64,000 bases of DNA. It comes from Planctomycetota bacterium (GTDB taxonomy: Bacteria; Planctomycetota; UBA8108; UBA1146). Below the pieces are notes generated by a model that saw only the letters and a list, made by a program, of their open reading frames with translations, had not been told where the DNA came from and did not search any database. The stretch spans positions 112,122 through 176,121 of the forward strand of contig JAYZTT010000016.1 in the NCBI GenBank assembly GCA_036125855.1, read 5' to 3'. A program made the translations under genes and the position numbers. Of the stretch, positions 1-64,000 are shown piece by piece (within the stretch, counting starts at the first letter, position 1; the number at the start of each line of letters is the position of its first letter).

Positions 1-1241
1 ATGAAGAAGAAGGTGGTCGCCACGGAAAACCAGATGGTCAGCTTGCGGAAAAACACCAGCGGTTCCATGTCACCGGCGAGCAGGTCCTTGCCGGCCATCA
101 TGCCGACGCTACCGGTGTAGCCGACCGCATCGGCGAGGCAAATGGTGAAAACTGCGGTGCCCGGAAAACGAGTCGCGGCCATCACCCGTTCAAAGAGTAA
201 GGAACCGAAGGGAACATAGGCGAGATAGGCACCGAGCCCGACCATCACCATCCACTGCAAGCCATCGATGGTCCCGGAATCGTAAAGGGGCACTGACACT
301 CCCAGCATCAAGGTGCCCACGATCAACAACCCAAAGGAACAAACCAGGCCCTTGCGATGGTCGCGAACCAGCGACAGCAACATCAGGGTTGCCAGCACAC
401 CGAAGGCAACCCATAGCTCAGAACGAGAAAAGATCGCCGGCTCTTCGGCGTAACCGAGGCCGGCAAAGATCTCGACACCGAAGTTGTCTCGGTAATCTCG
501 ATAGACGGTCAGCAGCAGATAGCCACCGAGCAACAACACCATTCCCGGCAAGAACTCCAGGATGAAGCGCATGCGACCTTCCGCCTCCATCGGAGTGCGT
601 TGGTTACGATCCAGCTCATCGGTTTTATCGGGTTCAGGAATCTGATCGAGCAACCACAGGAAGAACAGGAAGGGGGCCAAGAAAATCAGACCCGTGACAA
701 AAGGCATCCACGCCTCGGAAACCCCTTCGGACATCACCCAGCGCCCCACGTCCTTGACGATGCCGCTGGCGATGATGAAGGAACAGGAAAGCCCCGCCAG
801 CAACATCTCCGAGGTACGCCGTCCTTCCAGATAGCGAGTGACGACTCCCCACACCGACCCCAGGGCCAGGCCGTTCAGGAACATCGCAACGACCTGTAAC
901 GTCGAGGAGCCAGAGGCCAGCAACAGCAAGGCAAGCTCGGCAACAATGATGAGACCGGCAAGAAATGGAACCCTTTGGCTTCTCCGTAACTCGGAGCAAA
1001 CCTTGATACTGATGAATTTTGCCAGGGTATAACCCAGCAACTGGCCGATCACGAGTGCTGACTTGAGGGTCAGCCCACCGACCATCTCGTCACCCCAACC
1101 GGCAGCCGCGAACGGTTTTCGGAACGCGTACATGCAGAAGTAAACGCAAAAAGATGAGGCCACCGCGATGAAGGCCGCAGCGACCGGCGCTGATTTGAGG
1201 CTCCGGGTGAGGACTCTTTCTGATCGATTTGGGCTAGCCAT
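1..1241 (-). CDS. Polytopic membrane protein, MFS-like (resembles the DUF5690 family); C-terminal end lies beyond the window edge
   Basis: Absent from the ORF track because it is edge-truncated. Manual reverse translation from ATG 1241..1239 gives MASPNRSERVLTRSLKSAPVAAAFIAVASSFCVYFCMYAFRKPF..., open to position 1, with many hydrophobic helices. Confidence 0.6.
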   Translation of the reverse strand, partial: MASPNRSERVLTRSLKSAPVAAAFIAVASSFCVYFCMYAFRKPFAAAGWGDEMVGGLTLKSALVIGQLLGYTLAKFISIKVCSELRRSQRVPFLAGLIIVAELALLLLASGSSTLQVVAMFLNGLALGSVWGVVTRYLEGRRTSEMLLAGLSCSFIIASGIVKDVGRWVMSEGVSEAWMPFVTGLIFLAPFLFFLWLLDQIPEPDKTDELDRNQRTPMEAEGRMRFILEFLPGMVLLLGGYLLLTVYRDYRDNFGVEIFAGLGYAEEPAIFSRSELWVAFGVLATLMLLSLVRDHRKGLVCSFGLLIVGTLMLGVSVPLYDSGTIDGLQWMVMVGLGAYLAYVPFGSLLFERVMAATRFPGTAVFTICLADAVGYTGSVGMMAGKDLLAGDMEPLVFFRKLTIWFSVATTFFF

Positions 1242-1387
1242 CGGCGAGAGTCTCGTGCAACTTGCTCCTTGCAAGCCCGACGCGATGAGCGTTCGTCAGG
1301 CAGGACCACTCTCTGCCGACTGGCGATCAACGTCAAGGATGTGCGAAGGAACAGCAAAACGGCCACGAGACGTGGAGGGGTCGCGAC

Positions 1388-1771
1388 ATGATCACCAGCG
1401 TGCAATGGGAAGGTGGAATCGACGGCGAGCTGACCCTGGGACTCGATCAGGAGATCGTCAAAATTGATCGCCCGGGGGATCTGGTGGCCACCATGATGGA
1501 ACAGTCGTGCGAGCCGGATCTGCAGGCTTCAGCGCTGATCTATGGCTACTGTCTCGCCACCCAGGGGGTTCAACTGCCGCATCTGGTTCGTCAGGTTCTC
1601 AAAAAAACGGGGCCGTTCCTCAGAAGCGTGTCGATGGAATCGATGGCCCTGTATCGCGCCATCGAGCATTTCGGACAGTTCGTCCAGGATCACCCCGGAG
1701 AAGGGGATGAGCTGCGAGAGGCGGTCCTGGCGGAATCGACCCGCTATCACCAGGAACTCGCCAGCTCCTGA
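1388..1771 (+). CDS. Hypothetical protein (127 aa)
   Basis: ATG-initiated ORF with protein-like composition, divergent from the membrane-protein gene. No recognisable motif. Confidence 0.45.
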   Translation: MITSVQWEGGIDGELTLGLDQEIVKIDRPGDLVATMMEQSCEPDLQASALIYGYCLATQGVQLPHLVRQVLKKTGPFLRSVSMESMALYRAIEHFGQFVQDHPGEGDELREAVLAESTRYHQELASS

Positions 1772-1813
1772 AGACCCCTCGACAAGGGGCCCGTTCCAGG
1801 TTGCGATGTCATC

Positions 1814-2419
1814 ATGACGGAACAAACACCAGACCCACCACAACAGGGACAACCAGAACCGCACCCGGAACCCAGTCTCGAGCTTCCGCATGCCGGAAGG
1901 CTTTTCCTGATGATCCTGGCGGTGATCCTGGCTGCTGACTTGTGGACGAAACACGCCGTCTTCAAGTTCCTGGGCGTTACGATTTTTTTTGCCCCCGATG
2001 GCACTCCCGCCCTGACCGCCTCTGACCTCTACCCGGTCATGCCCGGCTTTGCACTGGAAGCGGCGCTCAACCTCGGTGCCTTCAACGGCTGGTTTTCGCA
2101 GGTTCCCTGGCTGCTGATCGGGATTTCAGCGCTCGCTCTACCCATCTGCTTTTACATAGTTTTGAAGGCAAAACATCGTCCGGCAATGATGGTAGTGGCG
2201 CTGGCTCTGATCGCCTCCGGTGCTCTCGGCAATCTGTACGACCGGATCACCTATGGCGGTGTCCGCGATTTCATCCGCTGGTCTGTTGAGCTCGGTGAAC
2301 GCGAATGGATCTGGCCCAATTTCAATATCGCTGACAGTGCCATCGTCTGTGGCGTTGGCCTCATCCTTTTACGGGAATGGAAGATTGCCCGGCGCGCTCG
2401 CGCCACCACTGATGGATGA
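1814..2419 (+). CDS. lspA: Lipoprotein signal peptidase (signal peptidase II)
   Basis: Carries the conserved boxes NLGAFNGWF, GNLYDRITYGGVRDFI and NFNIADSAI, plus 4 hydrophobic helices. The N-terminus has a Pro/Gln-rich extension. Confidence 0.85.
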   Translation: MTEQTPDPPQQGQPEPHPEPSLELPHAGRLFLMILAVILAADLWTKHAVFKFLGVTIFFAPDGTPALTASDLYPVMPGFALEAALNLGAFNGWFSQVPWLLIGISALALPICFYIVLKAKHRPAMMVVALALIASGALGNLYDRITYGGVRDFIRWSVELGEREWIWPNFNIADSAIVCGVGLILLREWKIARRARATTDG

Positions 2420-3689
2420 TCAGTAACAAGGGCACGCCGAAAACGAGCGCTCGCGTGCCAGCCGGAAGCTCCCACACCGCCAGCGCGCGCCAGTCATCGA
2501 GAACCCGGTACTGGAACAGAATGGTACAGGTCAAAAGCATCGATGCCCGGGAGCGTTCCATGATCGCTGCCGGGAGCAACCACAGCAGGTACCAGGGATG
2601 AAGAGTCGGGCTCAGCAGGGCAAAAGCAAGACTCACCAGCAGGAACCCGCGCCACGGCTGAACAGCTCGACAGTGCCAGGCGACCGCCAGCCACGCCAGA
2701 AACAGAAACCCACGCAACCACTGAGCGCCGGCGGAATATCGGTCTTCCGGGTTCAGCCCCAGCAGTTCACCAAGGGGGCGAAACAGCAGATCTCCCGAGT
2801 ACCAGGAGCTGCCATATTCACGCAGCCCTTCGCTGGCAGGGCCTGGATCGCTGCCTGCAAACGGGACCAGCAGCACAAGCATGGTGATCAGTAGCGGAAC
2901 CCAGACCTTGCCGCCGCCACGTCGTACCAGCAAGGGGATCCAACCCACCGGCAACAGCTTGGCGACAATAGCCGCCCCGATGGCAACCGCCGCCATTCGA
3001 CCGCGATTCGCTGTCAACAAAACGATTGCCACCGTCATCAGCAATACTGCGATAATTTCTGGATGCCCACCGATCGCACACTCCAGAATCGGCAGCGGAT
3101 GCCACCACCAGAGGATGGCTCGCCTTGGGTCTTGCCCCGCTCGGCGCAAGGCAACCGCGAGAACGCCACCGAGAATCATGTCGAGGCATAACATCGAAAA
3201 TCTCCAGCTGAATTCGGTGTGGGCCACCACTCGAAAAAACAACTGGCTCAATGGGGGGTAAACGGTTGGTACATCGGGGTGATTGACCTGCTGTCGGATG
3301 GAATGCCAGCGAGAATTCTCGGCAACTGGATCGAAGACTGGATCCGCTGGAGCGGCGAGATAGGGATCGAGACCCTCTCTCTGCACCTGCCCATCCCACA
3401 GGCATCGATACAGATCATCGCTGAGAAACGGATCGACGCCGAGCAGCAAGACTCTCACCACCCCGGCAGCCAGGATGATCGTCCACAGAGTTCGCCGTGT
3501 GGCACCGACACGAGGCAAGATCGAGGCGACCCAGAACGCCGGAACCACCAGCAACATGGCAAAAAAAATCGAAAGAAATACCGGCGAGGTGGAGTCGGTG
3601 GGAGCGGCCCAGACTCGCCAGGCAAACCATCCGCCAGCAAAGAGCATCGTGCAGACCCCGAACCAGAACATCGGCCTGGAGCTGATCAT
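2361..3689 (-). CDS. Integral-membrane glycosyltransferase-like protein (GT87/DUF2029, PimE-like)
   Basis: Multi-TM protein with the motif DDLYRCLWDGQVQREGLDPY, typical of polyprenol-phosphate-sugar dependent GT87/DUF2029 proteins. Start placed at ATG 3689, which forms an ATGA overlap with the upstream stop; the ORF itself is open to 3812. Confidence 0.6.
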   Translation of the reverse strand: MISSRPMFWFGVCTMLFAGGWFAWRVWAAPTDSTSPVFLSIFFAMLLVVPAFWVASILPRVGATRRTLWTIILAAGVVRVLLLGVDPFLSDDLYRCLWDGQVQREGLDPYLAAPADPVFDPVAENSRWHSIRQQVNHPDVPTVYPPLSQLFFRVVAHTEFSWRFSMLCLDMILGGVLAVALRRAGQDPRRAILWWWHPLPILECAIGGHPEIIAVLLMTVAIVLLTANRGRMAAVAIGAAIVAKLLPVGWIPLLVRRGGGKVWVPLLITMLVLLVPFAGSDPGPASEGLREYGSSWYSGDLLFRPLGELLGLNPEDRYSAGAQWLRGFLFLAWLAVAWHCRAVQPWRGFLLVSLAFALLSPTLHPWYLLWLLPAAIMERSRASMLLTCTILFQYRVLDDWRALAVWELPAGTRALVFGVPLLLIIHQWWRERAGQSSIPVKG

Positions 3690-5686
3690 CGAGATCCAGG
3701 ATCGATCACCAGGGTTCCGTCCTGCTCCGCTCTCACTCGTGATCCTTGCGGCAACCAGAGGGTGGTGGTGGTGGAGATGATGAGAGCGGGCCCCTCGAGT
3801 GGCTCCTGGCAAGCGAGCGAACCGTGATAAACACGGGGAACACGTTTTTCCTCGCCGGATGAATCGGCGATGACCGAAACGATTCCCGGATCCCCCTTGA
3901 TCTCTTCCGGTACATTCGCCACAGCCTCGGCCGGGAGGGTTGCCGATACCCGCATCGCAACCGCCTCGATCTGACGTTCTGGCATCCGGTAGCCATATCG
4001 CTGCTGATACAGATCGCGGAACTGTTGCTGGGGTGAATCACCTGGCAGATATTCCAGATCATGGGCCTGACCAACATGCCTTGCCCGAAGAGTGGTCCTT
4101 ACCCGAGCTCGATCTCCGTCACCACCGGCTTCTGTAATTCTCGCCCGCACTTCCGTGACCAGTTGTTCTTCGATGGACTGGAACTGATCTCCAGCATCGG
4201 AGGTCAGCGGCTGCAGGAGCACCTGCTCCAGCTCTTCTGTCCAGGGGGCCTCCAGCATTCCGATGGCGCTGAGCACCCCGGCAGCTGCCGGCAAGCGGAT
4301 CTCCCGGAACCCACAGCTCCGTGCCAGCGAGACGGCATGCAATCCCCCGGCCCCACCAAAACAAACCAGGGTCATTCCTCTCGGGTCGACACCTCGCTGC
4401 TGGCTCACACGTCGGAGCGCTCGCTCCATCTCTGCATCCACCACCTCGATGATTCCGAGAGCAGCCTCCTCTGCTGTCATGTTCAACTGTCGCGCCAGGC
4501 CCATCATCGCCACGCTGGCAGCATCCCGGTCGAGCGATAGTTCTCCGCCCAGCTGAAGATCCGCCGGCAAGCGTCCCAGCACCACATGGGCATCGGTGAC
4601 CGTCGGTTCGGTTCCACCACGGCGATAAGCAGCGGGTCCCGGATCGGCACCTGCACTGCGTGGTCCCACGCGCAACGCACCCCCGGAATCGACCCATGCC
4701 AGTGATCCACCCCCGGCTCCCACGGTATGAACATCGAGTAACGGCACCGAGAGAGGGACACCTCCGATCACAGAATTCCTGCTACGCCCCACCTCTTGAT
4801 CTTTTCCCACCAGACAGACATCTGTACTGGTACCACCCATGTCAAAAGCGATCGCCTCTCCTGAACCACAGCGAGCGGCGGCAGCAACGACGCCACCGGC
4901 AGGTCCCGACAAGATGGTATTTACTGCACGACAAGATAAGCGCTGCCATGGAACCGCTGCCCCGGCAGAATCCATCACCCGAAGGGCTGCCGGGGCCAGA
5001 CCTGCGGCGAGGTTTTCCAGATAACGATCCATCACGGGAGACAGCGCGGCACTGGCACAGGTCGTGGTGAAGCGCTCCCACTCCCGCGGCTCAGCAGCCA
5101 TTTCTCTCGAAATGATCACCGGCACTCCCGCTGTAGACAGGAGTTCCCGGACTCTCTGCTCGTGAATTCCATTTTCGGTGCTGTGCAGCAATCCCACCGC
5201 TACCGCTTCGAAACCTCCACGGCAAATCTGATCGCGAAGCTGAAGGAGCTGTTGCTCATCCAGATCCTCATGGAGAGCCCCGCCGGCACTCAAGCGCCCA
5301 CTGATTTCAAATCGATCACTACCTGGAATCAGAGCGGCGGGTGGCTGTGGATGTAGGTCGTAAATCGCGGGTCTGCTCTGGCGGCCGATATCGAGCAGGT
5401 CAGCAAAGCCCTGGTTGGTCACAAACGCGGCACGGGCCAGCTTTCTCTCCAGCAAGGCATTGGTGGCCACGGTCGAACCATGAACCACTTCGTGCGGCGC
5501 CAGGCCATCCAGGGCCTCGAGAATGGCTCTCGCCGGATCATCGGGGGTCGAGGGCACCTTGTAGAGAGAAGTGGCCTGGCCCGAATCGATCACGATATCG
5601 GTAAAAGTGCCGCCGCTGTCGACCCCGATCCTCAACTTGCCCTCCCACACTTGCACCTTTCGATGCCGCACTTCAAGATGTTCCAT
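3686..5686 (-). CDS. Hydantoinase/oxoprolinase family protein (HyuA-like)
   Basis: Contains the ASKHA-fold hydantoinase A motifs RIGVDSGGTFTDIV and AFDMGGTSTDVCLV. Start uncertain: ATG 5686 was chosen, but the ORF is open to 5746. Confidence 0.85.
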   Translation of the reverse strand: MEHLEVRHRKVQVWEGKLRIGVDSGGTFTDIVIDSGQATSLYKVPSTPDDPARAILEALDGLAPHEVVHGSTVATNALLERKLARAAFVTNQGFADLLDIGRQSRPAIYDLHPQPPAALIPGSDRFEISGRLSAGGALHEDLDEQQLLQLRDQICRGGFEAVAVGLLHSTENGIHEQRVRELLSTAGVPVIISREMAAEPREWERFTTTCASAALSPVMDRYLENLAAGLAPAALRVMDSAGAAVPWQRLSCRAVNTILSGPAGGVVAAAARCGSGEAIAFDMGGTSTDVCLVGKDQEVGRSRNSVIGGVPLSVPLLDVHTVGAGGGSLAWVDSGGALRVGPRSAGADPGPAAYRRGGTEPTVTDAHVVLGRLPADLQLGGELSLDRDAASVAMMGLARQLNMTAEEAALGIIEVVDAEMERALRRVSQQRGVDPRGMTLVCFGGAGGLHAVSLARSCGFREIRLPAAAGVLSAIGMLEAPWTEELEQVLLQPLTSDAGDQFQSIEEQLVTEVRARITEAGGDGDRARVRTTLRARHVGQAHDLEYLPGDSPQQQFRDLYQQRYGYRMPERQIEAVAMRVSATLPAEAVANVPEEIKGDPGIVSVIADSSGEEKRVPRVYHGSLACQEPLEGPALIISTTTTLWLPQGSRVRAEQDGTLVIDPGSR

Positions 5687-5754
5687 CGGAAAGGAAACCG
5701 ATGGAAGCCAGAACCACCTCCGCGCCCCATCATTGTGCATCGGCAAACCAGCAG

Positions 5755-6552
5755 ATGCGCGCGGTCCTTTTGTGGATCATCGTTTTCCTGTCCATCGCAG
5801 GTTGTAACAACCCGCAAGCTCGCCATTCTGCCCCGACACAGGGGCAGAACATCGGTGCCGAGAAACTGTGGCAAAAAGCGCGTACAGCCTGGTTGCTCGA
5901 CGATGTGGCCACCGCTCAGGTTTCCTTCTCGCGTTTTGCTGAACAAAATCCGCTCGATGCTCGCAGCGGGGAGGCGTTGCTGAGTGCCGGGATCTGCGCC
6001 CAGCGTCGCGGTCGAAGCGAAGAGGCGGAGGGCCTGCTCCGAGAAGCCCAATCCCGTGGCGGTGCCGTTTCCGCCAGGGCTCTGCTACAGCGAGGATACA
6101 TGGTCTCTGCAAACCAACCCCATCTGGCCATTCCTCGCTTCAAGGAAGCCGCCCGTCTGGCGACCGAGATGGAAACGAGGGCTGAAGCCTGGTTACAACA
6201 CGGCATCTCATTGCAACGCGCCGGATTCTTTCAGGAAGCCAGAGAACCTCTGGAGCAATGCTCCGAACAGAATTTCGCTCCTGGACTTTCAGCGAGGGCG
6301 CGTCTTCAGCTACAGTACGATCCGTGGTTCACGGTTCAGGTGGGAGCCTTCCTCGAGCACTCCCATGCCCTGAGCCAGTTGCAACAGCTGGAGCAAGCGG
6401 GGCTGCCAGCGGAAATCAGGTCTCCGGGTCGTAAAGGATCTCCCCTGTATCGGGTACTTTCAGGCCGATTCGATCAGCGGGACCAGGCGAAACGTCATTC
6501 GTTAAAGGTACGCGCAGCACTCGGAATAGATGATGCGAGAGTAATTCCATGA
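5755..6552 (+). CDS. SPOR-domain lipoprotein with TPR-like helical region
   Basis: Signal peptide with lipobox MRAVLLWIIVFLSIAGC. The C-terminal FTVQVGAF...LYRVLSGRF...AKR segment matches the SPOR peptidoglycan-binding fold pattern. Confidence 0.7.
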   Translation: MRAVLLWIIVFLSIAGCNNPQARHSAPTQGQNIGAEKLWQKARTAWLLDDVATAQVSFSRFAEQNPLDARSGEALLSAGICAQRRGRSEEAEGLLREAQSRGGAVSARALLQRGYMVSANQPHLAIPRFKEAARLATEMETRAEAWLQHGISLQRAGFFQEAREPLEQCSEQNFAPGLSARARLQLQYDPWFTVQVGAFLEHSHALSQLQQLEQAGLPAEIRSPGRKGSPLYRVLSGRFDQRDQAKRHSLKVRAALGIDDARVIP

Positions 6553-8063
6553 TCAAACGTCCAGCGAATGAACACGGTTATGTGTTTCTAATTATCATCC
6601 TGCTATTGGTCGTGCTGATGATGGTCGTGCCTTTTTTTGTTTTTCGCGCAACCCCTGTGCTAGTACCGGCCGGTCCACCCCTCACAGCGCCATCTGTACT
6701 GGTCACTACCGACAATAGCGAACCAGGAATGGTGCAAGTCTATACTCCCGACACGGCATGGATGGGCTACATCGGAGACGCGTTGTCGCGACCAATCCCT
6801 GGTGCTCTCGTCAGCTCAGGAACTACAGATGATCCGGGCTACCGTTCTGCTTTCTCCGATGACCACGGCAAGTTTGTGTTGTTGCTCCCTCCAGACGAGC
6901 ACCCCCTCGTGACCATCCAGGCAGATGGTTACTACCAGACCGTCGTGGAGCTGGACGAGGGAGAGACCAACACCTACAGGCTGTTTCGTGGCGGTGTGCT
7001 GGCAGGGCAGGTTCGGGGACACGTCTTCATCCTCAAGGGAGAAGATCCGGTTGAACCGAAGCCGATTCCACTGGCGAGTCTCGAGGTCGCAGGTGTCAAC
7101 GGCTGGTATGCCGCAATCTCCGCCGATGAGGAGGGGCGATACTCGGTCGTCGTTCCGCCAGGAAAAATCGTCGTGACCGCGCGCTCGCAAAGCCATGCCG
7201 ATGCTCGTTTCGATGACCTACAGCTGGCTCGAGATGAAGTCCTGGAGCGCGATTTCATCCTCGCGGCAGGTGTATTCCTCGACGGGTTTGTGCTGGGAGA
7301 GGAATTTCCGGCCGAAGGGGCGCGTGTCCGTTTATTCAACGAAATCAAGGATGGGGCAGATGTCATCGCTGGCGAGATGGGCAAGTTCAAGATCGAGGGA
7401 CTCGGTTCCGGGTTCGCCAAGGTTCATGTGGTTCACCAGGGATTTCAGGAAAACCTGTGGGAGATCATCATCCCGAATGATCGCATGGGGATCCGCAGAC
7501 CATTCGCCTTGCTGAAGGCGCAGCCGTTTGAACTCACAGTTCTCGACCAGCATCAACAGCCAGCTCCCGATGCCCGGATCAGGATCCGTAGATCGGGTAT
7601 CACCATCGTTGATACCGTCGCCTCGGACCAGGAGGGGCTGAACGTGCTCGCTTCCGCAAAAACCTACCAGATCGAAGCGCGTCTTCACCGGATGGTAAAT
7701 GGTGCCCCGGTCAGTTTGCCTGCTCGTATTTTTCGATACACCATGCCGGAACAAGGCCCCGGCGAGTTGACCATCCAGTTGAGGCCCGGCGGCAGAATCA
7801 CCGGGCTGGTCGTCGCACCCAATGGAGCGCCGGTTCCTGGAGCATCGGTACTGGTCAGAGAAAGAGACGTCCCCCCCGACGAGGCATCTCCTCCTCGACT
7901 TCTCAAAACCAATCGGAGCGGAGCATTTCGCAGCGAGCCATTCGCCATCGGTAAATGGGGATTGACCATCAGCCACCCGCAACTGGGTGTGGTCATGGTC
8001 GAGACCACCATCGAAGAGGGGAAAACGACGAGCCTTGGCCAGCTGAAGCTCGCCAGTCCCTAG
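6549..8063 (+). CDS. Membrane-anchored protein with repeated carboxypeptidase-regulatory-like beta-sandwich domains
   Basis: N-terminal TM helix YVFLIIILLLVVLMMVVPFFVF, then repeated segments of the type G.V.D..G.P...A.V. ATGA overlap with the SPOR gene stop. Confidence 0.55.
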   Translation: MIKRPANEHGYVFLIIILLLVVLMMVVPFFVFRATPVLVPAGPPLTAPSVLVTTDNSEPGMVQVYTPDTAWMGYIGDALSRPIPGALVSSGTTDDPGYRSAFSDDHGKFVLLLPPDEHPLVTIQADGYYQTVVELDEGETNTYRLFRGGVLAGQVRGHVFILKGEDPVEPKPIPLASLEVAGVNGWYAAISADEEGRYSVVVPPGKIVVTARSQSHADARFDDLQLARDEVLERDFILAAGVFLDGFVLGEEFPAEGARVRLFNEIKDGADVIAGEMGKFKIEGLGSGFAKVHVVHQGFQENLWEIIIPNDRMGIRRPFALLKAQPFELTVLDQHQQPAPDARIRIRRSGITIVDTVASDQEGLNVLASAKTYQIEARLHRMVNGAPVSLPARIFRYTMPEQGPGELTIQLRPGGRITGLVVAPNGAPVPGASVLVRERDVPPDEASPPRLLKTNRSGAFRSEPFAIGKWGLTISHPQLGVVMVETTIEEGKTTSLGQLKLASP

Positions 8064-8066
8064 GGG

Positions 8067-8885
8067 CTATTCGTCGAGCAGCCAATCCGCAACGAAAATA
8101 TTGAACTCCTGGGGATCCTGATCGTTTCGCTGCGAGATGAAAAGGAGGCGACGACCATCAGGAGAAAAAACCGGATCCCCATCGAATCCGGCCGCAGTGG
8201 TCACCTTCTCCAGCATCTCCCCAGCCGTGCCAACGCGATACAGATCAAACCCTGTGCCCCCGATGTCCGATGAGAAGATCAGGTTTTTTCCATCTGGAGC
8301 GAAACAAGGGCTGCAGTTGTAGGCCCCGTTACTCACCACCTGGATCACGCCTGACCCATCGGCGCTGGCAATGTACACATCCAGTTGACCAGGACCATCG
8401 GCACCGACTGGCACCGGCCCGTTATATCGCTTCACCTCCGCTTCAGGATTCTGGTCATCCCGGTAGCCGTGAAAGCAAACCTGAAGCCCATCGGGTGAGG
8501 TAGCGACCTGTCCATCTCCGAGCTGAGCCCATCGCAATGGTTCCGCAGGAGGTTGGACCCCATCGCCGGTAACCTGTAATAAACCGGAGCCGTCGATCGC
8601 CACGACGTATTGCTCGCGGGAGGAGTGGGGTGGACGCATCGACGAGAAGCCCAGCCGTTGCCCTGTTGGGCCCCAGAATGGTCGCCGGTTATCACCGCCA
8701 TCGGTCAACTGGATGATGTTGGCGAAGTGATTTTCCCCGGGCAGATTATCAACTAGCCGGGGTAAGGGGTCATTCTGGGTGATATCGAGGGGTGATGGGG
8801 CGGTGGTCGGCCTCGCCCCTCTCTCGAGACATCCGGGAGCCATCGTCACTGAGAGCCAGACCAGAACTGCTACTGCGATCCTCAT
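8067..8885 (-). CDS. TolB-like beta-propeller (PD40 repeat) lipoprotein
   Basis: Lipobox MRIAVAVLVWLSVTMAPGC and repeated blades TSPDG.., FAPDGKNLIFSSD, FSPDGRRLLFISQRN. Confidence 0.7.
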   Translation of the reverse strand: MRIAVAVLVWLSVTMAPGCLERGARPTTAPSPLDITQNDPLPRLVDNLPGENHFANIIQLTDGGDNRRPFWGPTGQRLGFSSMRPPHSSREQYVVAIDGSGLLQVTGDGVQPPAEPLRWAQLGDGQVATSPDGLQVCFHGYRDDQNPEAEVKRYNGPVPVGADGPGQLDVYIASADGSGVIQVVSNGAYNCSPCFAPDGKNLIFSSDIGGTGFDLYRVGTAGEMLEKVTTAAGFDGDPVFSPDGRRLLFISQRNDQDPQEFNIFVADWLLDE

Positions 8886-8975
8886 TTTTCTCGATTCCAT
8901 CTGGAGGTTCTGTGCGAGAAGATTCTGGAAGCGGCCGGCCTGTCCATCAAGGAGGCGGCCTGGCAGGGGGGAATC

Positions 8976-9386
8976 GTGTACGGCGAAACGATCACGTTCG
9001 AGACACCTGGGCGCGGATTACACGAGATCACGCTGCCCCTGAGCGAAGCGGTACAGCGCTCCGATGTAGAAACGGGGATCTGTTCCGTCTTCCTGCGCCA
9101 CACCAGTGCCAGCCTGATCGTCACCGAAAATGCAGACCCAACCGCCCGGAGAGACCTGGAACAGTGGTTCGAGAGGCTCGCTCCTGAAAACGACCCCTCC
9201 TACACTCACACAGCCGAGGGCGCCGATGACATGCCATCCCATCTGAGAGCGGCTGTCACGCGCACCTGTGAAAACATGCCGGTGACCGACGGCAAGCTGG
9301 ATCTCGGTCAGTGGCAGGGAATCTTCATCTTCGAACACAGGCAGCGCCCCCATCAGCGATCAATTAGCGTAAGGATATGGGAATGA
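8976..9386 (+). CDS. yjbQ: YjbQ/UPF0047 family protein (secondary thiamine-phosphate synthase type)
   Basis: Family-conserved segments SVFLRHTSASLIVTENADP, DDMPSHLRAAV and LDLGQWQGIFIFEHR. Confidence 0.85.
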   Translation: MYGETITFETPGRGLHEITLPLSEAVQRSDVETGICSVFLRHTSASLIVTENADPTARRDLEQWFERLAPENDPSYTHTAEGADDMPSHLRAAVTRTCENMPVTDGKLDLGQWQGIFIFEHRQRPHQRSISVRIWE

Positions 9387-10480
9387 TAGAAAAACTCTTA
9401 CAAGACGCAGCTCCCATCTTGGAGTTCTGGGAGAGCCTACCGGGAATCGCACAGGCCGGAGTGATCATCATAATGGCCGTGGTCTGCGCGAAATTGTCAG
9501 CGTGGATCCTGACATCGATTGTAAGTCGGTGGACCAACAAGACAAAAACCACCGTCGACGATGAGCTGATCGCATTGATGCATCGCCCTGCATTCCTGGT
9601 GGTGTTGTTTCTCGGCCTCGCCATGGCCGCAAAAAAGGCCGGGATCCCGGAAGAAGTCCTGAATGTGACGATCTCGATTCTCGAGACGATTGGGATCCTG
9701 GTTCTGGTGGGATTCACCATTCGCGCATCTCGATTGTTACTGGACGCGCTGGCCAGAAAGCGTGACAAGTTCCCGCTGATTCAAACCCGCACCCTGCCCT
9801 TGTTTTACAACGCCTCCTTGCTGATTGTCATTGGAGCAGGAATTTATTTTCTCTTCCTCGCCTGGAAAATTGACCCGACGGCATGGCTTGCCTCGGCAGG
9901 CATCATCGGGCTTGCCCTCAGTTTCGCCGCCAAGGATAGCCTTGCGAATTTGTTCGCCGGCGCATTCATCATCGCCGATACCCCTTACCAGCTCGGCGAC
10001 TTTGTCATCCTTGGTTCCGGGGAACGAGGCAAGGTCACCCAGATCGGGCTGCGCAGTACCCGCCTGCTCACCCGGGACGACGTCGAAATCACCGTACCCA
10101 ATGCAGTGATGGGCAATTCCAAGATCATCAACGAAAGCGGTGGGCCATACGAGAAAGAGCGAATCAGGGTGCCGATTGGCGTCGCATATGGCTCAGATAT
10201 CGATCAGGTCGAACAGATCCTGTTGAGCATCGCTCAGGCTCAGGAGGAAATTCTGGAGACCCCTGAACCACGGGTCCGACTCCGGGCTTTTGGAGACTGG
10301 AGCGTTAACTTCGAACTGCTGTGCTGGATTAAAGAACCGGTTCTACGCGGAAGATTACGTCATCTACTCTGCAAGGAGATCTACAAGACCTTCATGGCGG
10401 AGGGGATAGAGATTCCTTACCCGAAAAGAGATGTGTACCTTCAAAACAATTCCGAACAAAACGCCAGGGGCCAGAGCTAA
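9377..10480 (+). CDS. Mechanosensitive ion channel, MscS family
   Basis: N-terminal TM helices followed by the MscS core: FAAKDSLANLFAGAFIIADTPYQLGDFV...GKVTQIGLRSTRLLTRDDVEITVPN. Confidence 0.85.
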   Translation: MGMIEKLLQDAAPILEFWESLPGIAQAGVIIIMAVVCAKLSAWILTSIVSRWTNKTKTTVDDELIALMHRPAFLVVLFLGLAMAAKKAGIPEEVLNVTISILETIGILVLVGFTIRASRLLLDALARKRDKFPLIQTRTLPLFYNASLLIVIGAGIYFLFLAWKIDPTAWLASAGIIGLALSFAAKDSLANLFAGAFIIADTPYQLGDFVILGSGERGKVTQIGLRSTRLLTRDDVEITVPNAVMGNSKIINESGGPYEKERIRVPIGVAYGSDIDQVEQILLSIAQAQEEILETPEPRVRLRAFGDWSVNFELLCWIKEPVLRGRLRHLLCKEIYKTFMAEGIEIPYPKRDVYLQNNSEQNARGQS

Positions 10481-10630
10481 TCGGTTCGACCACGATCAGA
10501 CTCTCGACCTCGATGACCTCACAGCCTACACTCTTGTCACGAACTCACAGAGGCTGTAAGGCAGCAACGAAAACCCGAGTGGCTTCTTTTGCCCACTCTC
10601 AACAATGCTCCTCGGCATAAGGATCTCAAC

Positions 10631-10984
10631 ATGACGGGCCCAAAAGTACTGATCGCATGCTCCGATTCGGAACTCCGATCAAATTGTTTCAATCGTGTCT
10701 CAGCACTGGGAGTTCGCGTCGATGCCGTTGGCGATCAGCGCAGCCTCTCTCGTCGATTGAAAAAGGATGAATACGTCATGGTTCTTCACGATGGGGCGCT
10801 GGAGATACCTTCCGAACTGGAAGATTGCTCTCACCTGATAGAGCCAGGGGGAGCGCTCGACCTGGCGCTAGAAGAGCGCGTACGAACCATTCTGGAAATC
10901 CCCGAACGCGCACCCGAAGAGAACGAAGGGTTGCCCGAGGGCAATCGACCCCCCTGGGAAAGCCACCGAGGCCGAGACTGGTAA
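10631..10984 (+). CDS. Hypothetical protein, weakly receiver-like N-terminus
   Basis: ORF 10589..10984; start set to ATG 10631 (MTGPKVLIACSD...). No clear catalytic or phospho-acceptor motif. Confidence 0.35.
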   Translation: MTGPKVLIACSDSELRSNCFNRVSALGVRVDAVGDQRSLSRRLKKDEYVMVLHDGALEIPSELEDCSHLIEPGGALDLALEERVRTILEIPERAPEENEGLPEGNRPPWESHRGRDW

Positions 10985-11022
10985 CTCTTTCGAATTAATC
11001 TCAACCCATCCGGTGGGGCAGC

Positions 11023-11712
11023 TCAGAGCTCGAGGCTGGCAAGCCACTGGGGAATTCTGACCGCAGTAATTTCTTCTGCTGACTTCATATCGGTAGCCAG
11101 CTGTTTCATCTGGTCCACTGGCATTGGATTGCGCCAGGTGGCTGCATCCTCGACATATAGCACCCGAGAATCCTTCAACCACGCCTCGATACGAATCAAA
11201 TGAAGAGCTTCACCCTGGACCTGCGGAGGCATCTGAAGCCTTAATCCTGAAAACCTGACCGGCCGTCCCAGAGCCTCCAGGCTATCCCCATCGAGAGCAA
11301 ATGCCCGCTGGGACAACCACTGGGCTGCCTCGCCGCCACCTGGAACCTGAATCAGGGTTCTGTGGGTCCTGGTTCGGGCAACGATCACGGGAATTTTGAC
11401 CCGCTTCTGAAGAGATCTGACCACCTCTTCAATACGCCTCGTCAGGACATCAGAACTCGCCGCTGCCCCCTCCTCCTGGAACACCAGACGGTCGCCGCCG
11501 ATGGTTACGCGGGATGTCCCACCCTCCTCCTTGGCAACCGTTTCCAGACGTGCACCTTTTCCCTGTCGAATAAAATTCTCATAGCCACACGGTCCAGACA
11601 CTTCCAGATAAACTTCTCGTAGTTGATCGGTTGAGATTTGAAAAGGCAGGTGGACCAGCTCAACAGCAACGCCAAGCGTACTCGGGTCGGGCGCAGACAG
11701 GGCATCGGTCAA
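11023..11712 (-). CDS. Hypothetical protein, third gene of the XPB operon
   Basis: 229-aa ORF whose TTG start forms a TTGA overlap with the stop of the upstream helicase-associated gene. Protein-like composition, no motif I can name. Confidence 0.5.
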   Translation of the reverse strand: MTDALSAPDPSTLGVAVELVHLPFQISTDQLREVYLEVSGPCGYENFIRQGKGARLETVAKEEGGTSRVTIGGDRLVFQEEGAAASSDVLTRRIEEVVRSLQKRVKIPVIVARTRTHRTLIQVPGGGEAAQWLSQRAFALDGDSLEALGRPVRFSGLRLQMPPQVQGEALHLIRIEAWLKDSRVLYVEDAATWRNPMPVDQMKQLATDMKSAEEITAVRIPQWLASLEL

Positions 11713-13733
11713 CTTGGATCCTCGCTAGGCGATTTTAATCTGAGCGCATCATCTTTTTCGATACGCACGAGCCAACCGTCCTCGCGCAATTTTTCTATGA
11801 AGCCAGGAGTCTGTTCGCTGCCGCCATCACAAGCAACGCCCGCTACCAGCACTTCACCTCTGCCGATTTCCCGATGCTTGATCTTCTCGCTGGTGAGCAG
11901 GGCGCAAAGGGAAGCACAGCGATCAGGTCTCAACCCGGAAAAGATCATGGCAGGGCGCACTTGAACCCAGTTCATATCGCGTCCCCAGTCACGGATCGAA
12001 ACCGCAACGGTCTCGGGCAACGGGTGGTCGCTGGCATCTTCCAGGATTTTGCGAATTTCATCGATGTTGAGTCCAGATCGAATTCCGGACCGCATCGACT
12101 CCGGGGTTGCCCTGTAGCGTCGAACGCGTTCGGCAGAGACACGTTCAGCAAAACGAGCCAGCTGCAATTCGAGCCGCATTCCGGGCACACCCTCGGTGAT
12201 CAACATGATTTCAAAATCTGGATTGACCAGGATTCGACACTCTCCAGGATCACTGTCATGTCCAAGCAGCTCGCGACCCAGGGCTGTCAAACGGAACGCG
12301 GACAGGGACCCATCGACCAGACCGATTTCGCACATCCCGAGAGACAGCAATCGATTCACGATCCAGTAGGCCAGATCTGTACCGAGTCGCGAGAAGGGGC
12401 TCTGCAGGCGTTCCCGTGCAAAATCTTCCTCGCGACGCTGACGTAACAGGCTGGAAACTTCTCGTTCTTCAAGTTCCAGCAGATACGTGCTGACCGTGAA
12501 GTCGATCAATACATCCAGGGAAATCCATCCATCGCCGCCATGGGAGCGAAGGCTTTCCAGCAAGATCGCTCGCAGGGCTTCCTGATGGAAAGACCAGCGG
12601 TTGCCGGCACTTTCATCCAGAAACTTTTGAAGCAACACTTCGACCTTGCGGTCGTAATCGAGGCCTCGCCAGGAATTGAGCCTGTCATCGTTAACCCTCA
12701 GTTCGCCAGCGAAATTTTCAATGATCCCAAGCCGCAGAGCCACCCGCAAAACTCGAGTGATGGTGTTTCCATCCAGGTGCTCGGCCAGGCGCTCCAGCGC
12801 CATCGTCTGGCGAAGTTGTTCGGCAAGCCTTTTCGGAAAATTACCAGACCTCGTCAGTCTCACCGGATGCTGTTCAACATGAAGCGCAAGCGCCTCCAGG
12901 TCGATGAACAGGTCCACCCCGGCCTCCAGCAGCTTGTCGGGAGCCGCGTCGACCTTCATTCGCATTCGAGACCGCAGTTGAATCCATTCCTGGAAGATCA
13001 CCAGTGATGGATCCGGTATCGTGATTCCAAAATCTTGCAGGCTCACGCTCCCGATGGTGCCGATTCCAGCCTCCTCAAGAACGACTCGCCAAGCGGCAAA
13101 ATCTTCCTCGGAAGCGCCTTTTTCTTCGATGAACTCGATGATCTCGTCACTGGAGAGATCAAGGATTCCACGCTTCTGCAGGGCCAGATTGCACAGCTCC
13201 GCAAGAATCGGGCTCCCCAGCTCATCGATTCGGCTTTCCATCGTCTTCGATTCAAAATCAATGTCAAAGGAGAGTCTTTTCTGGCTGATGACATCTGCAG
13301 CGGAAATGTCATCTCCCTCAACCAGCATCACCCGCGCCAGATGGGTTGCCAGTTCCTCGGGAATTTCCAGGATTTCTGATCGGCGACCGCCTCGTTTTGA
13401 CTGACGGGATATGAAGCCTCGCTCGATCAGCTGTCGCAAAGTTGATTCGACTTCGATTCGAGAGGCCCCGCTCTGCACCAGGGTCTCCTGCAATTCTGGC
13501 AAGGCTGCTCGGGGTTTTGGTTTCGATAAAACCGCAGTGATCAAACGCCTTTGAGAGTTGCTGAGACGGGCGACTCGTTCTTCTATTCCGGATCCCTTGA
13601 CCAGAGCAGCAGCAACACGTTCGCGCAATTCATCGGCTCTGTAGCGAACCGATTCACCGGGAAGCCAAAATTGATGAATGGTCTGGAGCTCGGCCTTTTT
13701 GAGTCCCCTGAGGGCTTCGCTGACGAAACTCAT
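11709..13733 (-). CDS. Helicase-associated protein (XPB partner; Helicase_C_3-type C-terminal region)
   Basis: 674-aa ORF in an ATGA overlap with the XPB stop. Large helical protein with winged-helix-like N-terminal segments. An adjacent 'helicase-associated' gene is the usual bacterial neighbour of XPB. Confidence 0.65.
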   Translation of the reverse strand: MSFVSEALRGLKKAELQTIHQFWLPGESVRYRADELRERVAAALVKGSGIEERVARLSNSQRRLITAVLSKPKPRAALPELQETLVQSGASRIEVESTLRQLIERGFISRQSKRGGRRSEILEIPEELATHLARVMLVEGDDISAADVISQKRLSFDIDFESKTMESRIDELGSPILAELCNLALQKRGILDLSSDEIIEFIEEKGASEEDFAAWRVVLEEAGIGTIGSVSLQDFGITIPDPSLVIFQEWIQLRSRMRMKVDAAPDKLLEAGVDLFIDLEALALHVEQHPVRLTRSGNFPKRLAEQLRQTMALERLAEHLDGNTITRVLRVALRLGIIENFAGELRVNDDRLNSWRGLDYDRKVEVLLQKFLDESAGNRWSFHQEALRAILLESLRSHGGDGWISLDVLIDFTVSTYLLELEEREVSSLLRQRREEDFARERLQSPFSRLGTDLAYWIVNRLLSLGMCEIGLVDGSLSAFRLTALGRELLGHDSDPGECRILVNPDFEIMLITEGVPGMRLELQLARFAERVSAERVRRYRATPESMRSGIRSGLNIDEIRKILEDASDHPLPETVAVSIRDWGRDMNWVQVRPAMIFSGLRPDRCASLCALLTSEKIKHREIGRGEVLVAGVACDGGSEQTPGFIEKLREDGWLVRIEKDDALRLKSPSEDPS

Positions 13734-15409
13734 TGAAGAACCTCCTCTTGCTCCTCAATTTCGTAGCGGTAACCCTGCTCCATCAAAAATCTTTGTCTTC
13801 GTTGTGCGAAATCCTGATCACGGCTATCACGAGTGACCAGGGAATAGAAGGTCGCTTCCCTGCCATCTGACTTCGGGCGCAAGACTCGACCCAGCCTCTG
13901 GGCCTCTTCTTGTCGCGAACCGTAGGTACCCGAAATCTGAACAGCTACGGATGCATCGGGAAGATCCACGGCAAAATTGCCAACCTTGCTAACGATCAGC
14001 ACCGGCACCTCGCCAGCACGGAACGCCGCATACAATCGCTCCCGCTCATCCTGTGGCGTGTGACCGGTGATCAACGGCGCACCGATCGATCGAGTGACCT
14101 CTTTCAGTTGACGCAAGTACTGCCCAATTACCAGAATTCGGTCGCCCTCATGTCGCTTCAAAATTTCCTGCAACCTCTTCAGTTTCATCGGATTCTCGGA
14201 AGAAATCCGGAATCGATGTCGTCGGTCTGCAGCCAGATAGCTTTCTCGCTCCTCGGCAGGCAAGTCGAGGCGAACCTCAACACAACGCACCTTGGCGATA
14301 AACCCTTCCTTTTCCAGGTCACGCCAGGGCATGTCATAGATACGAGGGCCGATGAGCGTAAACACCTCATCTTCGCTGCCATCTTCCCTGACCAGGGTGG
14401 CCGTCAACCCGAGACGGCGACGAGCCTGAATTTCCGCCGTGAACCGAAAGACCGGCGCTGGCAGCATGTGAACTTCGTCATAGATGATGAGGCCCCAGTC
14501 ATGCCCCGAGAACAGATCCAGGTGCGTGAACTCGTCTGTTTTTGATTTTCGATGCGCCGTGATCTGATAAGTGGCAACCGTGATGGACGCGATCTCTTTT
14601 CGTGCGCCAGAATATTCGGCGACATCGTCTTCTCCCAGATTGGTCCACTGGATGATTTCTTTGCGCCACTGACGAATGCTCGTGATGTTTGGCGCCAGGA
14701 TGAGAGTCTGGCATTTCAGTTTTTCTATCAACCCGATACCAACCATCGTTTTCCCTGCCCCACAGGGAAGAACAACTACTCCCGACCCACCGCCGCCGCC
14801 CTGGTCGGCAAAAAACGCGTCTACCGATTCGCTCTGGTAATTTCGCAATGCGAATTCGGTATCTTCCGGGTAGCAGATGTCGAGAGCGGCTCCGGTGCGA
14901 AAACCTGCACGGTCAGCTATCGGAAACCCGTTGCGTATCATTGCAACCTTCAGGGCGCCACGATGCGCCGGATCGACACGATAAGCATTTTCCTCAACAG
15001 GTTCGGTCAGTATTTTTGTAAGGGAAGGTCTATTGGAAAGCGATGCTAGATGATCATCTTCTGCATCGATTGGCCGCAACAACAATGACTCGCTGTCAGG
15101 CTCTCTGATCAGTTCGAAACGCCCGAAGCTAGATAGCGCCTTTCGAACAACATCCACCAGAGCCTTGGGAACCGGGTAACGTGCGTTATCCTCGAGGAGT
15201 GCGAGGATCTTCTCCTCGCTCCATCCAGACTGAGCAGCATTCCATAACGAGATCGGGGTAATCCGATACTCATGGAAATATTCTGGGCTCTTTTCCAGAT
15301 GGGCTATGGCAGCCAGTTCGTGCCTGAGGCGCTGGGCGGAAGGATGATGGACCTCCAGCAGCAACGTCCCATCGCTCTGTACGATGAGCGATTTATCGTC
15401 GGTATTCAT
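13730..15409 (-). CDS. xpb: DNA repair helicase XPB (ERCC3/RAD25 family, SF2)
   Basis: Walker A VLPCGAGKT, DEVH box IIYDEVHMLPA, LGLTATLVREDG including the XPB-specific RED motif, and an N-terminal XPB-type damage-recognition-like domain. Confidence 0.85.
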   Translation of the reverse strand: MNTDDKSLIVQSDGTLLLEVHHPSAQRLRHELAAIAHLEKSPEYFHEYRITPISLWNAAQSGWSEEKILALLEDNARYPVPKALVDVVRKALSSFGRFELIREPDSESLLLRPIDAEDDHLASLSNRPSLTKILTEPVEENAYRVDPAHRGALKVAMIRNGFPIADRAGFRTGAALDICYPEDTEFALRNYQSESVDAFFADQGGGGGSGVVVLPCGAGKTMVGIGLIEKLKCQTLILAPNITSIRQWRKEIIQWTNLGEDDVAEYSGARKEIASITVATYQITAHRKSKTDEFTHLDLFSGHDWGLIIYDEVHMLPAPVFRFTAEIQARRRLGLTATLVREDGSEDEVFTLIGPRIYDMPWRDLEKEGFIAKVRCVEVRLDLPAEERESYLAADRRHRFRISSENPMKLKRLQEILKRHEGDRILVIGQYLRQLKEVTRSIGAPLITGHTPQDERERLYAAFRAGEVPVLIVSKVGNFAVDLPDASVAVQISGTYGSRQEEAQRLGRVLRPKSDGREATFYSLVTRDSRDQDFAQRRQRFLMEQGYRYEIEEQEEVLQ

Positions 15410-15876
15410 CTTGCAACGCCAGGCAGGTCGATTTCGGCTTATCGCCGGTGCAATGGTCTGAGACTCCTAGGCCTCTAACCCGCAACCATCGAAGTGCCAG
15501 GCAAATCTCCTAGTAAAATCAAGTTCAGGCCTGAACCCAAAAAGGGAAGGCACTGCACTGCATTTAGTTCGGTGTCCTTGCTACGCATCCAGGATTCCCC
15601 ACCCGGATACGTTCCCCTCTGTGTCGCACGGAAAACTTTTTCCCGCGCCTCCGCAAACGCCGGCGCTTTTCCCCTTTTCCCCCGCACCAACGACAAGCAA
15701 GCTTTCAGAACCACGGCCCCGACGAATGTCCGGGACTTGCGCACCTCAAAAGCTGAAGAAGCACCATGGGATAGCAATCCTAAAGAGCCATTCAGATTCA
15801 GATGGTACGATCACTGATGATATGCCATGAACTCGGTGTGGAATCTACCACCCATTTCGAGAGAGTTTTTCCACAA

Positions 15877-18327
15877 TCACCCTTGCGTTTCGCCTTTTTC
15901 TGGTTCTTCTGCCGCAACTTCAACAAGCTCCATGCCGATGACAGCATCTCCATCCTTGACGCTGATCAGTCGCACACCTTGAGTGTTACGGCCGATTGGG
16001 CGCACATTCTCCAGCGAAATCCGAACCAGCATCCCGCCAGATGTCATCAACATTGCATCGCGGTCCCCGGAGAGAACACAGGCAGAAACAACCTTGCCGT
16101 TTCTCTTGGTCGTTCGAATGTCGATGAGGCCCTTGCCGCCACGTTTCTGGGCACGGTATTCGGTAAAGAGAGTTTTCTTGCCAAAACCATGCTCGCAAAC
16201 CGTTAGCAGAGATCCTTCATCATCCACTACCGCCATCGAAACCACACAATCCCCTGCTCCAAGAGCGATCCCGTTGACACCGGCAGCATCCCGACCCATC
16301 GGCCGCACGTCGTGTTCGGAAAAACGAATCGACATCCCGGACGCCGTGGAAAGCACCACCTCGTCCTCTCCGGATGTGATGGTGACCCCGATCAACTCGT
16401 CCTCATCGTTGATTTTTATCGCCTTGATACCGGTTCTCTTCGGCCGAGAGTAGGCAACGAGGGGTGTTTTCTTGACCTTTCCGAGGCGGGTAGCAAACAG
16501 CAACTGGCGGTCATCGAAATTGACCACACGGATCATGCGCAGGATCTTTTCTTCCTTTTCAAGCTCCAGCAGATGCACCACGGGTTTCCCCCGTGCAGTT
16601 CGAGCGAGATCAGGCAGTTCATACACCTTGAGCCAGTAAACCTTACCCCGGTCAGAGAAAAGGAGCAGCGTGTCGTGAGTCCCCGCCACGAACAGATTTT
16701 TGACAAAATCATCTTCGCGGACAGTTCCTCCGGAGACTCCCTTGCCGCCACGTCCCTGTGACTTGTAGGTAGTCAGGGGGGTTCGTTTGACAAAACCCTG
16801 ATGGGTCAAGGTGACGACAACGTCTTCCTCGGCGATCAGGTCGGCGTAATTGATCTCCTCGGCCGCCTCTTCGATAGCGGTTCTTCGGGTGTCCTTGAAG
16901 CGGTCGCGTAAATCGTGAATATCTTCCCTGATGATCTCCGTAACCACGCCCTCATCGGTAAGAACCCTGCGATGGTATTCAATCTCTTCGCGTGTTTCTC
17001 CAAGGTCCCCCTGGAGCTTCTCGCGTTCCAGCCCGGTCAGTCGGCGAAGCTGCATCCGGAGAATGGCATCGGTCTGAATCCGTGTCAGCGCAAACTCAGA
17101 CATCAGAGCGCTACGCGCATCGTCTTCGCTGTGCTTAGAACGGATCAACTCAATCACGCGATCGATGTTGTCAGTAGCAACGATTAAGCCCTCAAGGATG
17201 TGCGCCTTGCGCTCCGCTTTTGCCAGAAGATGGCGAGATCGTCGCCGGATCACCTCGCGACGGTGATCTCTGTAAGCGCGGAGCAGGTCGAGCAGGCTGA
17301 GTGTTCGCGGCTTGCCTTCAACCAGGGCAATTTGCTGGACACCAAAGGTGGTTTGCAGCTGGGTGTGTTTGAAGAGCTGGTTCAGGATGACTTGTGCGTT
17401 CTCATCCTTTTTCAGCTCGACCACCAGTCGAATGCCGGTCCGGTCTGATTCGTCTCGAATATCGGAAACGCCGGTGAGACGCCCATCTTTCACCAGACCC
17501 GCAATGTCGGTGGCGAGCTTCGCCTTGGAAACCTGATAAGGAATCTCCGTGATGACGATGGCTTCTTTTTTCTTGGTCATTTCTTCGAAATGAGTTTTCG
17601 CTCGCAGGGTGAGCAATCCTCGACCCTTGCTGTAAGCATCCAGGATGCCGCGGCGACCGCAAATCACACCGCCGGTCGGGAAATCAGGGCCTTCGATCAC
17701 CTCGAGCAGGTCCTGCAACTGCACGTCAGGGTTGTCGAGCAACATCAGCAGCGCGTTGCAGGTTTCCTGCAGATTGTGAGGGGCGAAGTTGGTCGACATT
17801 CCAACTGCGATCCCGGAACCACCATTGACCACCAGGTTGGGAAACTTGGCCGGCAAGACGGTGGGCTCATCGCGTGTATCATCATAGTTGCGAATGAAAT
17901 CGACGGTCTCCTTGTCGATGTCTGCGAGCATCTCCGTCGAGGCTTCGGTCATGCGAGCCTCGGTGTATCTCATCGCCGCAGGGGGGTCGCCATCGATCGA
18001 TCCAAAGTTGCCCTGCCCATCGACCATCGTCTGGCGCATATTGAAGGGCTGTGCCATCCGGACAAGGGTTGGATAAATCACCGACTCTCCGTGAGGGTGG
18101 TAGTTACCGGAGGTGTCGCCAGCCACCTTTGCACACTTCCTGTGCTTGGAGCGAGGACCCAGGTTGAGATCGTTCATCGCAACGAGAATTCGCCTCTGAG
18201 ACGGCTTCAAACCATCCCGTACATCCGGCAGCGCCCGCTGGATGATGACACTCATGGCATAGGTGAGATACGAACCCTTCATCTCTTCTTCGAGTGAAAG
18301 AGGTTGGATCCTTTGTTCGTTCGTCAT
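15877..18327 (-). CDS. gyrA: DNA gyrase subunit A
   Basis: [30 protein letters not shown], the active-site region AAMRYTE, and C-terminal beta-pinwheel repeats. Confidence 0.97.
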
Positions 18328-18372
18328 CGTATTCGGTCTCCTGGTCAGTCAGCGCCTAGGCGCAAACATGTA

Positions 18373-19395
18373 TCAACAAGTTTCGTATGCAACTTCTGCC
18401 CTACGCACGAGCGCGGACAACAAGGTGTTTGCTGGCGAATCGAGGCCAGCCGATCCGAGCGCGCGCTCTATCGCTCCGCAAATCCAGTCGATTTCAGTTC
18501 TTCTCCCGGCTGACAGGTCTTGCAATGTCGAACAGCGATTGGGCGCAGTATCTCGACACAATTCCCTCAACAGCTGCTCCGGATCCACTCCAGAAAGAGC
18601 AACGCCCTGCACCGAAGCGGCCTGGCATCCCTCCCTGGCAGCCTCGACCGAGAGCGCAAAGGCTGGATGCTCGGGCAGCTCCCCATTCTTGCAGCCAAGC
18701 AGCGCCGCAACGGGATTGAGGCCCGCGTTCAACATCGCCTTTTTCCAGACCAGCGGACGCCCATCATCAACAACACGCGTCCGCAATCCGCCGCTGGCCA
18801 GGCGCAACGCCACCTGCGTTGCATCTTCTACCGCTGCTGGCTCGCCATTGCTGGTATCCAGCGGCCCGATGGCAATCTCTCCGCCATCCCCGCGCAACTG
18901 GACCGTTCCATCCGGTTCCGGGAGCAACCCGTAGGTCACCGTAGCGGCAACACACTTTTTCACACCGAGGTCACCGAGCGCTTGCTCATGTCCCAGGCCA
19001 TTGCTCAACACGGCGACGGTCCCACCATCCTCGACCAGAGGCGCGACCTCGCTCATTGCATCGGCAAGATCGGTCGCCTTGGTGCAAAGCAACACCAGGG
19101 GAAATACCCGGTCTCGCATCGAAGCTGCCGGGGCAGAGGGCACCGCAACGGTTCGTGCCGGTGGAACCGAGCCAGACGTCGTAGCGGACTCATCGTCCAG
19201 CAAATTGTTGTCCCTCACACAGCAGGTAGTCACTCCCGATGTGGTTCCGGGTCTCGTGACCAGGACCACATCGCCTGCCGACGAGCTCTGCCCGGAAACA
19301 ATCCTTGCGGCCAACCAGCGCCCCAGAGCCCCAGCTCCGACAATTGCGACATCGCACGACGGTCTATTCGGCTCTGGTGGGGACTCTTGCATCAT
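18373..19395 (-). CDS. panE: 2-dehydropantoate 2-reductase
   Basis: Rossmann motif VAIVGAGALGRWLAARI and the ApbA/PanE C-terminal segment STLQDLSAGRRTEIDWICGAI. Start moved to ATG 19395, just after the panB stop. Confidence 0.8.
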   Translation of the reverse strand: MMQESPPEPNRPSCDVAIVGAGALGRWLAARIVSGQSSSAGDVVLVTRPGTTSGVTTCCVRDNNLLDDESATTSGSVPPARTVAVPSAPAASMRDRVFPLVLLCTKATDLADAMSEVAPLVEDGGTVAVLSNGLGHEQALGDLGVKKCVAATVTYGLLPEPDGTVQLRGDGGEIAIGPLDTSNGEPAAVEDATQVALRLASGGLRTRVVDDGRPLVWKKAMLNAGLNPVAALLGCKNGELPEHPAFALSVEAAREGCQAASVQGVALSGVDPEQLLRELCRDTAPNRCSTLQDLSAGRRTEIDWICGAIERALGSAGLDSPANTLLSALVRRAEVAYETC

Positions 19396-19399
19396 CGGG

Positions 19400-20263
19400 C
19401 TACCCGCTAAGCTCTCGTTCGGGATCCTCTTCGCGCGAGCCCTCGACATCATCGGAGGCTGGCATCGAAAACGACTCCTTCGGCGAGGGAAACGCTCCAG
19501 AGCTCACGTCGCTACAAAACTGCTTCACCGCATCGCTCAGCAGTTGCTGTGCTTCCGCGTAACGACGAACGAATCGTGGCTGAAAGTCACCAGACAGGCC
19601 GACCAGGTCATGAAACACGAGCACTTGCGCATCCACTGCCGGCCCCGCGCCGATACCCACAACAGGGATCGACACCTTGCCCGTAATCGTCTCCGCCAGG
19701 GAAGCGGGAACACATTCAAGAACAAGGGAAAAGGCTCCCGCCTCCTCCAGCGCAATCGCGTCATCGACAATCTTCTGGGCCGAAGAGGCATCGGTTCCCT
19801 GCACACGATATCCGCCGAGCTGGGTGGCGTTTTGTGGTGTCAACCCTAGATGTCCCATCACCGGGATTCCCGCATCGACTATCTTCCTGACGGTCGATGT
19901 GCGCGGGCCACCACCCTCCAGCTTCACCGCATCGGCACCACCCTCCTGAACCAGCCGACCGGCGTTTCTTACCGCCTCCTCATCGTTCACCTGAACAGAA
20001 AGGAAGGGAAGATCGCCGATAACAAACAGTTCAGGCGCGCCTCGACGAACCGCTGCGACATGATGCACCATATGATCCATCGTGACGGGAATGGTGCTGT
20101 CGTATCCAAGAATGACATTACCAAGAGAATCGCCAACCAGGGCAACAGGAACTCCCGCCGCCGCGAGCACTTTTGCAGTGGGCGCATCGTAGGCGGTCAG
20201 GCACACCCAGGGCTGCCCCTGCTGCTTCCACCGCACCAAATCCTGCAAAGCTATCTTGGCCAT
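19400..20263 (-). CDS. panB: 3-methyl-2-oxobutanoate hydroxymethyltransferase
   Basis: LTAYDAPTAKVL..VALVGDSLGNVILGYDSTIPVTMDHMVHH, KLEGG and VMGHLGLTPQ. Confidence 0.93.
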   Translation of the reverse strand: MAKIALQDLVRWKQQGQPWVCLTAYDAPTAKVLAAAGVPVALVGDSLGNVILGYDSTIPVTMDHMVHHVAAVRRGAPELFVIGDLPFLSVQVNDEEAVRNAGRLVQEGGADAVKLEGGGPRTSTVRKIVDAGIPVMGHLGLTPQNATQLGGYRVQGTDASSAQKIVDDAIALEEAGAFSLVLECVPASLAETITGKVSIPVVGIGAGPAVDAQVLVFHDLVGLSGDFQPRFVRRYAEAQQLLSDAVKQFCSDVSSGAFPSPKESFSMPASDDVEGSREEDPERELSG

Positions 20264-20286
20264 CTTTTGACTTCCACTTCTCGCGA

Positions 20287-23125
<2,839 letters not shown>

Positions 23126-23129
<4 letters not shown>

Positions 23130-24271
23130 GCTTCCTGCATTTCGTTGATAACAAGGGGCATAACGATGTGTCTGTAGGAGTTTTCGTCATCTGGAATTGT
23201 GAAGAGCCCGGCGGTTTTCCCGTCACAGAAACAACACTGAACCTCTGTGGTGCCAACCACTTTTAATAACTCAATCAGATAGCCAGGGTTGAAGTGGATG
23301 ACGAAGTCATCATCCTCTCCTTCCTTCTTCTGGACAGGAAACTCGATGCGTGATTCCCCTATATTGCTCGCTGAGCTGGAGATGGTTGCCTGGTCCGAAC
23401 CGAAAACAAAACGTACAGAATTGGTTTCTTTTGTCGTCATGAGGGCTGCCTGGCGTAACGACACCAGTAGGTCTTCAGTTTTTATGACATAGACGCTTTC
23501 AAACTTTTGTGGGACTGCCCGCTCGTAATCGGGGAATTTCCCCTCAACGAGACGGCAAGTGAGTGACTCCTGGTCAGAGATATAAGTCACCTCGTTTTGA
23601 TCCAGGTGCAACACAACCGTTTCCCCGGCCTCGCTGGAGAGGATCTTCGAGAGTAGCTCAACCCCTTTCAGGGGAACCACAAACTGCCCCTCTGGTAGGC
23701 CGCCTTTGCCGGCAGCCGAGACGGCAAGAGAACTCATCGCCATCCTCTTCCCGTCGGTGCTCACAATCCGCAACTCTTCGCCCTGGCCATCAAAAAGAAC
23801 GCTGTGCATGTTGAAGCGAGTAGCATCTTTTGCCGCAGCAACGCTTACTCTTCTCAGGGTGTTCAGAAGTTCTTCTCTGGAAATCTGGATCGAGGCTCCC
23901 GGTGGAGAAAATTCGACTGTAGGGAATTCATCCAGTGGGCCGGTCGGTAATTTAAAATGCGCGGTCCCGGCGGAGATACATGCCTGCCCCGCTGCATCCA
24001 CTTCATAGGTAACTTCTTGTTCTTTAATCTCTCGCAAGATCGCTACCAGTCTTGCACAGGGAACCAGGCAGGCACCTTCCTGGTCGACCATCACCTCATC
24101 GACTTGAGTTTGAAGTCCCACTTCCAGATCGGTTCCAATAACCTGTAACCCATCGCGGGAAGCCTGTAGTTTTGCCGACTGGAGAACCGGACGGGTTGGA
24201 TTGCTGGGGACAACTCCTGCAACCAGGGAAACCGCTTCAAGAAGCTCGCGGGTGTGGCACTGAAATTTCAT
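23126..24271 (-). CDS. dnaN: DNA polymerase III beta sliding clamp
   Basis: MKFQCHTRELLEAVSLVAGVVPSNPTRPVLQSAKL...VIGTDLEV is a typical DnaN N-terminus, and the length fits three domains. Start at ATG 24271; the ORF is open to TTG 24292. Confidence 0.93.
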
Positions 24272-24292
24272 AAGACCTCTTTTGGTTTGCAA

Positions 24293-24925
24293 AGGTGCCC
24301 CCAGGAAGCTCTAGATGGCCTCTCACGCGGCACCTGGTTTCTGCTCGACGGGTTCTCTGGGTCCGTTCCCAAGAGAGGCTCCAAAAGTCGTCACACGGCC
24401 ACCCTGGAGCCTTGCAAATTTATTCCGGAACTACACTCTTTCCGACTCGCTGTTTCACCTTGAAATAAGCCCTTCAAAGCAACGCGATATTCTAGGTGAC
24501 ACAGGTACTGTGGGCAATCTGAAACGGGCCCAAAAACGGACTCATAAGCAGAAATAAACAAAGGGGTTACGAAGCTTTTTTCGAGCGGACTACCGATCCA
24601 AAAGGGGACCTCTGGAGAAGTAGATGAAAAGAGAATTAGATGAGAATTCTTAGTCTTTCATCATAGGCCCTGGGATAACCGTGGAAAACTTCAGAGTGCC
24701 CCTGTTTAACCCATGAAGCGAGAAGGACTTATAGATGGGAAATTTCAAGAAACGAGAGTGGAAAAAGGGACGGGTACCCGGGGGGTTTCGGTCGGAACGG
24801 GTTGGTTCTCCCCTGGCGGTGAAAAAAGAGCTCTTCAAGCCGTAATAATATCCGCCACGGAGAGACAGAGAATCACACAACCACCGACACCTTATCCACC
24901 ATGTATGAGCAAGCAGTGGCTCTCC
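24293..24925. other. Candidate oriC / DnaA-box-bearing AT-rich spacer upstream of dnaN
   Basis: About 630 bp non-coding. Locally AT-rich stretch around 24541-24665. DnaA-box-like 9-mers TTATCCACC (24892-24900), CGTGGAAAA (24680-24688) and AGTGGAAAA (24757-24765). TAGATGR occurs four times. Confidence 0.3.
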
Positions 24926-25867
24926 TCACAAGCCAGGCGGCGAGTTCTCTGGTAAGCCCTCATGCCACGTTTCATTCCTCACTGGTGCTACGAGCTGGGC
25001 GATCTGGTCGAGCAGCTCCGGGTCGATGGGGAGGTCCAGGACCGCGACGTTTTGTTGAACCTCCTGTGGGCTTTTCATGCCACAGAGGGTTGAGGCGATG
25101 TTGCTGTTGTCGAGAGCGAAACGAAGCGCCACCGAGCTGACAGAAGCGCCGTGTTGCTGGCAAAGCCGAGCGACCTCCTGGCCAATCCGGATGGTTTCTG
25201 TTGATGCTGGATGCCACGGTTGCGGACCGCTTGAGGAGAGGATTCCCATGTGGAGCGGGGAAGCGTTGATGATGCCAACCCCCTGTGCCTGCGCGGTGGG
25301 CACCAGTACTGTCTCCAGGTCGTCCACCATCAAATTGTAATGACAGTAAGAGAGCACGGTATCGACCGGAAATTCTGAAATCAAATCCCTCAACATCTGT
25401 ACCGGAAGCCCGGTAATCCCGACAAACCTTGCCTTGCCTGATTTTTTGATCTGTTCGATGGCGGGGAGGGTTTCCTCGAGAATCTGTTGTCGAGATCCAA
25501 ACTCAACATCGTGGACCTGAAACAGGTCAAGGTGGTCTGTCTGGAGCCTTTTGAGGCTGTCGTCGACGTCGCTCTGAACCCGGGCTGCGCTGAAGTCAAA
25601 GCCGCGGTGGCCGAAGCGACAGCACTTGGTGGCGAGGAACACCTCATCTCTGCGCCCCTTCAGCGCCTTCCCGAGGCGCTCTTCCGCGAGGGTCAGGCCA
25701 TAATAAGGGGCCACATCGACCAGGTTAATTCCAGCATCGATGGCCGCGTTGAGCGTGGCCACCCCTTCTTGTTCGGTGATGTTGCCGTACAGATCGCCGA
25801 GTGGTGCACAGCCAAAACCAAGCACGGATACCTCAACACCCGTGGTACCGAGAGGGCGTTTTTTCAT
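24926..25867 (-). CDS. Aldo/keto reductase
   Basis: MKKRPLGTTGVEVSVLGFGCAPLG, DVAPYYG and VFLATKC form an AKR-family signature. Confidence 0.9.
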   Translation of the reverse strand: MKKRPLGTTGVEVSVLGFGCAPLGDLYGNITEQEGVATLNAAIDAGINLVDVAPYYGLTLAEERLGKALKGRRDEVFLATKCCRFGHRGFDFSAARVQSDVDDSLKRLQTDHLDLFQVHDVEFGSRQQILEETLPAIEQIKKSGKARFVGITGLPVQMLRDLISEFPVDTVLSYCHYNLMVDDLETVLVPTAQAQGVGIINASPLHMGILSSSGPQPWHPASTETIRIGQEVARLCQQHGASVSSVALRFALDNSNIASTLCGMKSPQEVQQNVAVLDLPIDPELLDQIAQLVAPVRNETWHEGLPENSPPGL

Positions 25868-25965
25868 GGTGCTCCCGTCGTCGTTGGTGGGGCGCGCACA
25901 GCCAGGCCTGGCGGGCGTGTGGATATATCGTGGTGACCGAGAGAGCGATTGTCGAGAAAAAACAA

Positions 25966-27315
25966 TCAGCCTTGTCGCAGCTGTCCTTCCATCGCCTCGA
26001 CATTACCGCGCAGCTGGGCATCCTGCTCGACACACTGGCGGATTTTTTCGATGGAGTGGAGGACTGTTGAGTGATCTCGACCACCAAAGTACTGGCCAAT
26101 CTCTCCCAACGAGCAGCCGGTGAGGCGGCGTCCCAGATACATACAAACCTGACGCGGAAGAACAATCGAGCGCGTGCGCCGGGGAGAGTGCAGGTCTTCC
26201 GAGGAAACAGAAAATTCGAGAGAAACAAGCTCTTCGATCTTGCGAAGGTCGATTCTCGAAGACCCTCCACCGAGTAAATCATCCAGCGTCGTGTTTACTG
26301 TCGAGACCGTGATGGGGAGGTTTTCGTGGCGCGCCATGCTTTCAATTCGAAGCACCGCCCCCTCCAGTTCTCGGACGTTATCGTGAATTCTCCTGGCGAC
26401 CACCTCCACCACATCTGGCGGAAGGTCGATCGCCCTGTGGTGTGACTTGGCGTGGACGATGGCCATTCGGGTTTCAAGATCAGGAGGATCCATCTGGACC
26501 ACCAGGCCCAATCTGAAGCGAGAAACAAGCCTTTCGGAGAGTCCCTGGATTTCAGAAGGAGCGGCATCCGAGGTCAGGAAAATCTGGCTTTCCTGATTGT
26601 AGATTTCATTGAAGGTGTGAAAAAATTCTTCCTGGGTTCGCTCCTTGTCACACAGGAACTGGATGTCGTCGATCAGAAGGGCGCCAGCCTTCCGGTACTT
26701 GCTTCTGAATTCATCGATTTGTTTTGTTGAAAGAGCGGCGATGAATTCGTTGGTGAAGGAGGCGCAAGAAAGAGCGACCACGTTTTCTACACCGGAATTT
26801 TGAAGCCGGTGCCCGACCGCTTGAAGCAGGTGGGTTTTTCCAAGCCCCACAGACCCATGCAGAAAGAAGGGGTTGTAAGAACCCCCCGGGTTGTCTGCAA
26901 CAGCCATGGCGGCGGCGTGGGCCAGCTGGTTCGATGGGCCGGTGACAAACTCTTCAAAGGTCAGGCTTTTTTTCAGCGTCGCCTTGCGGCTGCTAACCGT
27001 CGGGATACGAACCTCGGGGCTGGGTGTTTCGATGGGGGCGGGCGGCGAGTTCGCTGTGTGCTTCACCTCAAAAACCAGGCTCGGGGCGGCATTCCCTTCT
27101 GTGAGTTCTTTGATGATCTTTTCGATGATGGCCTGGTACTGGTGCTGGAGATAGGTGGAGTGTAAAGACGAAGGGGATTTCAGCGCGAGGCTTTCTCCGT
27201 TATTGGCCAGCTCCACCTCTTCGAACCATGTCGACCATTGTTCTGATGGAACCCGGTCGCGCAATTCGCTCAAGACTCGCGCAGGGAGGGATTCATCAAA
27301 GGTCGATGAAATCAT
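25966..27315 (-). CDS. dnaA: Chromosomal replication initiator protein DnaA
   Basis: AAA+ Walker A GSVGLGKTHLLQAVGH, LLIDDIQFL, and the C-terminal DNA-binding helix GRDHSTVLHSIEKI. Start set to ATG 27315 because the longer ORF reads through the antisense of tRNA-Ser. Confidence 0.95.
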   Translation of the reverse strand: MISSTFDESLPARVLSELRDRVPSEQWSTWFEEVELANNGESLALKSPSSLHSTYLQHQYQAIIEKIIKELTEGNAAPSLVFEVKHTANSPPAPIETPSPEVRIPTVSSRKATLKKSLTFEEFVTGPSNQLAHAAAMAVADNPGGSYNPFFLHGSVGLGKTHLLQAVGHRLQNSGVENVVALSCASFTNEFIAALSTKQIDEFRSKYRKAGALLIDDIQFLCDKERTQEEFFHTFNEIYNQESQIFLTSDAAPSEIQGLSERLVSRFRLGLVVQMDPPDLETRMAIVHAKSHHRAIDLPPDVVEVVARRIHDNVRELEGAVLRIESMARHENLPITVSTVNTTLDDLLGGGSSRIDLRKIEELVSLEFSVSSEDLHSPRRTRSIVLPRQVCMYLGRRLTGCSLGEIGQYFGGRDHSTVLHSIEKIRQCVEQDAQLRGNVEAMEGQLRQG

Positions 27316-27491
27316 GAAAGCCTTTCGGGATGGTAAGTAGCTGAGTGCCCGAGGTGATTCAGGAGGGTAACGAGACGAGTACCACATCCGCAAGGGGCTC
27401 TTACTTACCTTGTCGGGCTTGCCGAGTCGTGGAGTGGCGGCTAGCATTGTCGATCCTTCCGGGAGACTGGACCACACCTGAAAAGGGTCAC

Positions 27492-27583
<92 letters not shown>

Positions 27584-27876
27584 TTTTTACAAGCAGCCAG
27601 CTTTCAGGCTTCTGTTTTTACAAGAACCCCACGGGTTCATTACCCGATGGCCCAGCATCTATAAGGGATTTTTCGTAGTTCTTGTTATTTGTGAACCCAT
27701 TCCGCTCGGGATCGAATAGCGACAATAAAACACTGTCCTTTCTGGCAGCAGTTCAAAGGCTGTAAGCCGGTTCGTTATCGCTTCGTGAACACGGAAGTTT
27801 ACGAGCCGCGGAAATTTTGATGTTGCGAGATGCGCGCCTGGACCATATCGGCCCACGAGGTCGGCTGGTGTCGCCT

Positions 27877-28350
27877 TTAAAGTTTCATACCGACGATCGT
27901 GCCCTCAAAAACGTGCTCGCCATCGACATATCCCTGCGCAGAGAATTTTGCCAGCCGGGTACGGAGAGCCACCATTTCGCCGATCATCAATAACTCGGAG
28001 CCTGGCCGAACAACGCCCCGAAAACGAACTTCCTCACAGGCGGCAAACCCGATGATTTCGTCGCTGTTGTAGGCTTGCCCGTAATAGAAGGAGCATAGTT
28101 GTCCGGCGGTTTCGATCATCAAAACGCCCGGTAGGATCGGTCGGTCGGGGAAATGGCCTCGCGACCAGAAGGCATCCTCTCGAACGACGTGAATCCCGGC
28201 AATGGTCGCGTTTTCCGGGTCGAAATGGACAATTCGATCAAGCATTTCCATCTCGAAGCGCTGGGAATTCCGGGCACGGATCTCCTCAGGCCCATAGAGG
28301 GTGTTTTCCAGGTCGATGGACCCGGGATCGATGATGAATTTTGACGACAT
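27877..28350 (-). CDS. FabZ/FabA-like 3-hydroxyacyl-ACP dehydratase (hotdog fold)
   Basis: GHFPDRPILPGVLMIETAGQL matches the FabZ active-site His region. The N-terminus diverges from canonical LPHRYPF. Confidence 0.7.
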   Translation of the reverse strand: MSSKFIIDPGSIDLENTLYGPEEIRARNSQRFEMEMLDRIVHFDPENATIAGIHVVREDAFWSRGHFPDRPILPGVLMIETAGQLCSFYYGQAYNSDEIIGFAACEEVRFRGVVRPGSELLMIGEMVALRTRLAKFSAQGYVDGEHVFEGTIVGMKL

Positions 28351-28458
28351 CTGGTTCGCCTCCGACCGGCACGATACACGACCGAGGAGATCGCTGCGAG
28401 TTCTGGTCCAGAGCCGGGAGCGCTGTAATAATGAAGAGCGGAGAAAGGACCCTATTTC

Positions 28459-29748
28459 GTGTCGACCCTCAACATCTCATACGAACAACACGCGACAGGC
28501 GGCGACGAACCTCTTCCATACACGCTGGTACAGCTGGATGGTTTTATCGATGCTCCCAATTACCCTCGTTTTGAACAGGCTCTCGAGCGCCTGATAGACA
28601 GTGGTCGCCATCATCTGGTGCTCGACTGTCGCGCTGTCGAATACATCAATTCGACAGGAATCAGCGGCATCATCCGTTTTCACAACCAGTGCCAGCGAGC
28701 CGGTGGCGTGCTGCTGCTGGCACGAGTGGCGCGAAACGTGGGGATCACGATGCATCTTCTCGGGGTTACCTCGGTGGTTTCGGTTGCCAAGGATCTGGCC
28801 GAGGCGGAGCAGCTACTCATCGGCGGGCACGAGGTGGTTGCCCAGGTCGATGTGGCCAGCGGAGAGAAGAGGACCAGCTCGGGCAAGGAAATTCGCAGCG
28901 TGCCGGTGATGGCTGAGCCGCCCGGTCCGAGTGGGACCGTGGCGCTGTTGCTTCCGGCGACTGGCCACTTCTCGCAGATTTGCAAGAGAAGGGTCGAGGA
29001 GCGGGGTGGTCGGGTCTTCCTCTACCACAGCGTTGACACCCTGGTGGAGGGTATCGATGCCATCGCTCCCGATTTGATCGTGGTCGACAAGCGAGTGAGT
29101 GGCAGCGAAAAACTGGTCGAGACCATCAAGCTCAACTCGCGTCACACCCTGGCCTCGATGATTCTCATCCATCCGCGCGGGGCAGATGTTGGCGCCGTCG
29201 ATGGGTTCCGTGTCTGGGAGAACGACTCCCTGGTGGATCCGTTTGATCTGGGCAACCTGTTCATCCTGGCCGAAAGCGAAGTTCGTCGCGTCTCTCGCGA
29301 CCGCAAGATGTTCACCCAACAGGTGCGCTTCCAGTTTTCTTCGCAACAGGATGCCATCGATCAGGGGTTGAGCCTGGGTGGGGCACTCATCCAGAAATTG
29401 CCCATCACCGAGCAGGAACGAAACGCCCTCCATTCGGCGCTGAAGGAGGGGGTGGATAACGCGGTGCGTCACGGCAATAGCCACCGTCCCGATCGACGGG
29501 TGACGGTCAACTACGTGGTGGATCCACGTCGGGTCATGATGCTGGTCGAAGATGAGGGTGAAGGTTTTGACCATGAGTTTTTCCTCGGCAAGATCGAGGA
29601 GAAGGATGCTTTCGACCGGGCCAAGGAAAGGATGCGAGAGGGAGGACGCGGCGGCCTCGGCATCCTGTTGATGCATCGCTGTTCCGACCGACTCGAGTAC
29701 CTCGGCAAGGGCAATGTGGTGCGGATCGAGAAGCGCCTGCACGCCTGA
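28459..29748 (+). CDS. Fusion protein: STAS (anti-sigma antagonist-like), receiver-like domain and RsbW/SpoIIAB-type HATPase serine kinase
   Basis: The N-terminal STAS pattern is LVLDCRAVEYINSTGISGII...LLGVTSVV. The central part has alpha/beta receiver-like periodicity (LIVVDKRV). The C-terminus carries an N-box EGVDNAVRHGN, a G1 box VEDEGEGFD and a G2 box GGRGGLGILLM. Confidence 0.7.
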   Translation: MSTLNISYEQHATGGDEPLPYTLVQLDGFIDAPNYPRFEQALERLIDSGRHHLVLDCRAVEYINSTGISGIIRFHNQCQRAGGVLLLARVARNVGITMHLLGVTSVVSVAKDLAEAEQLLIGGHEVVAQVDVASGEKRTSSGKEIRSVPVMAEPPGPSGTVALLLPATGHFSQICKRRVEERGGRVFLYHSVDTLVEGIDAIAPDLIVVDKRVSGSEKLVETIKLNSRHTLASMILIHPRGADVGAVDGFRVWENDSLVDPFDLGNLFILAESEVRRVSRDRKMFTQQVRFQFSSQQDAIDQGLSLGGALIQKLPITEQERNALHSALKEGVDNAVRHGNSHRPDRRVTVNYVVDPRRVMMLVEDEGEGFDHEFFLGKIEEKDAFDRAKERMREGGRGGLGILLMHRCSDRLEYLGKGNVVRIEKRLHA

Positions 29749-29866
29749 CCATCAGCTGAAACGTCTGGAGTGGTGAATCGTCTACCCGGCGGGCAGGCGG
29801 TGGCTTGCCCGTGGCTTCCTCGCGGCGAGAACGATACCCTGAACTCCGGCCTTCTGCCGGAGAGGG

Positions 29867-30757
29867 GTGTCGATGTTCCCTGCCACATTGCCGAGGCATC
29901 AGTTGTTGTTGATCGCCGTGCTGTACTGCTGTCCCATCTTGATGGCCCAACCCTGTCCGGAAGTGCTCGATGAAAATCATGTAGGTCCCGGCACCATCAC
30001 CGTCCCCGGATTTGTTGCTGGTGAAGAGGGGGCTGCTTCCTTCGAGGCGCCCGCGGGTGACTACCCCATCGAAATCCTGCGCGTCGGTATCGGCTGGGGG
30101 TCTCAGTTTGGCGGCAGCCCGCAGGTTCTCGAGGAGGCGATCCGTATCTACGAGGGGACTCCGCCGGCGGTGACCCAGATCTTTCAGCTCGATGGCCCGC
30201 TCCTGACCGATGGTTTCATCAACGAGTTTGATCTCGAGCCACTTCCCGGCGAGATCATCATCGATTCCGGCCCCTTTACCGTCAGCTTGCTGCTGGCCAA
30301 CTCGTCCACCCTGCTCGGCCCGAGCATGGTGATCGATGGCGCCGGCTGCTTGCCGGGACAGAACTTTGTCAACGCGGCAGGGCAGGGCTGGACCGATCTG
30401 TGCAGTTTCGGTGCCAGCGGCAACTGGGTGCTGCATGCGGTTTACCGGTCGGTGAGCTGCGGTGGCGGCGGAACCGATCCGATCTTTCGCCGTGGCGATG
30501 CCAACTCCGATGGTCAGTTCAACATCGCCGACCCGGTTCGTCTGCTGAGCACACTGTTTGCGTCCGGTAGCGCGCTGGAGTGTGAAGATTCAGGCGATGC
30601 CAACGATGATGGAGGTCTCGATATCGCCGATGCGGTGGCGATGCTGAGTTCCATCTTCGGTGGCGGTGCGGCTCCACCCTCACCAGGACCGACACGATGT
30701 GGCCCAGACCCAACATCAGATGGCATCGAGTGCCTGATGGAGCCGTCCTGCGCCTGA
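29867..30757 (+). CDS. Secreted protein with C-terminal dockerin-like double EF-hand module and Cys-rich tail
   Basis: Signal peptide LLLIAVLYCCPILMAQP. The C-terminus reads RGDANSDGQFNIADPVRLLSTLF...GDANDDGGLDIADAVAMLSSIF followed by C..C..C. Confidence 0.6.
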   Translation: MSMFPATLPRHQLLLIAVLYCCPILMAQPCPEVLDENHVGPGTITVPGFVAGEEGAASFEAPAGDYPIEILRVGIGWGSQFGGSPQVLEEAIRIYEGTPPAVTQIFQLDGPLLTDGFINEFDLEPLPGEIIIDSGPFTVSLLLANSSTLLGPSMVIDGAGCLPGQNFVNAAGQGWTDLCSFGASGNWVLHAVYRSVSCGGGGTDPIFRRGDANSDGQFNIADPVRLLSTLFASGSALECEDSGDANDDGGLDIADAVAMLSSIFGGGAAPPSPGPTRCGPDPTSDGIECLMEPSCA

Positions 30758-30775
30758 TCGAAGGGCCCGGAGCTA

Positions 30776-30804
30776 TTGACAGGGCCGGGCCGGATGCGCA
30801 CAAT
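30776..30804 (+). promoter_or_regulatory. Putative sigma70-type promoter for tRNA-Gly
   Basis: TTGACA (30776-30781), a 17-nt spacer, then CACAAT (30799-30804), about 50 nt upstream of the tRNA 5' end. Confidence 0.3.
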
Positions 30805-30852
30805 CGGCCCTTGGTTCTCTGGTTTGCGGAGGCCGTCATGTGCCGAATCAGA

Positions 30853-30927
30853 GCGGGTGTAGCTCAGTGGTAGAGCGTCACGTTGCCAACGTGAATGTCG
30901 TGAGTTCAAATCTCATCACCCGCTCCA
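30853..30927 (+). tRNA. tRNA-Gly (anticodon GCC), encoded CCA
   Basis: Acceptor GCGGGTG/CACCCGC, D-arm TAGCTCAGTGGTAGAGC, anticodon stem-loop TCACG-TTGCCAA-CGTGA, T-loop GTTCAAATC. Confidence 0.93.
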
Positions 30928-31159
30928 TTTTTTCCCTCCTGCAGCAGAGCCGAGCATTTTCAGTCCCAACAATTGAGCAGTCGGGGCCTGGCGATGTCTG
31001 GCAAAGAAGATTCAACACCGCAGAATTCGCCGGAATTTCAGCAAAATACCCGCTTTTGGCAACTTCCGGGCTACAGCAAGCGTTGACACTTCTGTGGGGT
31101 GCAACCATCATTTCCGATCTGGAATCATGCCAGGCCCGAGAACGGGCAGAGAGGACCCC

Positions 31160-32545
31160 ATGAACGACACCGAGTCTGCCGACGTGAACACCGAAGAAGT
31201 CCCCGCCGATGCTGCCGCAGAAGCCGCGGAGGGCGCCGAAGAGGTGTCCGAGACCATCGCCGATGAGGCGGTGGTGACCGACGAAGGTCCGTGCCACAAA
31301 CGGCTCAAGATCAAAATTTCCTGGCAACGAATTGAGCAGGAACTCGATACCACCTATCAGCAGCTTCGCAACACGGTGCAGATCCCTGGCTTTCGCAAGG
31401 GCAAGGCGCCGGTTGCATTGCTCAAGAAGCGTTTTCGCGAGCAGGTCCAGTCCGATGTGGAAGAGGACCTGAAGGGGCGGGCCGTCGAGGAGCAGTTCGA
31501 GGCCGCCGAATGGAAACCGTTGATCGGTAGCATCCAGTTTGAGAATGAAGATTTTACTGTCGATAACCCGTTCACTTTCGAGGTCGTTTTTGATGTGCAG
31601 CCGACCTTTGACCTGCCCGAGTACAAGGGCCTTGAGATCGAGGCGGAGTCGGTAGAGGTGCCAGAAACCGATATCGAACGCGAAGTCGAGATGATTTGCG
31701 AACAGGCCTCGACCCTCGAGCCGATCGAGGTGGGAAAACAGGCCGAGGGCGACTACGCGGTGGTCGATCTGGCGCTGATGGTCGAAGAGGAGACCATCTT
31801 CGAGCGACCAGAAGTGGTGATGAAGATCGGTGAAAACAACATCGATTCGATGGAGATTCCCGAGCTCGGCGAAGCACTCGCCGGCGCAGCCCTGGATGAC
31901 GTGATCGAGAAGTCGGTCCAGGTTCCAGATGATTTTCCCGATGCGGATCATCGTGAGAAAGCCGGCACCCTGCGCTTGACGATGCGCGATGCCAAGAAAA
32001 AGGTCACTCCGGAACTCGACGAAGCTTTCCTCGAGCGGCTGGGTGTTGAATCAGAAGAGGATCTTCGCAACAAGGTTCGCGAAAACCTGGAAGGCCATCG
32101 CAAGGCCCAGGAAGATTCGCGCCAGGAGGAGCTGCTTTCCGAACAGGTGGGGGCGGCGGTAGAGATGGAGCTTCCCGAATCGCTGGTGAACCAGCGCCAG
32201 GAATCGCTGACACAGCGGAGCGTGATGGAGCTCACTCGCGACGGGAAATCGGAAGAGGAAGCTCGTGCCGAGGTGGAGAAAGAGGGGAAGGTTGCCGACC
32301 AGGCCCGCAAGGAGCTGGTGCAGATCTTTGTTCTCGATCGCCTGGCAGATGAAGAGAAGGTGTTTGTCACCGAGGACGAGGTGTTGCAGCGCCTGCAGGC
32401 GATCGCAACGACCTACCGCCAGCCGCTGGAGCAGGTGGTCGAACAGTATCGTAGCGGTGGAATGTTGCCGGAGTTGCGAAACGGCATGAGGCGCGAGAAA
32501 GTCAAACAGATGATCAGAAAAAAAGCCAAGGTCTCCGGCGCTTGA
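31160..32545 (+). CDS. tig: Trigger factor
   Basis: VQIPGFRKGKAPVALLKKRF (ribosome-binding signature GFRxGxxP) and the position upstream of clpP-clpX. ATG 31160 is preceded by GAGAGGA. Confidence 0.9.
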   Translation: MNDTESADVNTEEVPADAAAEAAEGAEEVSETIADEAVVTDEGPCHKRLKIKISWQRIEQELDTTYQQLRNTVQIPGFRKGKAPVALLKKRFREQVQSDVEEDLKGRAVEEQFEAAEWKPLIGSIQFENEDFTVDNPFTFEVVFDVQPTFDLPEYKGLEIEAESVEVPETDIEREVEMICEQASTLEPIEVGKQAEGDYAVVDLALMVEEETIFERPEVVMKIGENNIDSMEIPELGEALAGAALDDVIEKSVQVPDDFPDADHREKAGTLRLTMRDAKKKVTPELDEAFLERLGVESEEDLRNKVRENLEGHRKAQEDSRQEELLSEQVGAAVEMELPESLVNQRQESLTQRSVMELTRDGKSEEEARAEVEKEGKVADQARKELVQIFVLDRLADEEKVFVTEDEVLQRLQAIATTYRQPLEQVVEQYRSGGMLPELRNGMRREKVKQMIRKKAKVSGA

Positions 32546-32581
32546 TGCCGATGGAGACCTCCTGAAACCCAGGGGGAAACG

Positions 32582-33223
32582 ATGAATGACGAGTTGATGC
32601 GTAAGGTCGATGAAATCCATGACAACCTCGTGCCCTTTGTGATCGAGAAGACCGGGCGTGGCGAGCGCTCCTATGACATCTTCTCGCGATTACTGAAGGA
32701 TCGAATTGTCTTCATCGGAGATGCCATCCACGACCACACTGCAAATCTGGTCATCGCCCAGATCTTGTTCCTTGTCTCTGACAACCGGAACCAGGACATC
32801 AACATCTACATCAACAGCCCAGGTGGATCGGTCACGGCGGGGTTGGCGATTTATGACACGATGCAATTCGTTCAGTGTGATATCGCCACCTTCTGCATCG
32901 GTCAGGCTTCCTCGATGGGAGCCGTCTTGCTGGCAGCAGGATCAGACGGTAAGCGCCATGCGTTGCCGCACTCGCGCATCATGATTCACCAGCCATGGGG
33001 TGGCGCACAGGGCACAGCGATGGACATCGAAATCCAGGCCAATGAGATCAAACGCAACAAGGAAGTCCTGTGTGAAATCCTGTCGCGACACACCGGCAAA
33101 GGCGCAGGCCAGATCGAAGATGATTCACACTGGGATTTCTTCATGTCGGCGGACGAGGCTCAGAATTACGGCCTGGTTGACCAGGTGATCGAATCTCTCA
33201 AGCCAGCGGCCAAGGCGACCTAG
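32582..33223 (+). CDS. clpP: ATP-dependent Clp protease proteolytic subunit
   Basis: [19 protein letters not shown], catalytic Ser in [11 protein letters not shown] and His in IMIHQP. Confidence 0.96.
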
Positions 33224-33239
33224 GAAACCGGCGGTTCAG

Positions 33240-34664
33240 ATGGCAGATACGACCCAGGGATCGGGATCTTCTACAGGCCCACCACACCGTACTGAAAGCT
33301 GTAGTTTCTGCGGCAAGAATTCATCTGATGTTGCCCGGTTGATCGCCGGACCGCCCGGAGTCTACATCTGCAACGAGTGTGTCGATCTCTGCTATACCAT
33401 CGTAAACGAGGCCACCTTTGTTACCGATAGCTCTTCCGGCCCGCGCACCCTCGATGAGGTGCCGAGCCCCAGGGAGCTTTACGATGAGTTGCAGCGCTGG
33501 GTCATCGGGCAAGAGCAGGCGAAGCGCACCCTGGCGGTGGCGGTTCATCTTCATTTCCGACGCCTGGTTCACATCGCCGCTGAAGCGGATAGTTCCGATG
33601 AGGAAGACCCGGTACAGATCGAGAAGTCGAACATCCTGCTGATCGGACCCACAGGGAGCGGCAAGACCCTGATGGCGCGGACCCTGGCACAGCTACTCGA
33701 TGTTCCCTTTGCCATCGGCGATGCCACGACCCTCACCGAAGCTGGCTACGTCGGCGAAGACGTGGAGAACCTGCTGCTGAAGCTGGTGATGGCGGCTGAC
33801 TATGACATTGAAAAAGCCCAGCGCGGCATCATCTTTGTCGATGAGGTCGACAAGATCGGCAAGGCGACACAGAACGTATCGATCACCAGGGATGTTTCCG
33901 GAGAAGGAGTACAGCAGGCGCTGCTCAAGATTCTGGAAGGAACGGTGGCAAATATTCCACCGCAAGGTGGGCGCAAGCATCCCGAACAGCAATACATTCA
34001 GCTCGACACGACCAATATCCTGTTCATCTGTGGCGGAGCATTCGATGGCTTGCCGGAAATCATCGCCGAGAGACTCAACGCGAAGAAGGTTGGCTTTCGA
34101 AATGAAGATGATGAAAAAGCCCAGGATCGCGACGCCATCGACCTGGAGGATCTGCACGAGAGAGCGCGTCTCTTCTCTCATGCTGGGGTCCAGGATCTGT
34201 TGCGTTACGGCATGATCCCCGAGTTCGTGGGACGCTTGCCGGTGATCACCTCCTTGCAACCGCTCGACGATGAAGACCTGGTGCGAGTGCTTACCGAACC
34301 GAGGAACGCCCTGGTTCGTCAGTATCGCGAGTTTTTCCGGATGGAGGGGGGAGACCTCGAGTTCACTCCCGCCGCATTGCAAGAGATTGCGAAGATAGCG
34401 CGTCGGCGCGGTACAGGAGCGCGCGGATTGCGTTCCGTGATCGAAGATCTGATGCGCGACATCATCTTCGACGTCAGTGGCAAGGAAATCCGAGGCATGA
34501 AGGTCGTGGTCGATGAACAGCAGGTGCTATCCCTGGGAGATGACTCATCTACGACAGAAGCCCTTCGGTTGGAGCCCGTGGCAGATGAAGCGCCGAGCAC
34601 CCCTGAACCCCAGCCCGATGTGGACGTCGACGATGAAGCCTCCCCGGGCGAATCTGCGGCGTAA
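33240..34664 (+). CDS. clpX: ATP-dependent Clp protease ATP-binding subunit ClpX
   Basis: Zinc-binding CSFCGK...ICNECVDLC, Walker A GPTGSGKT, Walker [11 protein letters not shown] and the pore loop GYVGEDVE. Confidence 0.96.
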
Positions 34665-34687
34665 CGGAATCGATTCTCCGGCGAGCG

Positions 34688-36259
34688 TTATTTCGCGCCG
34701 ATCACCCGCCAGGGTTGAACCGGTTTGCTTTTCCCCTTGAGGGGCATCGTTTTCAGCTGTTCGAGCTGGAACTCGTCAGCACAGAGCGCCGCTGTTTTCG
34801 GTCCGATCACCACCTCGCCGGATTGAGCAACTTGCGATTCCAATCGACTGGCAGTATTCACCGTATCGCCGATCACGGTGTAATCGCTGCGTAGCTTCGA
34901 TCCGATATCTCCAACGACTGCAGGGCCAGAGTTGATGCCAATTCTCATGCTGAGGGGCGGCCTGTCGGGGTGCTGGTCTGCCATTTCTTGCAGCCGTTTC
35001 TGCATGGCGATTCCGGTGCGGATGGCCCTGGCTGCGTGGTCATCTTGTTCCTCGGGGGCACCGAAGAACGCGATGAGGGCATCTCCGATGTACTTGTCGA
35101 GAGTGCCGTCCTGGTCAAAGACTTCGGCGGTCAATGTCTCAAACAATTCGTTGAGAAGGTCGACCACCTCCCGGGGCGCGAGCTTTTCCGACATCGAGGT
35201 GAAGCCGACCAGGTCAGCAAAGAGAACCGTGATTTCCGCCTCCTTGGACCCCAGCTCTGCTTCCCCCGCGATGACCTTCTCGACCACGTTGGGCGACAGG
35301 CGACAGGAGAGCTGTTCGCGCCTGCGCTTTTCTTCCTTCACCGATTGGTGAAGACGAAACTGTTCCAGAGCACTGGAGACCATCAAGGCCAGTACCGAGA
35401 TGATTCCCAGATGGTTGGAGGTCAGGCTTTTTTTCGAATCAACGCAGTCGACGTAGATGATCCCGACCACCTCGTTGCCGGAAACGAGTGGGGCGCACAT
35501 CGCGGACTGGATATGCATCTGAACGATGCTATGGGCGACAGCGAGGTCTTCCATGCTTCCCGTGTCTCGGATCAATACGGCTGCTCGATCCTCCATCACC
35601 TGTTTGGCGATGGTCCGCGAAATTTGCATCGGCCGATTTGAGTCCAGACCTCCTTTTGCCTGGGTGGCATGAGGTACCAGCTGTCCATCCTCTTTCAGGC
35701 TCAGAAATCCCCGATCAACAGGAAGAGAACGAAGCGCAAGTCCGACAGCACCCGCGGTCACCTCGGAAAGTTCCGAACCGGTAAGCAGTGTCTCGGCGGC
35801 ATTCTGAAACAGCTCCAGCGCGACTCCGAGACCCTCCTGGCTCTGGCCGACCTCACCTGCTCCCAGGGTCATCGGGAAGCTGCTCTGGAAATCATCGATG
35901 ATGAGGGAATCGAGTACTCCTTGTTCGGGCCGATCGTCCGTCAGCCGGACATCGAGGGAGGAACCCTCCAGCGAATCGACCAGGATGGACACGTTTCCAA
36001 GACGCAAGACCATGCCGGAGTGCAGGGTGATCGATTTGATGGGGCGATTGTTAGCGAAGACTCCATTTCTGCTGTTGAGGTCTTCCAGCACAAAGGAATC
36101 ACCCTGCTTGAGGATCTGGGCGTGGTTCCTCGAAATGGTGTCGTCCGTGATCTGGATATCACATTCCTCGGTGCGTCCGATGATCGACTTCTCCGCTTCC
36201 AGCAGGTGCTGATGGTCGCCGAGTGAGTCGCGAAACCGTAAGGATATGGAAGCGGACAT
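34688..36259 (-). CDS. FHA-GAF-class III adenylate/guanylate cyclase
   Basis: The FHA domain reads IIGRTEECDIQITDDTISRNHAQI...NSRNGVF and a central GAF-like region follows. The cyclase core reads VLFADLVGFTSMSE, KYIGDALIAFFGAP and IGDTVNTASRLES. Start at ATG 36259; the longer ORF would overlap rpmE2. Confidence 0.85.
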   Translation of the reverse strand: MSASISLRFRDSLGDHQHLLEAEKSIIGRTEECDIQITDDTISRNHAQILKQGDSFVLEDLNSRNGVFANNRPIKSITLHSGMVLRLGNVSILVDSLEGSSLDVRLTDDRPEQGVLDSLIIDDFQSSFPMTLGAGEVGQSQEGLGVALELFQNAAETLLTGSELSEVTAGAVGLALRSLPVDRGFLSLKEDGQLVPHATQAKGGLDSNRPMQISRTIAKQVMEDRAAVLIRDTGSMEDLAVAHSIVQMHIQSAMCAPLVSGNEVVGIIYVDCVDSKKSLTSNHLGIISVLALMVSSALEQFRLHQSVKEEKRRREQLSCRLSPNVVEKVIAGEAELGSKEAEITVLFADLVGFTSMSEKLAPREVVDLLNELFETLTAEVFDQDGTLDKYIGDALIAFFGAPEEQDDHAARAIRTGIAMQKRLQEMADQHPDRPPLSMRIGINSGPAVVGDIGSKLRSDYTVIGDTVNTASRLESQVAQSGEVVIGPKTAALCADEFQLEQLKTMPLKGKSKPVQPWRVIGAK

Positions 36260-36541
36260 AAAAGGCCCTTTCCGGCGCAATGTTAGGGGATTCTGGTCGA
36301 CTGGGCCATATTGAACCCCCCAGTCTCTTGCCATATCGGTCGCGCTTCCCTTGCAGTGAGGGGCTGAGATTCGTACGATTCCAGGTCGTGCCAGTTCTGC
36401 CAGGACCCCGGGGTCGATTGCCAGACTCTGAGTGTCTGGGGGCCAGGCGAGGTTGCAGGACCCCACACCCCGAGGCTGCGTGTGTAGCCGGTGATGGGAC
36501 ATCTTTTGCGGCTGTAGTGTTGTCGACCGGAGATTGATGGA

Positions 36542-37378
36542 ATGAAAAAGAAGATTCACCCCGATAGTTATCGCCTTGTTGTCTTCCAGGATAGCAATGC
36601 GGAGTTTGCGTTTCTTACCCGCTCGACGGTCCATACCAGCGATACGATCAAGTGGGAAGACGGAAACGAGTACCCGCTCTTCAAGCTAGACATCTCCAGC
36701 GCCTCCCATCCTTTCTATACCGGCAAGCAGACCTACGTGGATGCTGCGGGTCGCGTCGAGAAGTTCCAGAAGCGGTTCGATTGGAAATCAGGCAAGGCTG
36801 CTGAGGTCATCAACCAGGCTGACGAGGCCCGGATCGAAAAGCACCGCAAGCAACTTGAAAAAGAAGAGTCGGTCCGTAAAGAAGCAGCTGAACGCAAGTC
36901 TGCAAGAGAAGAACGCCGCAAGAACATCCTCGAGAGCAAAAAGAAAAAGTATGAAGAAGAGGCTGCTGCCAAGGAGGCAGAAGAGGCTGCTGCCAAGGAA
37001 GCGGCTGCCAAGGAAGCTGCTGCCAAGGAAGCTACTGCAAAAGATGCGCCGGCTGCCAAGGCTCCTGCTAAAGAGGCCGCCGCCGACGATGCACCCGCTG
37101 CCGAGGCTCCTGCTAAAGAGGCCGCCGCAGACGATGCACCCGCCGCCGAGGCTCCTGCTAAAGAGGCTGCCGCCGACGATGCACCCGCTGCCGAGGCTCC
37201 TGCAGAAGAGGCTGCCGCCGATGATGCACCCGCCGCTGAGGCTCCTGCCGAAGACGCGGCTACCGATGAAGCTCCCGCTGAAGAGGCAGCCACAGACGAT
37301 GCCGCTGCAGAAGCCCCGGAAGCTGATTCTGGCACCGAAGAGGACTCGCAGGAGAAGCCTGCCGACTCTGATTCTTAA
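36542..37378 (+). CDS. rpmE2: 50S ribosomal protein L31 type B with a ~190-aa Ala/Glu/Lys-rich C-terminal extension
   Basis: The N-terminal ~80 aa, [17 protein letters not shown]...[28 protein letters not shown], is an L31 without the CxxC motif (type B). A low-complexity tail follows in the same ORF. Confidence 0.8.
37061..37285 (+). repeat. In-frame 45-bp tandem repeat (about 4 good copies plus 1 degenerate) inside the rpmE2 tail
   Basis: The unit gctcctgctaaagaggccgccgccgacgatgcacccgctgccgag ([15 protein letters not shown]) starts at 37061, 37106, 37151 and 37196, with a decayed copy at 37241. Shorter gctgccaaggaa repeats lie upstream. Confidence 0.85.
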
Positions 37379-37393
37379 TTCCGTTACTCTGGT

Positions 37394-37440
37394 GAGGGCC
37401 GGTGTGAGGCACGAGGTGCCTTTCTCCGGCCCTCGTTTTC
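37394..37440 (+). terminator. Putative intrinsic terminator after rpmE2
   Basis: The arms GAGGGCCGG (37394-37402) and CCGGCCCTC (37426-37434) enclose an inner GGCAC/GTGCC pairing and are followed by GTTTTC. Confidence 0.45.
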
Positions 37441-37492
37441 ATCGCGGGTTCGGGAATTTCCCGCACCTGTCCTTTTTTTGAGGAGTGGATCG

Positions 37493-38614
37493 ATGGCGGC
37501 CGCTGACAAGGACACAGCTGATTTCCTCGAAAAGCCGATAGAGGGCCGCCTGGCTGATCGCTTGCAGGCGCTCGAGATGCGTTATGTCGAGCTGGAACAA
37601 TTGATCGGGGATCCGGAACAGCAGGCTGATCGGGCACGCTTTCAGGAAATGCTGCAAGAGCACGGCACAGCATCGGTCATGGTTGGACTGTATCGCGAGT
37701 ATTGCAAGATCGTCGCGGGTCTGGAGGAAGCCCGAACCATCATCGAAAGCGGTGAAGACGAAGATCTTCAAGAGCTGGCCCAGCTGGAGCTGGTGGATCT
37801 GACGGCGCAACAGGCATCCCAGGCACGGGCGGTACGGATGAACATTCTCGACCAGCAGGTCGAGGGCGGAGATGATTGCATATTTGAAGTTCGCGCCGGA
37901 ACCGGTGGCGACGAGGCGGCGCTGTTCGTCGCCGATGTTTTCAAGATGTACAGCCTCTACTCCGAGAAGAAACGCTGGAAGATCGAGGTCCTGAGCGAGA
38001 GCGCTACCGACCTGGGCGGATACAAGGAGATCACCTTCGCGGTCAGGGGTAAGGGTGCATTTTCACGACTCTGCTTCGAGTCGGGAGGACACCGGGTTCA
38101 GCGAGTTCCCTCAACAGAAGCGCAGGGACGTATCCACACCTCGGCGATCACGGTGGCAGTGATGCAGGAGGCAGAAGAAGCAGAGATTGAAATTGAAGAG
38201 AAGGACCTCCGAATTGACACCTTCTGCGCTTCTGGTCCCGGCGGCCAGTCCGTCAACAAAACCTCGAGTGCCGTTCGTATCACCCACACTCCCACCGGGG
38301 TTGTGGTTTCGATGCAGGATGAAAAATCCCAGCATCGCAATCGAGATAAAGCGATGAGGTTGCTAAAAACGCGCCTCAAGGAGCTCCAGGATCGCAAGAA
38401 GAGAGAGGAAGAAGATGCCTTGCGTCGTTCTCTCATCGGATCGGGAGATCGAAGTGATCGCATCCGAACTTACAATTTTCCACAGAACCGCATCACTGAC
38501 CATCGAATCAACTGCACCTTGTACAACCTCGATCGATTCATGTTGGGGGATATCGAGGAGATGGTCGACAGGCTCGACGCTCATGATCGTGAAGAGCGGG
38601 TCCAGGCTCTTTAA
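37493..38614 (+). CDS. prfA: Peptide chain release factor 1
   Basis: RF1 tripeptide region [17 protein letters not shown] and the GGQ motif [21 protein letters not shown] 37493 is preceded by AGGAGTGG. Confidence 0.95.
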
Positions 38615-39461
38615 GGTGTCAGAACAAAAACTCTCGTCGATAAAACTTCTCAAGCAAGCACAGGAATCCCTGGTCGACTCCGATGCTCCGCATCTGGATG
38701 CACGATGGATTCTGGCACACGTTCTGGAGAGGGATCACCGCGATGCTGCGCTGCGGTCGGAGCTGTGGCTTGGCACCGAGGAAGTGCGCTTGTTTGACGA
38801 GCTGTTGAAGAGACGAGCTGGCGGAGAACCGCTCGCCTACATCCTCAACGAATGGGAATTTTACGGCAACCGGATCGAGGTAACCCCCGCAGTGCTGGTG
38901 CCGCGGGCGGAGACGGAGCTGCTGGTGGAGTGGGCTCTTGAGCTGCTGGCTCCGATCCCGTCGCCGCGAGTGGCGGAAATTGGGGTCGGCTCTGGAGCCG
39001 TGGCAGTGGCTCTGGCGGTCGAGCGAGAGGACCTGTCACTGGTTGGCGTTGAAATCTCAGGAGAAGCGCTGGAGGTTGCCGATCGAAATGTCCATCAACA
39101 TGGGCTGGCGGATCGAGTTGACCTACGTCCGGGCAGTCACTTTGAGGCGCTGGATGGGGAATTCGAGCTGATCGTTGCCAATCCTCCCTACATCGCCGTT
39201 GGCGATCCCCTTGTGCAGGAAAGTGTGGCTCGGCATGAACCGGCCATCGCCCTGATCGACAACCTGGCCGGGGATGGCCTTGGCCATCACCGGGCTCTCA
39301 TCGAAGGATTTCGGGCCCATGTGAGCCCTGGCGCTGCCCTGTTGCTGGAATGTGGGTTTGACCAGGCTTCATCCATCGAGCAGTTCGCCAGCGAAAAGGG
39401 AATGAAAAGCAGTTCACGAGCCGATCTCGCAGGAATCCCCCGTGTGGTCCAGATCCGGTGA
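38583..39461 (+). CDS. prmC: Release-factor glutamine N5-methyltransferase
   Basis: [27 protein letters not shown], the SAM motif [11 protein letters not shown] and the catalytic IVANPPYI. Start ambiguous: either ATG 38583 or GTG 38616 directly after the prfA stop. Confidence 0.85.
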
Positions 39462-39590
39462 AAAACTGATTCCGAGCCGATTCGGATCGCTGGCGACCTT
39501 CCGTTGTTGAAGCGGCGTTGACACTTCGATCAGATCGAGCAGAATCGTAGTCTCGCCGTCGAGCGCCGAGCGTCGGGGAAAGGCTCTGTT

Positions 39591-40919
39591 GTGGACATAT
39601 TCCGCATCCAAGGAGGGAACCGCCTCAGTGGTTCCGTCAAGATATCCGGATCGAAGAACGGGGCATTGCCCGTACTCTTTGCCAGCCTTCTTTGTGATGG
39701 TCCGGTAGAGCTGCGCAATGTTCCGACCCAGCTGCGCGATATCAGAACCTCTCTGAAAATCCTCGAAACCCTCGGAGCGGTTTCAACGGTTGGCGATGAT
39801 GGGGCAGTCAGTCTTCAGGTTCACGATTCATCCTCGACTCAGGCGGACTACGAGCTGGTGAGAGCGATGCGTGCCTCCATCTGCTGTCTGGGTCCGCTGC
39901 TGGCGCGCAGGGGTGAGGCGCACGTATCACTTCCTGGAGGCTGTAGCATCGGGGACCGTCCCGTCGAGTTGCACACTCGTGGGATGGAAGCTCTGGGTGC
40001 CCAGGTCAGCATCGAAAATGGCTACGTGGTCGCTCGCGCCGACCGGTTGATCGGAAATACCGTTTACCTCTCCGGGCCGATGGGCTCAACCGTTCTGGGA
40101 ACCCAGAACGTGATGATGGCTGCTGTCGGAGCTGAGGGAGAAACCGTCATCGAGGGGGCTGCCTGCGAACCAGAGGTTCAGGCGACGGCAGGTTTTTTGA
40201 GAGCGATGGGTGTCGCCATCGAGGGCGATGGAACTCCTGTGATCCGGATCGAGGGACGGGGTCGACTCGACCAAGGAGGAGGCCTGGGCGGGGGCAGCTT
40301 CGGCATTCCCCCCGATCGCATCGAAACCGGCACCTATCTGTTAGCCGGGGCGGTGGCCGCGGATGAAGTGACCGTTGAAGGATGCAACCCTTCCGAGAAT
40401 CTCGCATTACTGGATCTACTGGAACGCATCGGTGTCTCCGTTGAGGTGGGGACTTCCACGATGTCGGTTCGAGGAGTTGAGTCGGTTTCTCCGGTGGATG
40501 TTTCGATGTTGCCCTATCCCGCGTTTCCGACCGATCTTCAGGGTCCGCTGATGGCGCTGTTGTGCCTTGGCAGGGGTGTCAGTCTCATCACGGACAAGGT
40601 CTTCCCCGATCGTTTCAACCACCTTTCCGAGATGCGTCGCTTTGGCGCCAAGGTACGCAAGGAGGGCCCTACCGCCATCATCGAGGGGGGAGCCCCTCTG
40701 TCGGGCGCGCAGGTGATGGCCAGTGATTTGAGAGCCAGTGCCTGCCTGGTGCTGGCCGGCCTGGTGGCAGATGGCGAGACGATTGTGAATCGCATCTACC
40801 ATCTCGACCGAGGCTATGAGCGGATGGAACAAAAACTGCGAATGCTTGGCGCTCAAGTGGAGCGACAATCAGAGAAGGAGCTCGAAGAGGACCGCGAAAT
40901 GGAATTGGCGCAGGGGTAG
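39591..40919 (+). CDS. murA: UDP-N-acetylglucosamine 1-carboxyvinyltransferase
   Basis: IQGGNRLSGSVKISGSKNGALP, the active-site LPGGCSIGDRPVELH and the C-terminal IYHLDRGYERMEQKL. GTG start. Confidence 0.95.
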   Translation: MDIFRIQGGNRLSGSVKISGSKNGALPVLFASLLCDGPVELRNVPTQLRDIRTSLKILETLGAVSTVGDDGAVSLQVHDSSSTQADYELVRAMRASICCLGPLLARRGEAHVSLPGGCSIGDRPVELHTRGMEALGAQVSIENGYVVARADRLIGNTVYLSGPMGSTVLGTQNVMMAAVGAEGETVIEGAACEPEVQATAGFLRAMGVAIEGDGTPVIRIEGRGRLDQGGGLGGGSFGIPPDRIETGTYLLAGAVAADEVTVEGCNPSENLALLDLLERIGVSVEVGTSTMSVRGVESVSPVDVSMLPYPAFPTDLQGPLMALLCLGRGVSLITDKVFPDRFNHLSEMRRFGAKVRKEGPTAIIEGGAPLSGAQVMASDLRASACLVLAGLVADGETIVNRIYHLDRGYERMEQKLRMLGAQVERQSEKELEEDREMELAQG

Positions 40920-40921
40920 CG

Positions 40922-42442
40922 ATGCTGGAAGGGCTTACCAGACGATTTTCGGACATCGTTGCTGGCCTTCGCGGCAGCAAGATCACCGAGGCGGTCGTCA
41001 AGGAGACGGGGCGTGAAATTCGCCGAGCACTTCTCGAGGCAGATGCGGCCCTGCCAGTCGTCAAGGATTTCGAGAAGCGTGTTCGAGAAGCGGCGCTCGG
41101 CGCCGAGGTGATCGAAGGCGTTGACGCCGGACAGATGTATACCAAGGTCGTTCAGGATGAACTGACCGCCTTGATGGGGCCGGTAGATCACGAGCTGTCG
41201 TATCGATCAAAGGGCCCGACCGTGGTGCTCCTTTCCGGCTTGCAGGGAAGTGGTAAGACCACTACCTGTGCAAAATTAGCCGTTTATCTACGAGACCGTA
41301 AAAAGCGCAAGCCGATGATGGTTGCTGCAGATCTGCAACGTCCAGCAGCCATCGAGCAGTTGAAGGTGCTGGGGCGACAGATCGATGTCCCGGTCTTCCA
41401 CCAGGAAGGGATGACACCTCCAGAGGTCTGTGCTGCGGCGCTGGAAGAGGCGAAGAAGCTCAAACTCGACGTCGTTCTGCTGGATACTGCTGGCCGTTTG
41501 CATGTCGACGAAGAGCTGATGGGTGAGCTGAAGAAAATCGCCGGCAAGACCAAGCCTGACGAGGTGTTTTTCGTCTGCGATTCGATGACGGGCCAGGATG
41601 CCGTCAAGTCTGCGGAGGCTTTCTCGGAGTCTCTTTCTTTGACCGGAGTCATCCTGACCAAGCTGGATGGTGATGCCCGAGGAGGGGCGGCACTTTCCGT
41701 CAAAGCGATCACGGGCAAGCCGATCAAATTTGTCGGGGTCGGCGAAAAGCTGGACCGACTCGATGAGTTTCATCCAGATCGGATGGCGTCACGAATCCTG
41801 GGTATGGGAGACGTGGTTAGCCTGGTCGATCGAGCCCAGTCTGTCATCGATGAAAAAGAACAAGAAGAGATGCAGGAGAAACTCCTTGAGGCGAAATTCG
41901 ACCTTGAGGACTTTCTATCGCAGTTACGCCAGATCAAGAAAATGGGAGGGCTCAAGGATCTGCTCTCCCACCTGCCCGGGATCGGTGGCCGACTCGATGA
42001 GCTAGATGTTCAGGGTGATGAGATCGTGATCGTGGAGAGCATCATCCAGTCGATGACGAAACAGGAACGTCAGCGACCCGAGATTCTCAACACCAACCGT
42101 CGACGCCGCGTCGCAGCCGGAGCCGGTCGCAAGATGGAAGAGGTCACCGGGCTGTTGCGCCAGTTCAAGCAGATGCAGGGAATGATGCAGCAGATGAAGA
42201 AGCAGCAGGGCTTTTTCGGCAAGCTCAAGGGAATGCGGGAGATGAAGGATGCGATCTCCGAGTCGGCAGATCCATCGGCACCGTCGATCCCCGGAATGCC
42301 TCCTGGATTACCAGGAATGCCCCCCGCGCTGGGGCCTGGCCCGGCAGGGCCGGGAAAGAAGCGTGAGGGCCCATCCAGGGATGAAAGGCGCAAAAAGCGC
42401 AAGATGGAGCGCCAGAGGCGCAAAAATTCACGTCGCAAATAG
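40922..42442 (+). CDS. ffh: Signal recognition particle protein Ffh
   Basis: GLQGSGKTTTCAKLA, LLDTAGRL, TKLDGDARGGAALS and a Met-rich M domain, with a basic Lys/Arg tail. Confidence 0.96.
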   Translation: MLEGLTRRFSDIVAGLRGSKITEAVVKETGREIRRALLEADAALPVVKDFEKRVREAALGAEVIEGVDAGQMYTKVVQDELTALMGPVDHELSYRSKGPTVVLLSGLQGSGKTTTCAKLAVYLRDRKKRKPMMVAADLQRPAAIEQLKVLGRQIDVPVFHQEGMTPPEVCAAALEEAKKLKLDVVLLDTAGRLHVDEELMGELKKIAGKTKPDEVFFVCDSMTGQDAVKSAEAFSESLSLTGVILTKLDGDARGGAALSVKAITGKPIKFVGVGEKLDRLDEFHPDRMASRILGMGDVVSLVDRAQSVIDEKEQEEMQEKLLEAKFDLEDFLSQLRQIKKMGGLKDLLSHLPGIGGRLDELDVQGDEIVIVESIIQSMTKQERQRPEILNTNRRRRVAAGAGRKMEEVTGLLRQFKQMQGMMQQMKKQQGFFGKLKGMREMKDAISESADPSAPSIPGMPPGLPGMPPALGPGPAGPGKKREGPSRDERRKKRKMERQRRKNSRRK

Positions 42443-42631
42443 CAGCAAAATCGCCAGAGATGACCCGAATATGGGCCAGAATTCACTCCAGCGCTGTTGA
42501 TGGATCTGGGCCTCCCCTGTAACCTCACTCCTTCCCCCTGGATGGGGGGATTGCTGTAATGAGGCTTGTTTGCCTCTGATTTCGGTTCCTCGTCCGGAAT
42601 TCCCGGATTTGTAAGGCTGGAGAAAGTAGAC

Positions 42632-42934
42632 ATGGCGGTTGCTATCCGTCTCAAGCGCTGTGGAAGGAAGCATCGCCCCTTCTACCGCATTGAAGCGATA
42701 GAAAAGCGGAACGCACGTGGCGGCCGCTCTCTGGAAAATTTGGGCTGGTACGATCCTCTGGTCGATGATGCCCAGAAGCGCGTCAAGCTTCATGTCGATC
42801 GCATTCAACACTGGATTGATCATGGTGCGCGTCCAAGCGACACCGTGACCTCCTTTTTGCGAAAGTCGGAAGTCAAGTGGGGTACAGGCAAGAAGAGTCG
42901 CCGCTCCCAACAACGCGCGAACAAGAAAAAGTAG
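42632..42934 (+). CDS. rpsP: 30S ribosomal protein S16
   Basis: MAVAIRLKRCGRKHRPFYRIEAIEKRNARGGRSLENLGWYDPL. ATG 42632 is preceded by GGAGAAAG. Confidence 0.93.
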   Translation: MAVAIRLKRCGRKHRPFYRIEAIEKRNARGGRSLENLGWYDPLVDDAQKRVKLHVDRIQHWIDHGARPSDTVTSFLRKSEVKWGTGKKSRRSQQRANKKK

Positions 42935-42975
42935 GGCGGCCCAGCCGCCTGAGGAACCTGGATCCGGAGTAGCCG

Positions 42976-43776
42976 GTGCAGATCGACATCTTGACGATCT
43001 TCCCCAGTTTCTTTGATCAGTTCCTGCGTCACGGGATGGTCCGAATTGCACGTCGGCTTGGCCGACTTGAGGTTCGGGTTATCGATTTGAGGTCCTTTTC
43101 GGAGGATCGTCATCGAACGGTGGATGATCGCCCTTATGGCGGTGGCCCGGGAATGCTCCTGAAGCCGGAGCCGGTTTTCCGGGCGATGGACATGCTCGGA
43201 CTGGAGCCTGGCCAGGACCCACCGCCGGGGACATGGCCTCTTCTGATGTGCCCGCAGGGTCAGAAGATGAGGCAGAGCGATCTGGAGGATTTTTCCAGCG
43301 CACAGCGCCTGGTGATTCTCTGTGGTCGGTACGAAGGTTACGACGAACGCATTGTCGAGGCCTATCGGTGGAAGCGGGTCTCCCTGGGAGATTACGTTCT
43401 TTCCGGTGGTGAGGTTGCGGCGATGGCGATTATCGAAGGTGCGGTCCGGTTGTTGCCGGGCGTGCTGGGAGATGAAGAATCCGCATTGCGCGATTCCTTC
43501 AACGAGTGGGCGGGGCCTGAAGGCTTCGATCACGCACACTGGACGCGTCCGCCCCAGTACCGGGGGCGGGGGGTTCCGGAGATCCTGCTCAGCGGCGATC
43601 ACGGGGCCATCGAGAAGTGGCGGCGAGAGAGCTCCGAACGACATGGTTCGGGTCGTCGTGAGTCGCACAATATGGAGCGACAGAACAGAAATTCCGGCAA
43701 CGATCCGGATGGTCAGCTAGATGGCACTCCGCACGGCGGAGTCGCGGGAGAAGAAGATGTCGAACAAGATCACTGA
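42976..43776 (+). CDS. trmD: tRNA (guanine37-N1)-methyltransferase
   Basis: [39 protein letters not shown] and [18 protein letters not shown] start. Acidic C-terminal extension overlaps the rplS start. Confidence 0.92.
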
Positions 43777-44158
43777 GTTCGAGCAGAACCAGCTGAAGTC
43801 CGATGAGATCACCGAGTTTCATATCGGCGATACCGTCGATGTTCACGTGAGAATTGTCGAGGGAGACAAGGAGCGGGTTCAGGTTTTCAACGGGACCGTG
43901 ATTGGCCGCAGGAATGCGGGAAATCGCTCCGCTTTTACCGTTCGACGCATCGTTGCCGGCGAGGGGGTTGAAAGAACTTTTCCTCTTCACTCTCCCTGGA
44001 TCGAAAAGATCGAAATCAAACGCCTCGGTCGCGTTCGACGGGCCAAGCTGTATTACCTCAGAGATCGGGTCGGCAAGGCCACCAAGGTCCGTGAAAAGGT
44101 GGCGATACGTAAGACGGAGAAGAAAAATCCTGCAAATCAACCCATCGGCAGCAGTTGA
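43757..44158 (+). CDS. rplS: 50S ribosomal protein L19
   Basis: [43 protein letters not shown]...[18 protein letters not shown] 43757 is preceded by GGGAGAAGAAG. Confidence 0.93.
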
Positions 44159-44598
44159 CCGCAGGGCTCAGCAAGTTGGTTGCTGAGTCGACCGACAAGG
44201 GCTCCCCGGATTCGCGCTTTGCGCATCCGGGGAGTTTTTTTTGTTCACCGTCCGCTTCCGGTCGCTGGGCAGAGTGGTATGTCGCGTGGTGGTTGCGGTT
44301 TCGTGGCTGGCGTATCGAAGCTCGCAATCTGAAAACCCCAGGAGGGGAGATCGATCTACTGGCCCGGGAGGGGCCGATCCTCGTGATCGTCGAGGTGAAG
44401 TACCGCTCCAGGAAAAGGAACTGGCCTCTCGGTCGCCCTCAGGCGGCCCGCCTGAGGCGGGCTGCGCAGTGGCTGTCGATCTACCGAAGAGCAGAGGCCG
44501 GGATCCGAATCGACCTGATCGAGGTCCATCGGTTTCGTAAGGTGTTTATCCCCAGGGTCTCGCATCTCAGGGCAGCGGTCATATCGGATTTTCCCTGA
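44155..44598 (+). CDS. yraN: YraN/UPF0102 family endonuclease-like protein (start uncertain)
   Basis: [49 protein letters not shown] matches the YraN core. The only in-frame starts upstream of the core are TTG 44155 and TTG 44176, and both precede the terminator-like hairpin. Confidence 0.6.
44202..44242 (+). terminator. Rho-independent terminator-like hairpin plus T8 downstream of rplS
   Basis: Perfect 10-bp stem CTCCCCGGAT (44202-44211) / ATCCGGGGAG (44225-44234), followed by TTTTTTTT (44235-44242). Confidence 0.6.
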
Positions 44599-44674
44599 GT
44601 GTTAAGTTTTTCTTCCCTCGATCACCGGCAGCATAGATGATCACTGGAGCCGCGGACCTGGTGTAAAGCACTCT

Positions 44675-45394
44675 TTGACAGGAGGCCACTTGGTAGGCAG
44701 TACCATCCCGTTTCCCTACATCGATGAAAGCTGGAAAAGGTTTCTGGGCTCAGATGATGCTCCATTGCTACTGGAGCGACTCGGCCAGGAGCAGATTCGC
44801 CACTTGTGGCGCTGGTTTGAATCGGATGACGGTCTCCGATCTGGGGCTATTCTCGCCCAGGAGGCTCCGGTTTTTGATCTGTTACTGGATCGTCTTTGCG
44901 ATGGTCTATCGGAAGAAGAGCCGAATATTGAAGAGGACCCATTTTCGCTGCCGGGTCGTTTGAAGGATCCGGAATGGGCTCTCGTACTATTTGGTGTCGG
45001 GCTGATGTTCGGTAGTGGCTGGCGAAGCGGTAGAAATGATGACCTGTTTGAGACCTCTTGCAGCTTGAACGATCTGGTGGCCTACATTGCCAGGGAAGAT
45101 TGGGTTGCACGATTGAGAGATGATCGTGACCACCTGCGACTCAACAGGCAGAATCCTGCAAAAGTCACGCGGGCCTTGCTGGTAAGAGAGCCACTGCTGG
45201 AGTTGCCGATCGATGCCTTGCGAAAGCTGGTGACCGGTGATGCTTCCTCGATTCACTGGAGTCACGAACTGCCTGGTGAGGCTCGAGCTCTGTTTTTTCT
45301 CGGTGCAGTGGCGGCGGGTATCGAGACTCCGCGGCAGGAGGAAGATGGCGAGCGAAAAATCATCCCGGAAGGTAAGAGCTCCCTCCTGAACTGA
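44675..45394 (+). CDS. Hypothetical protein (239 aa)
   Basis: ORF with protein-like composition; no recognisable motif. Confidence 0.4.
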   Translation: MTGGHLVGSTIPFPYIDESWKRFLGSDDAPLLLERLGQEQIRHLWRWFESDDGLRSGAILAQEAPVFDLLLDRLCDGLSEEEPNIEEDPFSLPGRLKDPEWALVLFGVGLMFGSGWRSGRNDDLFETSCSLNDLVAYIAREDWVARLRDDRDHLRLNRQNPAKVTRALLVREPLLELPIDALRKLVTGDASSIHWSHELPGEARALFFLGAVAAGIETPRQEEDGERKIIPEGKSSLLN

Positions 45395-45404
45395 CCTGGA
45401 TCGA

Positions 45405-46544
45405 CTAGGGGCAGGTTGGAGCCAGGCAATCGATGTTGATCGGTCCAGCTGCGCAGCCAGGGAATGGGGCCGAAGGTGCGGGTCCACCGGAGAAAAGGTA
45501 TCCGAGCAGGAAGACAGCATCGGCGAGGTCGAGACTTGCATCTCCGGTGCTGTTGCCCGCCTCCAGGCAATCGAGATCCCCGTTGCTGAACAGATACACA
45601 AGAAGTGCGATGGCATCGGAGAGATCGAGAGCCTCATCGCCATTGCTGTCGCCGCGAATGAAGCCCCCGGTGGGAACCACCGCTGGCTTGGGGTGGTCAA
45701 TCAGATGTTGAAGGATCAGCGACGACATCTGGGAACTCGGGATCGGCAAGTGACCACCCAGAGTGATCGACCACAATTCTGCAGATCCTCCATCTGAGCA
45801 GCCGGCCTCCCAGCGCAGCACGCTGGTTTCGTTGCCAAAAATGCCGCCATCCAGATTGATATTGGATCCGGAGACGGGACTGTCGAGACAGCCGTTACGT
45901 GCAACCCATTGATTACAGGTTTGCATTGCTGAGGGGTACACATCATTGATCACGCCGCCTAGATATAAAATTATTGGATCCAGGGTGCCGTGAATGTGCA
46001 GGACGTGAACCGGCGAGGAAGCGTTACATGGTTCTGAATCGTTGAGGGCGGCCCCCGACAAGCTTGCGATAGAGGCGAATCGGCCCGAGTCTTCGCATGC
46101 CATACGGTGCGCCATGAATCCACCATTGGAGTGACCAACGATATGTACCCTCTGGGGGTCAACGTTATATTCGTTTTCGATCAAATCCAGCAGTCCAGTG
46201 AGGTACCCAACATCATCTACCCCTGAGTTATCGTTATCGCAGCAAGCATTGGTGGCATTCCAGAACTGTGCTCCGAGCGAATCTACGTTGCCGTCCGGGT
46301 AGGTGAGAATAAAGCCGTTTTGTTCACAAAGCGGTCCGAAGTCGAAGTAGTCTTCCATCATCTGGCCGGTGAAAAGATAGCCATGAAGGAGTAGGAGTAA
46401 CGGAGCGGGCTCAGCGGGATCATAGGAAGAAGGAACCTGAACAACCACCGGGCCGCGACCGGCATCCACGGTGACATTGGTCTGACCGGAAAGAGAGATG
46501 GGTGCCAGAGTCAGCACCAGAACCAATACAGATACCGATCTCAC
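45405..46544 (-). CDS. Secreted PHB-depolymerase-family (LpqC-like) esterase with C-terminal dockerin-like module
   Basis: Signal peptide MRSVSVLVLVLTLAPISLSG, LLLLLHGY, and the nucleophile elbow VHIVGHSNGGFMAHRMAC. The C-terminus reads RGDSNGDEALDLSDAIALLVYLF...GDASLDLADAVFLLGYLF plus a Cys-rich tail. Confidence 0.75.
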   Translation of the reverse strand: MRSVSVLVLVLTLAPISLSGQTNVTVDAGRGPVVVQVPSSYDPAEPAPLLLLLHGYLFTGQMMEDYFDFGPLCEQNGFILTYPDGNVDSLGAQFWNATNACCDNDNSGVDDVGYLTGLLDLIENEYNVDPQRVHIVGHSNGGFMAHRMACEDSGRFASIASLSGAALNDSEPCNASSPVHVLHIHGTLDPIILYLGGVINDVYPSAMQTCNQWVARNGCLDSPVSGSNINLDGGIFGNETSVLRWEAGCSDGGSAELWSITLGGHLPIPSSQMSSLILQHLIDHPKPAVVPTGGFIRGDSNGDEALDLSDAIALLVYLFSNGDLDCLEAGNSTGDASLDLADAVFLLGYLFSGGPAPSAPFPGCAAGPINIDCLAPTCP

Positions 46545-46644
46545 CGGGAGCTCCCTTCAGCAGCATCGATCGCCTACTCTCCATCCTATAGTTCAATTGC
46601 CAGGATTCCATCTTGGGATTTCGCAGTGAAATGGCGCCGAGGAA

Positions 46645-47151
46645 CTATTCCTGAGCGGCGAATTGCCCCCTGGGGCGAGGAAAAAAGATCAGCAACGTGA
46701 TGAGAAGTAACGAGATACCGCTCTCGAAGACAACCTGGAGCCTTTGAATAGTAGAGATGGCCCACCAACCGTGGGGATCAAGTACCGCCCACCGGTGTAC
46801 ATGAATGCCGATGTGCATCATGAGCATGATGATGACCGGTACGGTGACGCCAGTGATTCCGCACCAGAGCTGCAACGCCAGCGAGAAGCAGAAGATCCCC
46901 AGCAACCCATCGATCAGGGCTGCCTGCCAGCCAAAGCCAGGCTCCTGGAAAAAGAGTGCATCCAGGATCCAGAAGATGCCGCGGACAGACAGCCAGCTCA
47001 CAACCAGAACAATCACAAAGCTAGGGCTGCTGCGAGCAGTATTGGCCGGATTATTCAATCGGGGCTGGCTCCATTTCGTATCACTCCCAACAGTGGATTT
47101 GTCACAGTATGCTAAGGGGGAGAGGACAGGAAAGCTCTTCTCTTTCACCAA
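46645..47151 (-). CDS. Hypothetical small membrane protein (about 4 TM; start uncertain)
   Basis: The ORF has clear hydrophobic helices (FVIVLVVSWLSV, LLGIFCFSLALQLW, VPVIIMLMMHIGI, ISLLLITLLIFF). Confidence 0.4.
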   Translation of the reverse strand: MVKEKSFPVLSPLAYCDKSTVGSDTKWSQPRLNNPANTARSSPSFVIVLVVSWLSVRGIFWILDALFFQEPGFGWQAALIDGLLGIFCFSLALQLWCGITGVTVPVIIMLMMHIGIHVHRWAVLDPHGWWAISTIQRLQVVFESGISLLLITLLIFFPRPRGQFAAQE

Positions 47152-47168
47152 TCTGCGGAGAGGAAGTT

Positions 47169-48065
47169 GTGATCAACAAGGCCATTGTTGCACTTCTACC
47201 ACTGGTACCAAAATCTGTCGTGTGGAAAGTGTCCCGCAAGTACATCGCGGGAACAACCCTTGACGAGGCACTCGATTGTGTCGAGCGACTGAACCGAGAA
47301 GGGATGCGCGCGACACTGGATGTCCTGGGTGAAGATTCTGTGAACGAACAGGAGGCGCTCGGGGGAGAAAAGATATACCAGGAAGCGTTGAGAGCTATCG
47401 ACGAACGATCTCTCGATGCAAATATCTCGGTGAAACTATCGATGCTGGGGTTGCGTTTTGATCCGGCATTATGCGAATCAATTGTCAGAAGATTGGTCCA
47501 GACCGCAGACCTCCACGACAATTTTGTTCGAATGGATATGGAAGATTCGAGTGTGACTCTCCTCACTCTCGATCTATATCGAAAACTGCGCTCAGAAACT
47601 GATCGGATCGGCGCCGTGGTCCAGGCTTATTTGCGAAATACGGTCTCGGATGTTCAGGATCTTCTGGCACAAGGCGAAACCAATCTGCGCATTTGCAAAG
47701 GCATCTACATCGAACCAGAGGAGCTGGCGTACCAGGATTTTGAAGAGGTACAAGAATCCTTCAAGGAAACACTGCATTGTCTTCTTGAAGGAGGTGCCAC
47801 CAGGGTCGGGATCGCAACCCACGATGCAGAACTGGTTGAAGCAGCTTTATCGGCGATCCGCGAGCTGGCGGTGCCGAAGGAGCGCTACGAATTCCAGATG
47901 TTGCTAGGTGTGACCGAAAAGATGCGCGGCGAACTGGTGGCCGATGGACATCCTCTTCGCGTTTATGTTCCTTTTGGTAAGGAGTGGTACGCCTACTCAA
48001 GCCGCAGGTTGAGAGAAAATCCAAAAATCGCCGGCCACGTGGTGCGTAACTTGTTGCCGTTCTAG
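47169..48065 (+). CDS. Proline dehydrogenase (monofunctional PutA-like)
   Basis: Family pattern: VSRKYIAGTTLDEAL, ISVKLSMLG, VRMDMEDS, LRICKGIY and YSSRRLRENP. GTG 47169 is preceded by GGAGAGGAAG; the alternative ATG 47109 lacks an SD. Confidence 0.8.
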   Translation: MINKAIVALLPLVPKSVVWKVSRKYIAGTTLDEALDCVERLNREGMRATLDVLGEDSVNEQEALGGEKIYQEALRAIDERSLDANISVKLSMLGLRFDPALCESIVRRLVQTADLHDNFVRMDMEDSSVTLLTLDLYRKLRSETDRIGAVVQAYLRNTVSDVQDLLAQGETNLRICKGIYIEPEELAYQDFEEVQESFKETLHCLLEGGATRVGIATHDAELVEAALSAIRELAVPKERYEFQMLLGVTEKMRGELVADGHPLRVYVPFGKEWYAYSSRRLRENPKIAGHVVRNLLPF

Positions 48066-48083
48066 CATGCAAAAGAGGTATTT

Positions 48084-48689
48084 TTGAAAAGCTCTTGCTG
48101 GTGGAGTTCGGACAGTTCGGCCCTGGTTAAGATAGAAGAGCTGTCCCACGCCGTGAAGCTTCTGGAGGACTACCAGCCTGCCAACGAATTTCAGTCGGCG
48201 GAGAAAAACAAAATTCTATCCTTTTGCCAGGAACACCCGGATGCGCTGTATCGATCATGCCTGCTCGGTCATCTCACAGCTTCTGCAGTGGTGACCGATC
48301 CAGCAAGAGAAAGATTCCTGCTCCATCATCATGCCAAGCTGGATCTGTGGCTTCAATTTGGCGGACATTGCGATGGCGATGGGAATTTACCTCATGTTGC
48401 ATGGAGAGAAGCCGTTGAAGAAAGCGGAATTTCTGACCTTGCGATAGATCCCGAGATTGTCGATCTCGATGTTCACAAGATTCCGAAATGGAAAGATGTG
48501 CCAGAACATCTCCATCTTGATGTGCGATTTCTTGCTGAGGTGCCAGCAGCAAGCGTTCCTGTTGCTGGTGATGAATCCCTGGCCATCGGATGGTATTCAC
48601 TGACCGATGTGGCGAACATCAACACCGATGATTCTGTTCAACGGTTGGTCAGGCTGGCAGCCAATTGTGGAGGACAAGGTGAGCTATAA
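48084..48689 (+). CDS. NUDIX hydrolase
   Basis: Nudix-box-like GGHCDGDGNLPHVAWREAVEESGI. Start uncertain. Confidence 0.7.
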   Translation: MKSSCWWSSDSSALVKIEELSHAVKLLEDYQPANEFQSAEKNKILSFCQEHPDALYRSCLLGHLTASAVVTDPARERFLLHHHAKLDLWLQFGGHCDGDGNLPHVAWREAVEESGISDLAIDPEIVDLDVHKIPKWKDVPEHLHLDVRFLAEVPAASVPVAGDESLAIGWYSLTDVANINTDDSVQRLVRLAANCGGQGEL

Positions 48690-49140
48690 TTTCGACGGCA
48701 AGACCGGCACCCTGATCGTTCGGATCATATTGTTCAATTGCGCGTTATTTGTCTTGCTGGGCGGGATCGGTGCGGCGTTTTTTCTGCAACCAGATGAAAA
48801 TTCCTCCGGGACAGGGCTGGACTATTTAGAAGTGGTCACGGCTATTTTCAGCCCAATCGCGCTTGTTTCGGTCATTGTTGGCAAGGGCTATCTGGCTCGT
48901 TCCATGGAGTCTCGAAGTGGTGAATCGAAGGTACAGGTTTTTGTAGGTGGTACGGTGACTCTCATGGCCATTTGTGAGGCTCCCGGATTGCTTTGGGCAC
49001 TTTGTGCTTATCTAGCGAGCCAACCGTATTATGCAATCGGTTCGCTGGTTCACGCCCTCGCGATTCTGGTGTTGTGGCCGGATGGTTCCGAACTGGAAGA
49101 AGAGTTTGGTACAATGGCTTCAGAAGGAGTCGAAGAATGA
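48679..49140 (+). CDS. Hypothetical membrane protein (about 4 TM)
   Basis: GTG 48679 is preceded by GGAGGA. Hydrophobic helices are present, and the stop forms an ATGA overlap with the peroxiredoxin start. Confidence 0.5.
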   Translation: MSYNFDGKTGTLIVRIILFNCALFVLLGGIGAAFFLQPDENSSGTGLDYLEVVTAIFSPIALVSVIVGKGYLARSMESRSGESKVQVFVGGTVTLMAICEAPGLLWALCAYLASQPYYAIGSLVHALAILVLWPDGSELEEEFGTMASEGVEE

Positions 49141-49700
49141 TTCAGAACAGATCTTCAAGGGTAATAACGGTATTGGGAGGAGTCCTGGCCATCGGAATTT
49201 TAAGCAACCTGTTCACAATGGGTTCTTCGGCGGTACAGCCGCTCAAGATTGGCGATGTGGTGCCGGATCTGGTGTTGCCGGGTTCCGATGGGGAGAGCCA
49301 CTCATTGCGCAAAATTGTCGCTGACGGAGAAGGTCTGGTGATTGCCTGGATTCCAAGGACAGGAACGCCTGGCTGAACTACTGAATGTAAATCGCTGCGT
49401 GACAGCGCCGAGGAGATAGCAAAGTATCGGGTCAGAATGTTCGTGATTTCTTGTGACTCTGTCGAGAAGAGCAAGAAGTTTGCAGAAAAATTACAGCTAC
49501 CGTTTGCAGTGCTTTCAGATTCCGAGAGAAAGGCAGCCAAGGTCTTTGGTGTTGACCGGGCTTTGGGCCTGTCAAAACGCCACACCTTCTATTTTGGACC
49601 GGAAGGAAAACTGCGTTTCATTGATAAGGCTGTCGAGGTGGCCCAACACGGTTCTTCGGTAGCCGAGAAATTGAAGGAGCACCGCATCCCTCTGCGGTAA
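49137..49700 (+). CDS. bcp: Membrane-anchored Bcp-type peroxiredoxin with in-frame TGA (49374-49376) at the peroxidatic Cys position; probable selenoprotein
   Basis: Track ORFs 48993..49376 and 49437..49700 share one frame. The joined read is ...LVIAWIPRTGTPG-TGA-TTECKSLRD...LPFAVLSDSERKAAKVFGV..., which parallels the Bcp active site TPGCTxxxC. A hairpin lies downstream of the TGA. Confidence 0.75.
49393..49407 (+). promoter_or_regulatory. SECIS-like hairpin downstream of the peroxiredoxin UGA
   Basis: CGCTG-CGTGA-CAGCG: a 5-bp stem with loop CGUGA. The stem starts 16 nt after the UGA. Confidence 0.45.
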
Positions 49701-49744
49701 TTTCGTCTGCTGTAGATACCGACTGACGTGTGCTGGCAGCCAGT

Positions 49745-50200
49745 TCATCTGGCTGTTCCTGCTCCTGACTCGAGTTTTTCCTTGAGGCTGTCCAGTTCCT
49801 TTTGTAGGGCATCACAGTTAGATTTTTTCATCGCCCATCCAATTAAAAAGAAGATGACCTTGGCAAATCCCTTCGGGTAAACCGTTGCCGTCTCTGTGAC
49901 CCGCGTGTTGCCATCTCCCAGATCTTCGAATTCGTATAAAGCATCGATGTCGAAGGCTTTGCTGATGAGGTGGACTTCGTTCAGCCGATCTGTTTCGTAT
50001 CGAGTGACTACCCCAGTCATCTCCATCTTGCGACCCCGCTCTTCTGTCATGATTCGAAACGTGGTTCCGACCTTTTCCGGAGTCTCCTCGAGAACTTCAT
50101 CCTCGATCACCGTGATACTCCAATCGCTGACATTTTCGGTGGTGTAACGAAAAACCTCGGAAATCGGTCGCATAATTTCGACGCTAGTATTTGTGTTCAT
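49745..50200 (-). CDS. SRPBCC-superfamily (polyketide cyclase/START-like) protein
   Basis: The 151-aa product from ATG 50200 (MNTNTSVEIMRPISEVFRYTTENVSDW...) has the typical SRPBCC N-terminal pattern. The longer ORF extension lacks protein-like character. Confidence 0.6.
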   Translation of the reverse strand: MNTNTSVEIMRPISEVFRYTTENVSDWSITVIEDEVLEETPEKVGTTFRIMTEERGRKMEMTGVVTRYETDRLNEVHLISKAFDIDALYEFEDLGDGNTRVTETATVYPKGFAKVIFFLIGWAMKKSNCDALQKELDSLKEKLESGAGTAR

Positions 50201-50623
50201 GTCCGGGCCTTTCCTATCGTTGAATCTAATTTTGTCTTCAGGCGTGAATTGTTCGAATCTCTCGTAACGTCGAAGATCCTTGTTTCCATCGCTTCTAAAC
50301 CACTGAGAGTGATTCACAATGCTGAATGCAATTAAGACATAAATAGTTAACCTTTCAGCACTTGGTAGGTTTTTACCCGAAGTGTCGGGACTGTTCGACC
50401 CCTTGGCCGGAATGGCCTTATTTGTTATTGCCAGGTCAGTGGGCCGTGGCCAGGAACTGCCCATGGTTAAACAACAAAGTCTCTTTTGATTCTCGATGGG
50501 TTTGCTAATAGGTCATTCACCAATTGCTTCAAGACGAGTATCGTCAGTGGCAATGGGTCTGAGTTGTGAACCGGAGAATTTGCCTTCGTCGGTTATATGA
50601 AATGATAACTGCGTCAATCGCAT

Positions 50624-52717
50624 ATGGATTGGTTAGTAGATATGGGTATGAACAGAAGAGAGCTGCTTCGGGGTGCTTTAGCTGCGGGCGCGATCGGGGC
50701 AACCAGTCCTTTCCTTGGAAATAAAAAACTCCAGGCTGGAATGTTTGGTTACGAATCGTTTACTCAGCCATTGTTCAGGCCGCCGGTGATCGGTAAGACT
50801 GAATCCCTGAACCCAGCGCCAGGTAGTGATGATGCAATCGTCGGTTCCGATGCGATTTATCACGGGATTGCTCCTGAGTATTACCCCGACCATCCAGCAC
50901 ATCTCGAAGACTGGGATCGATTCCCGGAAATCTATTGGGAAATGGATTCCGTGGAAACACATTGGCAGTTCTTTCCAGGGATTGACACTCCGGTATTCGC
51001 CTACAAGGGGAAGGAGGGGACTGCATCGGTGACCCCACCGAGTTTCCCTGGTCCGACCTTCATAGCAAGAAATGGAGAGCCTGCAGTTCTCCGGTTCCAC
51101 AACAAGACATCGGTTGAGAATTCGATTCATTTACACGGTGATCACGGTCCAGCACACTCTGACGGTCACCCTGATTTTTATGTGCTGCAGGATAAGGTCA
51201 GGGATTATTACTATCCGAACATTGGCCCGCGCCACAATGTTACAGCCGATGTTCCATTTCCCGAGACCCCGGAAGAAGCGGGACCATTTGAGGAAGGTCA
51301 CATACCAACAACGATGTGGTATCACGATCATGCGATGGACGTGACTGGCTTCAACGTGAATCGAGGCCTGGCTGGATTCTATCTGTGTGAGGATGATCTA
51401 GAAATCGAACACCAGGAAAGCGGTTTCCTTCCGAAGCTTTATGGCAACTTTGACCACGTGATTGCCTTGAAGGATTTCCAGTTCAATAGCGATGGAACTC
51501 TTCAGTATGATCTTCTTGATCACAATGGCCATATCGGCGATGTGAAAACAGTTAATGGCCGTGCTCAGCCGTACATGGATGTTTATCGTCGAAAGTATCG
51601 CTTCCGTTTCCTTAACGCATGCAATGCACGCTATCTCCATCTTCGGCTCAACAGCAGGACCGGAAGAAGACAGAGGGATGGAATACCCTTCCTGATGATC
51701 GGCAAGGACACCTGGGAAATCCCAGAGGCCACGGAAATGGACAGCTTTACCATCTGTCCAGGCGAACGCTTCGACATGATCATTGATTTCAGCGAGCTAC
51801 CCGAGGACGTTGACACTTACTACCTGCAGAACGTGATGCATCAAACTGATGGCCGTAAACCCAAGGGCATTCGTCCCAAAAAAGAGCATACCCCCTGGCT
51901 TCAATTCCGTATTTTGGAGGGTGACCCACCTGGACCACAGGAGATCGAAGGTGTTGAAAACGGTGTCTACTCGGTATCGGCAGGAGACCATGTCAGGGAG
52001 TTCACTCCTTACCTCGAAGAAGAAGTGGTTCAGACACGAATATTTAAATTCCATCGCCGTAACGGAGCTTGGCAGGTCAATGATAAGTACTTCAGCCCAC
52101 GCCGAACCGACGCGACCCCGCTGCTGAATAGCTGTGAGCGCTGGATCTTCGAAAATGGCGGCGGAGGATGGTGGCATCCGATCCATATGCATCTGGAAGC
52201 TCTTCAGGTGCAGAAGTGGGATGGAATGACCAAGGATGATCCAGATTTCCCGGTTGGATACAGGTGGAATACCGACCTCGTGAACCTTGAAGGGGGAACC
52301 GAGGTTGAATGCCTGGTCAAGTTCCGCACCTTTAAGGGACCATTTGTTTGCCATTGTCACATCATTGAACATGAAGATATGAGAATGATGTTTACCCACG
52401 ATCCGCGCGAGGCAGGCGAAGCGGGCATGAATGACGGAATCAGAAACCACGCCTGGAACGAAGAAAGTAAGTTGCAGTCTGGAATGCCGACCGGTTGTAT
52501 CGATCCCCACCATCTGTTGTTCGATCACGAACAAACGCTGGCCAGCGGTGAAGTGGTTGGCCCCGGCGATGTTCCGCAACTTGATCATGAAGGAGTCGGA
52601 TTCCCCGGTGATTTCCATGATGATATCTGCGAGGTCGACGGTGGAGACTGGGATGCGGAAGGGAATCAGGATACTCCGGATGATCCGATCCCAGAGGAAC
52701 AAGAAGATCGGCGCTAA
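50624..52717 (+). CDS. Tat-exported multicopper oxidase
   Basis: Twin-arginine signal MNRRELLRGALAAGAIGA. The four copper-ligand motifs are IHLHGDH, WYHDHAM, WWHPIHMHLE and HCHIIEHEDMRMM. Confidence 0.88.
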   Translation: MDWLVDMGMNRRELLRGALAAGAIGATSPFLGNKKLQAGMFGYESFTQPLFRPPVIGKTESLNPAPGSDDAIVGSDAIYHGIAPEYYPDHPAHLEDWDRFPEIYWEMDSVETHWQFFPGIDTPVFAYKGKEGTASVTPPSFPGPTFIARNGEPAVLRFHNKTSVENSIHLHGDHGPAHSDGHPDFYVLQDKVRDYYYPNIGPRHNVTADVPFPETPEEAGPFEEGHIPTTMWYHDHAMDVTGFNVNRGLAGFYLCEDDLEIEHQESGFLPKLYGNFDHVIALKDFQFNSDGTLQYDLLDHNGHIGDVKTVNGRAQPYMDVYRRKYRFRFLNACNARYLHLRLNSRTGRRQRDGIPFLMIGKDTWEIPEATEMDSFTICPGERFDMIIDFSELPEDVDTYYLQNVMHQTDGRKPKGIRPKKEHTPWLQFRILEGDPPGPQEIEGVENGVYSVSAGDHVREFTPYLEEEVVQTRIFKFHRRNGAWQVNDKYFSPRRTDATPLLNSCERWIFENGGGGWWHPIHMHLEALQVQKWDGMTKDDPDFPVGYRWNTDLVNLEGGTEVECLVKFRTFKGPFVCHCHIIEHEDMRMMFTHDPREAGEAGMNDGIRNHAWNEESKLQSGMPTGCIDPHHLLFDHEQTLASGEVVGPGDVPQLDHEGVGFPGDFHDDICEVDGGDWDAEGNQDTPDDPIPEEQEDRR

Positions 52718-53411
52718 ATTGCGGAGTTTACTGCTGCTGCTGATCCTGATAGCAAATTTGTTTGGATGTAATTTACCAGACAGAGCAGATCTTTCTCCGG
52801 CAACCATCGAGCAATCGCTCGATGTGTTGTCGGAGGAAATTCCTTTTATCGACAAAGCTGCACGAGCCAAACCACATCCCGGTGCACGAGGTCGTTACTC
52901 TGATAAATTCCCCGACACGGTGCTGACCGATCATCTGGGCCGAAAACACCGCTTCTATAGTGATCTGGTGAAAGATCGAATAGTCGCCATCCAGTTTTTC
53001 TACACGACCTGTAGCGGTATATGACCAGGTGTAACAGAGAACCTCGTGAAGGTTCATGAAATGTTCGGAGAGCGCCTTGGCAAGGACATGGTTTTTCTTT
53101 CCATCTCCATCGATCCAGAACAAGACACCCCGAAGGCATTGAAGGAATACCGCAGCTACGGTGATGAGAACTGGAACGGTTGGCTACACTTGACGGGTGA
53201 TTACGATGAAATTGAAACCCTACGGTGGGTTCTGGGGGTCTACGACATGGATCCAGTTCTTGATTCTGACAAAACGGAACACGCTGGCATTCTTACCTTT
53301 GGTAACGATAAGACGAACTGGTGGGCGGCGGTGCCAGCCTTGATCGACCCGAAACAGGTTGCCGACGCAATGATTCGCATTGTCGGGAATCCTAGGATGC
53401 AACCTCGTTGA
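52680..53411 (+). CDS. SCO1/SenC-like thioredoxin-fold lipoprotein with in-frame TGA (53022-53024) in the CxxxC motif (CxxxU); probable selenoprotein
   Basis: Track ORFs 52431..53024 and 53046..53411 share one frame. The joined read is ...IVAIQFFYTTCSGI-TGA-PGVTENL...VFLSISIDPEQDTPKALKEY...WLHLTG...TEHAGILTF, which parallels SCO F-T-x-C-x-x-x-C-P, SxDPxxDTP and the distal His. Lipobox LLLLLILIANLFGC. Start is ATG 52680 or TTG 52719. Confidence 0.7.
53039..53055 (+). promoter_or_regulatory. SECIS-like hairpin downstream of the SCO-like UGA
   Basis: GAACCT-CGTGA-AGGTTC: a perfect 6-bp stem with loop CGUGA. The stem starts 14 nt after the UGA. Confidence 0.5.
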
Positions 53412-53417
53412 GGTGCT

Positions 53418-54332
53418 TCACCGAAGGAGTTTGATCGCTTCGGAGGCGGCCCTCCTGAGTACAGGATTGGCATCATCCATGGATATGCCGATCAGCGCTT
53501 CAATGGCCGGCGCGGTGCCGTTACGAGCGAGAGCTCGAACCACATCCAATCTCTGGGAAGAACCTGCCCAGGGTAAGATATCCATCAGCAGTAAAGCCGA
53601 TTCCTCAACCGGGATATGACCCAGGGCGAGAATGATCTCGCGATTGCGAAATGACGTCCCTTGCCAGTTCTCGATGCGGTTCTGGTAATACGGTAGCCAC
53701 CCGGCAACCACCTCAGGATTTCGTCCTTCGTGAAACCCTAGAATCATCGGGGCGGCTTCTCCCTCAAACAATTCGATGCGGAGATCCGATAGCAATTCTC
53801 CGGGTTGGTTTAATTGAGCAACGTGTGCCAGGTATTCGAGCAGTGCAATTTCGTTATCTGCGTATTCGCGCATCAAATTGCCACTATAAAAATCGGGTGC
53901 TTTCCATAGTGGAGAATCCAGATTTCCACCATGAAATGCGTCTGCGAATATTTCGTAAAGTCGATCTACCTGTTCGAAGTGGCCGGCGGCGATCAGGTCG
54001 AAAGCGAGCTGCCAGATTGCTTCGAAGTTCTGCTGGTCAATCGCTGCTTCCAGGCTTTGGTCTGCTGCACCGGTGGACACGCCGGATCGTTCTCTTGGCA
54101 TTGTGTCCAGGATGGCAGGTGGAGATGTTGTGTCTGGTGTATTCGATTCTGACCAGGGTTCAGGTGGGTCTGTCTCGGTTTGAGGTGGTTTCTCTCCAGA
54201 GTTTTTACCTGGGGTCGTGGCCTCACCATTGTTGGATGGATGGGATGGCGTTGATTTTCCGACTTCGATGAACCGGCCGACCAAGATTCCGAGCAAGAGC
54301 GCAACAATTGCTATGACGAGATGAGTTTTCAC
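53418..54332 (-). CDS. Membrane-anchored HEAT-repeat protein
   Basis: N-terminal TM helix HLVIAIVALLLGILVG and a Pro/Thr-rich linker. The C-terminal HEAT/PBS-lyase-like repeats read VVRALARNGTAPAIEALIGISMDDANPVLRRAASEAIKLL. Confidence 0.6.
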   Translation of the reverse strand: MKTHLVIAIVALLLGILVGRFIEVGKSTPSHPSNNGEATTPGKNSGEKPPQTETDPPEPWSESNTPDTTSPPAILDTMPRERSGVSTGAADQSLEAAIDQQNFEAIWQLAFDLIAAGHFEQVDRLYEIFADAFHGGNLDSPLWKAPDFYSGNLMREYADNEIALLEYLAHVAQLNQPGELLSDLRIELFEGEAAPMILGFHEGRNPEVVAGWLPYYQNRIENWQGTSFRNREIILALGHIPVEESALLLMDILPWAGSSQRLDVVRALARNGTAPAIEALIGISMDDANPVLRRAASEAIKLLR

Positions 54333-54354
54333 AGATCACCTTTCGGTCACCATA

Positions 54355-56574
54355 TCAATCCTGGTCGATGGGTGGGGGCTGTTGTTTTTCTTGTTTTCGA
54401 GTGTGTGTCGCCAGCTCCATGCGGATGTAGAAAACGGCGGCCAGAAGGAGCCCTCCCAGAGACACCAGCAATAACATGACCTCGATGGGAATCAGGTTGT
54501 GGTGTTGAACGAGGCGAACAGATAATGCTATTCCTGCCATTGCGGAGATCATGAAACGTGGTCTCCAGGATCGAGCTGTGAGTGTGATGAACATCGCTAC
54601 AGCTGCAATGAACGGCCCAATCGCGACCCAGATACTACTACTGGTTTGCCAGCCAGCGATGGGGTTACTGGATAATGCTGCCTGGTAGAGGCCACCCAGA
54701 ATAAATACGGGACAAACCCATTCGAGGTAGTTTGCGATTCTGCGACGCTCCAGGCGAATGCTGTTTTCCAGGAAGTAGGTGATCAACAGTAGCATCAGTC
54801 CGGAGATTGCAAGAGACCAGCCCGTGGCAGCTTGTGGCTCCATGGCATCGATGCCGATCCAGCTCAGCAATGGTACTTGCGATAGCTTGTAGAGGCCGAT
54901 CAAAAGGGTCAAGCCGCCTAGCCAGTGGAAGGGTCGAGCGAAACGGGGCTTCTGCATCTTTTCGAATCCGGTTCCGACCATCCAGGCGATGGTAATCGAC
55001 AGGATCCCCAGCGCTTGAGCGCCAGCCTCCCAGGTCAGGTATCCTGCCACCAGCAACAATGAGAAATGAGTGGATCCATACAGGGTTGCGGCAACCCATG
55101 AGTAGAAAGAAACACCGGTTCGATTCAAGCGCAGTACGGCAGCGATGAGACTGACCAGGCTAGAAAAGAACAGTGTTCGGTTTGCAATTCCTGCCTCCCC
55201 AAACAGCTCCGCTTGATCATCCGGTGCTGGAGCCCAGACCATGGCAGTGAGAAGGGCAATGAGTGTGGGGACCAGCGAAATGATCGCCCCCCCGAAGAAT
55301 AGAGGCGTCACTCTTTTTCTGGCAAATTGCTGAGAGAGAAGTCCCGCCACTCCCAGGGCAACCGAAGTTCCCATGGGTAGGAGCCAGCTGAAAGAAACTC
55401 CGACATCTTGACGGTAGAGAAGAGCAGTAAAAAAAGAGGAGACCAGGGAAGTCCAGATACATATGTAAATTCCCAGCTCTCCGACTCGCAATTTTCGAGT
55501 CTCGGTCGGCCAGAGGTCGTCTCCCTCAAGTACCCTTCGGTAGCGCCAGCGAAGCTGATCCCGTTCGCGCTGGTCAACAAGGCCAAGATCTTTCCACTTT
55601 TCGATGGTTCCGACATGTTCTTCAACTCGATTGAGCAAATGGTCTGTGACAACAGAGCTTCTCATTTGAATTGGCTGGCCTGCGAGGAAATTTACGAGAG
55701 CCTGATGCACTTCATCGGCATTGGGACGGTGCTCAGGCTTGAAAGCGAGGCAAGAGAGGCAGATTCGTTCCAGGTCTTCCGGTATCGCCGGTCGGAGAGC
55801 TCTCGGGATTGATGGCTCCCCCGCGAGGATCGAGGACATGGTGGGAGGCTTTCCCAGTTTCGCAAAAGGATGACGTCCGGTCAGTGCTTCGTGAAATAAA
55901 ACTCCGAGAGAAAAGATGTCGGAGGCAGGAGTGGCCATCTGGCCCTGGAGTCTTTCGGGAGCGGCATAGGCTACGGTCCCGGAAAAACCTTCTTCGATGT
56001 TTTCGCTGTTCATTTCGATAGAAAGACCGAAATCCAGAATTCGCACTTCGTGACCGGGGGTAACAACAACATTCTGGGGCTTGAGATCTCTATGTAGGAT
56101 TCCCGCATGATGGGCAACCGAGATGGCGCGCGCAGCTTCGGATACGATTTTTGCAACCTGTTTGGGTTCCAGAACTGATGACACGTTTTGCAATTCGTGA
56201 CCGTCTACCAGTTCCATGACGATGGCCGCACTACCCTGATGTTCGATGACTCCGAAGATGGTTACTATGCATCGGTCTCCCAGGGCTGCTGCCCGACGCG
56301 CTTCCTCGATCACTTTTTGCCGCTGATCGTGGCTAGCTTCTGTTGAGGTCAGGACCTTGATGGCAACGGGTCGATTGAGAGTGAGATCACGGCCTCGGTA
56401 GACAACCCCGAGTCCTCCACGGCCCAGCTCTCCCTCGATGGCATAACCAGGGAATTCGGGGACGGACGAGTCTCCGAATCGGTCCGACGAAGATTTCGGG
56501 TCTATTTCTGGCTTGTATTCGACCGTCTCATCGTGATTGGGAGGTGGCATTTCGTCTCCACTCGAGCTGAACAT
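54355..56574 (-). CDS. Ser/Thr protein kinase fused to a large polytopic membrane domain
   Basis: The Hanks kinase motifs are GRGGLGVVY, VAIKV, HRDLKPQNVV, DFGLS and APE. About 400 aa with many predicted TM helices follow. ATG 56574 is preceded by GGAGG. Confidence 0.88.
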   Translation of the reverse strand: MFSSSGDEMPPPNHDETVEYKPEIDPKSSSDRFGDSSVPEFPGYAIEGELGRGGLGVVYRGRDLTLNRPVAIKVLTSTEASHDQRQKVIEEARRAAALGDRCIVTIFGVIEHQGSAAIVMELVDGHELQNVSSVLEPKQVAKIVSEAARAISVAHHAGILHRDLKPQNVVVTPGHEVRILDFGLSIEMNSENIEEGFSGTVAYAAPERLQGQMATPASDIFSLGVLFHEALTGRHPFAKLGKPPTMSSILAGEPSIPRALRPAIPEDLERICLSCLAFKPEHRPNADEVHQALVNFLAGQPIQMRSSVVTDHLLNRVEEHVGTIEKWKDLGLVDQRERDQLRWRYRRVLEGDDLWPTETRKLRVGELGIYICIWTSLVSSFFTALLYRQDVGVSFSWLLPMGTSVALGVAGLLSQQFARKRVTPLFFGGAIISLVPTLIALLTAMVWAPAPDDQAELFGEAGIANRTLFFSSLVSLIAAVLRLNRTGVSFYSWVAATLYGSTHFSLLLVAGYLTWEAGAQALGILSITIAWMVGTGFEKMQKPRFARPFHWLGGLTLLIGLYKLSQVPLLSWIGIDAMEPQAATGWSLAISGLMLLLITYFLENSIRLERRRIANYLEWVCPVFILGGLYQAALSSNPIAGWQTSSSIWVAIGPFIAAVAMFITLTARSWRPRFMISAMAGIALSVRLVQHHNLIPIEVMLLLVSLGGLLLAAVFYIRMELATHTRKQEKQQPPPIDQD

Positions 56575-56718
56575 CGGTATACCTCCGGGCCTGGGCCAGA
56601 TGATGCCATCCAGAAGGCGCCAAATCTTGAACTCCTTGAACGGAAATTGCCCACCAGCTGACGGATTTCGGCAATAACCCAATATATGGTGTCACCGTGT
56701 CGGCAGAATCCGAGGCAA

Positions 56719-57687
56719 TTAGATCACTTGCGGAAGTACCCACAAAAAGGAACAGCCGAGAAACCCGATCAGTGGGCCATCTGCTGTATGTGGACTGATG
56801 GCTTCTGCCACGGTCAGAAGTGCGGGAAGCAACAGTAACGCAACCAACAATTGCGGCATTGTAAAAGACGCCGAATACCAGATGAGTACAGCGACGGAAA
56901 CCAGAAATACCATTGCGCTGCCTTCGAGACTACGATGGTATTCACCGTTCCAGAACTTCCCGTCATGCCAAATCGCCTTTGTTTTGTACCGATGCTTTCC
57001 GAAACGAAGGCCCACTGGTTCTGCCAGCCCATCCCCGAATTCGTTCACCAGTTGCGGGATCAGTGTGACGATCTTGTTGTCTACCAGTGCGATGAAGGGG
57101 ATGTAGATCAAGAAACGAAGGACATCCTCAATCATGTCATAACGCATGCTGTATGGACGGTCTTCGAGGCGATCCCATGAAACAAACGCAAAACGGAAGA
57201 TAGGAACATGTCTGCGAATGACATTCCATTCGGTGATGATGGTCTTCAGCTGTCCTAGTGAAAATAGAAACATCGTATCGATGACGATTTTATCGCCGGA
57301 GACGAAGAAGAAGGGGATAATAAACGCTTGCAGTTTTCTCCAGGGTCGCAGACCTAGCTTGCGGACGAAATTGATTCGGATGTTGTAACGCAAAACGAGA
57401 TGGGCGCAGATGATCTTTCCGATCAGTTCGAATACGGAAGCTGCGATGAAAAAGATGAATGCCGGAAAACTCAGGGTCGGTATCCAGCCCTCGGAGGATG
57501 CCAGCAGCATTCCTGCGGCAAGCAGGAGATAGGCGCTACCGGCTATGGCGACAAAACGATTTTCGCCGATCCAGTCATAATGGGGGTTTTTGAGGCCATA
57601 TGGGTCTTCATGGAGCACTCGGAAGTACTCATCGAGGTCGTCATGAATCGCCATTGGCCGATTTTTATTGCTGTCCGATTTTGTCAT
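56719..57687 (-). CDS. CTP_transf_1-family membrane protein (dolichol/phytol kinase or CdsA-like)
   Basis: Polytopic protein with the motif NEFGDGLAEPVGLRFGKHRY...RSLEGSAMVF, matching the GDG.A..VG..FGK...K/RS.EGS signature of polyprenol kinases and cytidylyltransferases. Confidence 0.6.
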   Translation of the reverse strand: MTKSDSNKNRPMAIHDDLDEYFRVLHEDPYGLKNPHYDWIGENRFVAIAGSAYLLLAAGMLLASSEGWIPTLSFPAFIFFIAASVFELIGKIICAHLVLRYNIRINFVRKLGLRPWRKLQAFIIPFFFVSGDKIVIDTMFLFSLGQLKTIITEWNVIRRHVPIFRFAFVSWDRLEDRPYSMRYDMIEDVLRFLIYIPFIALVDNKIVTLIPQLVNEFGDGLAEPVGLRFGKHRYKTKAIWHDGKFWNGEYHRSLEGSAMVFLVSVAVLIWYSASFTMPQLLVALLLLPALLTVAEAISPHTADGPLIGFLGCSFLWVLPQVI

Positions 57688-57844
57688 TATTGCAAAACCC
57701 CCTGTAATTCCATATCCGGAATACGAATGCGGTAAGACTCAGTTTTTGGGTGTTTGTCGAATTACCTGGGAGGCACGCGGAATGGCTCACATATAACCGA
57801 AACTACGCCCCAGTTTATCATCCAGATGTTCTCGATGGAATTGG

Positions 57845-59833
57845 CTAGTAACAGCGGACTTCAAAAACTCGAATCTGTTTCGTGCCGTGGGTGCTCTGGA
57901 TGTGAAGTCGCAGTGACTTGAGTGACCGTCTTTCCAATCGGTGACGACGAAGACGCTGATAGTTGTCTTCGATGGTGGCGATCTCGATGGTGTTCCCGTC
58001 ATTATCTGTGGCAATGAGCTTGTAGTCTTTCACCAGCTCTGGCTGCGGACCTCTGACGACCGACCGGGAAGTGCTATCCTGTGCCGACAGTGTGAGCTGG
58101 CGATGAAACCCACTGTCAAAGGTGATCTGAACCTCTTCTACTGCAACGGGTTCATTCCAGGTCAGTTCGATCCACTGGCCGCCGTCGATCATCTCGGCTC
58201 CCCACCGGTGAGTCCAGTGCGTGGGCACATCACGAACTTCTCCATCGATGACGTGGTGCGGATCTGCACCCTCGATGTGTGACGATGAAGTTACTTTTGC
58301 CATTCTGGCCAGATCGTTCGGATCTTGATTGGTGATGTTGCGAATCGATTGATCGTCCCTCAACAGGAGTTGCTGGAGCTCAACAATGTGTTGTTTTCTC
58401 AGCTGTCCGGGGCTGACATTCTTGCGGCTACATAACGCTGCAGCGGTGCCGATCGCCTGTCCGGTACACGCGCAGGTTGCCATGACGCGTGTTGAGGTGA
58501 AGGCGACGTGAGAATTGGATATGTTACGGCCCGCCATCAGCAGATTCTCAACATTGACGCTATACAGCGCCTCGAATGCGATGTTGTACGGTTCCTCGAT
58601 ACGCTTGGCATAGGACGGAGGTTGATCCCAGTCGTCGAATCCGCCTGGTGGGTGTTCATCGAATGGCCAGCCACCGATGGAGACTCCATCGTCTCGCTTT
58701 TTCCAATCACCGGTCAGATCGTTTTGAGTCTGGATATGTGCTCCGGTGAGACGACGGCTTTCTCTTTTTCCGGGGATCATGCCAACTCGCTGTAGTGCCC
58801 AGTTGGCGGAATCATTTCGCTCTCCAGAGTTTTTGATCCAGTCCCAGATTCCCATCACGATTCGGAGCAAGTCGAATCGCAGTTCTTCATTGTCGTGAAT
58901 CACATCCCGTTCGCCGCCCAGTTCAATCCACCAGTAGCCGTACTCATAGGATCCGCGCGGGATTTTTCGGAACAGAAAATCATTCTCTGTCATCTTTCTG
59001 GCCCAGGGTGGAGCTATGAAATCGATCGGGTGATCGTGTTTGGTTGCGGTGAAGAGTATCGTTGAGCCCTGGGAGTATTTATCACCCTTTTCCAGAGCCA
59101 GAGATTCACTGTAAGTGGCCCGAGGCTCGCGTCCCGTTCGAAACTCAGCTCCAGTCTCCAGGCCCAGTCGGCAATCACCGGTACAGTCACAGAATGTATC
59201 GGCTTCGATACGGTAGATCGTTTCGGTCTTGTCGCAGCGAGCGAGAGCCTGGGTGATCTTGCCATCGGTTACCGTTGCGGAGTAAATCGAGGTGTCGAGC
59301 TTGAGGGTGAGCAATTCTTCTCGCTTGCATAGATCGTAAAGGGTCAAATCGAAAAGTTCGAACGCACGATGAGGATTGCGCCGAGCATCCTCGATTCGAA
59401 TCTCCTCGATGATCCCCCCCTCACGCCAGCCAGAGCGACCACCATGGACATCCGCTCCAACGATGTGCATCCCAATTTCACTGGAGGCGTTGCCACCGAG
59501 ACGAGATCGATCCTGGACCAGCAGGGTTTTTGCGCCATTTCGTGCCGCAGATAGAGCAGCGCATACCCCAGCCATGCCGCCACCGGCCACCATGACATCA
59601 ACTTTCAGATCGACGATACGCATGTGCTTTTCGGCGATCAGGGAAGCGGGGTTCTCTGTCGGGTTGCTGTGGGTGGGAGAACTTTCTTCCACGGAAGGGG
59701 GGGCTGCAGAGACGAATCGACGACCATCGACCGCCATCGAAACTCCAGCAAGCAAGCTTGCCTGGGCGAGAAAATTACGGCGATCGATCGGGGGAGTAGC
59801 TTCCTCGGGAAGCTGTGAATCCGAGATGGTCAC
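57845..59833 (-). CDS. Tat-signal FAD-dependent oxidoreductase with C-terminal beta-sandwich domain
   Basis: RRNFLAQASLLAG twin-arginine signal and the dinucleotide-binding motif DVMVAGGGMAGVCAALSAARNGAKTLLVQDRSRLGGN. The GTG start overlaps the upstream stop (GTGA). Confidence 0.8.
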   Translation of the reverse strand: MTISDSQLPEEATPPIDRRNFLAQASLLAGVSMAVDGRRFVSAAPPSVEESSPTHSNPTENPASLIAEKHMRIVDLKVDVMVAGGGMAGVCAALSAARNGAKTLLVQDRSRLGGNASSEIGMHIVGADVHGGRSGWREGGIIEEIRIEDARRNPHRAFELFDLTLYDLCKREELLTLKLDTSIYSATVTDGKITQALARCDKTETIYRIEADTFCDCTGDCRLGLETGAEFRTGREPRATYSESLALEKGDKYSQGSTILFTATKHDHPIDFIAPPWARKMTENDFLFRKIPRGSYEYGYWWIELGGERDVIHDNEELRFDLLRIVMGIWDWIKNSGERNDSANWALQRVGMIPGKRESRRLTGAHIQTQNDLTGDWKKRDDGVSIGGWPFDEHPPGGFDDWDQPPSYAKRIEEPYNIAFEALYSVNVENLLMAGRNISNSHVAFTSTRVMATCACTGQAIGTAAALCSRKNVSPGQLRKQHIVELQQLLLRDDQSIRNITNQDPNDLARMAKVTSSSHIEGADPHHVIDGEVRDVPTHWTHRWGAEMIDGGQWIELTWNEPVAVEEVQITFDSGFHRQLTLSAQDSTSRSVVRGPQPELVKDYKLIATDNDGNTIEIATIEDNYQRLRRHRLERRSLKSLRLHIQSTHGTKQIRVFEVRCY

Positions 59834-60375
59834 TTTCTGGAAACCTTCTTTTTGGCGGTTTTCTTTTTCGTAATATTTTTTCTGGTGGTCTTCTTCTTTG
59901 CGGTCTTCTTCTTCGAGGTCTTTTTCTTCCGGGTGCTGGTCGCAGCATTGGTCGCAGCAACGAACTCGGCCATCGGAACCGAAGCGATGGTGTCGGCGAT
60001 CAGGTCTACCTCACACTTCTCCCAGCTCTGGATTCGTATGCAACTCTTACCTATATCGAGACGGGTGCCGCGCTTTTTCCATTCTTCGGTCAGGTTCTTG
60101 AACACACGAGGAAGCACATACATGCCGCACATGTAGATGCCGTAGTGTCTCTTCTGGGCAGCGATGGCTGCATACATCAGAGGCTCACCGTTGTATGTTT
60201 CGGGACAGACTGAAAGAGGAACCTCGTAACAGATAAATCCCCATCGCATCTGTTCGACATATCCCTTGGGTAGGTTTTTCCGGATCAGTGCGCGGAGCTT
60301 CTTGACAGTATCTCGGCGATCCTCTGGTAGGGATTCGATGTACTCTTTTGGCGTTTTGGCAGTGGAAGTGGCCAT
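59830..60375 (-). CDS. DUF1801 (YdhG-like) protein with Lys-rich C-terminal tail
   Basis: TPKEYIESLPEDRRDTVKKLRALIRKNLPKGYVEQMRWGFICYEV fits the DUF1801 pattern. The tail reads TSTRKKKTSKKKTAKKKTTRKNITKKKTAKKKVSRK. Confidence 0.7.
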   Translation of the reverse strand: MATSTAKTPKEYIESLPEDRRDTVKKLRALIRKNLPKGYVEQMRWGFICYEVPLSVCPETYNGEPLMYAAIAAQKRHYGIYMCGMYVLPRVFKNLTEEWKKRGTRLDIGKSCIRIQSWEKCEVDLIADTIASVPMAEFVAATNAATSTRKKKTSKKKTAKKKTTRKNITKKKTAKKKVSRK

Positions 60376-60472
60376 ATCTTTCCCCTCTACGTTCACGATT
60401 CAGGGTTTTCCGAGAGGTTGCGATGGTAACCCCATCTACATTCCCGAGAAATGGCCGGTTAGACTGAAGACC

Positions 60473-61093
60473 ATGTTGATCTGGTCGCCCAGAGGGGCTC
60501 ATCGAGCACGTTGGTTTCTGCGGGGGATAATTTTCGCCTCGCTGATCCCCCTGCTGGCAATATCCAGCTGCCAGGGACAGCTTCCCCAGCATCCCAATGA
60601 CATTGCCCTCGCCTATCTTCGTGAGCGGGCGGCGGGTTTTCCCGGAGATTTGTTTGTGGCAGTGAATCCCGGTCCGGTATCTGCCTGGGCTCCGGCGGAG
60701 TACCCGCTTCCACAGCCCTGTACCAGGATCATTCTCGACAGAGAAATGTTCGTCATTGCCAATACCATCGGCGAAAATAGCGACCAGGCCAGCTTCACTT
60801 TTCGCTATCAGGAGCAACGCCTGTGGGAAGGTTTGAAATCAACAGTCCTCTCCCCGGAGGGATTGGTTGCCACCGAGAACAGTTTTGGTTCGATGTTGTT
60901 TTCTCCGAGACCGTCAGTGTTGTGGTACCAGGTTCGTTTCAGGGCGATGGGCGGGGCCGATGGGAGAGATGAGGTGACTCAATGGCTCTTGATGCGTCCC
61001 ACGGCCAAAGGATGGAAAATATTCCAGCGACCTGAAGAGATAGAGAGTAGAGGAGGACCGGTGGCTCAGTGGTCACGGGTCCAGACCAAGTAG
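60473..61093 (+). CDS. Hypothetical lipoprotein
   Basis: The internal ATG 60473 gives a signal peptide with lipobox (FASLIPLLAISSC). The upstream part of the ORF is antisense to the DUF1801 gene. Confidence 0.45.
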   Translation: MLIWSPRGAHRARWFLRGIIFASLIPLLAISSCQGQLPQHPNDIALAYLRERAAGFPGDLFVAVNPGPVSAWAPAEYPLPQPCTRIILDREMFVIANTIGENSDQASFTFRYQEQRLWEGLKSTVLSPEGLVATENSFGSMLFSPRPSVLWYQVRFRAMGGADGRDEVTQWLLMRPTAKGWKIFQRPEEIESRGGPVAQWSRVQTK

Positions 61094-61128
61094 TCCCCGA
61101 TTGATACCTTCTCGATGAAAGGAATACG

Positions 61129-61347
61129 ATGCCAAGTTCATCTTCCGACAAGGCTTTATGGGATCTTCTCAGGTATGCAACACCGTTTGTGGTTGGCTAC
61201 CTGCTCATCAAGCATGGAACGGACTGGTCGCAACTGTTAGTGATGAACTCTGACGGTGCGGTGCCACTGGGATTCTTGCTGACTGCCATTACCCTCGTTG
61301 GATTGATGGTCATCATGAAAAGCAGCAAGAGAGATTCCGGATCATGA
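61129..61347 (+). CDS. Hypothetical small membrane protein (72 aa, 2 TM)
   Basis: Short ORF with two hydrophobic helices; no homology evidence. Confidence 0.3.
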   Translation: MPSSSSDKALWDLLRYATPFVVGYLLIKHGTDWSQLLVMNSDGAVPLGFLLTAITLVGLMVIMKSSKRDSGS

Positions 61348-61383
61348 GCCCGTGGATCGAGAAGTCGTGAAAGCAAACTGAAG

Positions 61384-62382
61384 ATGGTGAAATCCAGCTG
61401 GTGGCTACCGGTTCTATTTTTGACATTGGTTTCCTGCCAGTCGGGGCCATTGCAGCGCGACTCGTTCACCTGGGAAAAGGGTGAGGAGTTACTTCAAGGC
61501 GGCATTTTCAGGACCATCAAGAACCCTCCGGAATACATTGTTCTGGAGGGTTATCCGTCAGAATTTCGAGATGCGATCGCTGCCGGAATCGATGTCGCCC
61601 GGGATTTCTTTGGCAATCATGGTCCCGTACGAGTCTACATTCTCGGGCAGACCGACGGTGAGGTGGGAACCGCTTCCGCACGGCAGCAATTTGTCGACGA
61701 ATACTGTCGTTTACGATTAGAAGATGCTCGCAGTGGCTATCAAGATGATTGTCTGGATGGTCCCGGAAAACGGCTGATCGATGTAGCAATGGCTGGTGAT
61801 CAGGAAGCGTATCTATCCATCGTGGTATTCACGAAAACCCCCTACGCTGAACTGACGTTCATCAACGCAGACGATTGGGGGACATCTGATTTGCCGGTCA
61901 GGGGCATTCATGAATACACCCATGTATTTCAGCATGTCTATCCAGAAGTGCCCGGTTGGTTGATGGAGGGTGGGGCGGTTTTTTTTGAGGCCTGGCTCGG
62001 CGGAGAAAATGGCTGGGTTGATTTTCCTCGGGCGATGAAACGGTCGATGGAGAGTGCGCAACAGGGTCGCGCCAAGGGGCGAGGCCTGGCAGACATGGAA
62101 TACGTGCGAGACCTTCCAGAAGAGATGGAGCCGTATCACAGAAGCATCGCTTACGACATGGGTGCCTGGGCGGTGACATATCTCATCAGTCGATCTGAAA
62201 GCAGGAGCATCGAACGATTCAGGGATGAGTTTTTTCCGTTGCTTCGCCAGGAGAGCTGGCAACAGGCCGTGTCTGGATACACCGGCACCGAGGACATCGC
62301 CGAGTTTTATGCTCACTTCGAGGAGTTTCTTGGCCAACCCCTGGAAGATCAGATGAAGTTACTGGAAAAGATCAAGAGTTGA
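61384..62382 (+). CDS. Putative HExxH zinc-metallopeptidase-like lipoprotein
   Basis: Lipobox WWLPVLFLTLVSC. An HExxH motif in GIHEYTHVFQH is followed by a downstream Glu-containing segment, LMEGGAVFFEAW. Confidence 0.55.
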   Translation: MVKSSWWLPVLFLTLVSCQSGPLQRDSFTWEKGEELLQGGIFRTIKNPPEYIVLEGYPSEFRDAIAAGIDVARDFFGNHGPVRVYILGQTDGEVGTASARQQFVDEYCRLRLEDARSGYQDDCLDGPGKRLIDVAMAGDQEAYLSIVVFTKTPYAELTFINADDWGTSDLPVRGIHEYTHVFQHVYPEVPGWLMEGGAVFFEAWLGGENGWVDFPRAMKRSMESAQQGRAKGRGLADMEYVRDLPEEMEPYHRSIAYDMGAWAVTYLISRSESRSIERFRDEFFPLLRQESWQQAVSGYTGTEDIAEFYAHFEEFLGQPLEDQMKLLEKIKS

Positions 62383-64000
62383 AATTCTGTCGGCTTATCT
62401 TTTTCTGTGGCTGGTTTACGTTGTGGGTCATCGGTTGCAGCGACAACCAGAGCAAGTCCTCACCTGCGCTACCCCCGTCGCATTTTGTCGAGGTCGAGCA
62501 GTTGATGGGTATCTCCTGTGACGAGGTATTGCCGGTACTCGGTGATCGATTCATGCCTGAAAGCATGGCGGGTGGCTGTGTTCTGTTTGATTGCGATAAC
62601 GATGGCGATCTCGATCTGTATCGACTGGGATTCGCACGGACGGCAGATCGAGTACGAGAATGTGACGAGGGCGCAAACCGGCTCTATCGCCAGGATGCCC
62701 CCTGGCAGTTCACGGATATCACGGAGCAGTCAAATCTCGGTGATCGCGGATATGCGATGGGGGCCGCTTGCGGCGATATCGACAACGACGGTGATCTCGA
62801 TCTCTACATCGGCAACCTGGGTGCTGACCGGCTGTATCGAAACGATGGAGAGGGGCTGTTCGTAGATGTGACGACGGCAGCGGGAATCGACGTTGCCGGA
62901 TGGAGCAGTTCGGTTCTGATGGTCGACGTGGATCGCGATGGTTTTCTCGATATTTACGTGACTCGCTATCTGGATTACGACGAGAAGATCACCGGTGCCG
63001 ATGCGGCGGGCCGCCCTGAGTATCCGCCGCCAGGTCAGTTCAGGGGTCTCGATGATCGCCTGCTACGAAATGACGGAGATGGAACTTTCACCGACATCAC
63101 CGAAACCTCCGGTATCGTCGATCATCCGGGTCGTGGTCTGGGCGTTATCGCCGGAGACTTTGACGCCGATGGAAATACCGACCTCTATGTCGCCAACGAT
63201 GGAGATGCCAATTTCGCCTGGCTGGGTGATGGAGACGGGACCTTCAAGGAATCTGCTCTGACGATGGGGCTTGCGGTCAACATCTTCGGCCAACCGGAGG
63301 CGAGCATGGGGCTGGCCTGTGGTGATCTCGATGGAGATGGGCTCGATGATATCGTGGTCACCCATCTGGTTCACGAGACCGACACCATCTACCGTTGCGA
63401 TCGGCCGGGACAGTTTTCCGATGTCACGACATCCTCTGGATTGGCTGTCCCAACCATTGATTTCACCGGCTTCGGAATCGCCTTGCTGGATGCGGACCAG
63501 GATGGGGATCTCGATCTGGTCACGGTACATGGACGTGTATTGCGCAGTCCGGTACAGGCCAGTGCCATCGAGAACGATTACTGGAGTCCGTATGCCGAAG
63601 AAGACCATCTCTACATCAATGATGGAGCCGGGAATTTCCAACAACAGGTAGGTGGGATTTCGCTCGGTTCGGGAGGGGTTGAGGTGAGCAGGGGGCTGGC
63701 GGTCGGCGATCTGGACCACGACGGCGATCAGGATCTTGTCGTTGCGAATGCCGATGGAACGATTCGATTGCTGGAGAACCGGAAGGCTTCCGGTTCCTGG
63801 TTGTCGATCAAGGCGGTCGACTCAACGCTGAATCGGTGTGCTGTGGGAGCGCTGGTGCAGCTCGAGGCCGCCGGAAAGAAACAGCACCGTCGAGTGGCAG
63901 CGGGAGGAAGCTACCTGTCCAGCCAGGGACAATGGGTTCACTTTGGCCTGGGAGATGTAAAATCAATCGAGCAGTTGCGAGTGATCTGGCCCGATGGAGC
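62379..64000 (+). CDS. FG-GAP/VCBS-repeat, ASPIC/UnbV (CRTAC1-family) lipoprotein; C-terminus beyond the window edge
   Basis: Not in the ORF track because it is edge-truncated. Manual translation in the frame starting at TTG 62379 gives MKFCRLIFFCGWFTLWVIGCSDNQ... The FG-GAP-type repeats are CDNDGDLDLY, GDIDNDGDLDLYIGN, VDVDRDGFLDIYV, GDFDADGNTDLYVAND, GDLDGDGLDDIVV and GDLDHDGDQDLVVAN. These are followed by the UnbV-like segment GGSYLSSQ, and the frame is open to position 64000. Confidence 0.8.
   Translation, partial: MKFCRLIFFCGWFTLWVIGCSDNQSKSSPALPPSHFVEVEQLMGISCDEVLPVLGDRFMPESMAGGCVLFDCDNDGDLDLYRLGFARTADRVRECDEGANRLYRQDAPWQFTDITEQSNLGDRGYAMGAACGDIDNDGDLDLYIGNLGADRLYRNDGEGLFVDVTTAAGIDVAGWSSSVLMVDVDRDGFLDIYVTRYLDYDEKITGADAAGRPEYPPPGQFRGLDDRLLRNDGDGTFTDITETSGIVDHPGRGLGVIAGDFDADGNTDLYVANDGDANFAWLGDGDGTFKESALTMGLAVNIFGQPEASMGLACGDLDGDGLDDIVVTHLVHETDTIYRCDRPGQFSDVTTSSGLAVPTIDFTGFGIALLDADQDGDLDLVTVHGRVLRSPVQASAIENDYWSPYAEEDHLYINDGAGNFQQQVGGISLGSGGVEVSRGLAVGDLDHDGDQDLVVANADGTIRLLENRKASGSWLSIKAVDSTLNRCAVGALVQLEAAGKKQHRRVAAGGSYLSSQGQWVHFGLGDVKSIEQLRVIWPDG

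Follow-up and report, generated by a model that had tools for sequence, protein, structure and literature searches.

The window, a 64 kb stretch of DNA from a member of the Planctomycetota, was found to carry a peroxiredoxin gene interrupted by a TGA codon, with a SECIS-like hairpin just beyond it (Table 1). Upstream lies a gene for a small membrane protein, while downstream there is a multicopper oxidase gene and a SCO1/SenC-family gene that also includes an in-frame TGA. The multicopper oxidase gene sits between the two selenoprotein candidates, and its end runs into the beginning of the SCO-type gene.

Table 1. Genes and sequence features around the peroxiredoxin gene (window coordinates).
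Feature	Position	Strand	Basis or detail
Small membrane-protein gene, about 4 hydrophobic segments (start provisional)	48607..49140	+	stop overlaps the peroxiredoxin ATG
Peroxiredoxin gene, PrxQ/BCP-type, putatively exported, predicted Sec80	49137..49700	+	single frame; Pfam AhpC-TSA match across the TGA; closest structures mostly BCP/PrxQ
Putative N-terminal signal peptide or anchor: MIQNRSSR + hydrophobic VITVLGGVLAIGILSNLF + TMGSSA	49137..49232	+	read from the sequence
Probable Sec-UGA at the peroxidatic-Cys position, PxxxTxxU (P73, T77, U80)	49374..49376	+	opposite the peroxidatic Cys in homologues with Cys
Cys84 (TGT), candidate resolving Cys at Sec+4	49386..49388	+	TGY in 81 of 81 distinct Sec forms
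SECIS-like hairpin, CGCUG CGUGA CAGCG	49393..49407	+	stem 49393-97/49403-07; loop CGUGA 49398-49402
Multicopper oxidase gene, twin-arginine-like N-terminus (NRRELLRG)	50624..52717	+	Pfam Cu-oxidase_2 and Cu-oxidase_3; motif from the translation
SCO1/SenC-family selenoprotein candidate gene	52680..53411	+	TGA 53022-53024; Pfam SCO1-SenC match across the TGA, E 3.5e-18

The list of open reading frames cut the peroxiredoxin gene into two pieces (48993..49376 and 49437..49700), both of which lie in the same frame. Read from the ATG at 49137-49139 to the TAA at 49698-49700, the frame comprises 187 codons with a sole in-frame TGA, and the read-through product around this codon is ...IAWIPRTGTPG-U-TTECKSLRDS.... 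An earlier note on this DNA had proposed that the pieces form one gene, that gene callers would split it, that its ATG overlaps the stop of the upstream membrane-protein gene, and that its product begins with a hydrophobic anchor. The first three proposals were borne out, and a hydrophobic N-terminal stretch is present. The AhpC/TSA profile was matched end to end across the TGA, and in public annotations the gene and its orthologues appear in two fragments, one of 62-79 and the other of 102-106 residues. The start codon and the TGA that ends the upstream ORF (49138-49140) overlap in the sequence ATGA. The N-terminal segment, which may be either a signal peptide or an anchor, ends directly before the peroxiredoxin domain, and in gammaproteobacterial orthologues this place is taken by typical AxA-type signal peptides. 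These sequence features suggest that the peroxiredoxin is exported and has a periplasmic location.

The upstream membrane-protein gene, whose product gave no Pfam match, is probably co-transcribed with the peroxiredoxin gene. The ATGA overlap is kept in the closer Planctomycetota relatives; in more distant ones the membrane-protein gene is absent, and a NUDIX gene is the direct neighbour. Gene context in the Gammaproteobacteria was not conserved, and gave no pointer to the reductant.

Family membership and conservation of the TGA codon

When Cys was put in place of the TGA, the product matched Pfam AhpC-TSA (PF00578) over residues 38-161, which cover profile positions 1-123 of 124 (score 96.1 bits, cut-off 26; E 1.9e-27), and therefore one domain spans the TGA. 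Residues P73, T77 and U80 were invariant among the aligned copies, and R148 (SKRHTF) aligned with the conserved catalytic Arg of M. tuberculosis PrxQ B (5epf, VKRTTF) and Sulfolobus Bcp1 (3drn, ARITF). Among the best 20 PDB sequences, 15 were of the PrxQ/BCP type (Dot5, PrxQ B and BCPs), including all of the top matches, and the other five were Prx6, AhpC or Tpx types with much weaker scores. The PDB matches aligned their PxxxTxxC motif and conserved Arg with the window protein, and the structures nearest by sequence (E 9e-21 to 1e-11) were the Cys-type enzymes yeast Dot5 (2a4v), PrxQ B, Bcp1, Aeropyrum BCP (2cx3) and Xanthomonas BCP (3gkk).

The top NCBIfam matches were likewise Bcp and PrxQ, but no model in that search attained its cut-off for the window peroxiredoxin. 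The E. coli Bcp equivalog (NF006960) scored 77.6 bits against a cut-off of 140, the Deinococcus PrxQ equivalog (NF053650) 68.4 against 260, and the PrxU equivalog (NF040737) 34.2 against 270. Membership of the PrxQ/BCP subfamily is indicated by the closest solved or characterised relatives, and, judged by these comparisons, the protein is a distinct clade inside that subfamily and not an E. coli Bcp orthologue. The Bcp-type match proposed in the earlier note thus stood for the AhpC-TSA fold and the active site, but did not extend to equivalence with E. coli Bcp. Its placement of a retained Cys five residues after the TGA was incorrect, the actual spacing being four (U-T-T-E-C). The CxxxxC (+5) spacing of the alpha2 type was not found in any of the Sec forms or in the Cys form, all of which have the +4 arrangement (U-x-x-x-C in the Sec forms), and the +5 resolving Cys of PrxQ B (TPGCTKEAC) aligns with Lys85, not with Cys84.

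Of 99 related copies, 98 have TGA at this very codon (99 of 100 with the window counted), the single exception being an Acidobacteriota homologue (L043) with TGC, specifying Cys. The 98 copies came from 79 of 80 GTDB species-representative genomes and from 19 metagenome contigs, and their carriers were marine Planctomycetota and Gammaproteobacteria of the Pseudomonadales type. Two further Cys homologues (P0005 and P0007) have TPGC opposite the TGA, as do the BCP/PrxQ structures in the PDB, in agreement with the earlier proposal that the TGA replaces the peroxidatic Cys of the PxxxTxxC motif. Decayed or frameshifted relatives, which would have pointed to a pseudogene, were looked for, but the frame was intact in all 98 TGA copies, with neither frameshifts nor additional stops. 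Purifying selection acts on both halves of the gene, as pN was 0.13-0.34 and pS 0.6-0.9 (saturated) both upstream and downstream of the TGA.

The downstream hairpin and a second interrupted gene

The loop of the SECIS-like hairpin starts 21 nt after the UGA. A published model of bacterial SECIS elements specifies an apical loop of 3-9 nt, a stem of 4-16 bp, a G at loop position 1 or 2 with G or U after it, a UGA-to-loop distance of 16-37 nt, and a minimum free energy of -7.5 kcal/mol or lower (PMC13188914). The loop, stem and spacing all conform to this model (5 nt loop, G2 U3, 5-7 bp, 21 nt). However, the window hairpin by itself folds at only -5.9 kcal/mol (z -1.44) and in a 47-nt context at -6.5 kcal/mol, and in contexts of 47-67 nt it was no better than shuffles (z +0.66 to +0.68). 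It is the weakest of the family, with a stem of 5 bp compared to 7 bp in most relatives (at the positions that correspond to 49391-49409), a Ser codon (TCG) instead of Ala (GCG) having broken two basal pairs. Relatives reach -12.7 and -18.1 kcal/mol, so that the family as such satisfies the energy limit of the model, for which the window copy, with values above -7.5, is marginal. The significance of the hairpin consequently derives from comparison with relatives rather than from thermodynamics, and of the earlier claim for such an element, its existence and fitting distance from the TGA held, whereas the hairpin taken singly does not stand out.

The hairpin is conserved at the RNA level. Synonymous-codon entropy dropped to 0-0.37 at codons +6 to +10, compared to about 0.8-1.0 elsewhere, and among 81 distinct sequences the hairpin codon for Arg was CGT in 80 and that for Asp was GAC in all, while in the window's own genes these make up 18% of Arg codons and 40% of Asp codons, respectively. 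Stem cells were paired in 95.7% of cases, against 13-59% in slid-partner controls, and RNAalifold independently yielded the same helix. A UUG codon, which gives a U-G pair, occurred solely beside a G-C neighbour and never beside G-U (13:0). Compensatory covariation was sparse, one pair changing from G-C to A-U and the others showing wobble changes; the conserved peptide K-A-L-R-D-S-A imposes part of the stem, and a similar hairpin persists in the single Cys form. No Rfam SECIS family was matched in the window at gathering thresholds. At permissive E-values, Rfam returned just two meaningless lncRNA fragments around the TGA site.

Hairpins of at least 5 bp with a CGUGA loop occurred only twice in the 64 kb window, counting both strands, and both were situated 23-24 nt after an in-frame TGA within a thioredoxin-fold gene; the number of such TGA-plus-hairpin matches expected from shuffled sequence was 0.09. 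The second hairpin (53039-53055, loop 53045-53049, starting 20 nt after the UGA) belongs to the SCO1/SenC-type gene, the product of which has a signal or lipoprotein-like N-terminus. Its TGA, conserved in 12 Planctomycetota loci, lies in the motif FFYTTC-SGI-U-PG (CxxxU), and replaces an invariant Cys, as the Cys homologues have an invariant CxxxC. An alternative hairpin with the loop AGGU, the minimum-energy fold at this site, was rejected because its 3' arm is unconserved in L032, L035 and relatives, whereas 12 of 13 copies keep the CGUGA hairpin unchanged.

Several screens were made for other selenoproteins. A codon-usage screen for TGA read-through genes was undiscriminating, missing even the peroxiredoxin gene; in its place, tblastn was run with TGA treated as a sense codon. 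Most of the resulting matches merely echoed real genes off-frame or in antisense, and only those at +49374 and +53022 stood. No further credible selenoproteins emerged from a relaxed SECIS scan of the window. In the related loci, 12 matches to the CGUGA signature outside the peroxiredoxin and SCO genes fell in stop-rich frames and look like chance.

Probable selenocysteine insertion, alternatives and related systems

It is very likely that 49137-49700 encodes one 187-residue exported PrxQ/BCP peroxiredoxin with Sec as peroxidatic residue 80, and the catalytic residue is very probably a UGA-encoded selenocysteine. This supports the reading given in the earlier note, whose sequence-level predictions were upheld in all cases but one. 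We infer a mechanism in which selenium insertion depends on SelB, and in which Cys84 and a separate reductant complete the catalytic cycle. The UGA at 49374 would be recoded, with the CGUGA-loop hairpin acting as a bacterial SECIS that brings SelB, loaded with GTP and Sec-tRNA(Sec), to the ribosome, where it competes with RF2. After export and cleavage of the signal peptide, the Sec80 selenolate would reduce a hydroperoxide and be converted to a selenenic acid. The invariant Cys84, one helical turn away, would then resolve the selenenic acid to an intramolecular selenenylsulfide, which would in turn be reduced by a thioredoxin-fold reductant of the envelope.

The fragmentation of the gene by callers, and the unremarkable thermodynamics of the window hairpin when taken alone, would also be expected of a pseudogene with a nonsense mutation at the catalytic codon. 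Such a history is extremely improbable, and effectively refuted, since a nonsense codon and both of its flanks have been under selection over saturated synonymous divergence: the TGA is kept in 98 related copies across two phyla, free of frameshifts or further stops, and with pN far below pS on both sides. The likelihood of a sequencing or assembly error that masks a true TGC or TGT is negligible, as all that speaks for it is that TGA is one base from TGY, while TGA was read throughout in assemblies made independently by many projects (JGI, ENA/Tara, Logan, NCBI MAGs, and long-read complete genomes). A split gene, in which a 79-residue N-terminal peptide assembles with a separately initiated C-terminal polypeptide, could make use of the start codons found 3' of the TGA (ATG 49437 in the window, various in relatives). 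However, these downstream starts vary in position and type (in P0001-P0004 they are at different residues, with two Leu codons), the C-terminal part would be without a signal peptide while the N-terminal part would be exported, and the product would lack its catalytic residue. The stop, moreover, coincides exactly with the Cys codon of homologues, and the arrangement is highly improbable.

Read-through of the UGA without selenium, whether by near-cognate insertion of Trp, Cys or Arg aided by the hairpin or by an unusual UGA suppressor, is very unlikely. It gains some support from the fact that hairpins can stimulate read-through in some systems, and from the searches for Sec machinery, as neither selA, selB, selD nor tRNA-Sec was found in the 64 kb window or in 1.58 Mb of related loci. 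ARAGORN detected no tRNA-Sec in the window and 87 related loci, the tRNA-Sec family gave no Rfam match in the window at gathering thresholds, nothing credible was seen for SelD/SelA signature motifs in six-frame translations of the 1.58 Mb, and a Pfam scan of about 46 window ORFs revealed no sel genes. On the other hand, TGA is the commonest ordinary stop in the window, where it ends 33 of 56 long ORFs, and the code has therefore not been reassigned. A redox-active chalcogen is needed at the position, and neither Trp, Arg nor Gly would provide one; the loop composition and spacing match the SelB-type SECIS model. In addition, an identical loop lies after the other TGA, which stands in place of an invariant Cys that is metal- or redox-active, and the TGA form of the peroxiredoxin gene is also found in Gammaproteobacteria.

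Selenocysteine in place of the peroxidatic Cys of a Bcp-type peroxiredoxin is a well-known principle, to which the window gene adds a member. Sec-containing peroxiredoxins (PF00578/COG1225 Bcp, TxxU) are an established prokaryotic family (PMC1794560, PMC2398784, PMC9312934, PMC13188914), shown experimentally in Eubacterium acidaminophilum and abundant in marine metagenomes (PMC9312934, PMC13188914, PMC2398784). The catalogued family (Zhang and Gladyshev, and later reviews; representative WP_011365628.1) and the window gene have in common the AhpC/TSA fold, a peroxidatic Sec in PxxxTxxU, a Sec/Cys pair with plentiful Cys homologues, an in-coding SECIS hairpin directly downstream, and marine abundance. 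Compared with that family by description, the window clade is distinguished by a putative signal peptide for export, an invariant Cys at Sec+4, its carriage by marine Planctomycetota and Pseudomonadales-type Gammaproteobacteria, and scores below every NCBIfam cut-off.

PrxU of E. acidaminophilum acts in the cytoplasm of an anaerobic Firmicute. It is a verified bacterial peroxiredoxin with a peroxidatic Sec and the same working principle, but the window protein, which is short, putatively exported and of the BCP/PrxQ type, is not its orthologue, given its low score against NF040737. PrxU was reportedly described by Sohling et al. in 2001. The Cys-type PrxQ/BCP enzymes are monomer-type thioredoxin-dependent thiol peroxidases that share TPG-C/U-T, the conserved Arg and a similar length with the window protein, but they carry Cys and not Sec, and in 5epf the resolving Cys is at Cp+5 rather than +4. 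They are cytoplasmic enzymes, or nuclear in the case of Dot5, in contrast to the window protein with its putative signal peptide. A precedent for a peroxiredoxin in the oxidising envelope is PprX of Caulobacter crescentus, a cell-envelope enzyme reduced through ScsB/TlpA, with electrons arriving via a DsbD-like membrane transporter and a thioredoxin-fold relay (PMC3322552). Although PprX is a Cys enzyme, unlike the predicted Sec form here, this precedent may provide a plausible model for recycling of the window enzyme. Genes of the ScsB, DsbD or TlpA type were not found adjacent to the window peroxiredoxin gene, and the small membrane protein, whose gene is probably co-transcribed, belongs to no recognisable family.

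The exported selenoperoxidase proposed here is of a known kind that callers routinely split in two. With the splitting TGA present in 79 of 80 species-representative genomes, a catalytic selenoprotein has likely been overlooked systematically, and since every NCBIfam model stays below its cut-off, the gene will probably not be recovered by standard pipelines. It would mark this Planctomycetota lineage as selenium-using, and points to an exported peroxidase in which a Sec-x3-Cys arrangement takes the place of the CxxxxC seen in 5epf.

The window also has a second, apparently uncatalogued gene of this sort, a candidate Sec-containing member of the SCO family with an identical SECIS loop. It is possible, though on balance somewhat doubtful, that the peroxiredoxin and the SCO-type protein constitute an extracytoplasmic selenoprotein pair that is missed by current catalogues and uses the same CGUGA-loop SECIS. 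If so, an exported U-x3-C PrxQ/BCP clade would be paired with a signal-peptide SCO1/SenC-type C-x3-U copper or thiol protein whose gene adjoins that of a Tat-type multicopper oxidase, marine Planctomycetota would use envelope selenium for peroxide and copper handling, and the SCO-type protein would represent a selenoprotein family absent from the three family catalogues searched (PMC2398784, PMC9312934, PMC13188914). The two genes together suggest a lineage-specific SECIS signature, consisting of a TGA, 14 nt, and a 6-7 bp stem capped by a CGUGA loop, as a possible means of mining the remaining selenoproteome.

The peroxiredoxin gene and its in-frame TGA

The earlier note had taken the ORF pair 48993..49376 and 49437..49700 as a single Bcp-type peroxiredoxin gene (Prx) with a probable selenocysteine (Sec) at an in-frame TGA, and it very probably is a functional, Sec-encoding gene. 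This reading was supported by conservation of the TGA, constraint on both of its flanks, a SECIS-like hairpin, and a second TGA-containing gene. The frame runs from ATG to TAA with one internal TGA, and its start overlaps the stop TGA of the upstream ORF as ATGA, as had been described. When the 187-residue product was compared with Pfam AhpC-TSA, with Cys at the stop, residues 38-161 matched profile positions 1-123 of 124 (E 1.9e-27). As the match crosses the TGA, the apparent fragments form one domain. The TGA context, PRTGTPG-U-T, equals the active-site motif PxxxTxxC, so that the TGA does occupy the peroxidatic-Cys position. The second Cys was also present, but at TGA+4 rather than the claimed TGA+5, and the +5 resolving Cys of M. 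tuberculosis PrxQ B (5epf) aligned opposite Lys85.

Coordinates of the features discussed, relative to the window
Feature	Position	Strand	Remark
dnaA, dnaN, gyrB, gyrA	15877-27582	minus	replication-origin neighbourhood
dnaA, longest ORF	25966..27582	minus	
tRNA-Ser(GCU)	27492-27581		
Release-factor gene, then prmC	37478-39461		class-1 peptide chain release factor (PCRF, RF-1 domains)
prmC, longest ORF	38415..39461		
Small membrane protein	48607-49140		about four hydrophobic segments; no Pfam family; conserved E-x-x-G-L-L-W-A segment
Prx	49137..49700	+	stop TAA, 49698-49700
Prx TGA (Sec80)	49374-49376	+	codon 80
Prx second Cys (Cys84)	49386-88	+	TGT
Prx hairpin	49393-49407	+	
Prx loop	49398-49402	+	CGUGA
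Multicopper oxidase (MCO)	50624-52717	+	twin-arginine-like N-terminus NRRELLRG; 3' end overlaps start of SCO-type gene
SCO-type gene	52680-53411	+	
SCO-type TGA	53022-53024	+	
SCO-type hairpin	53039-53055	+	GAACCU CGUGA AGGUUC
SCO-type loop	53045-53049	+	CGUGA

In a protein search, close homologues appeared only as C-terminal fragments of 102-106 residues (P0001-P0004, 64-71% identity). Their contigs carry an ORF of 62-79 residues ahead, in the same frame and ending at most 18 nt from the called start of the fragment, and share with the window the gene order Pro_dh, NUDIX, small membrane protein, Prx. Four additional lineages, read directly at the DNA level, have an in-frame TGA at this very codon. 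In the related metagenome contigs examined (L001-L019), Prx was called as two fragments, just as had been foreseen for gene callers, and such mis-annotation is widespread. A scan of GTDB with one genome per species, the representatives being without the window's own species (best match 67% identical), gave 177 related stretches. Among the best 80 of these, 79 had TGA at the Prx codon, approximately 23 being Planctomycetota-type contigs and 56 Gammaproteobacteria (Pseudomonadales, Pseudohongiella, SAR86, and others). The sole exception was L043, an Acidobacteriota homologue with TGC, which places Cys opposite the TGA as expected of a Cys form. Including the window, TGA was present in 99 of the 100 copies inspected, and none of the 100 had a frameshift or a second stop; decayed or frameshifted relatives, named earlier as the mark of a pseudogene, were thus not seen among them.

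A pseudogene was also excluded by the pattern of divergence between the window gene and ten Planctomycetota orthologues, over 44 codons upstream and 100 downstream of the TGA. Synonymous sites were saturated (pS 0.6-0.9), whereas non-synonymous differences were low on both sides (0.13-0.34 in nine gap-free comparisons). Sequencing error at the TGA is excluded because many independent assemblies read the same codon. A change of genetic code is contradicted by TGA being the commonest ordinary stop in the window, where it still terminates 33 of the 56 long ORFs, so that recoding must be site-specific. Genes for selA, selB, selD, and tRNA-Sec were found neither in the 64-kb window nor in 1.58 Mb of related loci.

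Hairpins downstream of the TGA and a second candidate gene

The SECIS-compatible hairpin proposed for Prx exists. The published bacterial SECIS model considers loop size, stem length, a loop G followed by G or U, UGA spacing, and an energy of ≤ -7.5 kcal/mol (PMC13188914, section 5); the hairpin agrees with it in the first two of these, has G then U at loop positions 2-3, and lies at a fitting spacing of 21 nt. Energetically, however, the window copy is unremarkable, with five base pairs and -5.9 kcal/mol alone, and within a context of 47-67 nt it folded no better than shuffled sequence. Hairpins of relatives, at -12.7 and -18.1 kcal/mol, pass the threshold, while that of the window, with Ser (TCG) in place of Ala (GCG) and two basal stem pairs lost, does not clearly do so.

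Among 81 distinct sequences of Sec type, the normalised entropy of synonymous codons was about 0.8-1.0 along most of Prx but collapsed at codons +6 to +10 from the TGA. GCG made up 76 of the 79 Ala codons at +6, Leu +7 was always CTG or TTG, Arg +8 was CGT in 80 of 81, Asp +9 GAC in all 81, and Ser +10 always AGY; in window genes, CGT makes up 18% of Arg codons and GAC 40% of Asp codons. The bases of these codons make the helix GGCGYUG / CAGYGCC, closing the loop CGUGA, and RNAalifold independently yielded the same helix. Stem cells were paired in 95.7% of cases, versus 13-59% with partners slid by 1-3 columns. Stem variation was mainly wobble (G-C to G-U, C-G to U-G), seven sequences have A-U for G-C at one basal pair, and UUG and AGU, which in combination would produce tandem wobbles, never occurred together (13:0). 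The evidence for conservation at the RNA level carries the caveat that the conserved peptide KALRDSA itself imposes part of the helix; the SECIS region also encodes CKALRDS, the motif that the genome scan itself selected for its highest conservation. One GTDB contig (L022) has the loop variant CGGGA. The Acidobacteriota MAG gene (L043 6235), the only Cys form among the retrieved relatives, keeps C-x3-C and a hairpin similar to those of the Sec forms, but has CGC as the loop Arg codon. As a single sequence it is anecdotal, though consistent with a Sec/Cys conversion accompanied by relaxed loop constraint.

For every window TGA with open flanks, related loci were screened with TGA translated as an amino acid, and a second case emerged in a SCO1/SenC-type gene. 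Its TGA lies within FFYTTC-SGI-U-PGV, is spanned by the Pfam SCO1/SenC match (E 3.5e-18), and is kept in 12 Planctomycetota loci. In eight aligned Cys-type homologues (of 173 retrieved; 38-47% identity), CxxxC is invariant and a Cys faces the TGA; the product combines a signal or lipoprotein-like N-terminus with CxxxU where copper-binding CxxxC is expected. The six codons of its hairpin were invariant in 12 of 13 copies, while the four preceding codons were free at third positions; in L025, another GTDB contig, the loop is GGUCA with a compensating stem change, C-G to U-G. The protein had no match in NCBIfam, and SCO1/SenC was not found among the selenoprotein families of PMC2398784, PMC9312934, and PMC13188914, or through a full-text search, although absence there is not proof. 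Judged by sequence, the gene is a second selenoprotein candidate and may be the more novel item.

The two loops are identical and start 24 (Prx) and 23 nt (SCO-type) after the T of the TGA. Neither strand of the window has any other CGUGA-loop hairpin with a stem of 5 bp or more, and shuffled sequence gave 0.09 TGA-plus-CGUGA-hairpin hits. That unrelated thioredoxin-fold genes, each with TGA for a conserved redox or metal Cys, carry the same loop at near-equal distance is as expected if SelB recognises a shared element. A CGUGA loop at a set distance could be used, as a SECIS signature specific to the lineage, to mine the remaining selenoproteome.

Relationship to known selenoperoxiredoxins and proposed function

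Sec-containing peroxiredoxins are already an established prokaryotic selenoprotein family, and the phenomenon is well known. PrxU of Eubacterium acidaminophilum has reportedly been demonstrated experimentally to be one; the window protein is not its orthologue (34 bits versus 270), falls below the cut-offs of both the Bcp and PrxQ equivalogs, and has mostly PrxQ/BCP proteins as its nearest solved relatives. Reviews list "Prx, COG1225 (Bcp), TxxU" among selenoproteins (PMC9312934, PMC13188914), and Global Ocean Sampling data contained 253 Sec-Prx sequences, with Prx one of the most abundant selenoproteins of the marine environment (PMC2398784). The window Prx is best filed as a further member of this family, possibly representing a distinct exported U-x3-C clade. 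Beyond this, the case is of note for how widely the gene is mis-annotated, for a lineage-specific SECIS loop shared by two genes, and for the SCO-type candidate nearby.

The N-terminus of Prx combines positive charges with a hydrophobic core of 18 residues and, immediately ahead of the Prx domain, SSA, a site of small residues. At this place gammaproteobacterial orthologues have classical AxA sites; together, these features point to export to the envelope. Directed by the hairpin, SelB with Sec-tRNA(Sec) would read the UGA at 49374. Sec80 would reduce peroxide, forming a selenenic acid that the invariant Cys84 would resolve as a selenenylsulfide, and an envelope thioredoxin-fold protein would then reduce the latter. 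Both the selenium incorporation and this reductant are what we infer; PprX, a periplasmic peroxiredoxin fed through ScsB and TlpA, offers a precedent for envelope recycling (PMC3322552).

Gene neighbourhood and minor observations

The ATGA overlap of the small membrane protein gene with Prx recurs in nearer Planctomycetota relatives. The gene is absent from distant ones, in which NUDIX directly precedes Prx, and is therefore not an obligatory partner. Between Prx and a Ser/Thr kinase gene, the window carries a block of an SRPBCC-like gene, MCO, SCO-U, and a HEAT protein. In the window and about a dozen relatives, Prx lies ~3 kb upstream of the Tat-type MCO and the SCO-type gene; 12 relatives have at least the latter downstream of Prx, and the block is missing from the L001 and L007 lineages (metagenome contigs). 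The Prx, MCO, and SCO-type products are all predicted to be extracytoplasmic.

Some retrieved sequences carry unexpected labels. L024 (Bacillota MAG; Prx 62% identical to that of the window) and L038 (Verrucomicrobiaceae TMED86; 45% identical, also with the SCO-type TGA gene) both rank amid Planctomycetota-labelled contigs, and may be mis-binned or mislabelled. P0006, a 126-residue protein on an ENA contig of 1312 nt, is 92% identical to the window Prx over its first ~50 residues, the remainder being unrelated and DUF790-type; it probably reflects chimeric assembly or rearrangement of the gene.

Elsewhere in the window, the longest dnaA ORF overlaps a tRNA gene, so the true dnaA start lies further downstream. 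Similarly, the longest prmC ORF shares 200 nt with the release-factor gene, and the real prmC start is therefore probably later.

Follow-up and report, generated by a model that had tools for sequence, protein, structure and literature searches.

The SCO1/SenC copper chaperones, among them BsSCO/YpmQ (1xzo), the B. anthracis protein (4hde), ScoI (4wbr), and human SCO1 (1wp0/2ggt), have a thioredoxin-like fold, a CxxxC-P motif at the start of helix 1, the sequence S-x-D-P-x-x-D-T-P, and a ligand histidine 86 residues past the second residue of CxxxC. A membrane or lipid anchor leaves them facing the periplasm. SCO1/SenC genes paired with multicopper oxidases (MCOs) have been described in Pseudomonas putida (mcoA and mnxG; PMC11409713) and in Iodidimonas (iox; bioRxiv 10.1101/2023.03.02.530844). 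In P. putida GB-1 (mcoA/mnxG) and Iodidimonas (ioxB/D/F with ioxA), the SCO gene adjoins the MCO gene and is read as encoding its copper chaperone (PMC11409713; bioRxiv 10.1101/2023.03.02.530844).

Here, we describe a gene that shares these SCO1/SenC features and is found in a 64-kb stretch of DNA from a Planctomycetota bacterium, the whole of which we call the window. This window covers an origin region (dnaA-dnaN-gyrBA) along with housekeeping genes. The predicted protein differs from the described chaperones in that the second Cys codon of the motif is UGA, putatively read as selenocysteine (Sec), in a C-terminal third (LTGDYDEI, GVYD.DP..D.DK..H.G..TFGND) that marks a distinct subfamily, and in its partner gene, which encodes an MCO and not a cytochrome oxidase. 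The SCO proteins of P. putida GB-1 and Iodidimonas have been described as having ordinary Cys, unlike the predicted Sec form of the window. We consider it highly probable, from comparative sequence evidence, that the gene is a Sec-containing member of SCO1/SenC with hairpin-aided UGA decoding and a copper site serving the adjacent MCO.

A SCO1/SenC gene with an in-frame TGA

The gene and the parts of it that are needed here are the following.

52680..53411, + strand: predicted SCO1/SenC-family selenoprotein gene, for a 243-amino-acid pre-lipoprotein with C111, U115, and H201
52680..52769, + strand: signal peptide and lipobox L-F-G-C, read from the sequence, with Cys30 (52767-52769) as the predicted lipidation site
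53010..53012, + strand: codon for Cys111, the first residue of C-x3-U, in a column that is invariant in alignments A2 and A4
53022..53024, + strand: UGA codon, residue 115, predicted to be read as Sec, in the place of the second Cys of the copper-binding SCO motif CxxxC
53280..53282, + strand: codon for His201, which is predicted to be the third ligand of copper, lies 86 residues past the Sec, and is invariant in A2 and A4

An earlier note on this DNA had placed the open reading frames (ORFs) 52431..53024 and 53046..53411 in one frame with only TGA 53022-53024 between them, and translation bore this out: positions 52680 to 53411 gave 243 codons with this TGA as the one internal stop, and the normal terminator of the gene is the TGA at 53409-53411. 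The residues around the internal TGA are FFYTTC-SGI-[TGA]-PGVTENLVKVHE, and an AGGA sequence is located 8 nt 5' of the ATG. The N terminus of the protein, MIRSQRNKKIGAKLRSLLLLLILIANLFGC, includes the lipobox that the same note had claimed (LFGC with Cys30). Lipoboxes are present too in the SCO homologues L001, P0013, P0063, P0066, P0070, and P0103, and the window contains the signal peptidase II gene lspA at 1814-2419.

The SCO signatures and the distal copper-ligand histidine that had been recognized in the letters were upheld by profile and structure comparisons. With U written as C for the scoring, Pfam SCO1-SenC (PF02630) matched the protein at 66.3 bits (cut-off, 22.8; E=3.5e-18), and the match covers residues 91-193 and therefore crosses the TGA at residue 115; no NCBIfam model matched at E<=0.01. 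The family profile matched the solved structures of BsSCO, the B. anthracis SCO lipoprotein, B. japonicum ScoI, and human SCO1, and in these alignments CxxxC pairs with C-x3-U and the ligand His with H201. Cys111 falls on the leading Cys of the BsSCO and 4hde CxxxCP, the whole motif C111-S-G-I-U115-P aligns to CxxxCP of 1xzo and 4hde, with both ligand columns being invariant Cys in the Cys homologues, and His201 falls on the histidine of the DH(T/S) sequence in B. japonicum ScoI (4wbr/4wbj). Orthologues of the protein are 60-73% identical. The fold was tested on a Cys homologue that is 57% identical to the window protein (P0001), whose AlphaFold model (pLDDT 85.8) had 26 best fold matches in the PDB that were all SCO-type (24 named SCO chains and the related Aquifex aq_2194), with a TM (target) of 0.60-0.78.

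TGA occupies the motif column in 26 independent loci, from Planctomycetota, Thermoanaerobaculia, and metagenomes, and never TAA or TAG, while the same column is TGC or TGT in at least 118 homologues. The proposal that TGA encodes the second Cys of CxxxC is thus supported by homologues that alternate between Cys and TGA at exactly that column, and the Sec forms are spread over at least four clades interleaved with Cys forms. The gene could also be a pseudogene, the product of an assembly or sequencing error, or two genes, namely, one for an N-terminal lipoprotein that is truncated and a separate C-terminal ORF, and public gene callers do split it (P0049, P0107, and P0114 are C-terminal fragments that begin just past the TGA), but we regard these explanations as exceedingly improbable. 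The TGA was found again in independent assemblies from at least two phyla, which counts against the assembly error that the note had considered, and its place is never taken by another stop or a frameshift. Both halves are conserved and in frame; orthologues always keep the half 3' of the TGA, on which the note had made its reading depend, and conservation along the protein is highest in this portion. If there were two genes, half a thioredoxin fold would be without its His ligand, and the second half would be without a conserved start or ribosome-binding site.

Two sequences call for comment. In L003, the TGA and the hairpin described below are present but the 3' half matches a Cys-form homologue (P0025/P0033), so that it is probably a chimeric low-coverage assembly. 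The apparent close relative P0090/L004 was left out because the part of its contig that precedes the SISIDP motif is chimeric or mis-called.

The hairpin and the proposed decoding of the UGA

Bacterial SECIS elements of the E. coli fdhF type have a minimal 17-nt upper stem-loop, 11 nt after the UGA. The candidate element of the SCO gene is the following.

53039..53055, + strand: SECIS-like hairpin of 17 nt with a 6-bp stem (GAACCU/AGGUUC) and the loop CGUGA (53045-53049)

With the fdhF-type element it shares a short stem-loop inside the ORF, a fixed short distance past the UGA, and G/U in the apical loop; it differs by its 14-nt spacing, a perfect 6-bp stem without a bulged U, and the CGUGA loop. 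The perfect 6-bp hairpin that the note had reported was confirmed as GAACCU-CGUGA-AGGUUC, starting 14 nt and, with its loop, 20 nt past the UGA. Among the Sec forms that passed strict filtering, 23/23 have it intact, as do the three Fuerstiella-type forms, compared to 3/118 Cys forms (Fisher test, 1.7e-23, uncorrected for phylogeny), and 100% of the stem pairing cells form in the Sec forms. Twenty-five Cys forms encode the same NLVKV peptide with 18 different 17-mers, none of which pairs fully, synonymous codons breaking the stem. Identity at third codon positions is 0.93 in the hairpin versus 0.38 in the flanks. Pairing is kept by one compensatory change (A-U to G-C in L060 and L068) and three one-sided stem changes; the near-invariance of the hairpin leaves few events on which the covariation can rest. 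RNAalifold gave the same 6-bp helix, whereas the single-sequence minimum free energy fold of the region has an alternative, unconserved pairing (z=-1.8), and the hairpin is singled out only by comparative analysis. As judged from these alignments, the hairpin is under nucleotide-level selection in the UGA forms only, and the co-occurrence of TGA and hairpin is far beyond chance, because both are found again at this column in 25 further loci. Rfam, including its SECIS models, gave no relevant match to the hairpin at the gathering threshold or at E<=10, and a permissive Rfam search around both this TGA and the one described next gave noise matches only.

A peroxiredoxin gene 3.6 kb upstream of the SCO gene has a TGA at its catalytic Cys codon (49374) and, 21 nt past this UGA, a hairpin whose loop is again CGUGA. 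These two are the only hairpins in the 64-kb window with at least five Watson-Crick pairs closing a CGUGA loop (mean in shuffled sequences, 0.125). The note had taken the peroxiredoxin for a first selenoprotein, a reading that we find to be real, the loop of its hairpin being that of the SCO gene.

Pfam scans of approximately 50 ORFs of the 64-kb window found no selA, selB, or selD, and ARAGORN and Rfam found no tRNA-Sec in the window, reporting only tRNA-Ser(GCU) and tRNA-Gly. The lack of Sec machinery hits in the window would fit a UGA decoded without Sec: read-through would insert a standard amino acid, for example, Trp or Cys, and the hairpin would stimulate the read-through or act as a pause site. 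We hold this to be very unlikely: the UGA takes the place of Cys in a metal/redox site, a replacement that is the hallmark of Sec/Cys pairs; the hairpin has bacterial SECIS geometry, with a G in the first two loop positions, 20 nt past the UGA; a second Cys-site UGA with the same loop is present in the same genome; and several Planctomycetes are known to have complete Sec-insertion gene sets (PMC4807772). Reassignment of TGA in the genetic code was rejected because TGA terminates 21/40 window genes, being the commonest ordinary stop.

In the preferred reading, Sec insertion, SelB with Sec-tRNA(Sec) would bind the hairpin while the ribosome sits at the UGA, and the insertion of Sec would yield the full-length 243-residue pre-lipoprotein. 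Export and lipidation at Cys30 would then place the thioredoxin-fold domain on the periplasmic side, where Cys111, Sec115, and His201 would form the SCO metal site.

The adjacent multicopper oxidase and the predicted function

The gene preceding the SCO gene is the following.

50624..52717, + strand: MCO gene, 697 amino acids, with the twin-arginine signal MNRRELL and Pfam Cu-oxidase_2/_3

Its sequence matches bilirubin oxidase, CotA, and CueO in the PDB, and the start of the SCO gene overlaps its 3' end by 38 nt. An MCO C-terminal domain ends at most 1.3 kb upstream of 99/107 assessable SCO homologues, across phyla and in the order MCO then SCO. The MCO is thus probably both the client of the SCO protein and its operon partner. 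For the SCO protein, the most likely function suggested by these comparisons is that of a selenoprotein copper chaperone for the upstream, Tat-exported MCO. It would bind copper and deliver it to the MCO, encoded immediately upstream in the same operon, or keep the copper-site residues of the MCO reduced. We found no published case of a SCO protein shown to metallate an MCO, and the link here is gene neighbourhood.

The pKa of a selenolate is below that of a thiolate, and the selenolate is softer as a ligand and exchanges faster; re-reduction is also easier for a selenylsulfide than for a disulfide. With Sec, the site would therefore stay metal-competent in the oxidizing periplasm. To our knowledge, most bacterial selenoproteins are redox catalysts and not metal carriers, which counts against a copper chaperone. 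Thermus Sco1 reduces or guards CuA cysteines, and on this model the protein could be a true selenoprotein that is mainly a thiol:disulfide oxidoreductase or peroxidase, reducing or guarding the cysteines of a periplasmic partner. This explanation, which we consider unlikely but a serious contender, draws on several observations. Thioredoxin-fold redox enzymes with CxxU or UxxC make up most of the catalogued bacterial selenoproteins (PMC13188914), the fold matches of the P0001 model that follow the SCO proteins are peroxiredoxins and ResA/TlpA-type reductases, and the Sec-peroxiredoxin gene is only 3.6 kb away. The copper-ligand His is, however, invariant in Sec and Cys forms alike, the SCO gene is near-universally paired with a copper enzyme, and some SCO homologues carry fused CusF-like and cytochrome c domains, the CusF-domain fusions suggesting copper trafficking. 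Our preference for the chaperone over the thiol oxidoreductase is inferred from the conserved ligands and the gene context.

Copper-carrier and oxidoreductase roles can coexist in SCO proteins.

Place among known selenoproteins

A 2026 inventory of 119 prokaryotic selenoprotein families (PMC13188914) does not have PF02630, SCO, SenC, or CxxxU in its Table 1, and we found no literature on a Sec-containing SCO protein. The Sec-SCO proteins are a predicted selenoprotein family absent from current catalogues. The prokaryotic selenoproteome would gain a family that was missed by present inventories and by NCBI selenoprotein models, and whose gene is split by automated annotation into two ORFs. It also links selenium and copper use in marine Planctomycetota, and closely related Sec and Cys chaperone forms beside the same client oxidase amount to a natural experiment on the effects of a selenolate on copper affinity, exchange rate, and resistance to oxidation. 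A TGA followed after 14-16 nt by a stem closing a CGUGA loop can serve as a search key for more selenoproteins in these lineages.

More tentatively, and with somewhat less than even confidence, we suggest that this may be the first selenoprotein metallochaperone for a cuproenzyme, with a site of Cys-S, Sec-Se, and His-N. Sec would perhaps be ancestral in the MCO-associated SCO clade, with Cys forms arising from it repeatedly and with one and the same 17-nt SECIS retained by Planctomycetota, Thermoanaerobaculia, and unbinned marine lineages, and the CGUGA pentaloop would be a lineage-specific SelB recognition code usable for selenoprotein mining.

The predicted Sec-containing metal-handling proteins (the cation-transporting P-type ATPase with UxxC, CopZ-family forms, the SO_0444 Cu/Zn efflux transporter with UxC, and MerT-like proteins; PMC13188914, Table 1) likewise have Sec at a soft-metal-binding Cys position; they have other folds and roles, in transport and detoxification, and none is a periplasmic cuproenzyme assembly factor. 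With the thioredoxin-fold selenoproteins (Sec-peroxiredoxin with TxxU, SelW-like proteins, and AhpD-like proteins with CxxU), the window protein has in common Sec in place of a redox or metal-site Cys, the occurrence of Sec/Cys homologue pairs, and a SECIS hairpin inside the coding region just past the UGA (PMC13188914), and it differs from them by its C-x3-U motif and by its membership of PF02630.

The SCO gene and its protein

Window positions 52680-53411 (+ strand) translate as 243 codons in one frame with a single internal stop, TGA 53022-53024, in the context FFYTTC-SGI-[TGA]-PGVTENLVKVHE, confirming the earlier note's statement that ORFs 52431..53024 and 53046..53411 share a frame. TGA is also the ordinary stop of this gene, which begins at the following site.

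52680, + strand: ATG start of the SCO gene, with AGGA 8 nt before it

The N terminus is a signal peptide, basic and hydrophobic, that closes with the lipobox recognized in the same note (L-F-G-C, Cys30).

With the TGA written as Cys, the protein scored 66.3 bits against Pfam SCO1-SenC (PF02630; cutoff, 22.8 bits) over residues 91 to 193, spanning the TGA at residue 115. Compared with solved structures, the family profile matched SCO proteins only (BsSCO/YpmQ, 1xzo and 1on4; the Bacillus anthracis SCO lipoprotein, 4hde; Bradyrhizobium japonicum ScoI, 4wbr/4wbj; Thermus Sco1; and human SCO1/SCO2). In the profile alignments, C111 and U115 fall on the CxxxCP motif of these proteins and H201, 86 residues past U115, on their DH(T) histidine, a copper ligand. 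A structure model of the Cys homologue P0001 (57% identical to the SCO protein; 42-sequence alignment; mean pLDDT, 85.8; pTM, 0.79) had SCO-type proteins as its best 26 PDB fold matches (24 named SCO chains and the related Aquifex aq_2194), followed by peroxiredoxins and ResA-type reductases. The SCO1/SenC identity is thereby borne out: by every criterion that sequence can address, the predicted protein belongs to the SCO family, the sole difference being selenocysteine (Sec) as the second motif residue.

TGA at the second-cysteine column and the downstream hairpin

A protein search yielded a large number of full-length homologues that have C-x3-C at the TGA site, together with short proteins starting just past it (P0049, P0107, and P0114), whose contigs contain the upstream half in the same frame with TGA as the only separator (junctions TTCTGI*PGTT, TRCTGI*PGTI, and TTCSGI*PGVT); public gene calls break the Sec-SCO gene into fragments. 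Another 160 loci came from scanning metagenome contigs and a single genome of each species. A stop lies exactly at the second-Cys column in 26 loci, the window included (L001-3, L005-14, L017, L019, L054, L056, L060, L068, L084-86, L092, L098, and L120), and is TGA in 26/26; at least 118 homologous copies have a Cys codon there (74 TGC and 44 TGT), which is the alternation that the earlier note had proposed looking for. The TGA carriers are marine Planctomycetota-type metagenome-assembled genomes (MAGs), 60 to 73% identical to and syntenic with the window; Fuerstiella, Gimesia, and Pirellulaceae MAGs; and two Thermoanaerobaculia (Acidobacteriota) MAGs. The TGA forms make up at least four clades, interspersed with Cys forms, in a rough neighbor-joining tree. 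The half past the TGA is in frame with the upstream half in orthologues and is better conserved than any other part of the family. Since TGA closes 21 of 40 window genes, the SCO gene among them, and is the commonest ordinary stop, a reassigned genetic code is ruled out; the ordinary code, the TGA-only stops, the alternation with Cys, and the conserved downstream region together make a pseudogene, an assembly error, or a split gene untenable.

Two short contigs appear to be chimeras. In L003 (ENA ERZ1749156 NODE_26788; coverage of about 1), the 5' half is a near-copy of the window gene, TGA and hairpin included, and the 3' half is the C terminus of the Cys-form proteins P0025/P0033; in L004 (ERZ23488728), the SCO C-terminal half is joined to unrelated sequence.

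The hairpin described after the TGA was found again, and on rechecking all of the earlier sequence statements on this gene were correct.

53039-53055, + strand: perfect hairpin GAACCU-CGUGA-AGGUUC with a 6-bp stem

The hairpin starts 14 nt and its loop 20 nt from the UGA, with a G at the second loop position. When sequences were aligned from the UGA, the 6-bp helix was possible in all Sec forms (columns 18-23/29-34) and was the only one predicted by RNAalifold; every helix cell was paired, with A-U changed to G-C at one pair and G-U intermediates at three pairs. The complete helix was present in 23/23 Sec forms under a strict filter and in three Fuerstiella-type forms, versus 3/118 Cys forms (Fisher test, 1.7e-23, not corrected for relatedness). 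The 25 Cys forms encoding NLVKV have 18 different 17-mers, none fully paired, with the second Val mostly GTG or GTC; 21 of the 22 NLVKV-type Sec forms have the identical 17-mer GAACCTCGTGAAGGTTC. Identity at third codon positions across 17 distinct Sec-form sequences is 0.93 for the five hairpin codons versus 0.38 for the fifteen flanking codons, and all four codons are in use for the Pro and the Gly directly past the UGA. The contrast between Sec and Cys forms is stronger evidence for a predicted RNA element than the pairing changes within the Sec forms, and the hairpin is evidently under selection at the nucleotide level, linked to the UGA being present, as for bacterial SECIS elements. An Rfam search of the hairpin matched no family.

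A divergent Sec-SCO clade (C-N-G-I-U-P/R-P; L056, L060, and L068, from Fuerstiella, Pirellulaceae, and Gimesia MAGs, respectively) carries a different hairpin, GGGCCUG-GUU-CAGGUCC, at the same position and distance from the UGA. Cultured members of these genera exist and might be used in experiments.

A second probable selenoprotein gene and predicted Sec decoding

The other gene of the window that had been called a probable selenoprotein has the following features.

49137-49700, + strand: secreted AhpC/TSA peroxiredoxin (Pfam E = 1.9e-27 across the stop)
49374-49376, + strand: TGA at the catalytic Cys (PxxxTxxU position, WIPRTGTPG-U-TTE)
49393-49407, + strand: SECIS-like hairpin CGCUG-CGUGA-CAGCG

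That call holds: the TGA is kept in eight syntenic relatives, and TGA and hairpin are conserved in L005-L013, with compensatory variants (GCACUG/CAGUGC) in relatives. The protein is a Sec-peroxiredoxin of the PxxxTxxU type, a kind of selenoprotein already known; on Logan contig L165, it is called as two ORFs broken at the TGA. Its hairpin has the CGUGA pentaloop of the SCO hairpin, beginning 21 nt past the UGA. On both strands of the window, at least five Watson-Crick pairs close a CGUGA loop at exactly two sites, those of the SCO and peroxiredoxin genes (mean in shuffled sequence, 0.125), and 23 of 31 such hairpins in 954 kb of retrieved loci are situated 20 to 21 nt past a TGA. Two Cys-site UGAs and one hairpin design in a single genome argue strongly for a functioning Sec-decoding system.

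The 64-kb window contains no tRNA-Sec, and no SelA, SelB, or SelD was found among the about 50 window ORFs scanned; it consists of the dnaA-dnaN-gyrB-gyrA region and housekeeping genes. Full Sec-insertion gene sets and Sec-peroxiredoxins are documented for several Planctomycetes (PMC4807772). Positions 15877-27582 (minus strand) are the neighborhood of the chromosomal replication origin.

25966-27582, minus strand: dnaA
23126-24292, minus strand: dnaN
20287-22719, minus strand: gyrB
15877-18327, minus strand: gyrA

The real dnaA start probably lies further downstream, because the longest dnaA ORF overlaps, at its 5' end, tRNA-Ser(GCU) (27492-27581).

No NCBIfam model matches the SCO protein, the May 2026 inventory of 119 prokaryotic selenoprotein families and subfamilies (PMC13188914) contains no SCO/SenC, PF02630, or CxxxU entry, and a Sec-containing SCO is absent from the main texts of the GOS selenoproteome papers, deep-Sep, BSepDB, and earlier reviews. 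Since the predicted protein fits the sequence-testable criteria of a bacterial selenoprotein as well as those of the SCO family and has no such model or entry, we rate it as a new Sec form of a known chaperone family, presumably decoded in the standard way. The TGA/Cys column, the selection on the hairpin, and the second case in the same genome support its reading as a selenoprotein, and the gene very probably is a genuine Sec-encoding member of the family.

The multicopper oxidase neighbor and likely function

Directly upstream lies a multicopper oxidase (MCO) gene, whose 3' end overlaps the SCO start by 38 nt.

50624-52717, + strand: MCO of 697 residues with a twin-arginine signal, related to bilirubin oxidase, CotA, and CueO

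The C-terminal ∼110 residues of the MCO (52380-52717), outside the Cu-oxidase domains and overlapping the SCO start, form a long acidic, His/Asp/Glu-rich tail with two Cys (..GCIDPHHLLFDHEQ..DFHDDICEVDGGDWD..) that may bind metal or dock a chaperone. The order ProDH, NUDIX, Sec-peroxiredoxin, MCO, Sec-SCO, HEAT-repeat protein (minus strand), and Ser/Thr kinase (minus strand) is shared by window positions 47109-57000 and L005-L014 and is conserved in marine Planctomycetota-type MAGs; an SRPBCC gene (minus strand) between the peroxiredoxin and MCO genes is seen in the window only. The labels or binning of L010 (Verrucomicrobiaceae TMED86) and L014 (Proteobacteria bacterium) look doubtful, as do those of the Cys-form locus L018 (Nitrosopumilus).

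Among the 107 SCO homologues with enough flank, 99 have an MCO C-terminal domain ending at most 1.3 kb upstream on the same strand (Sec forms, 14/15; Cys forms, 85/92), in Planctomycetota, Myxococcota, Nitrospira, Acidobacteriota, Methylococcales, Betaproteobacteria, and Photobacterium. Fusions to a CusF-like copper-binding domain or to cytochrome c domains occur in several Cys homologues. Because of this adjacency, these fusions, the known MCO-SCO pairs, and the invariant His, we lean toward a predicted role as copper chaperone for the neighboring MCO. The main alternative, a thiol reductase or peroxidase, seems less likely; SCO proteins are capable of both activities. By general selenium chemistry, Sec in the SCO site could improve metal exchange and shield the site from irreversible oxidation.

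The pairing of an SCO1/SenC gene with an MCO gene resembles that of mcoA and mnxG in Pseudomonas putida (PMC11409713) and of ioxA with ioxB/D/F in Iodidimonas (bioRxiv 10.1101/2023.03.02.530844). Eight loci have two SCO-family paralogues within about 3 to 6 kb, flanking or following the MCO gene (L025, L028, L029, and L032, Nitrospira; L040 and L043, Pirellula; L055 and L082, Pyrinomonadaceae), and in this they resemble the mnxG and iox operons with their two or three SCO genes.
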